DNA of 48,253 nt from Lama guanicoe (lineage: Eukaryota). The stretch lies in contig MU053539.1 of NCBI GenBank assembly GCA_013239625.1, positions 1 to 48,253 on the forward strand, given 5' to 3'. How positions within the stretch are numbered: position 1 is the stretch's first letter; every line of letters begins with the position of its first letter. Shown here piece after piece: positions 1 through 48,253 of this stretch. The translations under genes and the position numbers were made by a program. Under the pieces are notes generated by a model. It had not been told where the DNA came from and ran no database searches. It saw nothing but the letters and a program-made list of their open reading frames with translations.

Positions 1-49
1 AGACTCCCAGTTGCCACTGATGATCATTAATACTACTTTGTGATAAATT
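1..49 (+). repeat. Left copy of exact 49-bp inverted repeat (truncated by window start)
   Basis: agactcccag...gtgataaatt is the exact reverse complement of 6074-6122; first mismatch is at 50/6073. Confidence 0.97.
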
Positions 50-297
50 TCCTGAGAGGTTTCTCTTCAAAATGTGTATTTCAAGTATACCAGGCTTCCT
101 TTTTGCATCATTACTTTAACCTCCGTCTTAAAGTCAGTTGTATATTTTAAAAATATTTTCATATTCTTAGTCGTTTTACTGAAAAATAATAAAGACATAC
201 TCTAAAATGTTGAGTTTTTGCAAATCTTGAGTTCACAACATAAGTTACCTATGATTTGCAGGCAACCACTACACTACAGGTTTATGAAATCAGGGAT

Positions 298-360
298 TGT
301 GGTCTTTGTTTTTCATGCTTGATACCTTGCACTTAGTGGGTGCTCAATAAATAGTTAGAT
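298..360 (+). mobile_element. L2 3' tail remnant
   Basis: gcacttagtgggtgctcaataaatagttagat resembles the L2 3' end (gcacatagtaggtgctcaataaatatttgttgaat). Confidence 0.6.
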
Positions 361-1937
361 TTTTTTAAATGTTACTGTTCTGGTCATTAATAAAAATAAA
401 ATCAATGTTTATCTACCCTCAGTTATAATATAGCATTAGTTTTCTCCCTGATTTTTCATTTGTCCTTTTCCAGTGAGAATTTGGCTATGTCATTAACATT
501 TTTTAAAAGTCAGTTTTTCTGACCTTAGCCAGGTCAGTTGACTTACTGAAAGACACTTATCTTGGTGACAGAGTTGGGACAGAGCCCAAGTCTTTCCAGT
601 TTCAAGGCTGTTAGCTTCATTCCATATTTACTAGTGAGGTTTAGGTGAATAATCTGTAGTACAGAATTGCCTTGGTAGAGATGGTGTTTCTTTATTGTTA
701 CTCCATGTTTTCATCAGTTGTCAATATACTGGGTGTTTTTCCAGAAGGACCCTGCCTCCAACCAGACTTTGGAATGTATCCTAAGGTTATTTGGGCCAGC
801 GGTTAAAAGCATGGTGCTTTGGATTATTGATTTGTGTCATGTAATGTACCCTAAATATGAATTTAGGGGCTGAATTGCCAACATGGGTTGAATTAGGAAC
901 CTAGTCATTGGACAGTAAGCAGTATGTCGGTATTAAGCCTGATCTGATTGTGGTGGTCCTTCTCGTCCCAAGTCTGGCTAATACTTCTGATGCTGATTTG
1001 TCACCCCTCACTGAAATGAAGTCACATATTTCTTACCAAAAAAATTTTCATTTTAAAGAGTGTTACACACAAATTATGAGAATTAATTTATGCTAACAAC
1101 TTGTTTACCATAATGTTGTCATTTGTTTGGACATGAAGTTTCTTCACTAATTTTTTTCTTCCTGGAAGGCCTTGGGCCAGGGTTCAAGAGAACTTTGCTT
1201 CCAGTTCCACCTCTACTAGGCTTACTTACTTTACTTTCTGAATCCCTTTGCTTCTTTAGGTTTGCTGTTTCCTTACTTTTAAGAAAAGGTGTCTGGCTAA
1301 GTTAGTGGTTAATTCAAACATAGATGGGCATCCAGGAAAGGTGTGGTGAGAGAGCCCATGTTCCCAGTACAGTAATGCCTCTTTTTTCTTTCATGGAATT
1401 GGAATTTTTTTTTCCAGGAAAGGCTTATTTTATTTTACCAAAGATTTTGAAATTCACTGGCCTACATGATCTCTTAAGATTTCCTGTGTGCTCAGTCTCC
1501 CAGACATGAAAGGGAGGATGTAATCTCTAAGCTTATGTCTCCAGCACTGTCAAGCTATTATACCGGCCCTGGTCTTAAGGAAAAGATTATTTGAAAGAGA
1601 AACTTTTATCTTTTTTAAAGCTAATGTATTTTTGCTCACTTATTAAATAGACTGTGTGCTAACTAGTTAAATAAGTGCACGGGCTGCTACAACACTGAAA
1701 ACCAAAATCTATATAAATTTGAGCCTTTTTTCCCCCAATTAATCCATTTTCCATCAGATATCTTTTTCCAAACAGCAAGTCATAGTTTTTCCTATATTTG
1801 TGTCCTAATAACATATTAGGTTGTATTGTTTTGGCACAGACAACCTTTGCATTGTAAGGATGTAGGGAAATTCTTTATTCCTCCTAAAATGATGATTCCA
1901 GAGCTTGTGCTCTGATCTGTTACAAAATCATGTGTCC

Positions 1938-2100
1938 AAGATTTATTGAGTATATACTATGTGTCAGGCACTGTGCTAAGTCCTTTATATGTACTGGAGT
2001 CTCATTTATGACAGAAACCTTATGAGGCAGATTACTCTAATTATCTGCATTTAACAGATGAGAAAGAACACTGCTGCTTAGAGAGATCACTGCTAAAGAT
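1938..2100 (-). mobile_element. MIR SINE remnant
   Basis: atttattgagtatatactatgtgtcaggcactgtgctaag...cattTaacagatgagaaa...gcttagagag matches the MIR core in antisense. Confidence 0.7.
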
Positions 2101-2279
2101 GTCTATATATTAACCCTATGACAGTTCTAGGGACAGATTTCCCTTGAATCTCATTACCAGGAACACCGGTACATCCCTTGAGAAAATGGTTTGTTTTGAT
2201 CCAATGGTGACTGTAGTTCATGCAAGTAATCCTATAACCAAAGCTGCTAGAAAATTTGGGTCAAATTACTGGTAGAATT

Positions 2280-2698
2280 TGTCAGGAAAAAAATATACCT
2301 ACTGTGATTCAAATACAAGTTAAAGGCTTTGTCCAGCTAATGTGCATCACCTTAAGACCAGTAAACTATCTGAAGTGAAGCTGAACTGGGGTTTTGAGAG
2401 GGAAAGGAGAAGAGAAACTGCTATTGCAGTTTATGTAGCTACTACAAAAATGTGGTTGGAATGGTTGGGAATTTCTTCCACTTTTTCATGCCTCTTGCTT
2501 GCATCCTTGGTACAATCTAATTCCAGCAGCTGTCAGATCAGTTCTTTGAGAGTGGTTTTTGTATGCCTTGTTGTTTGTTAAGTTTCAAGGGTGGCAGGAG
2601 GTAACAAAAAAGGTAGAGGAGGGAAGAGAAGAGAAGAAAGTTCAAGGAGGCAAGGTTTGAAGCAAGGAAAATTAAGGTCTATTTTAATTATTTTTACA
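2280..2698 (-). mobile_element. Probable ERV 3' LTR
   Basis: On the minus strand it begins TGTAAAAA just after a purine tract (aagaggagac), has a TATA-like cataaa near 2430 and ends ttttttcctgaCA. It lies directly downstream of the env remnant. Confidence 0.55.
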
Positions 2699-2849
2699 GT
2701 GTCTCCTCTTAGACAAGATGAACTCCTTTCATCATCAGCCAGTTCTTATTGGAGAGGAAACAACAGAGATGTACCAGGTCCAGGAATTGAGTCAAGAAGG
2801 CCCCCATCCATAGCTGGAAGAGCAGTTTGTGCTTTGGTTTTCTGTTCTT

Positions 2850-3573
2850 CAGTCATAGCTTGGATCCTCTGCTTGGACAGGACAGTGCTCCCAGTCTTGA
2901 TTAGATGTGATTGGGTGCATTTTGATAAGGATTCTAATTAGGATAAAAAGAAAAATGATCACTAGCCCTTGGGGGAAAAGTACATCCCCGGGACTATATC
3001 CCGGTTGAGACTGTTCAGGGAAAGGGATCCTGTTCTCAGCCACCCAATGATGACCATCGGTCCCAGAGGTCAGGACTAGGTCATTCACTCCACGAATGTT
3101 TTGGCTGGCTTCACGGGTGTGATGATTTCCCCAAAAAGACATAAGAAAGGTCTGGGTGGATATATGGGTGGCAGTCATCATTGACAACTGCACAAGGGCA
3201 CCCCCTGGGTGTCAGGGTGATTTCTAATGTGAGTAGATGATGGACAACAGCCTCTGGAGTTCCAGCATTCCTTGAGTGTGTCACTATTTTGGGTCTTTGA
3301 AACTGTAGTTCCTGTCTGTGACCCACCTTTAGTTTTTTTCAGGGTTATGAAGTGTACCAGATGGAACATACCCTGGAGACATCCTCCACTAGCCAATTCA
3401 AAATTTCCAGGCAGTGTTGTCCAAGAATACTTTTCAAGTTTGTTTATTGTGATGGGTCATAGCCTGCAGATTTTTCATCAAGCTCCATTTTAGAGAGACA
3501 AAAGTGACAAAACTGCAGTGTTGGTCCTCCATAGCCCATCTGATTGGAGGGAACACACAAATTTCCTCCAATA
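2850..3573 (-). pseudogene. Degenerate endogenous retrovirus env (TM subunit) remnant
   Basis: Minus-strand peptide AVVHHLLTLEITLTPRGCPCAVVNDDCHPYIHPDLS (ORF 3111-3326) resembles the immunosuppressive domain plus CX6CC motif of gamma-type Env. The hydrophobic QGLVIIFLFILIRILIK (ORF 2849-3193) follows in another frame. Frameshifted, with stops. Confidence 0.65.
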
Positions 3574-4200
3574 TCTTTTTTTTTAATTGTGGTGAAATAT
3601 ACATTAATAACACTTACAGTTTTAACCATTTTAAAGTGTATAGTTCTTTGGTATTAAGCACATTCATATTGTTGTGCAATCATCACTACCATCCCTCTCC
3701 AGAACTCTTTTGATCTGCAAAATGGAAATTCTGTACCAGTTAAACAATAACTCGCCCTTCTCCTCTCCCCCCAACCCCTGGTACCACCATTCTGTCTCTA
3801 TGAATTTGACAGCTCTCATATAAGTGGAGTTATACAATATTTGTCCTTTTATGGCTGGCTTATTTCACTTAGCATGATGTCCTCAGTGTTCTTCCACGTC
3901 CCCAACGTTCATCCAGGGGATTGTCCTTGGGAGATTGTTGCAGCATGTGTCAGTTTCCTTCCTGTTTAAAGTGGAATAACACTCCATTGTGTCAATTTGC
4001 CGCATTTTGTTTGTCTATTCATCTGTCATCGAACACTACTGTGAATAGCACTGCTATAAACATGGGGATACAACTATCTGTTCGAATCTCTGCTTTCAGT
4101 TCTTTTGGATAGCATACCCCGAAGCAGAATTGCCAGATCATATGGTAATTCAATGTTTAATTTTTTGAGGAATCGCTGTACTCCCAATGTATTTCTTCTT
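3574..4200 (-). mobile_element. Old L1 (L1MB-like) 3' end inserted into the ERV remnant
   Basis: ttttaattgtggtgaaatatacat...ggcttatttcacttagcatgatgtcctc...agatcatatggtaattcaatgtttaattttttgaggaa are L1 3'UTR/ORF2-end motifs in antisense. Confidence 0.85.
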
Positions 4201-4220
4201 TCTTTTTTTTTTTTTTTACA

Positions 4221-4475
4221 NNNNNNNNNNNNNNNNNNNNNNNNNNNNNNNNNNNNNNNNNNNNNNNNNNNNNNNNNNNNNNNNNNNNNNNNNNNNNNNN
4301 NNNNNNNNNNNNNNNNNNNNNNNNNNNNNNNNNNNNNNNNNNNNNNNNNNNNNNNNNNNNNNNNNNNNNNNNNNNNNNNNNNNNNNNNNNNNNNNNNNNN
4401 NNNNNNNNNNNNNNNNNNNNNNNNNNNNNNNNNNNNNNNNNNNNNNNNNNNNNNNNNNNNNNNNNNNNNNNNNNN
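4221..4475. other. Assembly gap (255 N)
   Basis: Run of N, flanked on both sides by poly-T followed by ACA. Confidence 0.99.
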
Positions 4476-5704
4476 TTTTTTTTTTTTTTTACACAATCTC
4501 CTGTTTGTGACTATGGTTGTCTCAAGGTTTCATAGAAATGAACTGTAGTAACCAGACCATCTTTAATATTTGATACCTGAATGAGAGCATACTGTTTGGC
4601 ATACTGGTCAGTCAAGGAATTTTCTTCTGTCTTATGAGTTTGTTTCCTAGTCTGAGCTTTGATTATATAGATAAGACTACATAAAAATAAAATTATCCGT
4701 GCATCTGAAAACCAAAAACATAATTAAAAGGCAAAAACAGGAAAAGTATTTGTAATATATATGACAGAATGGGGGTAAATTTCTACACATACAATTGTTA
4801 AAAACAATAAGCTAATTATTTTTAAAACATTAATAAATGCTAGTGAGGGTGTGAAAACAAAGAATTCTCATAGACTGTCGATGGCAAAACAGATGGGTAT
4901 TCTGTTTTGGCAGTGTGCAACGAGTGTGAAAAGTGTTCATGCCTTCCAATCCAGTAAATCTACTCCTGCAAATCTATTAAAAACAATCAGAGATGGTGAA
5001 TATATATGTACAAAAATATTGTTTTCATTCTTCTGGAGGGATATTGTTTGAAGAATGTTTCTGTGTTTTCCTCGTATATATTTTCTTGACTGAATTTCCC
5101 TACAAATTACTAGTGTGAGTTTTCTATCAAAAAGCAGAAATAGGTAGTTGTAGAACAGGTATCTGCTGTAAGGAAATTTAAAGAGTTCCTTTTAGCACAC
5201 TCAGGCTTGTGGCTTGAAAATTTGTACATACTACACAACTTACACAGAATACTGAAGATGGCAACAACAATACTAACAAGGTATCTACAAGTGCCAGGCA
5301 AAGAACGTGTTGGGTAATTGATGTGACCATCACCTCTGAGGCACATGTAATTACCACCCTCGTTTTCTGCGCAATGGAAACTAGCATACCTAGAAGGAAT
5401 CTGAGGGGTCTCCGGACCCCTCAAATAGGGCCCCTCCCTGGTCTCTCAGACTCTAGATTGCACACTGATTTGCAAGATGCTTTCCTGCTCCCAATACATG
5501 AATGAAGTAAAATACACACTGGGGAAGAGGGTGAAATAGCGAGCATAAGTTTTTTAAACGTGTAATAACATAGTTATTGCGCAAAATAAAACGCTAAATG
5601 AAAGGAGGAAAAAGCCCACTAGGAAACGTTTCATACAGTATACCAGTATTATGACATGATAACAATATTTACAAAAAGAGGAGCATCTGAAAGAAATCAG
5701 GTAC

Positions 5705-5792
5705 TGATTTATGCATTCAACAAATGTATATAAAGAACACACTGATAGGCAGTGTTTTGTTGATGCTGCAAATACAATGCTGGGCAAAAACC
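5705..5792 (-). mobile_element. L2 3' tail remnant
   Basis: atgcattcaacaaatgtatataaagaacacactgataggcagtg...gctgcaaatacaatgctgggcaaaaacc is an antisense L2 tail. Confidence 0.6.
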
Positions 5793-6073
5793 AAAAATTA
5801 CAGCATCTGTCTTTAAGACAGTTACATTATATTTCCCTTTGAGGTACAGGGGTGGGGTTATTCCTTCTTCCTATGGCAGTAATTAAATCCACCTTTTTCA
5901 TCTTTTTAGGAACAGAAATGAAAGAAAAACATTTTAAGTATTTTGAAATGCTTTTTGAACACGTAACTCATGTTATATCTGATACTAACAAAAGATGGTG
6001 AAGTCACAATGCAATACGAATCTCATTTTGTCTACAATGCACCGAACGTTAACAAATGAAAATTCTCTAAGGT

Positions 6074-6122
6074 AATTTATCACAAAGTAGTATTAATGAT
6101 CATCAGTGGCAACTGGGAGTCT
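6074..6122 (-). repeat. Right copy of exact 49-bp inverted repeat
   Basis: aatttatcacaaagtagtattaatgatcatcagtggcaactgggagtct is the reverse complement of 1-49. Confidence 0.97.
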
Positions 6123-6369
6123 TCTTTACTATATTTTATCTGTCCTCCAAATTTTCTGCACTGAGGATGAGTGACTGGCCTAACTGAAGAATACAGTAGT
6201 AAAGGTCCATAAACTGAAAGCAACTTGGGGAAAACCAACGACAAGGCCTTTCAGAAAAGCAAAAGTACAACTTGCTAAGGAACCTAGTCAGCCCCTTAAC
6301 AGAAAGAAAAGCCAAACTGAAAAGAAAAAGGCTTTAGTCTCCAGGCAGACAGTTTTCAGAAGGGTCCCT

Positions 6370-7130
6370 ACTGAGGCGCACAGATCCAGTCTTAACCGGC
6401 CGGCCGGCACAGGCGCAGAAGGAAGTCGCCAACTCTTTTGGAAAAGGGTCCCTGGAGTTTTTTCAAGCGCGAAGGGCGGGGGAGAAAAGAGCGGCGGCGT
6501 TACACGGCGCAACACTGCCACCTGCAGGCGAGAGAAACAGCGCTACAAGCCAGAGGAAAACAAATCCACCTTTTCCGCTCCTTTTCCAGGCAGAGTGCTG
6601 GAGAGCGTGGATGCGGAAGGTAGGAGGCATGCCTACGAGGACCACAGGATGAAAGGGAACCGGCCGAACCGTCCCCATCACCGCAGCCTCACCTAGCCCC
6701 GCTCCGTAACCATAGCAACAGCAGCCGGAAGTCCGGGCGCACAGGACTTCCCGGAGGCTACGCTCCGATTGACGGGCTCTGGGCCTGCGCACAGGAGCGC
6801 AGTGAGGTCCGTGCCAGGCTCCCTGCCCGGGTCCGCTAGAGGTTTCCTCGGAACCGTGCTGTGAACTGTGGGCTGAGGAAGCAGATCGGTGATGTCCTGT
6901 CGCCGACTGTCCCAGCCGCCCGGACCAATCCCCTGGTCATTCTTCTCCGACCGGCCCCGGGCCTGGGAAGGCGCTCGCCGGGGGAACACCGTGCGCCTCT
7001 CAGCCCTCACTCTTCGGATCCGTCCTGGCGATCCCGGTGCCCACTCACAGGGTCAACCAGGGGCCTCTCTGTCCTCAGCGATGTTCTCCTCCTCCCCAGC
7101 CGAGCATCCCCCTGCCCACCGTCACCCCCT
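6370..7130. promoter_or_regulatory. CpG-island promoter with RFX X-box and ETS site; probable minus-strand first exon ending at 6693
   Basis: Dense CpG. gtaaccatagcaac (6706-6719, RFX-like), ccggaagt (6725-6732, ETS/GABP) and tgcgca/gcgcag half-sites (6786-6802). Minus-strand donor CTAG|GTGAGG at 6693/6692. Confidence 0.8.
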
Positions 7131-7493
7131 GGGCATCAGGAAAGCCCCGCCCCTCCATGATGTCCTTTTTCTAGCAGTGCAGTCTCCTCACCCGCAACAC
7201 CAAGTCCTGCTCATCCAGCTACCTCCCTCTAATGCCCCTGCGTCGACAGCCTCGACCTCCTGGAAACATCCAGTCCACGGACCCCACAGCCTTCCACGCC
7301 GTCCACCAGGCCCCTTCTTACTCAGCTTACCCAGGGCTGTAAGCTCTCTCCCACCGACACACGTCTTGTGCTCCTTGCCCCCTCCTCCCTAATCGTTCCC
7401 TGCCTGTCTGAGCACCTAAGCATTGATGACAAAACGTTAAAAGCTCACGGAATTGTTTTTTATCTTACATCCATGACCAGGAGGGAATCGCCT

Positions 7494-7570
7494 TTCACCT
7501 ACCTGACCTACTACACCTACCTAAATACTCTCACATACCTAAACTCACCTACCTAAACTATCACCCACTA
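7494..7570 (+). repeat. Short degenerate tandem repeat (tcacctacctaaac-like, ~5 copies)
   Basis: ttcacctacctgacc, acacctacctaaata, tcacatacctaaac, tcacctacctaaac, tcacccacta. Confidence 0.75.
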
Positions 7571-7849
7571 GTAACCCTCCTCCATTCTACTGACCCCACC
7601 CCCCCACCCCCCAGTAACTCCTGGAGAAGACAGAAGCAGTCCCGTGGGACTTTCTCAGAGCTTTTCTGCCCTGGCACTCTGCCGCCCCTCTGCACACATG
7701 CTCCTGACTGCACCCAGCCCCTCACCTCTGCCCAGGATCCCATGCCTTTCACCTCCTCGGGGACTTTGCTCCTGCAAAGGTCACTCCTCTCTCCTGAACC
7801 ATCACCTGCTGCTTCACACGGGAGCGCTGCACAACAAAGGGGAAAACGC

Positions 7850-8110
7850 ACCCCCTTCACCAGGCCATTCTGCGGCTACTGGCACATTATCTGCTGCCCT
7901 CCAGAGCACAACTGCTTCAACTTATGCTCACACCATTCTCTCCTCGACCCCCTTCAGTGGAACTTTCGTCGCTATCACTCCGTCGAAACTGGTCTTGTCA
8001 AGGCCGTCATTAGTAGCCATACTTCCTGATCCCAAAGACACTCTTCACTGCTCGTCTTACCCAGCATCTCAGGCACCAACTTTGGCACTGTGACCCTTCT
8101 GTTATTTATC
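7850..8110 (+). mobile_element. L2 ORF2 remnant
   Basis: cccttcagtggaactttcgtcgctatcactccgtcgaaactggtcttgtcaagg resembles the L2 reverse-transcriptase region (QSGFRxxHSTETAL). Confidence 0.6.
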
Positions 8111-9559
8111 CCTTTGTTTCTTTGTATATTTGGGTGGCGGGGGAGGCTTGTGTGACTACGTATTTTAAAACGTGCCCCTCCTGAACTGCATAGTATGGGA
8201 AGTCCCGGGTCAAATGAATGACAAGCCAAAGAAAAGAACGTCCATCCCAGTCACAGTGAGGAACGGCCCAGAGAGGCAGTGAATGGCAGGCAGAGGTGAG
8301 ATAGCTCAGACAAGGAAGGTGTGTCAGGAAATAAAGGGGAGCACCAAGGACAGGAGGACTCACCCCATCACACGTGGGGCTCATGGGAGCACACTCTGCA
8401 CCAACAGCCTCTTCAGGGAGAGGGATGGCTGGGGTTCAGGAACAGAGTTTTCTGGAGCTGCTTGTGGTTCCTGCTGTGGCGGAGGTGAGATCCCAGGGGT
8501 CTCGCTCCCGGAGGGAGGAATGTGCACAGTGGCTGGGTCTTGGGGAAGCTGGAGCAGGCAGGGGGCTAGGTGACCCTGCAGCTGAGACTGTGGGGTGGAC
8601 AGCCTTGCCCAGGGTGGGATGGACGATGAGACCCAGAGGCAGAGAGGGTCAGCAGATGCCAGCAGAGTGGTTGAGGCTGAGTCAGCCAGGGAGCACGGGC
8701 TCCCCACCAAGAGCAGAGAGACAGGAGTGCAACTTTGCCCAGCCTCCCCTAGGGGCGGTGCAGGTCAGCATCACCATCTGGACCCAGGAGACGAGAGTCG
8801 TCCTTCCCTCAGGGACCCCCGAGGCCACCGTGAGCAACATAGGTATCCCCTTTGCACGTCACTGCCAGACTTATGACACGTACCCCTTGCCCATCGTGGA
8901 AAGAAGTGGTGTGGAGGTGGGTTGGAAACGGGAGACCGAGTTATTCACCCAAACAGACTGAGCATTTGTGTTATGTGGACCATTCACGTGACTGCATCCG
9001 ACCACACTTACCAGATTAGGAGTAAATTCTAACCTAGGGTTTTCTTTGCCCTTACTAACCAGTTTGGAGGGTGGGCATTCGTGATGAAGCTCAGGTCAGT
9101 CAGGGAGAATAAATAAACCAGAGCGCCCGTGTGGTCTGAGTAACATGAGTGAGCCTGTGCTGCCAGCATCCCATCCCGACCGGCTCCTGCTCTGACCATG
9201 GGTCACAGAGTCTGGAGTGGGGCCCAGAGGGAGATGATGGAAACCTGCCTGCAACTCCACTGCTGCTTTGAAACCACTCCCCACCCCCATCCCAACCCCC
9301 GCCGCCCTCAACTTGAAGAAACACCTGTGAGGCTCATCCCAACTCTCCACTCTCATCTAGTCAACAGTCCTCAGGGTTGTGAGGAATTTTTGGAACCTGC
9401 ATCCTGGTTTTCCCCCTCTTTGGGGGAACAGACCATTACAAACCCCGAAAGCACCTCTGCTTCTACTACCCTCTGCTTCTTTGGTTCCTCTCAAGCCAAG
9501 CCTCTTGGAAGTGTAGACGCCAGTAGCATCCTTGCTTGGTTTACCTCTTGTTTCCTGCT

Positions 9560-10110
9560 CAGTGTCCTCCCATCCGTGGACATCCCCTGCCTAACGTCTC
9601 CAAAGAGCTCCATTTGTCAAGCCGTCGTATCCAGTGCCGTCTTGGCCACAGTGACATTCCTTTTTCAAAATGCTTCCCTTTGTCAGAATCTGTGACAGGA
9701 GTCCACCCTGGTTTCCTCCTACCTCTCAGTCCACGACTTCTAAGTCTCCTTGTTGGTCCATTTGCTTTGATCTCCTCCTACATCTGGGTTGTTTCCCCCT
9801 GGCTTCCAACCCCTGCCCTCCTCTTCTCCTCTACACGATCCTTGGGTGGCCAGTTCCCCCCCGCCCCCGAGCTTTTACCCACCTGGCTTGTTTTCATCTC
9901 TATCCCCTTGTATGCTTTTCATCTCTATCCCCTTTCCCATTACCAGGTCTACCAAAGTAGGTTTAACTGGGCCCCAGAGTCCCCGGAGGCAGAGACTTAA
10001 GGGGTATCTGCACTCAGATCTGCCACAAGCCCTGCGAATCTGCTGGTGGCCCCAAACCAGTGTTTCTCCTCTCATGGATGGACACGGTCACCCACCCAAA
10101 TCCCTAAACC
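9560..10110 (+). mobile_element. L2 remnant
   Basis: Pyrimidine-rich L2-like blocks, e.g. ggccacagtgacattcctttttcaaaatgcttccc...ccctggtttcctcctacctctc. Confidence 0.55.
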
Positions 10111-10534
10111 AAACTCCCGGGATGCTGCTGGGTGTGATCGGCATCAGGCCACGACTGCCGTGGGCCGGCTCTGGAAAAGGCTAAACCGTGATCTTCACGT
10201 TGCCACGGATGGGGGTGAGTTTCCTTGTGAGGCCTTCTTCTTGGAAGACACACTGCATGAGCCCTGAGCACCGGCCCAGGCCCTGCTTTGGGTGCGCGCC
10301 TCAACAGGCTCTCTGAGGAGGGGAACCTGGGCTTGTAACATGCCCGAGAGAGTGAAAGCCTTGCGCTTTGCAAGAACTCGACACACAACGTGTAACCCCG
10401 GTGAGTCAGGACGCAGCAGTGTAAGCCCACCATCTGGGAACGTGCAGATGAGGATGCGGAAGAGACCCCTGAGAGAGAGAGAGTTTGGGCAGGTGGGTGT
10501 CCGTGGGTGTGCACGAAACAAGGGATTGCGCGAT

Positions 10535-10540
10535 TTTATT
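10535..10540 (-). terminator. Candidate poly(A) signal (AATAAA) of a minus-strand transcript
   Basis: tttatt on +. On the minus strand it is preceded by a U-rich, UTR-like stretch (10560-10900) and followed by a GU-rich ccttgtttcgtg. Confidence 0.35.
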
Positions 10541-11376
10541 TTTCCCAAGAAATATGCTGGTGCTGTTTGGCCTTATCTGAGCACGGGAGTTAATTCGATG
10601 ACATAAATTATACCAAAAAGTAAAGAAATGCAACTCAGCACACTCAGCAGATGAGCCGACAGCTGATCCTTCTACAGCAACGGTAAGATTCTTGCTCATC
10701 TTTCATTTTAAAGGAACCAGTCTGCTCTGTCCCGTGCTGTTACCTCTACCACGTTTTACGAATGTTTTGAAGTGACGAAGCACAAGGGATCCTGACAAGA
10801 ACTCAAAGTACTAAGTTTGATGAGCAAATGCAGGGCTTTAAGTGCAAAATTTTGCTTTCAGGAACGCGGAGAAGAGTAAGTCCAGGGTCAGGTGTAAGGC
10901 ACCCATTTACTGGACATGTTCTCCCTTTCCTCAGCCCAAGATACCTGCCAAGCATAGCGGATCACGATGAAAACTTGCTTTCCTTCTAAACAGGAGCCTC
11001 GAAGTCTGATTTCAGATTTCCTCCTATAAGGATGGTTCTGTTTCCACAGCCGCAATCCCAGCCGCAATCCCGGCTTTCATCAGGGAAGTTTTCAAATCAT
11101 GCTCATGTCTGGGCCACATTCCAGACCTGCTCCTTCAGACTCCCTGGGGATGGCGCGCCAGCCCCTGTTCTTCTAAGGTGTCCCCAGGGGAGATCTGAGG
11201 CCCAGCTGAGGTGGAGAAGCATCATCACATGCTGCTTCGTCGTCCTGCCTTTAAAGAGAATCTTGGACTTCCAAGCCATAGTTGTTAGTCATGAAAATTT
11301 TTGAAATTTCATTGTGTCTTCTCATTCCAGAGCCGTTTTTGACATATTTAGACAATTTCAGGGACTCGGGAGGGTG

Positions 11377-11657
11377 TCAATGCCCCCGAGTCTCCTTTTT
11401 TACCACACAGCCAGGCAGGTGAAGGGGAGGGAACGGGCCTCGGTCCTGGGGGAAGAAGGAGGCTGGAGTTCCGTTGTCTTGGTTACCGCTCTGCTGAGCA
11501 TCCTCCCTGGTCGCTGAGCTCACGCAGGGGGCCGTGTGTGTGGACGGGGGCGAGGGGGAACAAGCCTCTCCCCGCGCTACAAGTATTTCTGCAACCAGGT
11601 ACTGGAGCTGACGGCTGAGATCAGTTACCAGGGAAACAGAAGCCTGGGCCCTGGGAT
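11377..11657 (-). other. Candidate terminal exon with an open frame of 92 codons to TGA (unidentified product)
   Basis: Acceptor ttttccattcttctcAG|at. The phase-1 frame reads (D)PRAQASVSLVTDLSRQLQYLVAEILVARGEACSPSPP...KKETRGH*. Confidence 0.3.
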
Positions 11658-11944
11658 CTGAGAAGAATGGAAAATCACCTCAGTACGATGTGAGACGCAG
11701 GGTGGATTACAGGAGGCTGTCCGGAGCCACTGAATTGTGCTCGCACAGAGGGCACCTGTGCGTGAAGACACACAGACACACAATTCTGTTCTACGTGCAC
11801 AGTGACCCCGTCTGGCGGGAGCATCTTGGACACATAGAGGACGCAGGACCCCAGGACATGGAAATAGAGGGGCGGGGTGGGTCCTTATGTTACAACAGCA
11901 ACAGCATCTCCTCCCCTGCATGACTTACCAGGACGTTTGCATTA

Positions 11945-13210
11945 TCTTTTCTAAACTGCTTCACTGAGGTATAATTTATACACCAGAAGATTCGCCCATA
12001 TAATGGGGCCAATGCAGTGACTTTTAGTCAATTTACACAGCTGTGCAACTGTCACCACAATCCAGTTCTGGAACGCTGCCAGCACCCCAGTAAGGTTCCT
12101 TGTTCCCACCGGCTGTCAATCCCCATTAGCACCCACAGGCCCAGGCGTCCTCTAATCTCATGTCTGTGTCTGTAGATCTGCCCTTTCTGGGCATTTCATA
12201 TAAACTGACTCAGGTACTAAGGGGGCCTTCTGCCTGGGTCCTGTTACACATCAGACTGCTTCCGTGGCTCGCCCATGTCTTAGCAGAAATCAGAAGTCCG
12301 TCCCGTTCCATCCATCACTGGCATTCTGCCGTATGAGTATTGCACCCCCTGTTTATCCGTCACCAGCTGACGGACTTTTAGACCGTTCCCACTTTTCTGA
12401 GATTACGAATAATGCTGCCGTGAACACCAAAGTACGGGTACTTGCGTGGACACAGGTTTCATTTCCAGTGTCTCCATATTTCATTTCTTGCCCTGCATGA
12501 CGCACAGCCTAGGACCTTCAGTCCGTGCTGGACACCCGTGGCTGGAGCAGGCATCCCTGTCTTGGTCTGGAGCCCCAGGGGACAGCCTTCATTCTCACCC
12601 TCTGAAATATGACGTGACGGGAGCTGGATATTTCCCGGGAGTGACCTTCATCAGAATGAGGCTGCTCCCTCCTATCTCGAGTTGGCTGAGCATCTTTATC
12701 ATCAGCAGCTCTTGAATTTTGTCCAATGCTTCTTCGTTGTCTTTCTAGATGACAGGTGGTTTCCGTCCTTTCTTACATCAAGGTGGTGGTTACCTTAACG
12801 GAAGTTGAACATTAAACCAATATTGCAATCCTGGGATAGAGCTCGACTGATTATATTGCATAGCCCTTTGTGAATGTTGCTGGATTTGGTTTGCTAACCT
12901 TTCGTTGAGGATTTATGTCTCGCTATCCATGACCAATACTGGTCTGTTCTTTCTTTGTGATGTCACTTCTGGTATTGGCAGCAGGGTAACGTTGTTCTAG
13001 GACGAGTTAGGAAACGGTCCCTCCTCTAGTCTGGAAGAGTCTGTGGAGGAAGCGTATTGTTTCTTCCTTAACCATTTGACAGAGCTCACCGACGAAGCCA
13101 GGGCTTCCTTTTGTGGGGAGGTTTTGAGTTGAATGATTGGATCTCTTTTCTTGCTACAGGTACATTCAGATTTGCTATTTGGCCCTTGTACTTTACGCTG
13201 ACTCCATACC
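11945..13210 (-). mobile_element. Old L1 fragments (3'UTR 11945-12470; ORF2 ~12640-13210)
   Basis: gcttcactgaggtataatttatacacc... and gctggatttggtttgctaacctttcgttgaggattt...gcagggtaacgttg are antisense L1 motifs. Confidence 0.8.
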
Positions 13211-14019
13211 AATATTTCTTGTCTCTCGGTGCCTGTGGCTCGGTCTCTGGCCTAGAATTTGACACGGGGCACGTCTCTGGACCTCACTGGATTCCGGCTC
13301 CTACTCTGTAAATTGGGACAGCGTGCTGCCTCAGACGTGACCCTCAGATCTCCTACACCTCACACACGGGCATGGGGACAAAGACCTTGAGGTGCGGATG
13401 GGGTGGTACCGCTGAGTCCCTCAGACACCTGCCCACGCATTCTCCCTGCGCCCTCCTGTAGGCCGTGGGGAATCCTGCAGTTAGGACCGGCCTCCGCAAA
13501 TAACCCCCCTACCCTGGTGTTGTCCACTTCCTCCCACCCTGATCCTCTCACTCGTCTCGTCTGCTGGCAACCCAGCCTCACAGGGGCTCGATGACATGCT
13601 CTCCACCACATCTACGGGTGTCACATCTCTCTCTGATTAAAGACTCGACTCCCGAGGGCAGGGACTGGTTCTGCAACTCCTCCTCACGTTCCCACCTCAA
13701 CGGCCAGCCTAGCACAGAGTAGGGGTTGTCAAGGATACAGTGGAACCTTCACGACTGGCTGAAGGGTTAGCTGTGGTTGGCAGGATTGCCCCGGGTTGGC
13801 TGTAGCAGGGAGCCCACCACGTCACCAACCGGGAGAACCCGTGCCAGGCGGGGAGGGTCATCCCCGCCCCAGTGCACTGTGGGCAGGGCTGATGATGTAC
13901 CTCACCCAGACTTGGTGCCACCAGCTCTGAACACACAGCGATGTCACCGGCTCGTTGCATGTCACCCCAGCCGGTACGGAGGTTACAGTTGGTGACGGCT
14001 AACGCTGTGGGCTCTGACA

Positions 14020-14812
14020 AATCGGTCTGCACTTATGCGGTCAACTGATCTACAACAAAGGAGCCGAGAATACACAGTAGGGAAAAGACAGTCTCTTCAA
14101 ACAATGGTGCAGAGATAACTCTGAAAACAGTATGGGGTTTCCTCAAAAACTTAAAACTAGAACTATCACATGAAGCAGCAGTTCCAGTCCTGGGCTTTTG
14201 TCTGAAGGAAAGCAGCACACAAATCAGGAAAGATGCATGCCCCCCAATGTTCACTGCAGCGTTATTTACCATAACCAAGGTACAGAAGCAACCTAGGTCC
14301 CCATCGACAGATGAATGCATAAAGGAGTGGTGTAGACATACAACGGAACACTACTCAGCCTTAGAGAAGAATGAAATCTCGCCGTTTGCGACAAGATTGA
14401 GGGACCAAGAGGGCGTTACGCTAATTGGAAAAAATCAAAGACAAATGCAGTATGATTTCACTTATACGCGGAACCTAGAAAGAAAAGAAGCGGACACAGA
14501 AACAGACCCAGAGATACAGCAAGCAGCCTGGTCGTCGGCAGAGGGGAAGAGGGTGGGAGGAGGAGAGAAATAAATAGGGGAAAGGGATTAAGAGGTACAA
14601 ACTTCCAGTTGTACGACAAACAAGCCCCGGGGGTGTAACGTACACACACGGAAAATAGTCAATAATACTGCAAGAAGTCTGCATGGTGACAAGATGGTAA
14701 CCGAACTTATCGTGGTATTCATTTCCTAACGTATAAACATATCACATCACTTTGTTGTGCAACTGAAACGAATATACTATCGTAGGTCAATTTTAATTAA
14801 AAAAAAAAAAAG
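14020..14812 (+). mobile_element. 5'-truncated L1 3' end with poly(A), inserted into a MIR
   Basis: aaagacagtctcttcaaacaatggtgc, cccccaatgttcactgcagcgttatttaccataacc and an A-tail at ~14800. Flanks tgtgggctctga/tgtaggctctga are TSD-like, and MIR sequence continues at ~14815-15020. Confidence 0.88.
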
Positions 14813-15469
14813 AAAGCGTGTAGGCTCTGAGTCCAGGATGCCTAGGTCGTGTGTCACTCCTCCACTCATGGCCCGTGTGACCTTGAGCAAGTCTCCTTAC
14901 ATCTCTGTTCTCTGCTTTCCCACGTCATCAGGTGGGATTGAAATCTTGCTAAGTGATGGGCCGGCAGGAGGGGATTAAAGAAGGTGATATGTACAAATGA
15001 CAGAATATTGCCTGATACCTACTATGATCAGGACCAATGAAAGGGAAATGCCACGTTACCCCTGCTAAACACACCCCAAATGACCATCTGAATTCAGGCC
15101 TTGGAGGTTCTGGAAGAAAAGCCCTACTTGCCTTACCTCCTCCCCTCGAGCTGGGAGGAAAGCCTGGCCGGTCACTTGAGCTCCCAAGCTCTCTGATGAG
15201 ATCACAAGTTCAGAGTCCAATACAGGTACCTGTCTTCAGCCACTTCAGTCAGGGAAAGTCTCCTAGGTTTCAGCAGTAATACAGCTCTGGGGATACCTAG
15301 AAGCACAGTGACAGAGAGTAGAACTTATTTTCAGGTCAGAAGAACTGCGTGGGCACTTGCCAGGTACACATCCTTGGCCTCTGAGTGTGGGAAGCAAGTC
15401 GATTTCATTATTCCTGCCTCCTGACATGACGGGGCACATGTCTAACTCCCAAGACGACCCTTGAATAAC

Positions 15470-15765
15470 TCAGTGACGAGCTCTCTGGTTCTCACACAGC
15501 AGGCAGGAAACGGCTACGCACACGCTCTGACTCAGGGTCGCCAGGCGCCGAGGACAGTCCCGTGGAGCCCCTAAGCCACGGCCCCCAGCAGCTCCTGCAG
15601 GACCACCTGCTGTGGACAGCGGGGGCCCTGCTTCCAAGACTCCGCGGGCCGGAGGACTCCCTCCGTCCTCTCCATCTGGATGATGTGAAGGCTGGTCCTG
15701 CTGCAGGGCCACAAACTGACTGCTGGATTGTGTTCTCTGGAGCCCCCTGCCCTCCCGTTCCATAT
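15470..15765 (-). other. Candidate exon (unidentified)
   Basis: Acceptor ctctcactgtgcAG|atatg. The phase-1 frame (D)MEREGRGLQRTQSSSQFVALQQDQPSHH... is open to 15470. No clear donor. Confidence 0.25.
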
Positions 15766-16424
15766 CTGCACAGTGAGAGCACCTCATGATTAACTCAGAC
15801 CTGCTGCTCTGGGATTTACAGGTACCGATCTCAGAGCTGACAGAGAACAAAACAATCTGGATGAACAAACCTGAATTCTGAAGCTAGTTTCCTTCTATAC
15901 GTATATTTACTTGCTGTGGATAATGATGCAACCCGTCAGAACTTCTTTCAAGGGGCAATACTCAATGTTTGGGAGCAGGAGAGCATTTACCTACACGTAG
16001 CTCATCAGGTCACAGTAGCCGACACAAAAAATACAATACAGTCGTGATTCCCAGAGTTCCAGGTCTGCATTCACTTCTCCACACTGAGTGTGGCCTCAGA
16101 TCCTCAAAGCAGGGCCTCAGTCTAGCACGCATGCATTCCACCAGACCCGGTGCTCTTCCCGGGGGCAGCCAGCCAATAACATGGCACGGAAGCACATGGA
16201 CACCAACAAGGCATTCACGCTACAGAGACACCGCATATCTCACCAATAACAAGGTAGGGAGAAGAGACAGACATCAGGGTGTGAGAGTAACCACATGCAT
16301 CACGGGAGCCGTTACACAGGAGTTAAGGACAGCCACCCACCGTCTCCCCGGCCATGGAACGCCCAGGAACGATGCAGAGATTCCAGGCAGGAAAGACTAG
16401 GAGAGAAGTCCCGATGTCCCTCAC

Positions 16425-16606
16425 CTCTGTTCTTGAAGGAACAGAAATTTAAGCAGAGGCTTTTCGGTGTCTGCTCACTGACAATACACGTTTTCCGTTG
16501 AGAAACAGCTGCTATAACAGCCGTGTGCTCTGCTAAGGGGGGCCAGGGGCTGTTGCACTGGTACGAGAAGCTTCTTCACAGTGTGGAGACAAAGGAAACC
16601 ACCCGC
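16425..16606 (-). other. Candidate internal exon (182 nt), no fully open frame
   Basis: Acceptor tttctgttgatccAG|g and strong donor CAGAG|GTGAGG. All three frames contain a stop. Confidence 0.35.
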
Positions 16607-17170
16607 CTGGATCAACAGAAATTGAAGCCGAGAGATGTGTTCTAGCCACTCATTTCCAATATTTTGTTTCCAACAAACATATTGGTGGCATCACAGCAGA
16701 TACGCTACTCTGTGCGAGCACCTCGCCCCATCGTCACTCACAGGATTTATCGGGTTCTGAGCGCCTGCGGGGCACCAGGCTCCAGGACCTGGGCTTTGGC
16801 AGACTTTGTGCACACAGGAATGTTCCCTGCAGGAAAACGGTCCTCAGAGAGCTCGCAGTCCAGTGGGCAGGGAGCCCTCCTGAAGACAGTGGTGACACAA
16901 GCGTCAGGAGAGTTGTGGCGGGCGTGAGCCAGGGGATGCTGGGACACAGAGCAGAGCCCGGAGCGCAGCTGGTCAGGAACAGCTTCGCCTGGGGCTGGAA
17001 TACTATCTAGTATTATTGTCCCCATTAGCAGATGAGATAACTGAGGATCAGAGAGGGTAAGCAAGTCACTCAAGGTGACACAGCTAGGTGGTGGTGGTGA
17101 CCATTTTTTGCATACGTCTGCTAAAACACAAAGTTCTCTGCACTATTCATTACACCAATCTCTCCCTCTT

Positions 17171-17513
17171 CTTCTTTTTTTTTTACATTTTTTTTATTGA
17201 TTCATAATCATTTTACAGTGTTGTGTCAAATTCCAGTGTTCAGCATGTTCAGCACAATTTTTCAGTCATTCATGGACATATACACACTCATTGTCACATT
17301 TTTTTCTCTGTGACTTATCATAACATTTTGTGTATATTTCCCTGTGCTATACAGTGTAATCTTGTTTATCTATTCTACAATTTTGAAATCCCAGTCTATC
17401 CCTTCCCACCCTCTACCCACCCCCCGGAACCACAAGTCTGTATTCTCTGTCCATGAGTCTATTTCTGTCCTGTATTTATGCTTTGTTTTTGTTTTTTAGA
17501 TTCCACATATGAA
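17171..17513 (-). mobile_element. Young camelid-type L1 3' end with 15-bp TSD
   Basis: Poly-T then acattttttttattgattcataatcattttacagtgttgtgtcaaattcc...tagattccacatatga. The TSD caatctctccctctt is present on both sides. Confidence 0.9.
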
Positions 17514-17544
17514 CAATCTCTCCCTCTTAATGTTGTCACACTTT

Positions 17545-17690
17545 AAAAAGAATTGTTTCATCTATTGTCCGGGGGGGGGGGAAGTATTTAAGTTTGCATA
17601 TTTGGTTTCCGAGGGGATACTGTGGATTGAACCCAGGACCTTGAATATGCTAAGCAGGCGCTCTAGCTCTTGAGCTACTCCCTCCCTCCT
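17545..17690 (-). mobile_element. tRNA-derived SINE (camelid vic-1-like)
   Basis: gattgaacccaggaccttgaatatgctaagcaggcgctctagctcttgagctactccctccc contains antisense B and A boxes. Flanked by the direct repeat tgttgtcac. Confidence 0.85.
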
Positions 17691-19896
17691 TGTTGTCACC
17701 CCTTTTTATCTGCATTCATCACCTCATACATGACCTTGGCTTGCCTTCCTCCTTAAATTCATAAATAATCTGCTGACCAAAGTATAGATTACCTTTTAGC
17801 ACATCAGACCTCTCCGCTGTATAAACAGAGCTCTTCCTTGCCATGCACATGGGCCCTGCCCAAACTGAACATTTACCTTGAGTTAGTATTGCACCCACGT
17901 GCTGGGTACACGAAATGGATCTCTGCAGTCTCCAGTTTTACTTATGTGTTTCACGCAATCTCAAGTACAGTTTTAAGTGCAGCCAATATCCAACTAAAAA
18001 CAGTAGAACCGTTGCTTCCCTAAAACAACCATTCATAAAACATGTCACTGAGTGACAAGGCCTTCTAGGTAGGAGACACGGCCCCTTTGGTAGGGAGTTG
18101 TTGACGCCGTGCTCCTTAAATTGTGGAAACCCTTTCTTTTAATCCTCTTTCTCTATTGCTGGTGCCCTAAGAGACTCAGGCAAGCAAAGCCCTTCCTTCT
18201 CTATTTTTGAAAAAAAAAAAAGATTAGCAACACATCCACCCCCAAAATACATATCTAATACATCCAATAGGGGTATGTCCATGTAAGCAAGTCTTATTGG
18301 AAATGCAAATGGAAACCCCTAACTAACTAATCATGAACCCAAATGTCTGATCACAGCCGATGTCTGCTTTCTAGGGCCGGCTGTACTCCTGCAAACTGGA
18401 CAAGCAAACATGCCTGCCTTTTCTAATTATTCTTCACTGCTGCTGTCCGGCTACGTGATACAAGTTGTCAAAATAACTGCACACCAGAGCAGGAACCGCG
18501 GAGCCTCTTACAAGCAAGTCTATTCCTACGACACAGCAAGACCTCTCCCTCACACGTTCTCTAGAAAGAATTTCTCGTGCAATTTCAATACAGGAAACAG
18601 TTTTCCTTGAAAACACTTCAATTACGTCGTCTAAAGTCCTGAGGTGGGAGATGAGGTGGGGAGGGAGGGGGTGCCAAGGAAACAGGCTATTTTTGAACCC
18701 GCTGAACACTGATTCTAGTCCAGTTATCTTGGGGGTCGACCAAGGTCCACAGGAAGTTTCAATATCATCACTCTCGGCTTAAAAATGGGAACCCCTAACC
18801 GAGAGATACACTGTACACAGACTGTCAGAGAACAATTCTGATGCTGAAGAGAATAACAGCGGCTCTCAGCTAGAGTGCAGCACGGATCCCCCCTGACCGG
18901 AGGATTTTGGTCCTGTGACACTAAGGCACACTTGCCCCGTCCTAGGGAGACCTCTCTCTCTCAGTGTGTGCATTGGTGTCTCTCTGTCCCTGGAACGTTC
19001 TTTCTCAGGTTCAGGTTCCTGACATCCCTCCGCCAGTTCACGGCCTCCCATCCTTAGCCTAGGCAGTAAAGTGTAGTTTCCGGGAATAGAAGGGCTAAGA
19101 CCACTGAGAGGAGTGTCCTCCGGGGTCCTAGAGAGGTTACCCCCCCCCTCACCCCCACCCCGCCATCCCCTCCAGGCCTCAGGGTAGGAGGAGCCTGCGG
19201 GCCTGCACCCCTTGTCACAGGAATAGACACCTCCTGCAGAGGCAGGTTCTTCTCTGGCAGCCCCTGGGCTGCAGTGGACAGCAAGGAAGCCTGGAGGGGC
19301 CTGACGGGGAGTGGCTTACTCCCCAGGGGCAGGGGTAGCTGGGTTGCAGGTGTTGGGTTGGAATCCTCTCCAAGAAGCCTTCCCCTCAAGGCCTTGCTCC
19401 AGGGCGCGGCTCCCAGAACCTCAGGACTGGAAGACAGGATCCCTTCTGGAGTCACAGGGAGTTTCCGGGTGGCCGAAGTGACCGTCAAAGAAGGTGCACA
19501 TGGGCGCGGGGTACAGGGATGGAAAAGAGAGGCTCCTCCCTGCCTGCCTGGCCATTTGCGTGTTACTGCCTGCCCACGTGAGCAGCAGGTACTTTACTGG
19601 ACTTTTTCCTGACAGTCATTTTGCACATCACACTCGGAAAGACAAAAGACAAAAAACAAACCAATAAAGAGGCTGACTATAGTTCCTGGTGCAATCCAGA
19701 GAGCACCCCAGATCTGAACAGCGGACGGTGGCAGCGGGGCGGTTTTGCCTTGTACTGCACCGGGAGCAGCAGACAAGGTACCCCGGGGGCATCTGTAGGT
19801 GGGGACGCGTCAGGGGAAGTCTCACTCAGCTGAACAGGACACGTTTATCTTTGTGTCTGGCTAGTCTCAGGAGGACTGACTTTTCCTGTCACTTAC

Positions 19897-20165
19897 CGTT
19901 CATGAGACAAAAAACAGGGAGCTGCAGGGTCTGTGTCCAACCTTTCAGGAAAAGGAGAAAGTCCTTGCCCCACAGCTGGTAAGCTCAGGAGTCACCCGCC
20001 TGACTGTTGGGAAGCCTTATCTAAATCATGAGGAGAAGGGTGGTCCTTCGCGGTCAGCCATTTCGGGAACACATCAACAGACGTTTCTTTACTGTGGCTT
20101 TTTCAGGGCTCGGGTGAAGTTCAACCTCGTTAGCGTTGTAAAAATGAGCCAGGCATCATTCACGC
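19897..20165 (-). other. Candidate internal exon, stop-interrupted
   Basis: Consensus donor AACG|GTAAGT at 19897/19896 and a weak acceptor cctgcttggacAG at 20166. Confidence 0.25.
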
Positions 20166-20249
20166 CTGTCCAAGCAGGGGAGTCTATGAGCAGAGATTCC
20201 CTTTTGGACCTAGATGACTATGCGGAGCTGGCTGGAGCTCTCTACAGTC

Positions 20250-20774
20250 ACACTGAAGACCATAAAACACCCTCACTCCTGGGCTCTCTGAATGCCTGGA
20301 GCTGACTGGCATCCTTAACCCCCACTCCCCACTTCAGGACCCTCTGCGTACCTGCACTTGCATAAGATAAAAACATCTTCCTTGATGCGTGTTTGCCCTG
20401 ACAAAACTAACGGCTGCCAGGAAATGGCTCATCTCCCAGTACCCTAGCTGGACAGGCCTCACTGCAGAGGCCTAAATCCCGTTATTCAGATTTGCCCATG
20501 GCAAGTCTCACCTCACTGACAACCAGTCGGGTACCTGTGCACGAACTGATCGTACAGCCCTCTACCCCTTGTGTTCACAGCCCCTTGCCCCCAATAAAAG
20601 ATCCTGCACGTTCACCCTGGGCGCTCCCCAAGGCACCTCTCATCTGTGTGGCGCACTGTTGTTACAGCAGTGAATCTATTAAACTTTCCTTGTCTTGGAA
20701 ACTTTTCTTTGTCTTTGGTGAATTCTTTTGCCACCTGCCACACTGGCCCGCCTTTCCCCCCCAACCTGTTGACA
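20250..20774 (+). mobile_element. Solo LTR (ERV1-like); 5' edge approximate
   Basis: TATA-like ccaataaaag (~20591), ATTAAA (~20678), U5-like gtctttggtgaattcttttgccacc and a terminus gttgaCA. Confidence 0.7.
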
Positions 20775-20867
20775 CTTGAGCAGCCCTTTCTAGGTATAAA
20801 AAGGCAGTATTTTCATGATCTAAATGAAGGAGGCAAAAATGAGTCATTCACCCAGAATAGGATCATC

Positions 20868-20990
20868 ATTCGCATCTTACACTTGAGGAAACTGAGCTGC
20901 AGAGAGGTTAAGTAACCTGCCCAGAGTCACAGATGGAGTGAGCGGTGGGGCCTTGATTCAAATCTAGGAATCTGTGCCCTCATCCCCTCC
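20868..20990 (-). mobile_element. MIR SINE remnant
   Basis: gaggaaactgagctgcagagaggttaagtaacctgcccagagtcacag...gattcaaatctagg. Confidence 0.8.
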
Positions 20991-21619
20991 CTGCTAGGCA
21001 GCTACACTGATGGTTTCCAGAAACACATATCCACCCCAATCCCCTCCTGAAATACAGCCTTCCCCAGTCGCATGACAGGCCCGCAGGGAGACTGCACTCA
21101 TCAAGTGCTGGACAACCTCTGGGACACCAGAGATGACTTCACAAGGAAGAGAAGTGTTAGAAAACCTTGCTCCCCAGGGCCCGATGCCTACACCCTGCAG
21201 GGAGTGAGGGGCTACAGGAGCGAGCCTGGGGGGTCTGAAGGGGGCTGTTTCTCTGGTAGCCACGCTGATGGATTGCCATACCGCATGCGTGTGATAATAA
21301 GCACTTGCTATTTGAATTTACTTATGGTTCCTTTAGCGTTGGCGATACACGCAGCAAGGTGAAAAGACACAAAGCAGATACGTAAAAGCAGGCAGTCACG
21401 TGGAGAAGTGGAGAAGTCTGCTTTTGCCGAGGGAGTGCCTGACAGTTAAACGGCACTCTGCTGTGGGAAAGGAGAACATTCTCCTAGACTAAAGAAATGA
21501 AACAGAAAGTAGTCATTTTCCTTAACGATCGGTATCATTCCCCCATCACTGAGGAGGTGTTTTGGGCACAGAGAGGATAGGTCAGGTCCTCTAGGTCATT
21601 CAGGTAATATGCGGTTCAG

Positions 21620-22330
21620 TCCCACAGAAAGAAATTCTCACCATGTCCAAAGTAACTCATTCCCCCCAACTGCTCCCTCCCCTCATCTGCACCTCCTCTA
21701 CTGTTGTTGCCTAAGTCAGTGAAAGGCAGCCTTCTCCCCAGCTGCTTAGGCTAGAGATCCTTAAAGCCATCCTTGATCACTGCCTCTGTCTCACCAGCTG
21801 CTCAATCACGGAGCCCCTCCTTTCTGCCTCCTAGGTCTTCCTATGGAAGATCTTGACACTTCTCTCTGTCACAACAGTGAATGCCCTGGTCCAGCTGACC
21901 CTCCTCTCCCTCCTAGGGGAGCACCAGCAACCCGGATCCTTTGTCGCCCATTCTCTAGCCCACAGCGTGAGGAACCTGTCTTAAGCCCCAACCTGGGGAG
22001 GCCACCCCTGCTCAAAACTCGGTGGGGGCTGCCTGCTGCTCTTAGGAAGACTTGCAGCCTCCCAGACTGGGCACAGCAAGCCTTGCCTGTCCCCAGAGGC
22101 CTGATCTTCACCAGACTCCCTCCTTCTGCTCCAACTCCTACTTGATACTCCCGCCACCCAGAATCTCTGTGCTCATCATGTGGCCGGGGTGTTCACAGTC
22201 GCCCTCCCTCCCCCAGCCACCCCACGCCCAGCTGCAGATTTCACAACCTCGCACGTGGTCTTCCCTCCATCTGGCATGCCCTTCCTTCCTCCTCATCTGC
22301 GTGGTTCCTTCTTGGGTTCCACTGTCCGGT
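21620..22330 (+). mobile_element. L2 remnant
   Basis: ccatgtccaaagtaactcattcccccc...cagtgaaaggcagcc...cccagctgcttaggctaga...catccttga. Confidence 0.6.
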
Positions 22331-22489
22331 TAGGTAGAGAATGTCCGTTTTACCTGGGGAGGCCGTGGAGGAAAAGTCACAGTTAACAGATTTATACTCT
22401 TACCGAATGGAACGTGATGGAGATTTCATCATTCGTTTCCCAGATGGACACGCGTTCTACTCCGGTTCACAATGAGCTGGTTTGAAATG

Positions 22490-22790
22490 CAATCTGATGG
22501 CCGAGTGTTTCTGGGAAAGGCTTCCTTGCTAAGAACAGGCAGATACAGACAGCAAAGCTCTCCTCTCATTTTATGTGGGCCCACTGTTGCATCTGAATAT
22601 GGAGTTTGGAACTGGGCTGCAGTTTTTTTTAAAAAAAAAAAACTGCATAAAGGGATCCAGGGAGACCACCTGCTTCACAGTGAGGAGAGAATCAGCCCAA
22701 ATCTGGGGAAAAGTCTGTAACTTTATGGTGTCTGTGACCCTGTAAATGGAACAGGCCTTCAACTGCCCTACCCATGGGACTGTCATTATT
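22490..22790 (+). mobile_element. CR1/L3 3' remnant
   Basis: catctgaatatggagtttggaactgggctgcagtttt resembles L3 catctggagtattgtgttcagttctgggcaccacatttt. Confidence 0.45.
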
Positions 22791-22859
22791 CTCCACTATA
22801 GCTGATAGTCTGAGTATTCTGTTAGGACAATATATTAAATGCTTGTCCCTTTGCAAGGG

Positions 22860-22995
22860 TTTTTTGTTTTTCTGTTTTTGGACAGGGAGAGGTAATTAGG
22901 TTTATTTATTTTTAGAGGAGGCACTGGGGATTGAACTCAGGACCTCGTGCAACGCTAAGCACATGCTCTACCATTTGAGCTGTATCCTCCTCCCC
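22860..22995 (-). mobile_element. tRNA-derived SINE (camelid vic-1-like)
   Basis: ggtaattaggtttatttatttttagaggaggcactggggattgaactcaggacctcgtgc...ctctaccatttgagctgtatcctcctcccc, with TSD tgcaaggg. Confidence 0.9.
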
Positions 22996-25169
22996 TGCAA
23001 GGGGTGTGATGTCCTGGTCCCTGTGGTCATCAAAGAGACAAGGCTCAGCTGCCTCTTCAGTATGGGGGACCCTCTAAGGGAATGGGACAGTGCCTTCGGG
23101 CTACTCCTTAGATGTCCCCGCCAGGGGCCGTCAACCCCTGGAGGAAACGGCCAGCTCCTATCAGATCGAGTGGAGAGAGTGCACCCACAGCTGGCTGTAC
23201 CTGCTACAGACTCAACAGTGATGATTCACTTCATTCACTACGACTCCTCTGAGCAGAGCACATCCAACTATGAAATGAAGTCTGTGCCTTTGGGCTGTAA
23301 AGACAAGAAAAAGGATGGGAGCGGCACCAGCTGCACCAGCACTACCCCACCGCCTACCCCAGGCAGAGGGCGGAGTGGACTCCCAGGGCCCCTGGCATGC
23401 TTCCCTCCCTCCGCACTACTGTGTCCCTAACACGGGTCACAGGGTCAACGGCTCTGCCTGGAGCCTAGGTATTGAGCTCATGTCAGCTGGGCATATATGG
23501 TTTCATTTCCCCAAATCCCAGGCAGGTAAGTGTCAGCGCCCAGTTTCTATGGACAAGGGAAGAAGCTGAAAGAGGTTAGGTCGCTGGTGCAGTAAAGGGT
23601 GGATCTGGGAGTCATGCCTCGGTTCTGCCTGACTCCACAGCCAGGCTTCTTTGCTGTCACAACACACTTGGCTTGTGTTTCAGTTGCCGAGATGCAGACA
23701 CTGTTCCAGGACGGGAGGGTCATCGCTGTCCCAATACCACATCCACCTGTGAAATGCAGGCACCCAGCAGGGTAAAGCCACCCTGAAAGGTTCTAAGACC
23801 ATCTGTATCTGCCTTCAGAGGAGCTGCCCTGAAGCCAAAAACCAGAGACCACCGGCAGGAAAGCCTTGCCTCAGAGCCAACAGCCAGGCAGGACTGGAAC
23901 TTCCCCTGCAGGAGGCACTTTGCCATACGGGATAGGCTTTTGCAATCAGCCCCGACCCCTAGGTATGTCGCCCCCAGTCTCGGTCTGTTCCCCAGATATT
24001 AGGGATCCAGAGGCGAGCAGGAGCAGAGGAAGTGCTTTGGGGCTGCAATGAGAACTCTGGACATGACCCAGCTGCCGGGTGGTCTGCGGCCCCACAGACT
24101 GGGAACAGAAGTCTGCCTCTACCCGTCTTCGTGTCTGTGTCCTGCAGCTTGTGTGCCTGTAAGATGCGGACGAACGTCCTACCTCAAGAACCTCCCCACC
24201 CCTGAGAAGGGTGTCCTGACCAAACCTCCACACTTCCTCCCCCGCGAGTGAACTTTTTCACACTTTGGGAGGAGTCACCTGCGCTCTGCTGTGCTCCTAG
24301 GGTCTATGACTTAAATCCTGCCATAGCTCTCCTCACACAGCAGGTGGCGTCCCGCTGCTTGCGGGTTCCAGCCCACATCATCCCTGCATCCCCAGGCTGG
24401 CCACAGTACCTGAGGTGTAGTGTCCGGGTGGAGCTTAAAACATGGTTCTTCAGTGATCTAAGGACCTTGACCCTAGGTATTTGGTCAATAAACGGTTGCT
24501 CGTCTTGGACCAGTTATCTCTGTGTTAAAAATGACAGAGGACAGCGGCATAAATAAGACATCTGGGGAGTAAGATTCTCTACCCTCAGAGGGGTGGAGGG
24601 CTGCATCTTTCATACCGTCCCTAATTCCGGAAACTCCTAATAAAAGAGGCGGCAACGTTCATCACACACATGTGGGTCAGTCCGTTGCCCCATCAGCCGC
24701 AGTTCTGGCCTCACAGTGCACCTTGGGCCCAGATACCTGGAGCACCAGTCAGCACACCGAACATTTACCAAGTACCAAGTGGCCGGAGTCCAATCGATGG
24801 ACTGTTGAATGAGCTCAGCCTGCTACTGAGGTGTGTGATGCCGTGCCCAGGGCACAGGTGTCCATGGAGACGGGGCCGTGAATGCACGTAGGGAGGGCAT
24901 GTGGCGTCCAGGTGAGGCCGCCAGCCTCACTCGTAGCTGCCCCTCTGCTGCCCTCCGAGCTCCTCGCTTACCCTGCCTCAACGCCGCCTGCTCTTCCCCG
25001 TGTCCCTCCTCTGCCTCCCTCCGCAGCCTGGCACAGGCCTGTCCTTCAGCATCTGTGACCCCTGGTGGTCCTTTCCGGTCAGCCGACCAAGCAGATGCAG
25101 GATCTCATCCCCGCATTCCGTTTGCCTCTCACTCCCTGTCTTCAGCTGCCCGGCCTCCTGGTGGAGTCT

Positions 25170-25585
25170 GCACTGTCTGGCAGCCTCTGCCTGTGGCACT
25201 TTCCCCAACTGTCCCCTCTGTCTGCAACGTCCTGACCTCAGCTGTCTGCTTTGCTCACTCCTTTCCCCTTCACGTCTTTGTCAAAATGTCACCTCCCCCA
25301 TGAAGCCTACCCTGGTGGCTCTGGTCAGCGGTCTAACCTGCAGCTCTCCCGCTAGCTCCTCACATTACCAGGCCCCGTCCCAGGGTTTGCATTGTTTTCT
25401 GGCCACAGCACCATCACCTTCTACGGCACTGTACAACTTCCTCAGTTGTTATGATGAGGGTTTACGCCTGCCGCCTACCCCTTCCCCTTCAGGGACCGTA
25501 AAGTCCGGGGCGGGGATTTCTGTTGCCATGGGTCCCATGTGGGGAGCAGTGCTTGGCACGCAGAAAGCCCTCGATGAATATTTGC
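25170..25585 (+). mobile_element. L2 3' remnant
   Basis: caaaatgtcacctcccccatgaagcctaccctg...gcagtgcttggcacgcagaaagccctcgatgaatatttgctg. Confidence 0.65.
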
Positions 25586-26224
25586 TGCCTGCAGCAACAG
25601 GGGTGCCTCCCCCACTAGGCTGTGAGTCCCGTGCGGGTCGGGTCGTGTCTCCTCTCCCTTGGGACAGGGCCTCACACTGGGCCCGCGTCCATCTCCACCA
25701 CGCCTCCTGCCCGGCAGCTCCGTGATCTGGGACTCAGGAGTCACCGGGCTTTATTTCAACTTTCAAACGCCTAACTTGAAAGGAAGTTAGACATTTTCAA
25801 CGTTGAGGCTTTACTTTAGACCTGAATTTGATTCTCGACATGCTAATGAAAAATAAATTATTGCTGTTTGTGGAACACTTACAAGTTCACAATTTTCGAT
25901 TAATTTGGGTGTGCTAGTGTGAAATGCTTCGGTTTCAGCAGCTGCAGTACTTCCTTCTCCTCTTACTTTCACTTGTCAGGCTTTTCTTTATGTTTGCAAA
26001 GCAAGGGGAAGTTTTACATCCCTTTCCCCAACAGTCAGGTGACTTGCCCCAGGTGTGTTCCATGTCCTCCTGATGGGAGTGGCAGTGGACGAGTCCACAG
26101 TCAACTCAACTCAGATCAATCAACCTCTCCCTTTCCTTCTGGAAAACTGTCGGACTGAAACATCAGGAAGAGGTCGCAACACCTCATGTCGGAACTCTGG
26201 CAAATGACAGTCTCTCGATCGGCA

Positions 26225-26915
26225 TAAAACGCCCCAGGGACTCAGAGGTTTCAACCTCTGGAACATAGAACCAAAGACAGAGCAGACCTCACTCTGGGAC
26301 CCCAGTCTCCCGCCAGCTCTGCAGCATCATACTCTGAATACAGGCTCACAAATACCCCAGGGACTGCACACTATGAGTCACAAAACCCCAGAGACATCAA
26401 TGACATGCTAAGCTCAGTTACAGACCCACAAAACAGCAGAGAGGGGACCTCACTGCATTGGACACACACCACCAAACAATCCAGTGAACTGAAACTCCTA
26501 CGGGCTCGATCGATGAGGCCAGAGACACAAAATCAGCTCAGACATGACAGGTCTACATGCATTTTAGCAACTTCATAACCTGCAATGCAGAAACCCAATA
26601 GCTCCCAGGCCTCACAGCCTGGACACAGAAGCCACACAATCACAGAGCTCACACTCCCGGGCACAGACACACACAAACAGCTCAGAGCACTGGTGCCGTG
26701 GAGGTGGAGAGCGCGCTCACAACGTTACGTGCAGCCAGCATCGAAGAGACCTCAGACTGTGGTACCCCAAATCCCACCAAGCCCAACGTTCACAGCCTGA
26801 GACACCATAAACTCCCAAAGCTCCAGCAGCCTCAATCCCTGGCACACAGACTTACAGCCAGGTCAGAGATGACACACTCGGTAGGCAGAGCCACCAAAGG
26901 GTCAGACACCTGCCA
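26225..26915 (+). repeat. Degenerate ~38-bp tandem array, cluster 1
   Basis: Units include cagctctgcagcatcatactctgaatacaggctcacaa, tagctcccaggcctcacagcctggacacagaagcc and tcacagagctcacactcccgggcacagacacacacaaacagctcagag. Confidence 0.7.
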
Positions 26916-28380
26916 TCCTGTGTCAAAGAAACTTTGTCATCTCACAACTGAGGGTGTGGCCGCCGAGAAGCTCACTTCCTCACATGCCCATCATTCCAGC
27001 TGCAGACCCGAAGCTCTCTGGAGTCCAGCCACCTGCCTAGAGCCGTCACCACACGAATGGCACTGGGTGCCAGCAAAGGGACATTCATTCCCCTGCCCCA
27101 CTGAGGCAAGTGTGAGTCCGGAAAACACCTTCGCACGGCTCTGTGGCAGCATCCATCAAAATTTAAATTCCATCCTGCACCCACTCTCAGCTTCATGAAA
27201 AGAGGGACACGTGTCAGTCGTATTCTGCAATGTCCCTCCACATTTAGAATAGTGTGAGGCACCCAGTCGGGACTCGAGAGATGTCTGTTTAGCCAAAGGA
27301 TTGTTTGGACCAGCAGTTCCACTGCTATAGTGTCTTAAAGAAATATTCACACCTGCAGAGAGCTGTGTGTACAGTGACAGCAGCAAATTTCTGGGGGTGG
27401 GGGGAGTGCTAAATGTCCAGTAATAGGCATTGACCAGTGGAAGGGTAAGTGAGAGATGAAGTGTTCATATTATACCACGGAGCACCACTAGCTGTGAAAG
27501 ACAATGAGGGGAACCACTTTGACTGGCCAGAGAAGTTTCTAAATGAGAAGCGAGAAGTACTCCTACTCACCAGCGTCTGGGTGCGTGTGTCTACGTGATG
27601 TTTTTCCATGCAGAAAACACGGAATAGAGGGAAACACCTAAACTGACTCCAGTGGTCGCATCTGGTGATCAAACTGATGGAGGCAAGATCTGGAGTGCTT
27701 ATTACTCCTTCTGGTGTGGCTGACTCTATTTCCCAAAATGGCCCAAAATATATCCCAAGGTACATCCCTTTCTTTAAAAATTTTTTTTATTCAACTGTCA
27801 TGCATGTAGCACACTCACCCTTTGAATGGTTTTTTACCATATTCACCATGCTGTGCAACCAACCCCAATGCATAATCGCAGAACGTGAGCAGTCTCTCCG
27901 CAACGTCCCCTCCCACCGGCCCCTGGCACTCACTAACCTGCTTTCGTCTTTATGGAGATGCCTACTCTGGACATGTCATAAAAACAGAATCTTGCACTAG
28001 GCGGCCTTGTGTGTCTGCCTTCTTTCACTTTGCTTCATGTGTTCAAGATTGATCCATGTCGTAGCATGTATCAGTCCTCTGTTCTTTTTGATGGCTGAAT
28101 AATATTCTATTATACGGATATACCACTGTATTTCAAACTGTATTCATTAGCTGGTTGGCGTTTGGGCTGCTTGCACTCTTTGATTGTTGATTCATGCTGC
28201 CAGGAACATCTGTACGCAAAAGTTTTTATGTGAATTTATGTTTTCACACAATTTGGGACATACTTAGGCATAGAATGGCTGAGTCGCATGGCAACTGTGT
28301 GTGTAACTTTGAGGAACTGTCAACCTGTTTTCCACAGCAGCTGCAACATTCTGCATTCCCACCAGCAATGTCTAAGAATT

Positions 28381-28473
28381 AAAAAAAATTTTATGGCATT
28401 TCTGGGAATTGAATCCAGAACCTCGTCCATGCTAAGTAAGCATGCACTCTACCACTGAGCTATACACCCTGCC
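28381..28473 (-). mobile_element. tRNA-derived SINE (vic-1-like), nested in L1
   Basis: ctgggaattgaatccagaacctcgtccatgctaag...gcactctaccactgagctatacaccc. Confidence 0.85.
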
Positions 28474-29087
28474 ACTGAGGATTTAAACTTTCCCACATCT
28501 TCCCAGACACTTGTTACTTACATTTTAAAAATCATATCCTTACTAGCGGGTACCATGTTGTAATTCATTGTTTTCCATCTTGGCTTCCCTATGACTAATA
28601 TTTTCAAGCATCTTTTCATGTCCTTACTGAACATCTGTGTATGTTTTATAGAAACGTCTATTCAGCTGCTGAGTGCATTGTTAATTGGGTTCTTGGTCTT
28701 TTATTATTAGCTTCTAAGAGTCCTTTATACTTTCTGGGTCGTGGTTCCTATCAGAAATATGAATTACAAATATTTTCCCACATTCTCTGAGTTGTGTTTT
28801 CACTTTAGGATGGTACCCTGGAAAGCACATTTCTTGCTGAAGTCTCTTTTACCTAAGTTTTCCTTTATTACCTGTGCTTTTAGTGTCACATCAAAATCCA
28901 CTGCCTAAACCAAAGTCATAAAGATTGACTCCTATACTCTCTTCCAGGAGCTTTATTGTGTTAGCACTTCCATTTGGATTCTGATCCACTTTGAGTAATT
29001 GTGTCTGGCAGTATGAGGCTGGAAGGCAAATTCAGTCTCTTGCATGTGGATATCCAGTTGTCTTGGTACCATTTGCTAAAAAGACTG

Positions 29088-29476
29088 TTTTATTTTTTTA
29101 AATTGAGTTATAGTCAGTTTACAATGTTGTGTCAATTTCTGGTATAGACTGCAAGTTTTCAGTTATACATGCACATACATATATTCATTGTCGCATTCTT
29201 TTTCGCCGTGACCTACCACAAGATCTGTATATATTTCCATGTGCTATACAGTGTAATCTTGTTTATCTATTCTACACGTGCCTGTCAGCATCTACAAATT
29301 TCAAACCCCCAGTCTATCCCTTCCCACGCCACTCCCACATGGCAACCACAAGTTTGTATTCTATCTGCATGAGTCTGTTTCTGGTTTGTATTTATGTTCT
29401 TTTTGTTGTTGTTGTTGTTAAGATTCCAGATATGAGCGATCTCACATGGTATTTTTCTTTCTCTTTCTGGCTTACT
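29088..29476 (-). mobile_element. Camelid-type L1 3' end nested in older L1
   Basis: aattgagttatagtcagtttacaatgttgtgtcaatttctgg...gagcgatctcacatggtatttttctttctctttctggcttact, with flanks aaagactgtt/aaagagtgtt. Confidence 0.88.
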
Positions 29477-30408
29477 AAAGAGTGTTCTTTGCCATTCAGT
29501 TCTTTTGGCACTGTTGTCAAAAAGTCACTCATCACAGATACATGGACTGAGTCCCTGACTCTCGATTCTATTCCACTGATCTACATGTCTACCTTCACGC
29601 CAGTACCACACTGTCTTGTTAACCAGAGCTTTGTTATACGTTTTGAGATTGGACTGTATGAGTCCTCCAACTTTGGTTTTCATTGGTAAGGTTGTTTAAG
29701 CTATTCTGGGTCCCTGGAATTTCTATATGAAGTTCAGGATCAGCCTCTCAACGTCTAACAAACGGCAGGTAGAATATCAATAGGGATTATGCAGAATGTC
29801 TGGATCACTTTGAGGAACGCTGCCATCTTAACAGTTCATGAACACAGAATGTCTTCCCATTTACTTATGCTTTCTTTAATTTCTACTAACTGTGTTTTGT
29901 AATTTTCAGTGTACAACTCCTACACCTCTTTGGTTCAATTAACTCCTAAGTACATGTTCTTTTCATCATATTACAACTGGAATTGTTTTCTTCATCACTT
30001 ATTTGGAGTGTTCACTGCTAGCGTACAGAAATACAATTCAGTTTCGTCTATCAATGGTGGTGACGATTTCACAGGTGTATACATATTCCCAAACTCATGG
30101 AGAAGTACATATGCAATATGTACGGCTTTTTACGTGTCAAGCATACCACAATTAAGTGGTTTAAAGGAACAGAAATGAAAGCAAAATAAAGGCATTCCCA
30201 GAAAAACAAAAAGTCAGGAATTATGTTCCTAGCAGAACTGGCTCACAAGGAGAACTCAAGAAGTTCCTCAGGCTGCAGTGAGTGAGTCCAGATGTTAATT
30301 CGCATCCCCATGAAAAACCAAAGAGCACAGGTGAAGGTAATTATAGAAGTGCAAATAACTTTATGAATACACATTTTTACTCTTTTCGTCCCGTATGTAA
30401 AAAGCAGT

Positions 30409-31068
30409 TGTACATCACCAATTGTCAGAGAAATGCAAATCAAAACTACAATGAGATACTACCTCACACCAGTCAGAATGGCCATTATTAAAATGTCCAC
30501 AAGTGACAAATGCTGGGGAGGGTGTGGAGAAAAAGGAACCCTCCTTCACTGTTGGTGGGAATGTAGTTTAGTGCAGCCATCATGGAGAACAGTGTGGAGA
30601 TTTCCTTTAAAAACTAAAATTAGACTTACCACATGATCCAGCAATCCCACTCCTGGGCATATATCCAGGAGAAAACATAATTTGAAAAGACACATGCATC
30701 CTGATATTCACGGCACCACGATTTACCATAGCCAAGACATGGAAATAACCTAAAACTCCATGGACAGATGACTGCATAAAGAAGTTGTGGTGTACTTCTA
30801 CGATGGAATACTACTCAGCCATGAAGAAGAATAAAATAATGCCATTTGCAGCAACATGGATGGACCTGGAGAATGTCATACTAAGTGAAGACAGAAAGAG
30901 AAATAAGAATACCATGTAATATGGCTTATATGTGGAATCTAAAAGAAAAAAAGGACACAAATGAACTTACCTACAAAACAGAAACAGACTCACAAACATA
31001 GAGAACAAACTTATGGTCACCAGAGGGTAAACGGTGTGGGAAGCGATAAATGGAGAATTTGAAATTTT
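30409..31068 (+). mobile_element. L1 ORF2 C-terminus and 3'UTR fragment (younger family)
   Basis: ORF 30433-30636 [20 protein letters not shown]...[23 protein letters not shown] is the L1 ORF2 cysteine-rich end. Confidence 0.92.
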
Positions 31069-31074
31069 CACTTG

Positions 31075-32560
31075 TTGGGGAGTGATGGCAGTGTTCGCTG
31101 TCTTGGCTGTGATGGTGGGTTCTTTGGTTTACACATCTATCAAACTTCATCACATTGTATATCTGAAGTATGTGTACTTTACTCTACAGGAACCATACCA
31201 CAAGAACGGCGTTAAAAAGTGAAATAAAAAGTAAATAATAGAATAAGGAAAATAAAAAGCATTTGTATAAAACAACATCATATAATTGACTGTTGTCACA
31301 ATACCATATATAATGTAATATATTTGCCAATAACGGCACAAAGGCGGTGGTTGGGAGCAAAACTATGAGGTAAGGAAACAAATCTGGATGGTGACTCAAA
31401 TCCACAAGAACAAATGAAAAGAAGCTGAAATAGTGACAAAGAAGGTTAATATAACAGAAGTTAGAAATATACTCGATATTCTGTCTTATACCAGCTTTCT
31501 AAAGATGTAACATTACGTATAATGTAATAATGATAAGAATATTAATGGGATGTACCCGTTATAGATGTACTATACGTAACAATACGAGGAAAAGAGGGAA
31601 ATGGGAAGAGACCAACATAGGAGTAACGTTTCTCTATCTCATTAGAATTCATATACATCTGAAGCTGACTGTGATCAATTAAAATGCTTATGGTAGCCCT
31701 GGAACAGCTAAGGCAATAACCTAAAAAACAGTAAAAAAAAATCAGTAAAGAAGTTAAAATGCTACATTAGAAACTATCCATCTAATGCAAAAGAAAGCAG
31801 TAAATGAACCAGAGAACAAAAACACACGAGACACACGGGGAAAAAAGTATAACAGCAGGCTTCAGCCTGCATCAACATGAAACGTGAACAGATAAAATAA
31901 CCCAATCACAAGGCAGACGTTGACAGACTGGATGAAAGAAAAAAAAAAGATCCAACTGTCTGTTGTCTCCAGAGGACACAGTTTAGATTCAAAGATACAT
32001 AAATTTACCATACAACCTAGGAATTCTATTCCTAGACAATTCTACCCAAGAGGGATGAAAGCAAGTCAAAATACCCATACTCAAACACTCCGCACTTTTA
32101 TTCATATGAAGCAAACCTAGACACAACCCAAATACTCAACAACCGGTAAATGGATGAAAGAAAAACAGGGACACCCACACAGAGCAATACTACACGGTAA
32201 GAAAAAAGGAAGTACTGATGCACGCAGCAGCATGGATGCATGCCGAGCATGCCAAGCCAGAACAGCCGGTTTAGAAGCCTACCGCATTATATGATTTCAT
32301 GTGAATGGAATTCTAGAAAAGACAGAACTTCAGGCACAGAAATCTATCAGTGGTTTCCAGGCTATGGGAGTGGAGGAAGGAGTCTGATGGCACATGGCAC
32401 AAGGGAATATTTTTCTGTATTTTTATTGTGGAGGTGGTTACACAACTGTATATGCTTGTCAAAACTCTACAAACTGTGTCCTTTAAAAGGTTCACTTTTA
32501 TTGTATGAAATTTTATCTCAATTACCTCTGACTTTTTTTTAAAAAGGAAAAGGAACTTTT
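31075..32560 (+). mobile_element. Old L1 fragments (inter-ORF, ORF2 start and 3'UTR pieces)
   Basis: cccaatcacaaggcagacgttgacagactggatgaaag...gatccaactgtctgttgtctccagaggacaca (endonuclease start) and tatgatttcatgtgaatggaattctagaaaag (3'UTR). Confidence 0.75.
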
Positions 32561-32639
32561 AGGTAAAATATTTAAATACTGGTTACCGTATCCACCTACA
32601 GCGTGATCTCATAAATACGTCTTATTTCGGAATTCTTTG

Positions 32640-33445
32640 CAGACTGGGCCGTCTGCTGGTATTTCCCATGTCAATGGACAACTCCATCGTACTCCTATGA
32701 GTAAACACAGAAACTTAGTCATAACCATTTTTGCAACTCCCTCTCCTTCACCTCAAGTCCAAATCCTTGCTGAGTTCTGCCCATTTTACTTCCCAAATAC
32801 TTGATGTTTCCACTTTTTCCTGTGCCCACCCCATCAGCTCTAGTCCAAAGCCTCCCTGCTTCTGATTGTGAAACCTCCCTTCTAAGTGGCCTCTCACATC
32901 CGCTCAGTGTGTCGGTCTCTGTCTCCCTCTCCCCTCCCTCTCTTCCTGTTGCAGAGCTGTCCCTGACTTTACACGAAGACTACACTCCTACACAAGGACG
33001 TCGAGGCGTGGTCTAGCCCCTGCCCACCTCTTTAGCCATATGGAAAGCAGAGCTTCCTCTTGTCTCTCTTATTGGGCTTCTTTCACACCCTCCAATTTTC
33101 CAAACTTCACTTAGACTGTCCCCTCTTCCTGAAGCCTCTTGATTAGTTAACTCCTGGGCATCATTCACATTTCAACTCAAGTCATGTCTCTTCAGGGAAG
33201 ACTTCCCTAAAGATCTGGCTAAGGTCATTTCCTCCGAAGCCCTGGGGTGGGCCTCTCTGCTCTCACCAATCACAGCAGCAGTTTTCACGTTTATTTGTGT
33301 GACTGTTAGATTCACTATTGTCTCACGATTTCACATAAACTCCATGAAGGCAGTGATGTGTCTTTTTCTTTTTTTCGTATCCCCCAGACACCCAGCATAG
33401 TGCCCTGACCACAGGTGGAGCTTGGTGAACCATTAAACAGAGAGA
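32640..33445 (+). mobile_element. L2 3' remnant
   Basis: caactcaagtcatgtctcttcagggaagacttccct...taaactccatgaaggcagtgatgtgtc...cccagcatagtgccc. Confidence 0.7.
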
Positions 33446-33458
33446 TCATATTCATTTC

Positions 33459-33465
33459 ACTCACA

Positions 33466-33503
<38 letters not shown>
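33459..33503 (+). repeat. (CA)n microsatellite
   Basis: Direct reading of the sequence. Confidence 0.97.
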
Positions 33504-33506
<3 letters not shown>

Positions 33507-35039
33507 CGCTACCACCAGGCACATCCAGATCAGTATGTAGTGTCTGGGCAGCCTTCCTGAGCTGGTTCAGGAGGCTGAGGAAGCACTGGTGGTTTTGCTA
33601 CAGGGCACCTTTGAGCTTCCCTGAGGTGCCACAGCAGTACCTTCAGCAGGCCTAAGAAGCTCTCTGTGTCTGTCGGTGGTAAAGGCTGACTCCTTCCTGG
33701 CTTCACATGCTCAGCACCCCCTAGTTAGGGCTGATGGCGGGTCCTCAGAACGCTCATCACCAAGTGCAGTGAGGCCCTGCCAGCGCTCAGAGCAGGGAGC
33801 CCTCTCCCAACAATAATGGAGCACCCTATCCTCGTACTAGACATGGGAACTGTAGCCGTTCACCCCTCTTAACGTGTTTTCTCCCCTTTGCATTCACTTC
33901 CACGTTTCCTCCTTGAGTCACCCAATCCAGCTCTGCTCCTTCCCAACTGATGACTGCACCTGCATCTCACTCTCTGCGTATGGATTTACTGGGGGAGGGC
34001 TGGACCTACCTACCGCACTGTGTATCTTCTTCCTCTCTTCCCTTCTGAATCTGCAGGCTCCCAGACATCAAGAAAAGTGCTCCGGATGGCCCACAAATGG
34101 GGCGGTGCTGCAGGGGAGGGTGCGACCCTCATCCACAGCCTGGCTCAAAGCAGGACTTCCTTGTAAGTATTGCGTGTGGCCCCACCGAGCCACGGGAGCC
34201 AAAAAAGAGCGAAGGCCTAAGAAGTCCTAATACGGATACTTATGCGGATAGAACACCACTCTCTCTGTAGGGAAGTGCTAGTTGTGATTTGGGTTTGGCC
34301 TCTATCCTGTGTGGCCTCGTTTACACTTGCAGACTTATCTAACCTTCTATCAGGACCTCTCTGCTCCCCTCCCCGCCGCTCCCCACCTACTGTACAAAAG
34401 ATCATTCTCCTGCTTTCAATGCGCTGTCTGGTTTTTCACCTGGCAAAGATATAAAAACATTTTTTTTATTAAATCCTGAAACGTCAAGATACCTAAGAGA
34501 ATGGGTCTTCAGAAGGACTATTTTAAAATTAGAATAGAAAAATTGGCTATGGAATAATGAAGTACAGAAAATAAAAAGTGAATAATAAATGTTATTTGGA
34601 AATTTCCTAGAACTTCACATTTAAGAGAAAAACACTTAATATGTGGTCTCTTGTCTTCCAGGTTTCTTTCTATGCATTTTTAAAAACGATGAGGTGGGTG
34701 GGGAGGTAATGCCTTCATAATGTTGTATCTACTGCTCTGTTTATCATTATACTATGGATACGCTACTTTCCATAAGGATGAGGATGTTGACTGACATCAG
34801 CAGGAGCAAAGATAAGGATAGACCTTCACACCTACGGGGAACTGTCCTCTGTGACGTGTGCATATGGAGATGACACCCCAGTCTTTCATGCACTGAACAG
34901 ACGTCACCTTCAATCCATAAAGAGACCCAGTGTGATCTGATTCACGCTGCTGGACACAGTCACCTGCCTTTTGATCCAGGGGACACCGGACGCTGCAGCG
35001 TGTTCCAGAGTTTGGTGCCGGACACCATGTCTCTGTTTC

Positions 35040-35250
35040 TCTCTGGCCTGGGTACCAATCTGACTCAGCCCTTGCTGGCTGGGTGACTCTGGGTAAGTTC
35101 CTTCACCTGTAAACCTCTACGTGTCTCAGCCTTGTCATCTGTAAAAAGGGATGATAACATGAAAAACGCTTACCTCACAGTGTTGCTGTGAGTAACCGAT
35201 GACCCTTATATTACACATGTGCATAAAGACATGGCTAAACACAGTCCAGG
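35040..35250 (+). mobile_element. MIR SINE remnant
   Basis: ggctgggtgactctgggtaagttccttcacc...tctcagccttgtcatctgtaaaaagggatgataac...tacctcacagtgttgctgtgag. Confidence 0.8.
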
Positions 35251-35710
35251 AGCCTGAGCTTTTCCTCTTGTGTCTCTTCACTTCTGTTTCTGCTTCTACC
35301 GTATCCTTCCCCAGCCCCACATTCTCACCTTCCCCACCCCCACTCCACCCTCTCTCCCTTCTGCCCCTTTCCTCAGGCTCTCCACCTGAAAACACTATTG
35401 GCCATCTCCTCACGATTCAGCTCAGAAAACATGACTACCATCAGCCTTTTGTTAGGTCAATCACGGACATCAGCGGTAGAAACAACGAACACAATAAAAC
35501 TGGCAGTGTGAAAACTACACGAGAAATAAAGTGTTACTAGGAAAGCTTGACTATTAACAATTCTCGTATCTTCATCACATTCAGATCTTCAGAATTTAAT
35601 GAAGGAGAATTACACTTGACAAAACTAATAGCAGAAAGAAAAAAAGCCATATGATGAGGTTCTTAGGCATTTAAATTTCACCTGAAATGTTTTTAAACAT
35701 TTATATACTC

Positions 35711-36508
35711 ATCACCTCACACCAGTCAGAATAGCCATCATACAAAAGTTCACAGATGATAAATGCTAGAGAGGGTGTGGAGAAAAGGGAACCCTCCTAC
35801 ACTGTTGGTGGGAATGCAGTTTGGTGCAGCCACTGTGGAAAACAGTATGGAGATTCCTCAAAAGACTAGGAATAGACTTACCATAGGACCCAGTAATCCT
35901 ACTCCTGGGCATACATCCAGAGGGAACCCTAATTCAAAAAGACTCCCGCACCCCAATGTTCACAGCAGCACTATTTACAACAGACGAGACATGGAAACAG
36001 CCTAAATGTCCATCGACAGATGACTGGATAAAGAAGTGGTGGTATATTTATACTGTGGAATACTATTCAGCCATTAAAAGACAACATAATGCCATTTGCA
36101 GCAACATGGATGTCCCTGGAGAAGTGAAGTAAGGCAGAAAGACAAAGAAAAATACCATATGATATCAATTATAGGTGGAATCTAAAAAAAAAGAAAGAGC
36201 AATGAACTTAAATATAAAACAGAAACCGATTCACAGACATAGAATACAAACTTGTGGTTGCCAGCGGGGAGGTGGGTGGGAAGGGACAGACTGGGAGTTT
36301 GAGATTGGTAGATACTGACAGGCAAATATAGAATAGATAAACAAGTTTAGACTGTATAACACAGGGAAATAGATAGAAGATCTTGGGGTACCTCACGGGG
36401 AACAAGAATATGAAAATGAAGACATGTATATTCATGTATGACTGAAAAATAGTGCTGTATGCCAGAAACTGACACAGCCTTGTAAAGCCACTATCACTCA
36501 ATAAAAAA
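35711..36508 (+). mobile_element. Young camelid-type L1 3' end with TSD
   Basis: cacctcacaccagtcagaatagccatc...ctatcactcaataaaaaa, with TSD ttatatactcat at 35701 and 36509. Confidence 0.92.
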
Positions 36509-36619
36509 TTATATACTCATGTTCTATAATCATCCAGTGACAACTTGATTTCCCATCATTATACAAATCCTATGAAGAGGTCATTAGAGGTCTAATTTCC
36601 TAGAGAAATCTGCACCAAG

Positions 36620-39320
36620 TCAGACAGAGCTGAAAGAGCTGAAACAAGTGTACAAACAGTAGCTGGACTCTCTCAGTAATATACTGAACACAGCAATATA
36701 CTGAACATACACTGAAAATAGAAAGCAAATTCGAATGCATAAATGAACTGAATGACCATGAACTAACTGGATGTTCTCACAAGCACAGAACCCTCCACGT
36801 AACAAGGCAGGCTATACTACGTTCTTTTCAATGCCATGTGGAGGTTTCCCTAAAGTACACTATATGCTGGGTCATAACACAAATCTTATCAAATGCAAAA
36901 TAGTTGAAATCATATAAAGAATGTTGTCTGACCAAAAGAGAAAAACTACCAATAAGTAAGAAAAAATGAAGAGGAAGATCTCCAAACACAAGAAAAATTA
37001 AACCGCACACTTCTAAATAGTCCATGGACCAAAGGGCAAGTATCAAGGGAAGTTAGAAACGATCTTGAACAAAATGAAAATGAGAAAACAACCTACCAAA
37101 ATGTGCAGGATGCAGCTGCAGCAGTGCCAGCATTAAATGTACAGCAGCAAATGCTTGTAGTAGAAAGACTACAGAACCCAAATCAGTAATGAAAGCTTCT
37201 AGTTAAGAAACTAGAAAAAAAAATCAAAATCAATTGAAAGCAAGGAGAATAAGAGAAATAGAGGTTGGAACAGAAATGAGAAAAAGAATAGAGATAATGA
37301 AACCCAAAGCTGATTGTTTGAAAAGGTCAATAGCATTACATCAACTTCTACACAGACAGACCAAAAGAAAAAAAAAAAAAAGACAAGTAAAGACACAGCT
37401 TACCAACATCAGGCATGAAACAGGCTACAGACAGACCGCACAGAAATGACAAGAATCCTATGAATGACTCTATATACCTACATTTGGCAATTTAGGTGAA
37501 ATGGAACAAATTATCAAAGCTCATTCAAAACTAAACAGATCATCTGAATAGACGTGAATCTATTTAAAAATCAAATTTGTAGTTGAAAAACTTACAGGAA
37601 AGAAACCTCCAGGCCCAGATGGTATCCCTGGAAAATCCTACCAAACGTGTAAGAAGAAATACCAGCAACCCTACACGGTCTCTTCAAGGAAGTAGAAGAG
37701 AAGGCCACTTGTTGAATCAGTTTATCAGATTAGCATTACCTTGATACCAGAATCAAACAGAGACAGTAATAGCAAATCAAATTCAATATATTAAAAGAAT
37801 AATACATCATGATCTACTGGGGTTTATCCCAGAAATGCAAAGCTGGTGCAGCATTCAAAAATCCATCAATCAATCCACCATATCAGCATACCAAAGAAAA
37901 AGAACTCCATGATCGTATCAACTGATGCAGAGAAAGCACCTGACAAAATTCAACAGCCATTCATGAAGAAAACACTCAGCCAACCAGGAGTAGAAGGGAG
38001 CTTTTAAAACCTGATACACAGCACCTACAATACCTGCACTTTCTGTCCTACTTCATGGAGAAAGACTAAATGTTTTCTCCCTAAGATCAGGAACAAGGCC
38101 AGGAGGATAGCCACTCTTATCTCGGCTAGAATTCAACATTGTACTAGAAGTCTTAGCCACTCTAGTAAGGAAAGAAAGGAAAGGAAGTGGTTTAGACTGG
38201 GAAGGAGGACATCAAACTGCTGCAATTCACAGATGACAAGATTCCCTACATAGAAAATCCCATGAAATCTATTAACAAAAACTCCTATAACTAATAAGCA
38301 ACTTTAACAATGTTGCAGGATACAAGCTCAACGCAAAAAAAAAAAAAAATCAGGTGTATTTCTCTGTACCAGCAATAAACAATTACAAAACAAAACTTCT
38401 TTAAAAGACTCCCACATACCATTTATAACAGCTTCTTCCCCTCTCCCGAAACCTAGAGAAACAGAAGCAAGACCTCTATGTTCAAAATTACAAAATGCTG
38501 AAGAAATATAAGACTTGTCAAAATGGAGACACATACTGTGTTCATGGGTTGATAAATTCAATATAATTAGGATGTCACTACACCCCAAATAGATCTATCA
38601 ATTTCATACAATTCCAGTAAAAATCCCAGCAGGATTTTTTTCTACATACAGACTAACCTATTATAAAATTGCTGTGGAAAGGCAAAGGAAGTACAATAGC
38701 CAAGTAATTCTGAAAAACAAAACTGGAGGAGTAACAGCAACTTTTAAGATTTACTATGCAGCTTCAACCAAGATATATAAACAATCTAAGTGTCCCCAGA
38801 GGGATGAATGGATAAAGAAAATGTGGTGACATATACAATGGAATATTATTCAGCCATAAGACAGAAATTCTGCCTTTTGCAACATGAATGGACCTTGAGG
38901 GCTTTATGCTAAGTGAAATAAGCCAGAGAGAGAAAGACAAATATTCTATGTTCTCCCCTATAAGTGAAATCTAAAAAAGTCAAACTCACAGAAATAGTTT
39001 AGAAGGGTGGTTGCCAGGGGCTGGGGGAAATGCTGGTCAAAGGGTACAAACTTCCAGCTACAAAATGCTTAACATATGAGGATCCAATGTACAGCATGGT
39101 GACGGTAATTACTAGTACTGTATTATCTATTGAAAGGTAAGAGGGTAGATCTGAAATGCTATCAAAATAAAAAAAAATTTTTCAGGTAATGATGTGAGGG
39201 GATAATGTTAACAAACTTTAATGTGGTAACCATTTTGCAACATATACGTATATCAAATCATCACAGTTGTATAACTTAAACTTACATGTAACATGTCAAT
39301 AATAGCTCAATAAAGCTAGA
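36620..39320 (+). mobile_element. Decayed L1 ORF2 (endonuclease end and RT) plus an L1MA-like 3' end from ~38765
   Basis: Degenerate RT motifs: tcaactgatgcagagaaagcacctgacaaaattcaacagccattcatg (SIDAEKAFDKIQHPFM-like, ~37918), ggaacaaggccagga (GTRQG-like, ~38090) and ttcacagatgacaagatt (FADDMI-like, ~38226). Ends ctcaataaagct. Confidence 0.9.
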
Positions 39321-40139
39321 GATATAAAAGAGTCCTCAGTTTTTCCACTGGGAGTGCCTTCAAGCTGGATCTGTGTCCCTCTGACACCTTCCCATCATCC
39401 CTCGAACTTTCCCTTATTACTACATGACAAGTTGAGGCAGGCTCATCTATCCTTACCCTCCTCCAGCTTGGGAACCCATCATTTTGTGGAGAATGGTATT
39501 TAGAAGCTAGGGGGAGGTATACTTATTGCCACTGGGATGTTGCTGTTTCTAGAAATTTAGGGATTAATGTGTGTACACATACAGGCGTACATCTGTATCT
39601 ATCAATCGACCCACATATGCACACATCTTGATTGAAACCCAAGAGTTCTCATGGAGAACTTTAATTTCAGTACTGTAATAGCTCGGGATTTGTTCTTGTT
39701 TACTTCCTTTCCATATTTGAAATTCCCTTTTCCAAAAGGGACAGGCATCGCCCCCACCACCCTTATACACTTACTGAGCTGATGAATCCCGAAGCATATT
39801 AGCCATCCCTCCTCCACATAGAGGCCCTCCTCACACGCTGGGCTGAACCATCCCCCGCCCTTGACTTCCACGCTCCGCTCCAGCTTGAGTCCCTGGGCCA
39901 GTCAACCTTTTCCCCACCCAACCTCCAGGGACATCCTCCTTCCGCCTTGGGCTCTGACTCCCCAAGCTGGGAGGCCTCTACATGCATACACTTGCCTTGC
40001 CTTGCAGCACCTAGTCGCTTTAGGACTGAACTGCTCAAGCACAAACCAAAAGGGAAAAGGTGAATATATCTTAATATAATCAGTTTATGAAGGTGAAGTG
40101 GGCCAAATCCAAACAATATGATGAAGCCAGAGTGTTCTT

Positions 40140-40585
40140 GCTCACAGTCCTACAGATCCCCAAACAGCTCAGATACTTTACACCTTAACACAAACATCCC
40201 CCTGCACCCCTCCCAAAAGAAGCTGAGAGACATCACAACTTGGGATCCAGAATCACAAACAGCTCAGAGACCTCATACTCTGGACTGCAGATACCTAGAG
40301 ATCTCACACCCAGGGACTCAAATTTCCAAACGCTCAGAAGATGCACACCCGGGCATACAGGCACACAATGCCTAAGAGGCTTTGTACCATGGCTCACAAA
40401 ATCCACTCAGATAAAATATCCCATTCACCCACAATCTCTGCAAAGGCTCAGACATCAGAGAGATCAAAGGCACCCAAACAGCATGTGTGATGTCATACCT
40501 AGCGGTACACATCCCCAAATGGCATGACACACTTTACTTCCCCGGAAGAGACACTAAGAAAGCTCAGAGACCTCGGCCTCGACAT
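40140..40585 (+). repeat. Degenerate ~38-bp tandem array, cluster 2
   Basis: acagctcagatactttacacc, aagctgagagacatcacaacttgggatccagaatcacaa, acagctcagagacctcatactctggac, acgctcagaagatgcacacccgggcatacaggcacacaa, aagctcagagacctcggcc. Confidence 0.8.
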
Positions 40586-40589
40586 TAAC

Positions 40590-41480
40590 CGCACTGCATC
40601 TGTCCGACTGACGGTGCGCTGCCACACGCGCCCAGGGAGACTCGTGACTGGGCCAGGGCTCAACACGGCTGAGAGAGCTCACAGGAAGACAGCGCCGTCA
40701 CCCTGCACGGCAGCCACTGCGCCCAGCCTCGCCACTGACCCGGACAGCCATTCGGCCCCCACGGAAGGGTTAGTTGTGGAGTAGTCGAACTCCGAAAAAT
40801 CTACACTCCCAAAAGGCCCGCGCGCGGTCGCACGCACGCACACGCACGCACACGCACACGCACTCGCACACGCACACGCACACGCACGCGACCTCTCACA
40901 CTAAACTCCCGCTTGGCGACCACAGCGTCCATCCCAGAGGCGGCCAATGGGAACTGGGCAAGCGAGGAGAGAGGGCGGGAGTAGCGGGACTTCCGGCGCC
41001 GCTAGAACGTCCGAAAGAGCTTATTCCGGCAATCTCGCCGTGACCAATCACCGCCCTGAACAGTCCTTGACTGCGTCCCCCGCACCCGGCAGCCAATCTC
41101 TCGCCTCGTTTCCACCCCGAGCTGGATGTGACCATGTGAAAACGTAGGGATGGAGTTGGAGAAGTAACAAAGAAGGCTGCCACCTCAGACCCGGGATCCG
41201 TCTGGGCTCGAATGCGCCGGGAAAATGGAGTCGTGCCAATGGAGATAGACCCGGCGGTGCCATGAGTGCCTCCTCTGGGAAATGTGGTTGATGCCTGACG
41301 CGGTGAACGGGGACCCTCAATGTTGTTACACACGCGATGGATTATTCCAGTACCGATACCCCCTTCCTAGTGGTACCTTCCCGAGTGACGGTGCTCCCTC
41401 TACGCCCCGCAGTGGTACGTCCCAGAACAGAACTATGCCATCTCGTGCGCCCCTTGGTGGTCGGCTTGGGGAACGGCAGA
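40590..41480. promoter_or_regulatory. CpG-island promoter (ZNF143/SBS-like, CCAAT x4, GC box, ETS)
   Basis: ctacactcccaaaaggc (40801-40817), ccaat at 40944, 41044, 41093 and 41236, gggcgg (~40973) and acttccgg (40989-40996). Dense CpG. Confidence 0.82.
40819..40890 (+). repeat. (CACG/CACGCA)n alternating purine-pyrimidine tract
   Basis: cgcgcgcggtcgcacgcacgcacacgcacgcacacgcacacgcactcgcacacgcacacgcacacgcacgcg. Confidence 0.95.
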
Positions 41481-41997
41481 TGGAGATGCCAGGGTTGTTC
41501 CCCAAAGGGAGGGGAGGGCAAAGGCAAGATGAAAATGAAAACCCCACAGATCCCTGCAGTCTTGGATTCGGGAAAAAGTCTTCGTATACTGAAGATTACT
41601 TCCCTGTCGTGGCCACCACTATAACAAGGAGCATTACGAAGCGTTTTCTCTGTGTTGGGCATTGTGCTTGCTCGTGCCTCCTTGCGTAACACAGAAGAGG
41701 TCTTGTGGGAGAAGGGAGCCAAAGTCCCCCAGGAGGCAGGAGGGTTAAAACTCCCAACTGGGGCCAGAAAGCCTAATATGGGGCAGGTGTCTGTCACTGA
41801 CTGTGAGTAATAGGTGGAAAGGACAGCAGGGCCTTCGATTGTTTTAGGAAAGGGGCCATCTCCCAGGAGCCCCAAGGACACTGAGTCGGTGAGATAAAGA
41901 CCACGGGCTTCATCACTATCCTGTCATCTCTGTACATGTTCCCTAGCAGAATCCTCGGCCTGTCTGGCTATGCCTCTCTCCACAACTTTGCACTTGC

Positions 41998-42515
41998 TTA
42001 TTCATTCCGTCATTCACTCATTCATTCATTCTCTCCAAAGCATGTGTCAGGCACAATTATGGGTGTTAGGAAAGAGAAAAAAAAAAACCCTTACCCTGAT
42101 GGAGCTTACCTTCTGTTGGGATCATACAGCCTCCAAAATGTAAGTAATCTGTCACGTGTTGGTAACTTCTATGATTAAAATAAAATTGCAATAAAGAAAT
42201 AGAGAGGGGGAGCATATCCACGGAGTGGTCAGGGAAGGTCTTTCTAAGATTGTGACATGTGAGCAGAAACGAGAGGAGAAGAATATCTGCGAGAAAAGCA
42301 TCCCAGAGAGAGGTAAGAGCCAGTGCAAAAATGCAGGAATGGAACTCAGTCCGGCGTGCATGGGCACAGTGTGGAGGCCAATGTGTGGCTGGCACAGCAG
42401 ATGACAGGAGAGGTAGGGGATCCCCTGAGAGAGGTAATGAGGACCAGGTCATGTAGGGCCTTCTGGGCCATGGTGAGGACTTCAACTTGAACCACGGGAG
42501 GGTTTTTGGCAGGAA
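41998..42515 (-). mobile_element. L2 3' remnant
   Basis: ttcattcattc...gtgtcaggcac...ggagcttaccttctgttggg...gtggtcagggaaggtctttctaag...ggccatggtgaggactt. Confidence 0.8.
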
Positions 42516-43854
42516 GCCCCCATGCCTCTTTCAGAGGCCATAAGCCCAGGTCACCCAATATATGTGGAGGAGCTCCCAGTTTGCTCCCAGGGAGTACCCC
42601 TCCCCCAGCCCCTCTGCAGCTAATTTACCTTTCCTGAACAATCTCTTAGATCTCGGGGAGTCCCCCCGGCTGCTCCCCATGAACATCATGTCCCCATGTC
42701 AAAGGATGATACCTTCAGAAGAGGATGAGCAAGGGCCCTCATGGTGTGAGTGAGGTCACACCCAGTCCCGTACAGGGCACATGAGGGACAGTGTCACAGG
42801 CACAGAGAAGACAGAGAGAAAGAGCATTAGAGAGACAGGGGCAGAGAGACCATTTCTGGCAACACAGTGTCCCCACTTGATTAGCACCCACCTATGGGCC
42901 CCGATATCTGCTGTGCATGATGTGCCTGTCTCTGCAGGGGCCAAGAAGCCCTCCCCAGGGACGGTCTCTAGGTAATGACTCAGCTGCCCGAGGCCTGGGC
43001 CGCAGTCACACTGCCTTGACAGCCATCGGGGCCCTCTGCCCATCAGGACGAGGGCACGTTCCCGTTATGGGGAGGCTCCTGCTGTACAGTGTCCCACACA
43101 GCCCCTCCAGCCCTTGTCTGCTCTCCTGCTGACCTCAGTGCCAAAAAAAAAATGCTTTAGGCAGGGGAGGGGAAGCTGGTCTCCCTACATTTGTGGTGGG
43201 GGTTTGTGCAAATTGATCAACTGAGGCATTTCCTCTGCTGCTTGGAGGCTCACCCCTGTAGCTGCCACCAGCACCTGCAGAGGGAATGTGGGCATTACAT
43301 TCAGTACATCGAGTACCAAGCAGGTGTGTGATGGAGGGACACGGAGACAAATCCTGACGATGAGTCAGTCACAGGGTCCTTATGGCCCTGGGCAAAACTT
43401 GCCCTCCCCACAACCTGGCCTGAATGGTGCTTGTGGAAGCTTCCTTGCCTCCCCCAAGGAGCCCAAATTTACATCTACTTCCTCCCCTCCTCCTGAGCCT
43501 AGAAGCCCCATCCACACTGCATCTCAGGCCCCCCTATCTGCAAAAGGTGCCCATCTCGTTGGGGGTTGGGCAGATCGCTGAGTGAATATGTATACGTGGG
43601 TTTTATCACAGGACACCTAGCAAGGTTAGTGGTGATGTCAGGAAATATTGTTCATGTCCATATTAAACCATGGGCTTCCATAACCTGTACACGACAGAGG
43701 GCTTACCCTCCCTGAGAATGGGGACCCTAAGCTTTCATCTCCATGGTACCAGGGCAGGCATGGGAGAAATCACAGCAAAAGTGAAATCACACGCCTACTT
43801 CTAAGGCCTGTGAGAGTAAGGTCCAGCCTGCCTTCCTCTCAAGAACATTCTCAC

Positions 43855-44615
43855 ATGCAGATACATGAACAGCTCGGAGACCCAACCCTCTGGACAAACA
43901 CCATCCCCCAAATACTTTAGAGACCTCGTGCCCTGCGGCAGAGACCTACAAACAGTTCAGAGACCTCTCATCCTAAACATTAACCACAAACAGCTCAAAC
44001 ATGTCACACCTGAGACACAGACCCCAGCCAGCTCAGATAATTCCTACTGGAGATGCAGAAAATTTCGGATGATTATTGCTGGCCACCCAGTTCTACAAAA
44101 GTTCTGTGGTTACCACCGAGGTTGCTGACCGCCAGTGCACTCTGAAGGAATTCGGAGTGAAAAACACGATGAGACCTTCTGTGCTTTGGACAAACAGGCC
44201 CTTATTTAGTTAGATGCATACCTCATGAAGAAGTTCAATGACCCGAGCTCCTTGCATCTTTCCGTACACAGAAAAGCATGGAAATCATTAACTTGAGCTA
44301 TCTGATCTTTGTGGTTAACACTAATCTTGTACCAATATGTATGCTTGACTGCATGGATGCCCTAGGCAAAATTCTCTAAGCTGGCTTCTCCCCTGCCTTT
44401 TCAGGGCCGTTTCCTCAGAGCTGAGTGGCTATCTCCCCGGCTACAGTCCTCAGCAAGACCCTGAATAAAAGCTAAACTCACAGTTCTTAAGTTGTGTGCT
44501 TTTCTTTAAGTTGACACTACTCAGGCCACAGCTGCCCTTCAGCTCAGAGGCCTCACACACCTCCCAATAGAGCCTAGAGTGTGCACCCTGGAACACAGAG
44601 CCACACATCTTTAGC
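43855..44615 (+). repeat. Degenerate ~38-bp tandem array, cluster 3 (interrupted by the LTR at 44048-44516)
   Basis: acagctcggagacccaaccctctggac, acagttcagagacctctcatcc and acagctcaaacatgtcacacctgagacacagacccc before the LTR. cagctcagaggcctcacacacc...caccctggaacacagagccacac after it. Confidence 0.75.
44048..44516 (+). mobile_element. Solo LTR (ERV1, MER34/MER39-like) with 4-bp TSD
   Basis: TG...CA termini flanked by ctac (44044-44047 and 44517-44520). ggctacagtcctcagcaagaccctgAATAAAa...ctttaagttgaCA. Confidence 0.88.
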
Positions 44616-45719
44616 TCTGGGCTGCTGTGTGGGCAGTGACAGTGACTCTGGCCCAGCAACCCCCAGGGCGAGAGGCCTCAGGTGTGCCGATCCTTGTTGT
44701 GTGCAGTCACCACCATGTCATCGTGAGGAAGGCAGGTTCACTCCAGGGATGGGGAGCACCCTGGAGCAGAGGGATCCTGAGAGTGACCTCTCATGTGTGG
44801 GTTCTGGGAATGGCCACCATCTGGCCAACCGTGGTCACCTCTGTACATGGTCACTTTTGCATCCTGCCCCACGGGGAGTTTAGTGTGAATCCCACATCCC
44901 CCGGAGGAGGAATGTGGACCCGGTCATCTCTGGGGTCTCTCAGGACCCGCTGTGGGGTACTGGATCCTGGAGCTATGAGAGGTCTTCACAGTGCCCTTGG
45001 CAACTATGTTAAATCCATCTGATCACCCCTGTCATTTCCCAAACTCCCTCTCCTAATGACAGCTGCCACAACTCCTGTCTCTCCCCTGTCTGCCCCCTTA
45101 GCCCACCACCAGGCCTCCCCTTCCACCCCTGGGGCCTCTTTAGCCCCTCCCCCAGCCCTAGTCACAAGGCCTCAGTTACACCCCCATCCCAGTTTGCTTC
45201 CTCTCACCCAGCACCCAGCGCTGCCTCAGGGCATCCCCTCAGGACCCTCCGTGCTCCCTGCAAGGACAGAACATTCTGCAGGACACCTGTCTCCTGCCCA
45301 CACACAGGGGTCACGCATAAGGTCCCCGTTGGGGCACATCTGGAAATCTCTACAGGATCCAGATGAAACTCCAGACCCAGACCAGGAGTCCAGGGCAGTT
45401 CCCCCAGGGCTGCGGGGAAGGGAGATGGTTTTTGAGGGGAGGAGCTGCGGTGAGTGTCCCCCAAGAGTTGGGATGACGGTGCAGGGCTGGGTCTGTGAGG
45501 ACAGGGAGTGGACCCTGAGGGGCCTGGGGCTGTGTGAACGCCAGGACTGCCCCAGCTCCTGTCCTTACGTTCGACCCAGCCAGTTGCCTGCCTTCTCTGG
45601 GCCCGAGTGTCCTCACCGGTGACAGGGGCAACAGGGTTTTCTCCCAAGGGGCCTAGGGAGATTTAAGTGAGACGGCACCTAACCAGTGCTAAGGACACTG
45701 CAGATCAGATCAGGGGTTC

Positions 45720-46240
45720 CCTAAAACGCAGAGCCCCGCAGGAGAGCGCCAGCGGACTCCCTCAGTGACCTCACTCAACTGGCCACTGACCAGGGAAGTG
45801 TCTCCAGCCTGTCAAGAGGACAGGGGGCCCTCCTGGAGGCTGGGTTCTCCAGGTCCTCCAGCGCTTAGGGCCGAGCCCGCCATTTGCGAACCCCAGTCGC
45901 AACCTCAGGGCCCGGGTGTGCAAGTGCGAGTGCGGGGACGGACTTGGGGGTCGGCCCTTGTCCCGCAGAGGAGCCAGAGCCGACGGCCTCTGGGTGGGCG
46001 GCTTAGAGAGGTCCTGGTTCCTTGCCTCCAACGCCCCACAACCAATCAGGGGCCCCAACGCTGGCTCCTGGTTTCTTCGAAACTGCTGGAGATGGTCGTG
46101 GTCAAAATGGGGCTGGAGCAGCCTCCCGGACTGAGAAAGGGGGTCCCTCCAAGTCAGATTGGGGTTTGGGTGCCAAGACAGCATCCTCGCCTTCTCTATC
46201 CAAAGCTGGGGCTTTCTCCCTGGGGTGCGGCGGACTTTTT
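45720..46240. promoter_or_regulatory. CpG-rich promoter-like region
   Basis: ccgccatttg (45877-45886, YY1-like, reading caaatggcgg on minus), gggtgggcgg (~45992) and ccaatca (46042). Minus-strand GTGAG donors lie at ~45616 and ~45774. Confidence 0.55.
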
Positions 46241-46424
46241 ATCTTCCCTCCATACACAGAATTTGCATTGTTATCCAGTAGACCCTCCTCCCCTGTGGTA
46301 CCTCCTATAGTGGTGCCTCCCGTCTCTGCACCCACAATGGTTCGTTCCAGTAGCAGAAGGTTCCATCCTCATACCTCCTCCCCAGACACCTCCAGGAGGT
46401 GAGACCCCAGTGGGGGCTGCTTCT

Positions 46425-46590
46425 GACTTCAGTCCTGCGAGTTATTCTGGTGGATCTAACGCGAGTGTGAAACTTAGTGTGCATCCGAGTCACCTGGAGG
46501 GCTTGTTAAAATGCTGATTGCTGCCCCTCTTTCTGATTCGATGGGGCCCAGGTGGGGCCCGAGAATTTGCATTTTGAACAGGCTCAGCCT
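46425..46590 (+). mobile_element. MER5A-like hAT DNA transposon remnant
   Basis: aaacttagtgtgcatccgagtcacctggagggcttgttaaaatgctgattgctg...ggtggggcccgagaatttgcattttgaacagg. Confidence 0.85.
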
Positions 46591-46819
46591 CTCTCCCACA
46601 CAACGAAGTGGACTCTTTGATTCCTCCCTCCCTCCACCTTGTTGCTAGTGAGCGGTTCCTTCTCTTTCTCCCTCCCTCCTTGCCCCCCAGCACACCCAAA
46701 TGAACAGTCTTGTCACCAGACCCTGAAGATCTTGAAGGGAACAAAAGTCTAAGCTCCCTGTTCACTGCAGCAAACCGTCTGCCCCAAAAATGGTGTGAGG
46801 GTGTCAGCAAAAGTGATTT

Positions 46820-47470
46820 TTCTCTCTTGCATCACTGATGGACAGCATTGTGGTAGCATCTATCAAAGTGAAAAATCCTTCCACTGCTAGGTCGGTGAGG
46901 GCGGTGATGCGGTGTTTAGGTCCATTGTGGTCAGTCTCCAGTGCCCAGTACATAGTAGGTGCTCACTGGATGATCGGTGAATACTGCGTTTGACCCAGCA
47001 ATTCCACTTTAAATGTGTGTAATAAGCACACACATTCACAGCACTGTGCGTACAGGGAAGGTAGCAGCAAACGACCATGAACCGCCTCTAGATGTCCATT
47101 AATAGTCAATGATCATTAGATGGTAAATGAACGGTGATGGGTTCGTATGACACCAGGGAGCACACGCTGGCCATGGAAAGGAATGAGGGGACCAGTCTGT
47201 ACTGATCAGAGAGATCTTCTTCAGGACATGTTGTTCATGTGGGGGCGGGGAAGCAAAGCGGAGATGCTCATGGTTGGACCTGTTGTGTGTGCGTGTTGTT
47301 TAAATACAGAGAAATATGTTTGAAAGGAACAAGGAAACACTCATAACTAACCCCACCGGTAGGCCCAGAGTAGAGAACGTGGAGGAATGATCTGACCTGT
47401 GTGGTCTGTGTACTGATGTAGTAATGGAATCTTTTACACCAGCCCCATGTTCACGTATTATTTGAGTAAC
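46820..47470 (+). mobile_element. Old L1 (L1ME-like) 3' remnant
   Basis: tttgacccagcaattccacttt...cattcacagcactgtgcgtac...tagatgtccattaatag...aaggaatgagg. Confidence 0.65.
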
Positions 47471-48253
47471 TCTTTATAAACAAAGTCATGGAATGAAAAC
47501 AATACCTGCAGCCCAGAGCATTTGTAAGTGAGAGCATCTGGAGTGTGTCCCGGAACAGAGTTCTGAAACGTACATGCCCCAGAGCCAGGCAGTTAACGTG
47601 CATAAGTGAACCCAGCTCCTGTGAGGGTAAGGAAGAGCAGCAGATGGGTGTGTAAATGTTCCCTGCCTGTACCCACCTCCCAGAGTGTGTACAATAGAGG
47701 TGATGGGGCTGGTGCAGACCCCGGACCCACCCAACTTCCTCATCATCACACAGAGTGGTAATTGTCAGCATAGCAACAGCCGTTACATCTTCACACTGAC
47801 AGAAACTCGGGAGTTTCCCTCAACGTCTTCATTACAGGACACACACACACACACCTGTCATATGAGAAGGCTAACCGATCCTCTTAACCCAGCATGCAGG
47901 GACTAATTCAGACTGACTTAGGAATTGGTTCTGCCTGTGATGAATTAACAGTTATCCTCCCACTTTAAATAACTAAAAAAATTGGAAATGACCTTTTGGG
48001 TATGGTACAACAGGCATGCAGGAAGTTGATACCCGAGAGAAGGGGGAAAATGAGGCAAGCACTACAGTTTGTCTCAGGTTACTTCCTGGAGAGGGTTTGC
48101 AGGCTTCAGTGCAGGTAGAGGGAACCCAAACAGAGGCCAGCATTCTCCCAGAGTTGAGGAAACAGCATTCAGCATGCAGGGAGACCATGGCATCCAGAAT
48201 TCCTAGAGCCGAGAAATAGAGAAAAAGGTGTTTCCTGGAGTTGGGAAAGAGAG

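Follow-up and report, generated by a model that had tools for sequence, protein, structure and literature searches.

Inverted Match at the Contig Start

The window considered here is the whole 48,253-nt stretch of contig MU053539.1 from Lama guanicoe (GCA_013239625.1), and it opens with 49 bases (1-49) that are the exact reverse complement of positions 6074-6122. As the first-pass annotation had claimed and self-comparison of the window bears out, the match reaches base 1. BLAST carries it somewhat further inward, to 1-58 against 6122-6065 (96.6%, E 1.6e-20) and to 1-65 against 6122-6058 (92.3%). Where the repeat is eroded at its fringe, the 16 bases at 50-65 include 11 that are complementary to their partners at 6073-6058 (binomial p ~0.001), and 25-nt bins across 76-400 match the mirror side at 4-11 of 25 bases. 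Setting aside interspersed-repeat copies and one CA microsatellite, the 49-nt match is the sole exact repeat of at least 20 nt in the window. Because de Bruijn assemblers can end contigs in a k-mer-sized overlap, bases 1-49 are likely such an overlap left at the contig end, the length of the match being most likely set by assembly and not by biology. They would then be the visible stub of a left arm, and 6074-6122, which they mirror, the inner edge of a right arm. Large mammalian sex-chromosome palindromes have been defined as two copies in inverted orientation with identity >99% and arms >8 kb (PMC8327919); 1-49 and 6074-6122 are two copies in inverted orientation, identical at 49/49 bases within the window, which is a short span, and the putative left arm in the window comprises these 49 bases only.

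A Unique AT-Rich Spacer

Between the two edges lies a unique AT-rich spacer (66-6057; 37% GC, CpG o/e 0.19), which contains old interspersed-repeat relics and no Pfam-supported ORF; the relics of its interior we take to be L1-, L2- and MIR-like. It is interrupted by an assembly gap of the short-read type (4221-4475, 255 N), each flank of which is a T run followed by ACA, and which may stand for overlapping contig ends or an un-assembled young L1 tail.

The first-pass annotation had described the two sides inward of 49/6074 as diverged mirror homologues, and had argued from a sharp step between 100% identity and a decayed, kilobase-scale mirror. That argument is wrong, as no mirror homology is detectable beyond base 65. 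The best local mirror score of 66-1500 against 4501-6057 was 1675, compared with 1540±172 (maximum 2381) in 100 Markov shuffles and 1541±177, again chance level, in 100 block shuffles, and controls in direct, reversed and complemented form scored 1469-1546. The global mirror score of the spacer sides (-47.3) was reached in 83-126 out of 200 shuffles, depending on which of four block sizes was used, and nhmmer --max returned nothing at E<=10 for the mirror sides. In a power simulation, indel-bearing copies of 55-75% identity reached 8,165-38,807, 150 of 150 lying above 2,400. As the tests are negative and had full power for identities as low as 55%, they largely refute a decayed mirror in the spacer. 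Alignment of 50-1150 with 5250-6073, the failure of which the same annotation had named as evidence against itself, was likewise not significant. The four anchors picked out by eye were equalled or bettered by 100% of 300 null pieces for the L2 tails (~300-360 vs. ~5705-5790), 87% for 1099-1122 vs. ~5258-5281, 68% for 704-728 vs. ~5454-5479, and 9% for 454-495 vs. 5563-5603; moreover, when 1536 tiles are ranked against the left L2 tail, its claimed partner comes 180th. The unique spacer that a palindrome carries between its arms is found here at 66-6057, free of mirror homology.

Compositional Step Near the Edge

GC content and CpG o/e are 37.4% and 0.19 in 50-6073, versus 52.0% and 0.41 for 7151-27780, the CpG difference having a Fisher p of 4e-26. 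The GC change point falls at 6337 (6220-6396), which is 150-320 bases (~260) right of 6074, and a CpG island coincides with it; with the island removed the change point is unchanged (6214-7174), and 6074-6380 has only 40.7% GC. Such a step could come from an ordinary isochore edge. When repeat copies lying right of the edge were aligned with their homologues in the spacer, the former had the higher GC in 9 of 10 cases, with 146 versus 106 weak/strong differences, and this repeat-matched test discriminates weakly because the same two spacer pieces were reused, four of six query pieces had no match, and in a test on six repeat copies a W-to-S lean was present in the spacer copy too (25 vs. 20). 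GC is higher in the presumed arm than in nearby single-copy DNA, 52% against 37%, the extent of the arm being assumed. In primate X palindromes arms have 46.3% GC versus 41.2% in flanks, and spacer GC is not significantly different from arm GC (PMC8981503), hence the 15-point contrast observed here exceeds the typical case.

Candidate Promoter and Gene Searches Right of the Edge

The DNA from 6123 to 48253 would be the right arm, with both arms collapsed into one, and its outer end may precede 48253 by far; its computed GC is 52% at 7151-27780, 40% in the L1-rich 27781-39300 and 53% at 39301-48253. The CpG island at 6381-7150 (64% GC, CpG o/e 0.76) is probably, on its sequence features, a two-way promoter, in which we presume, by eye, ETS-, RFX- and NRF1-like motifs. 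On the minus strand, a splice donor at 6693 is suggestive of a non-coding first exon aimed into the spacer. The plus-strand stop-to-stop frame at 6184-6696 (170 codons) is probably not a real protein, and it served to search other mammals for orthologous DNA.

Searches for genes covered the window, beyond which the arm may continue. Pfam returned no match at cut-off for 593 ORFs of at least 38 aa (best E 0.0045), a search that short exons and orphan genes would escape; the set consisted of all 305 non-repeat ORFs of at least 56 aa and 288 of the 294 of 38-55 aa, leaving out six ORFs in an LTR-like stretch and ORFs mostly inside hand-drawn repeat blocks. A KRAB/zinc-finger motif scan gave one chance match, inside an L1 piece, homologue searches with 6466-6936 (-) and 45693-46307 (+) gave none, and atlas searches with P0001 and P0011 gave no usable match. 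A splice-site scan, using approximate weights, revealed no convincing chain of coding exons. Two tRNA-like Rfam matches (22916-22989 and 28394-28468) are read as SINE heads. Orthology with the human palindromes FAM156, EOLA, USP51, CENPVL and others (Tables S1-S2) is supported by no ORF when set beside the gene structures presumed for them. A DNA transposon with terminal inverted repeats was rejected, the interior, where a transposase or young sequence would be expected, consisting of old relics with no Pfam match.

Neither the 49-mer nor a 36-base piece of the promoter had any exact match in JGI metagenome contigs (0 each), and plasmid blastn with 5900-7200 gave none. The stretch 4500-12000 is wholly or partly present in 20 of the 24 listed sequencing runs, all stored as contigs, its content being 0.97-0.99 in 11 DNA runs of three organisms, 10 of them marked as possible sources of the DNA, 0.89 in 3 runs of a fourth organism, and 0.41 and 0.36 in two RNA runs of one study. 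Its recovery across runs shows that the stretch is real DNA; junction words make up <1% of its words, so that the test is uninformative on copy number.

A Likely Counterpart in Reindeer

In a long-read (HiFi) reindeer assembly, two consecutive gene models (CAI9180578.1 and CAI9180579.1, 160 vs. 216 aa) are identical over 160 of 160 residues. The annotation was made without isoform modelling, and both models may represent one locus. Their source is likely the CpG-island promoter that lies just within the edge. The link from reindeer to 6.4-6.8 kb of the window is provided by P0002, which matches P0009 at 82% over 79 aa and the window at 48.5% (E 1e-9), P0009 itself matching the window directly but weakly (26%, E 3e-4). 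A second collinear match, of residues 170-215 of CAI9180579.1, lies at 11089-11226 (+) with 52% identity (E 2e-8), and presumably may reflect a shared MER5-like relic. The reindeer copies are 100% identical to each other versus 26-52% residue identity to the window; the duplication itself may be orthologous. The doubled promoter is likely present in reindeer too, in which case the structure would be old.

The reindeer pair lies on a 157.9-Mb (~158-Mb) contig. With cattle chromosome lengths as we assume them, X is the sole reindeer chromosome of ~158 Mb to remain. Cattle chromosomes 1, 2, 5, 6, 8 and 9 are split in reindeer (PMC11010878). Since the other cattle chromosomes of that size are split, the contig should, by size and exclusion, be X, and on this basis the locus is likely X-linked.

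A Probable Collapsed, Gene-Converted Palindrome

Taken together, position 6074 is probably the inner boundary of a gene-converted palindrome, of which the second arm has been collapsed and the 49 bases are the assembly overlap. The spacer between the arms, as far as its letters tell, is ~6 kb of unique DNA and not a decayed mirror. The suggestion of the first-pass annotation that 50-6073 is a spacer, with a near-identical and possibly collapsed arm left of base 1, stands as the best-supported reading on grounds which that annotation lacked, namely the step in GC and CpG at the boundary and an orthologous reindeer promoter that seems to be doubled, and its variant of an unconverted mirror flank largely falls away.

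In such a palindrome, the arms would be alike enough for a short-read graph assembler to merge them; the contig with the left end of the spacer would open with one k-mer-sized arm piece, and at the right end it would continue into the single collapsed arm. Indeed, out of 39 primate X palindromes, short-read assemblies had just 10 correct (PMC8327919). The arms would pair within the chromosome and copy onto each other through gene conversion between the arms, staying identical up to a sharp boundary, where a few tens of bases converted only rarely would form the eroded fringe. Over time, conversion would raise GC and preserve CpG in the arms and not in the spacer. With a copy of the CpG-island promoter in each arm, identical promoters would face the spacer from both sides, and the spacer may flip by inter-arm recombination with the promoter layout unchanged. 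To judge from the reindeer, the duplication would be older than the camelid-ruminant split and homogenised in each lineage. Camelids and deer separated some 60 million years ago. That the locus is an X palindrome common to both for ~60 million years, with non-coding arms that bear a two-way promoter and lie 15 GC points above the spacer, is a tentative and rather unlikely proposition as a whole.

A rival account, improbable to us, is that an assembly or library artefact such as a chimeric read end, or the junction of a flipped 6-kb allele in a heterozygous inversion without long arms, added 49 bases of 6074-6122 to the contig start, the DNA right of 6074 being single copy. The match does stop at base 1 precisely and has roughly the length of one k-mer, an assembly gap lies just 4 kb off, and imperfect microhomology such as the 11/16 fringe is generally known to be common at inverted chimeras and inversion breakpoints; yet neither the 15-point GC step within ~260 bases of the partner site nor the two identical adjacent promoter models in the HiFi reindeer assembly is predicted by it. 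An eroded fringe and a 20-kb GC/CpG excess from the edge are also not what would be expected of a real but short (hundreds of bases to a few kb) or recent inverted duplication that covers the promoter and owes its identity to youth, combined with an unrelated isochore edge and an independent reindeer pair, and duplication of the same promoter independently in two lineages is less parsimonious. We regard this as quite improbable, although the identical bases visible are 49 only, reindeer identity spans only ~0.5 kb of coding model, the models end differently (160 vs. 216 aa) so that the copies could differ within 5 kb, and database records include several related variants of this region.

The full model of the first-pass annotation, in which the spacer is the inner section, decayed and unconverted, of an older, longer mirror duplication, could draw on the existence of the 16-nt fringe, on the 454-495 vs. 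5563-5603 anchor, which aligns in 27 of 42 columns, and on primate spacers that are sometimes former arm sequence (PMC8981503). However, with local, global and nhmmer tests at chance at the power given above, that anchor equalled by 9% of null pieces, and many other tiles resembling the L2 tails better than the tails resemble each other, it is extremely improbable.

Significance

Good maps of mammalian X palindromes exist for primates and mice only. In the pig X paper widespread ampliconic genes are not in evidence, and our literature search turned up no paper on X palindromes of camel or alpaca. Having an inner boundary that is known, together with a strong step in GC and a deer counterpart that is likely, this locus would offer a direct test of arm persistence under conversion, and it could test how far GC-biased conversion goes, a question left open by earlier work (PMC8981503). 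If true, a camelid-deer palindrome would be more than twice the age of the 12 palindromes conserved in primates, and what keeps it alive could then be a regulatory element instead of a family of testis genes. On the practical side, the assembly likely under-counts copies here, which would make variant calling right of 6074 unreliable, and a hidden palindrome can reveal itself through an inverted match of k-mer size where a contig begins.

Comparison with Known Palindromes

At FLNA-EMD (human P24), Caceres et al. 2007 reportedly described GC-rich X inverted repeats that are conversion-homogenised across eutherian orders around a flippable middle. Those repeats are common to eutherian orders, whereas sharing here is suggested by one deer; the FLNA-EMD spacer is ~38 kb with two genes (PMC8327919 tables), compared with ~6 kb and no coding exon found here.

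The primate X palindromes P1-P26 (Jackson et al. 2021, PMC8327919) have near-identical inverted edges and a unique spacer, as here, and human spacers of similar size are known (P2 7.4 kb, P4 8.4 kb, P11 10.8 kb; PMC8327919 Table S1) against ~6 kb at this locus. They resemble it further in their GC-rich arms (PMC8981503) and in being commonly collapsed in short-read assemblies (PMC8327919). The GC contrast here is larger than the primate median. A protein-coding gene lies in the arms of 21 of 26 primate X palindromes, a common and not a defining trait, and none of the arm or spacer genes of Table S2 was recognised in the 593 ORFs here (PMC8327919).

In the mouse X (Swanepoel et al., 10.1101/800185) and pig Y (PMC4691746) palindromes, paralogous arms are closer to each other than orthologous arms, boundaries fade over tens of bases like the 16-base fringe here, and clone-based or long-read assembly is needed; both arms were sequenced there, unlike here. 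The pig Y examples are lineage-specific and the mouse X palindromes are traced over only ~3 million years, whereas the locus described here would be common to camelids and deer.

Inverted edge and spacer

As the first-pass annotation had stated, the window opens directly with one side of an exact inverted match, 1-49 being identical to 6074-6122 once the latter is reverse-complemented. BLAST extends it beyond the exact 49 to 65 bases of inverted match at 92.3%, the 16 bases of this fringe (50-65) being identical at 11 positions (p about 0.001), and from base 76 on an ungapped mirror gives 4-11 matches per 25-base bin, which is the background level. The annotation had further placed diverged mirror homology over a kilobase inward of the edge, and this failed every test, local, global and nhmmer. 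Comparison of 66-1500 with the reverse complement of 4501-6057 gave a best local score of 1675. Markov shuffles (100) scored 1540±172, and the three orientation controls 1469-1546. A permissive global score of the mirror alignment was equalled or exceeded in 83-126 of 200 shuffles, and nhmmer --max found 0 matches of mirror homology in the spacer (66-6057). The local test had power, since copies simulated with indels at five identities from 75% to 55% (30 per identity) every time scored >8,100. For the four anchors picked by eye, between 9 and 100% of null pieces did at least equally well, and in the proposed pairing of L2 tails the partner ranks only 180th of 1536 tiles for the left tail. Because all kilobase tests of mirror homology failed, what is left is an exact edge of 49 bases, a fringe of 16 and unique DNA over about 6 kb, and a decayed inner mirror is very improbable.

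Composition

The spacer side (50-6073) has 37.4% GC and a CpG o/e of 0.19, against 52.0% and 0.41 in 7151-27780, with the CpG island left out (Fisher p 4e-26 for the CpG difference). The best GC change point lies at 6337, positions 6220-6396 being within 3 log-likelihood units of it; removing the CpG island leaves it unmoved, with a range of 6214-7174. Farther on, an L1-rich stretch of 40% GC (27781-39300) is followed by one of 53% (39301-48253). A repeat-matched comparison lends modest support to a GC excess in the putative arm: 146 differences were weak in the spacer and strong in the arm against 106 of the opposite kind, and arm copies were GC-richer in 9/10 alignments (p 0.014), which reuse two spacer pieces, 4 of the 6 query pieces being without a match. 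In a six-copy test all copies lean in the same direction, spacer copy included.

CpG island, promoter-like stretches and repeats

A CpG island (6381-7150; 64% GC, o/e 0.76) begins about 300 bases inside the edge and contains a predicted splice donor at 6693 on the minus strand. In the predicted first intron, 6460-6490 forms an invariant block in the alignment of promoter-region relatives, conserved in the records of other mammals, and on the minus strand it resembles what we take to be an E2F site beside a CHR-like hexamer. The Pfam cut-off was reached by none of 593 ORFs of 38 aa or more, taken largely outside repeat blocks. The stretch 4500-12000 is nearly complete in 14 of the 24 sequencing runs listed, 10 of these being marked as potential sources of the DNA; two RNA-seq runs from reproductive-tract samples contain 41% and 36% of its sampled words, a hint of CpG-island transcription, though these words may stem from DNA.

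CpG-rich promoter-like stretches also occur near 40.8-41.1 kb and 45.8-46.0 kb. These regions, 5 kb apart, have an old direct paralogous piece in common (41327-41455 and 46253-46380; local score 36 against <=19 in 300 shuffles), which suggests that a first-exon region was duplicated in tandem long ago. Three patches (26400-26900, 40150-40575 and 43855-44010; families D11 and D15) consist of a degenerate repeat with a common core of ~12 bases, two of them lying immediately left of promoter-like regions. A short young L1 3′ fragment (17156-17528) has a clean target-site duplication, some 16 bases long, on its two sides, related tails lie at 29088-29443, 30895-31066 and 36171-36508, and 44060-44520 reads by eye as LTR-like, with a poly(A) signal and a U5-like end. 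The repeats are presumably L1, L2 and MIR-like relics with tRNA-derived SINEs, and the DNA is mammalian.

Relatives in other mammals

A 170-codon frame (6184-6693), probably not a real protein, served as a probe for orthologous DNA. It found one relative (P0001, E 1.8e-5) among 1.84 billion representatives, and a profile of two sequences picked out 10 of 1165 candidates, nine being ENA records with plus-strand matches to 6274-7175 and the tenth a Svalbard reindeer gene model (P0009). The ENA records (P0003-P0008 and their clusters) divide into several related variants of the promoter region, which may come from different species or from several diverged copies of it in a single one. The reindeer model matches the window weakly (26%, E 3e-4) and shares 82% identity over 79 residues with P0002, a relative that matches the window at E 1e-9. 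The tail of the longer reindeer model matches 11089-11226 (52%, E 2e-8), order and strand conserved; it looks like what we take to be a MER5-type relic, and thus could be a repeat match.

The reindeer cluster consists of two gene models whose accession numbers follow one another, CAI9180578.1 (160 aa) and CAI9180579.1 (216 aa). They are identical at 160/160 residues, and each is placed on a 157,939,627-base contig. An internal repeat (residues 11-65 resemble 80-139) is present in both, so the copies were made alike after it arose. The published assembly is described as haplotype-resolved HiFi from a male animal, its annotation listing EvidenceModeler and no PASA step (PMC10514459), and EVM is described as having no direct isoform modelling (PMC2395244). 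We infer that both accessions come from this annotation and that their successive numbering reflects adjacent positions; if so, the pair would be two neighbouring identical loci with no gene model in between, as the gene-free spacer predicts. By the cattle chromosome lengths that we assume, no autosome near 158 Mb is left in reindeer. Cattle chromosomes 1, 2, 5, 6, 8 and 9 are reported as split there (PMC11010878). On these two grounds the contig bearing both models is likely the X.

Palindrome reading and alternatives

With the inverted exact edge, fringe, unique spacer and GC step all observed, we read the window as probably a spacer plus one collapsed palindrome arm. A 255-N gap at 4221-4475, with a T run and ACA on each flank, is as in short-read scaffolds. 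Where unique DNA meets a collapsed repeat, a de Bruijn assembler leaves one shared k-mer at the contig start; if base 1 is the contig end, the 49-base match would be such a leftover of the spacer running into the arm. Should base 1 be just a cut through a longer sequence, the left arm may have been assembled upstream, the biological meaning being unchanged. A match running to the first base could also mark a chimeric end or a heterozygous inversion junction, which beside the GC step appears unlikely. A short or young duplication would likewise give an exact edge, the GC step then being a coincidental isochore edge, and we regard this as rather improbable.

Under the collapsed-arm reading, two arms would have merged into one in the assembly, the remaining arm presumably running rightward from its inner edge at 6074, and arm-to-arm conversion with GC bias may have acted; we infer likewise X linkage and the age of the palindrome. 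In reports on related structures, collapsed mapping doubles depth over palindrome arms (PMC8600007), and 10/39 primate X palindromes were correct in short-read assemblies (PMC8327919).

Comparison with known palindromes

In primates and mice, conversion is reported to keep paralogous arms closer than orthologous ones (PMC8327919; 10.1101/800185). Arms of primate palindromes average 46.3% GC against 41.2% in flanks, their spacers being intermediate without significant difference from arms (PMC8981503); the direction of the contrast in the window fits, but its size is unusual. No human orthologue from Table S2 (PMC8327919) was recognised among the 593 ORFs, and a search of largely open-access literature returned nothing on camel or alpaca X palindromes. 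By orientation, unique spacer and GC excess, the locus is a candidate X palindrome rather than an established member of that class. That it is an old palindrome common to artiodactyls, its arms without a coding gene, is a doubtful possibility. The structure would work like the X palindromes of primates and mouse, and its spacer size falls inside the human X-palindrome range (Table S1, PMC8327919).

What the first reader, a model, noticed from the sequence alone, without database searches (positions are those of the whole stretch)
26225..44615. One degenerate ~38-bp tandem-repeat family in three separate, co-oriented arrays
Seen: arrays at ~26225-26915, ~40140-40585 and ~43855-44615 share a unit close to CACAAACAGCTCAGAGACCTCACACnCTGGGACACAGAC (by-eye consensus), all in the same orientation. 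Cluster 2 directly abuts the 40.6-41.5 kb CpG promoter, cluster 3 lies ~1.1 kb left of the 45.9-kb promoter, and cluster 1 contains a small CpG patch (26690-26745). On the minus strand, the likely sense strand, units read GTCTGTGTCCCAGnGTGTGAGGTCTCTGAGCTGTTTGTG, which is GU-rich with GTGAG donor-like cores. It matches no TE family I recognise. Inference: an ancient promoter-proximal first-intron repeat module, duplicated with its promoter. It could be an array of protein or U1 binding sites, or an lncRNA repeat domain.
Basis: partly seen in the sequence, partly recalled or inferred. Interest (0 to 1): 0.7.

Follow-up and report, generated by a model that had tools for sequence, protein, structure and literature searches.

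The report
Fossil minisatellite duplicated with a promoter
Three worn-out runs of the same 39-40-base repeat lie in a camelid genome, two of them beside copies of one old duplicated promoter; the repeat is real and ancient, but it looks like decaying passenger DNA and nothing found shows that it regulates anything.

Summary
About 35 decayed units of one 39-40 nt repeat form three same-strand arrays (26229-26927, 40156-40586, 43861-44626). Profiles built from any one array hit only the other two. Array 3 is one array split in register by a 469-bp solo LTR. The promoters beside arrays 2 and 3 share a paralogous block (0 of 200 shuffles), so 'duplicated with its promoter' is supported for those two. 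The 45.9-kb copy is not a CpG island (o/e 0.42, bulk 0.41), and array 1 has no promoter. Units are about 70% like their consensus and equally diverged within and between arrays, with no invariant core (best 8-mer intact in 7 of 35). Splice-donor (U1) sites are not enriched and the RNA does not fold better than shuffles. Best reading: an ancient promoter-proximal minisatellite, copied by local duplication and now drifting. I could not establish the host gene, the direction of transcription, genome-wide spread or Dfam/MSR1 membership: no genome was held, read-laying gave no result, and no repeat library was available.

The parts
26229..26927 (+). Array 1, about 17 unit slots of the 39-40 nt repeat; no promoter next to it
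   Evidence: mean identity to consensus 0.71
26938..26975 (+). Possible remnant of the sequence that follows array 2 (40597-40635); weak
   Evidence: 63 of 3000 random segments score as well; unanchored test not significant (55 of 200)
27303..27533 (+). Old L1-type 3' piece right of array 1, 67-72% like 46988-47212 (L1 label from recall)
40156..40586 (+). Array 2, about 10 unit slots, abutting the CpG island
   Evidence: mean identity to consensus 0.71
40590..41500 (.). CpG-island promoter: o/e 0.93 (inflated by a CpG-rich microsatellite at 40831-40889), four CCAAT boxes, ETS, two ZNF143/SBS-like motifs, GC boxes (motif patterns recalled)
41256..41454 (+). Block paralogous to 46169-46379; marks the duplication of the promoter module
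   Evidence: 234 vs 101+-17, 0 of 200; 74.5% over the best 145 columns
43861..44047 (+). Array 3, left part (5 units)
44048..44516 (+). Solo LTR, 469 bp, TG...CA, 4-bp target-site duplication CTAC, AATAAA at 44464; inserted inside a repeat unit (ERV1-like by recall)
44521..44626 (+). Array 3, right part (about 3 units), in register with the left part across the LTR
44852..45004 (+). Possible further, more decayed units between array 3 and the second promoter copy
   Evidence: z 3.8, 0 of 300 shuffles, 1 of 19 non-control tiles tested
45600..46400 (.). Decayed paralog of the 40.6-41.5 kb promoter (CpG o/e 0.42); candidate minus-strand donor at 45616

Best explanation
An ancient minisatellite that no longer has a sequence-specific job. 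Step 1 (inferred): a 39-40 nt unit was amplified head-to-tail by slippage or unequal exchange just left of a CpG-island promoter, probably at the start of the first intron of a leftward transcript. Step 2 (shown for arrays 2 and 3, inferred for array 1): the promoter-plus-array module was copied locally in direct orientation while the array was still fairly uniform. Step 3 (shown): turnover stopped and all units drifted about 30% from the master. The 45.9-kb promoter copy lost its CpG excess, array 3 took an LTR insertion, and array 1 now has L1-type DNA where a promoter would be. Today the arrays are passenger DNA next to one live-looking promoter.
For: Units are 0.69-0.71 identical to consensus in all arrays. 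Pairwise identity is the same within and between arrays (difference -0.003; 1271 of 2000 permutations). Unit order is not shared between arrays (99, 284 and 221 of 400 permutations as good). The promoter block is paralogous. There is no invariant core: best 8-mer intact in 7 of 35 units, best 10-mer in 4 of 35. The LTR sits inside a unit, and 15 of 31 intervals are off-period. No donor enrichment, no RNA structure, and no Rfam hit in the arrays.
Against: One 8-column stretch is better kept than in neutral simulations: +0.078 above the mean vs about +0.04, reached by 1, 2 and 0 of 80 runs. An earlier version with edge columns gave 0 of 60. My seeded segmentation may cause part of this, but weak selection is not excluded. 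The flanks left of the arrays show no paralogy (23-26 of 200 shuffles), and the promoter cores align only weakly (4 of 200). So the extent of the duplicated module, and array 1's membership in it, are not proven. Direction of transcription rests only on GC skew (-0.19 and -0.18 on + left of the island) and one candidate donor.
Confidence: 0.6

Rival explanations
1. Functional homotypic protein-binding array that tunes the adjacent promoter, as MSR1 clusters or the Peg3 intron-1 YY1 repeats do. One candidate reader is ZNF768, whose two-part site could form across unit junctions.
For: Array 2 abuts a CpG-island promoter, and the core is mildly better kept. The consensus dimer fits the published ZNF768 rule (<=3 mismatches, linker 20+-3; PMC6344866 section 24) with 3 mismatches and linker 23. 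At <=4 mismatches the arrays have 13 sites vs 4.0+-2.2 (0 of 150 shuffles).
Against: The consensus fit is reached by 96 of 1000 dinucleotide shuffles. Only 2 real array sites meet the published rule (0.57 expected; 18 of 150), and the 13 looser sites are not independent because units are copies. No Peg3-type YY1 motif lies in any array, even with 2 mismatches. Array 1 has no promoter and array 3's promoter has decayed, yet all three arrays are equally diverged.
Confidence: 0.17
2. The units are degenerate copies of an already catalogued mammalian minisatellite, most plausibly an MSR1 relative. This concerns identity, not function, and is compatible with the best explanation.
For: [quoted passage not shown] Part of the unit resembles MSR1 as I recall it; this is recall only and was not tested.
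Against: The period here is 39-40. The MSR1 consensus exists only as a figure in the paper and was not found as text, so no alignment was made.
Confidence: 0.13
3. The unit is transposon-derived (a shortened MIR core, or an internal repeat of an old LTR/L1 element), and the arrays may be separate insertions.
For: The unit dimer aligns to a majority sequence of 5 MIR-like copies from this window at score 103, reached by 1 of 2000 base shuffles and 45 of 3000 window segments. Units score 67.1 vs 62.0+-1.1 against those copies.
Against: A profile of the same MIR-like copies has no hit in the arrays at E<=0.5. The two MIR anchors at a shortened spacing are matched as well by 431 of 1000 dinucleotide shuffles, so composition can explain the similarity. 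The paralogous promoter block explains co-orientation without independent insertion.
Confidence: 0.06
4. RNA-level module: a ladder of U1/splice-donor sites like the F7 intron 7 minisatellite, or a structured lncRNA repeat domain.
For: The minus strand of the arrays is 65% G+T, and GT(A/G)AG words occur 10 times.
Against: Donor-scoring sites number 10, 3 and 1 at three thresholds, against 11.7, 5.6 and 2.2 in shuffles. GT(A/G)AG 10 vs 7.1+-2.4 (47 of 300). Folding z-scores are -0.48 and -0.67. In F7 the repeated donors are identical copies of the authentic site and normally stay silent (PMC1557585 abstract).
Confidence: 0.04

Closest known systems
MSR1 minisatellite of human 19q13 (Rose et al. 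2016, PMC4725990; Rose 2018, PMC6112826)
   Same: GC-rich unit of similar size, short clusters beside promoters or in intron 1, old mammalian origin, degenerate copies exist, not itself a CpG island.
   Different: Here the period is 39-40 and units are about 30% decayed. No copy-number variation or expression effect is shown, and sequence membership could not be tested.
Peg3-DMR first-intron tandem repeats with YY1 sites (PMC4196374, passages)
   Same: Degenerate tandem repeat directly beside a CpG promoter that may be bidirectional.
   Different: Peg3 keeps about 10 recognisable YY1 motifs in every mammal. This array has no YY1 motif and no invariant core.
F7 intron 7 37-bp minisatellite with repeated 5' splice sites (PMC1557585, abstract)
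   Same: Similar unit length, possibly at the 5' end of an intron.
   Different: Donor-like sites are not enriched here, and the units do not demonstrably span an exon-intron border.
MIR core / ZNF768 bipartite site (PMC6344866)
   Same: The consensus junction fits the lenient published site rule at its limit.
   Different: The fit is not significant against dinucleotide shuffles (96 of 1000), only 2 real sites meet the rule, and a MIR profile from the window does not hit the arrays.

Membership tests
Minisatellite / tandem array (general) | Head-to-tail units of 10-100 bp with a shared consensus | tested here: met
   35 unit slots, median regular interval 39 nt
VNTR (active minisatellite) | Near-identical units with copy-number variation | tested here: not met
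   Units are about 55% identical pairwise and TRF finds nothing. Copy-number variation itself was not measured.
MSR1 | Unit length 36-38 bp | tested here: inconclusive
   Regular intervals span 36-43, median 39; consensus 39-40
MSR1 | Sequence match to the MSR1 consensus | not testable with these tools
   Consensus is a figure only; no text version found; no Dfam library
MSR1 | Location in the region orthologous to human 19q13 | not testable with these tools
   No gene identified in the window; no genome held
Peg3-type TF-site array | Repeated, near-invariant TF motif inside otherwise diverged units | tested here: not met
   Best 8-mer intact in 7 of 35 units; YY1 motif absent from the arrays at <=2 mismatches
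F7-type donor-multiplying minisatellite | Each unit carries a copy of a real 5' splice site | tested here: not met
   donor counts at or below shuffle means
MIR-derived repeat / ZNF768 site array | Homology to MIR core; two anchors 20+-3 nt apart with <=3 mismatches | tested here: inconclusive
   2 sites, 18 of 150 shuffles; consensus fit 96 of 1000
KRAB zinc-finger cluster promoter module (my initial guess) | Downstream KRAB/SCAN exon and C2H2 array | tested here: not met
   No such motifs in six frames; no Pfam hit above cut-off in 450 of 462 ORFs. Exons outside the window cannot be excluded.
Promoter-plus-array duplication | Colinear paralogy of non-repeat flank at a similar offset from each array | tested here: met
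   Arrays 2 and 3: 0 of 200 shuffles. Array 1 inconclusive (63 of 3000).

The most novel reading that the evidence does not exclude
An uncatalogued minisatellite family older than the placental radiation, too decayed for TRF, that marks the start of intron 1 in a family of duplicated ZNF143/CCAAT-type promoters across mammals. It would still act as a low-affinity multivalent docking array (for example for ZNF768 across unit junctions) that sets promoter output, i.e. a second MSR1-like regulatory repeat class.
Probability: 0.1. Interest if true: 0.6.

Novelty: new member of a known kind. Interest (0 to 1): 0.24.

Why it matters
If the best explanation holds, it matters little: it is a dated fossil of a promoter duplication, and a reminder that standard tandem-repeat finders miss arrays at about 70% identity. 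If the family proves genome-wide, promoter-linked and constrained across mammals, it would add a hidden class of promoter-proximal repeats comparable to MSR1. That could be tested directly with a profile search and existing ChIP data.

Tried and rejected
Genome-wide search: no whole genome is held, so enrichment at TSSs was not tested.

Transcript structure: one search lists RNA or probable-RNA runs holding 0.05-0.22 of the words of 39.4-46.7 kb; the two highest (0.22, 0.20) are from one study. None was laid (one search gave no result), so they are not used as evidence. DNA runs of four coded organisms hold 0.91-1.00 of the words, but most are flagged as possible sources, so this shows only that the stretch is not an assembly artefact.

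Gene identity: motif regexes; Pfam on 450 of 462 ORFs >=45 aa outside masked repeats, with 2 weak hits below cut-off and the 12 ORFs beyond 47.27 kb unscanned; three protein searches, none; phmmer, one unrelated repetitive protein at E 1e-4; PDB, none; exon and codon-bias scans, nothing I recognised. The KRAB-cluster guess is therefore unsupported.

Relatives elsewhere: a 23-nt pattern found 0 metagenome hits. A 17-nt core found 59, 1 and 31 loci in metagenome, viral and GTDB contigs. None of the 91 had more than one unit hit, and 3 of 91 read by eye were single chance matches. These collections are mostly non-mammalian, so this is no test of absence.

Other tests: extension of array 2 into the CpG island, z 1.4, not significant. 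Relation of the 6.7-kb island to the other promoters, none. Rfam found only two tRNA-like hits outside the arrays. Earlier scan notes had nothing by sequence, place or relatives (one search covered 1-12000 only).

Literature: ten searches found no description of this repeat. The library is partial and no search was by sequence. Figures and bioRxiv supplements were not visible, and the MSR1 logo figure bears on membership.
Full report
Context. The window is mammalian non-coding DNA. Its SINE and L1 content looked camelid to me (recall), and earlier notes on the same genome call it camelid or alpaca-type (unchecked). I found no coding exon: no KRAB, SCAN or C2H2 motif in six frames apart from one stop-containing chance match, no Pfam hit above cut-off in 450 of 462 ORFs, and nothing in protein or PDB searches. 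No whole genome is held and read-laying gave no result. The host gene, TSS and transcribed strand therefore remain open.

The observation. The three arrays exist. Seeded segmentation gave 17, 11 and 8 unit slots; I dropped one overlapping slot in array 2 and used 35. Profiles built from a single array hit the other two arrays 6, 8 and 7 times at E<=1, always on the + strand, with no hit elsewhere in 48 kb. This test does not depend on the by-eye consensus. A 14-nt core occurs 22 times with <=3 mismatches against 6.5+-2.4 expected. Raw periodicity is modest (4, 20 and 6 of 300 shuffles) and TRF misses all three arrays.

Anatomy. Array 2 (40156-40586) abuts a CpG island (40590-41500, o/e 0.93, partly inflated by a CpG-rich microsatellite) with four CCAAT boxes, an ETS site, GC boxes and two ZNF143-like motifs (motif patterns recalled). 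Array 3 is a single array interrupted at 44048-44516 by a solo LTR with TG...CA ends and a 4-bp target-site duplication. The pieces either side are in register with the consensus, so the array is older than the LTR. A few more decayed units may lie at 44852-45004 (z 3.8, 1 of 19 non-control tiles). The region 45.6-46.4 kb is paralogous to the island: 41256-41454 aligns with 46169-46379 at score 234 against 101+-17 (0 of 200), the whole non-array blocks at 437 against 316+-33 (0 of 200), and the cores weakly (4 of 200). Its CpG o/e is 0.42, equal to bulk DNA, so I read it as a decayed copy. Array 1 (26229-26927) has no promoter. Its right flank weakly resembles that of array 2 (63 of 3000) before running into L1-type DNA, and its 'CpG patch' is 6 CpGs. 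The left flanks of the three arrays are unrelated (23-26 of 200).

History. Units are 0.71, 0.71 and 0.69 identical to the consensus and about 0.55 to each other, the same within and between arrays (1271 of 2000 permutations). Unit order is not shared between arrays. This star-like pattern means the arrays separated while still fairly uniform, or were homogenised afterwards, and have drifted since. Two old L1-type pieces in the window are 67-72% alike and the promoter block 74.5% over its best 145 columns. The repeat is therefore at least as old as these; that it predates the camelid lineage, and that orthologs exist in other mammals, is inference.

Function tests. U1/donor array: donor-scoring sites on the minus strand number 10, 3 and 1 against 11.7, 5.6 and 2.2 in shuffles, and GTGAG 9 against 6.1 (scoring matrix from textbook frequencies). 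RNA structure: z -0.48 and -0.67, and no Rfam hit in the arrays. Protein-site array: the best 8-mer is intact in 7 of 35 units, and the Peg3 YY1 motif is absent. Against my reading, the best 8 columns are better kept than in neutral simulations (+0.078 vs about +0.04; 1, 2 and 0 of 80 runs). Seeding on that core may explain part of this, but weak constraint is not excluded. The consensus junction fits the lenient ZNF768 rule (PMC6344866) at its limit, which 96 of 1000 dinucleotide shuffles also do. Only 2 real sites meet the rule (18 of 150), though looser sites are in excess (13 vs 4.0). A MIR origin scored well against base shuffles (1 of 2000) but not against dinucleotide shuffles of the anchors, and a MIR profile does not hit the arrays. 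For direction, G-rich minus-strand DNA left of the island and a candidate donor at 45616 favour leftward transcription, which would put array 2 at the start of intron 1. This is not shown.

Comparison with what is known. It works like, or looks like, a promoter-proximal minisatellite of the MSR1 kind (36-38 bp, degenerate copies genome-wide, promoter and intron-1 clusters that modulate expression). Membership could not be tested because the consensus is only a figure and no Dfam library is available; a partial resemblance is recall only. It fails the defining tests for a Peg3-type TF array and an F7-type donor ladder. Searches of non-mammalian collections returned 91 single chance matches and say nothing about mammals. 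Ten literature searches found no description of this repeat, in a partial library and not by sequence.

Papers seen. PMC4725990: passages, sections 8 and 21, one supplement searched without hits. PMC6112826: whole text. PMC8535263, PMC9956082 and PMC4196374: passages. PMC6344866: abstract, passages and section 24. PMC1557585: abstract and outline. All others: search listings only.

Verdict. A real, old, probably uncatalogued or unrecognised minisatellite that travelled with a duplicated promoter and most likely has no present function (0.6). A surviving role as a weak binding array is the main rival (0.17). Interest 0.24; new member of a known kind.

Noticed in passing
window 1-58 and 6065-6122; N gap 4221-4475: The first 58 bases of the window are a 96.6% identical inverted copy of 6065-6122. 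With the nearby gap this looks like a scaffold-end or mis-orientation artefact, though a real inversion is not excluded.
   Followed up: no
window 6300-7200: Separate CpG-island promoter (o/e 0.72) with a perfect X-box-like motif at 6706 next to an ETS site at 6725 and a strong minus-strand donor at 6692; unrelated to the other two promoters. Gene not identified.
   Followed up: partly
window 44048-44516: Intact-looking solo LTR with a 4-bp target-site duplication and a poly(A) signal, inserted inside a repeat unit and about 1 kb from the decayed promoter copy; a possible polymorphic or lineage marker.
   Followed up: partly
window 27303-27533 and 46988-47212: The same old L1-type 3' segment lies to the right of array 1 and to the right of the array 3 module, same strand, 67-72% alike: a shared ancient insertion or two independent ones; unresolved.
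   Followed up: partly
window 25750-26040: AT-rich patch in GC-rich surroundings with AATAAA on both strands (25852 +, 25755 -), just left of array 1; may be a transcript end.
   Followed up: no
window 41360-41445 and 46275-46360: The best-kept part of the paralogous promoter block seems itself to hold short repeats of a GTGGT-containing word; seen by eye only.
   Followed up: no
window 40831-40889: CpG-rich (CACGCA)n microsatellite inside the CpG island, next to a ZNF143-like motif; absent from the paralogous copy.
   Followed up: no
window 10550-10682 and 10861-10875: Two candidate plus-strand exons with plausible splice sites seen by eye, without an obvious reading frame; perhaps a non-coding transcript from the 6.7-kb promoter.
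   Followed up: no
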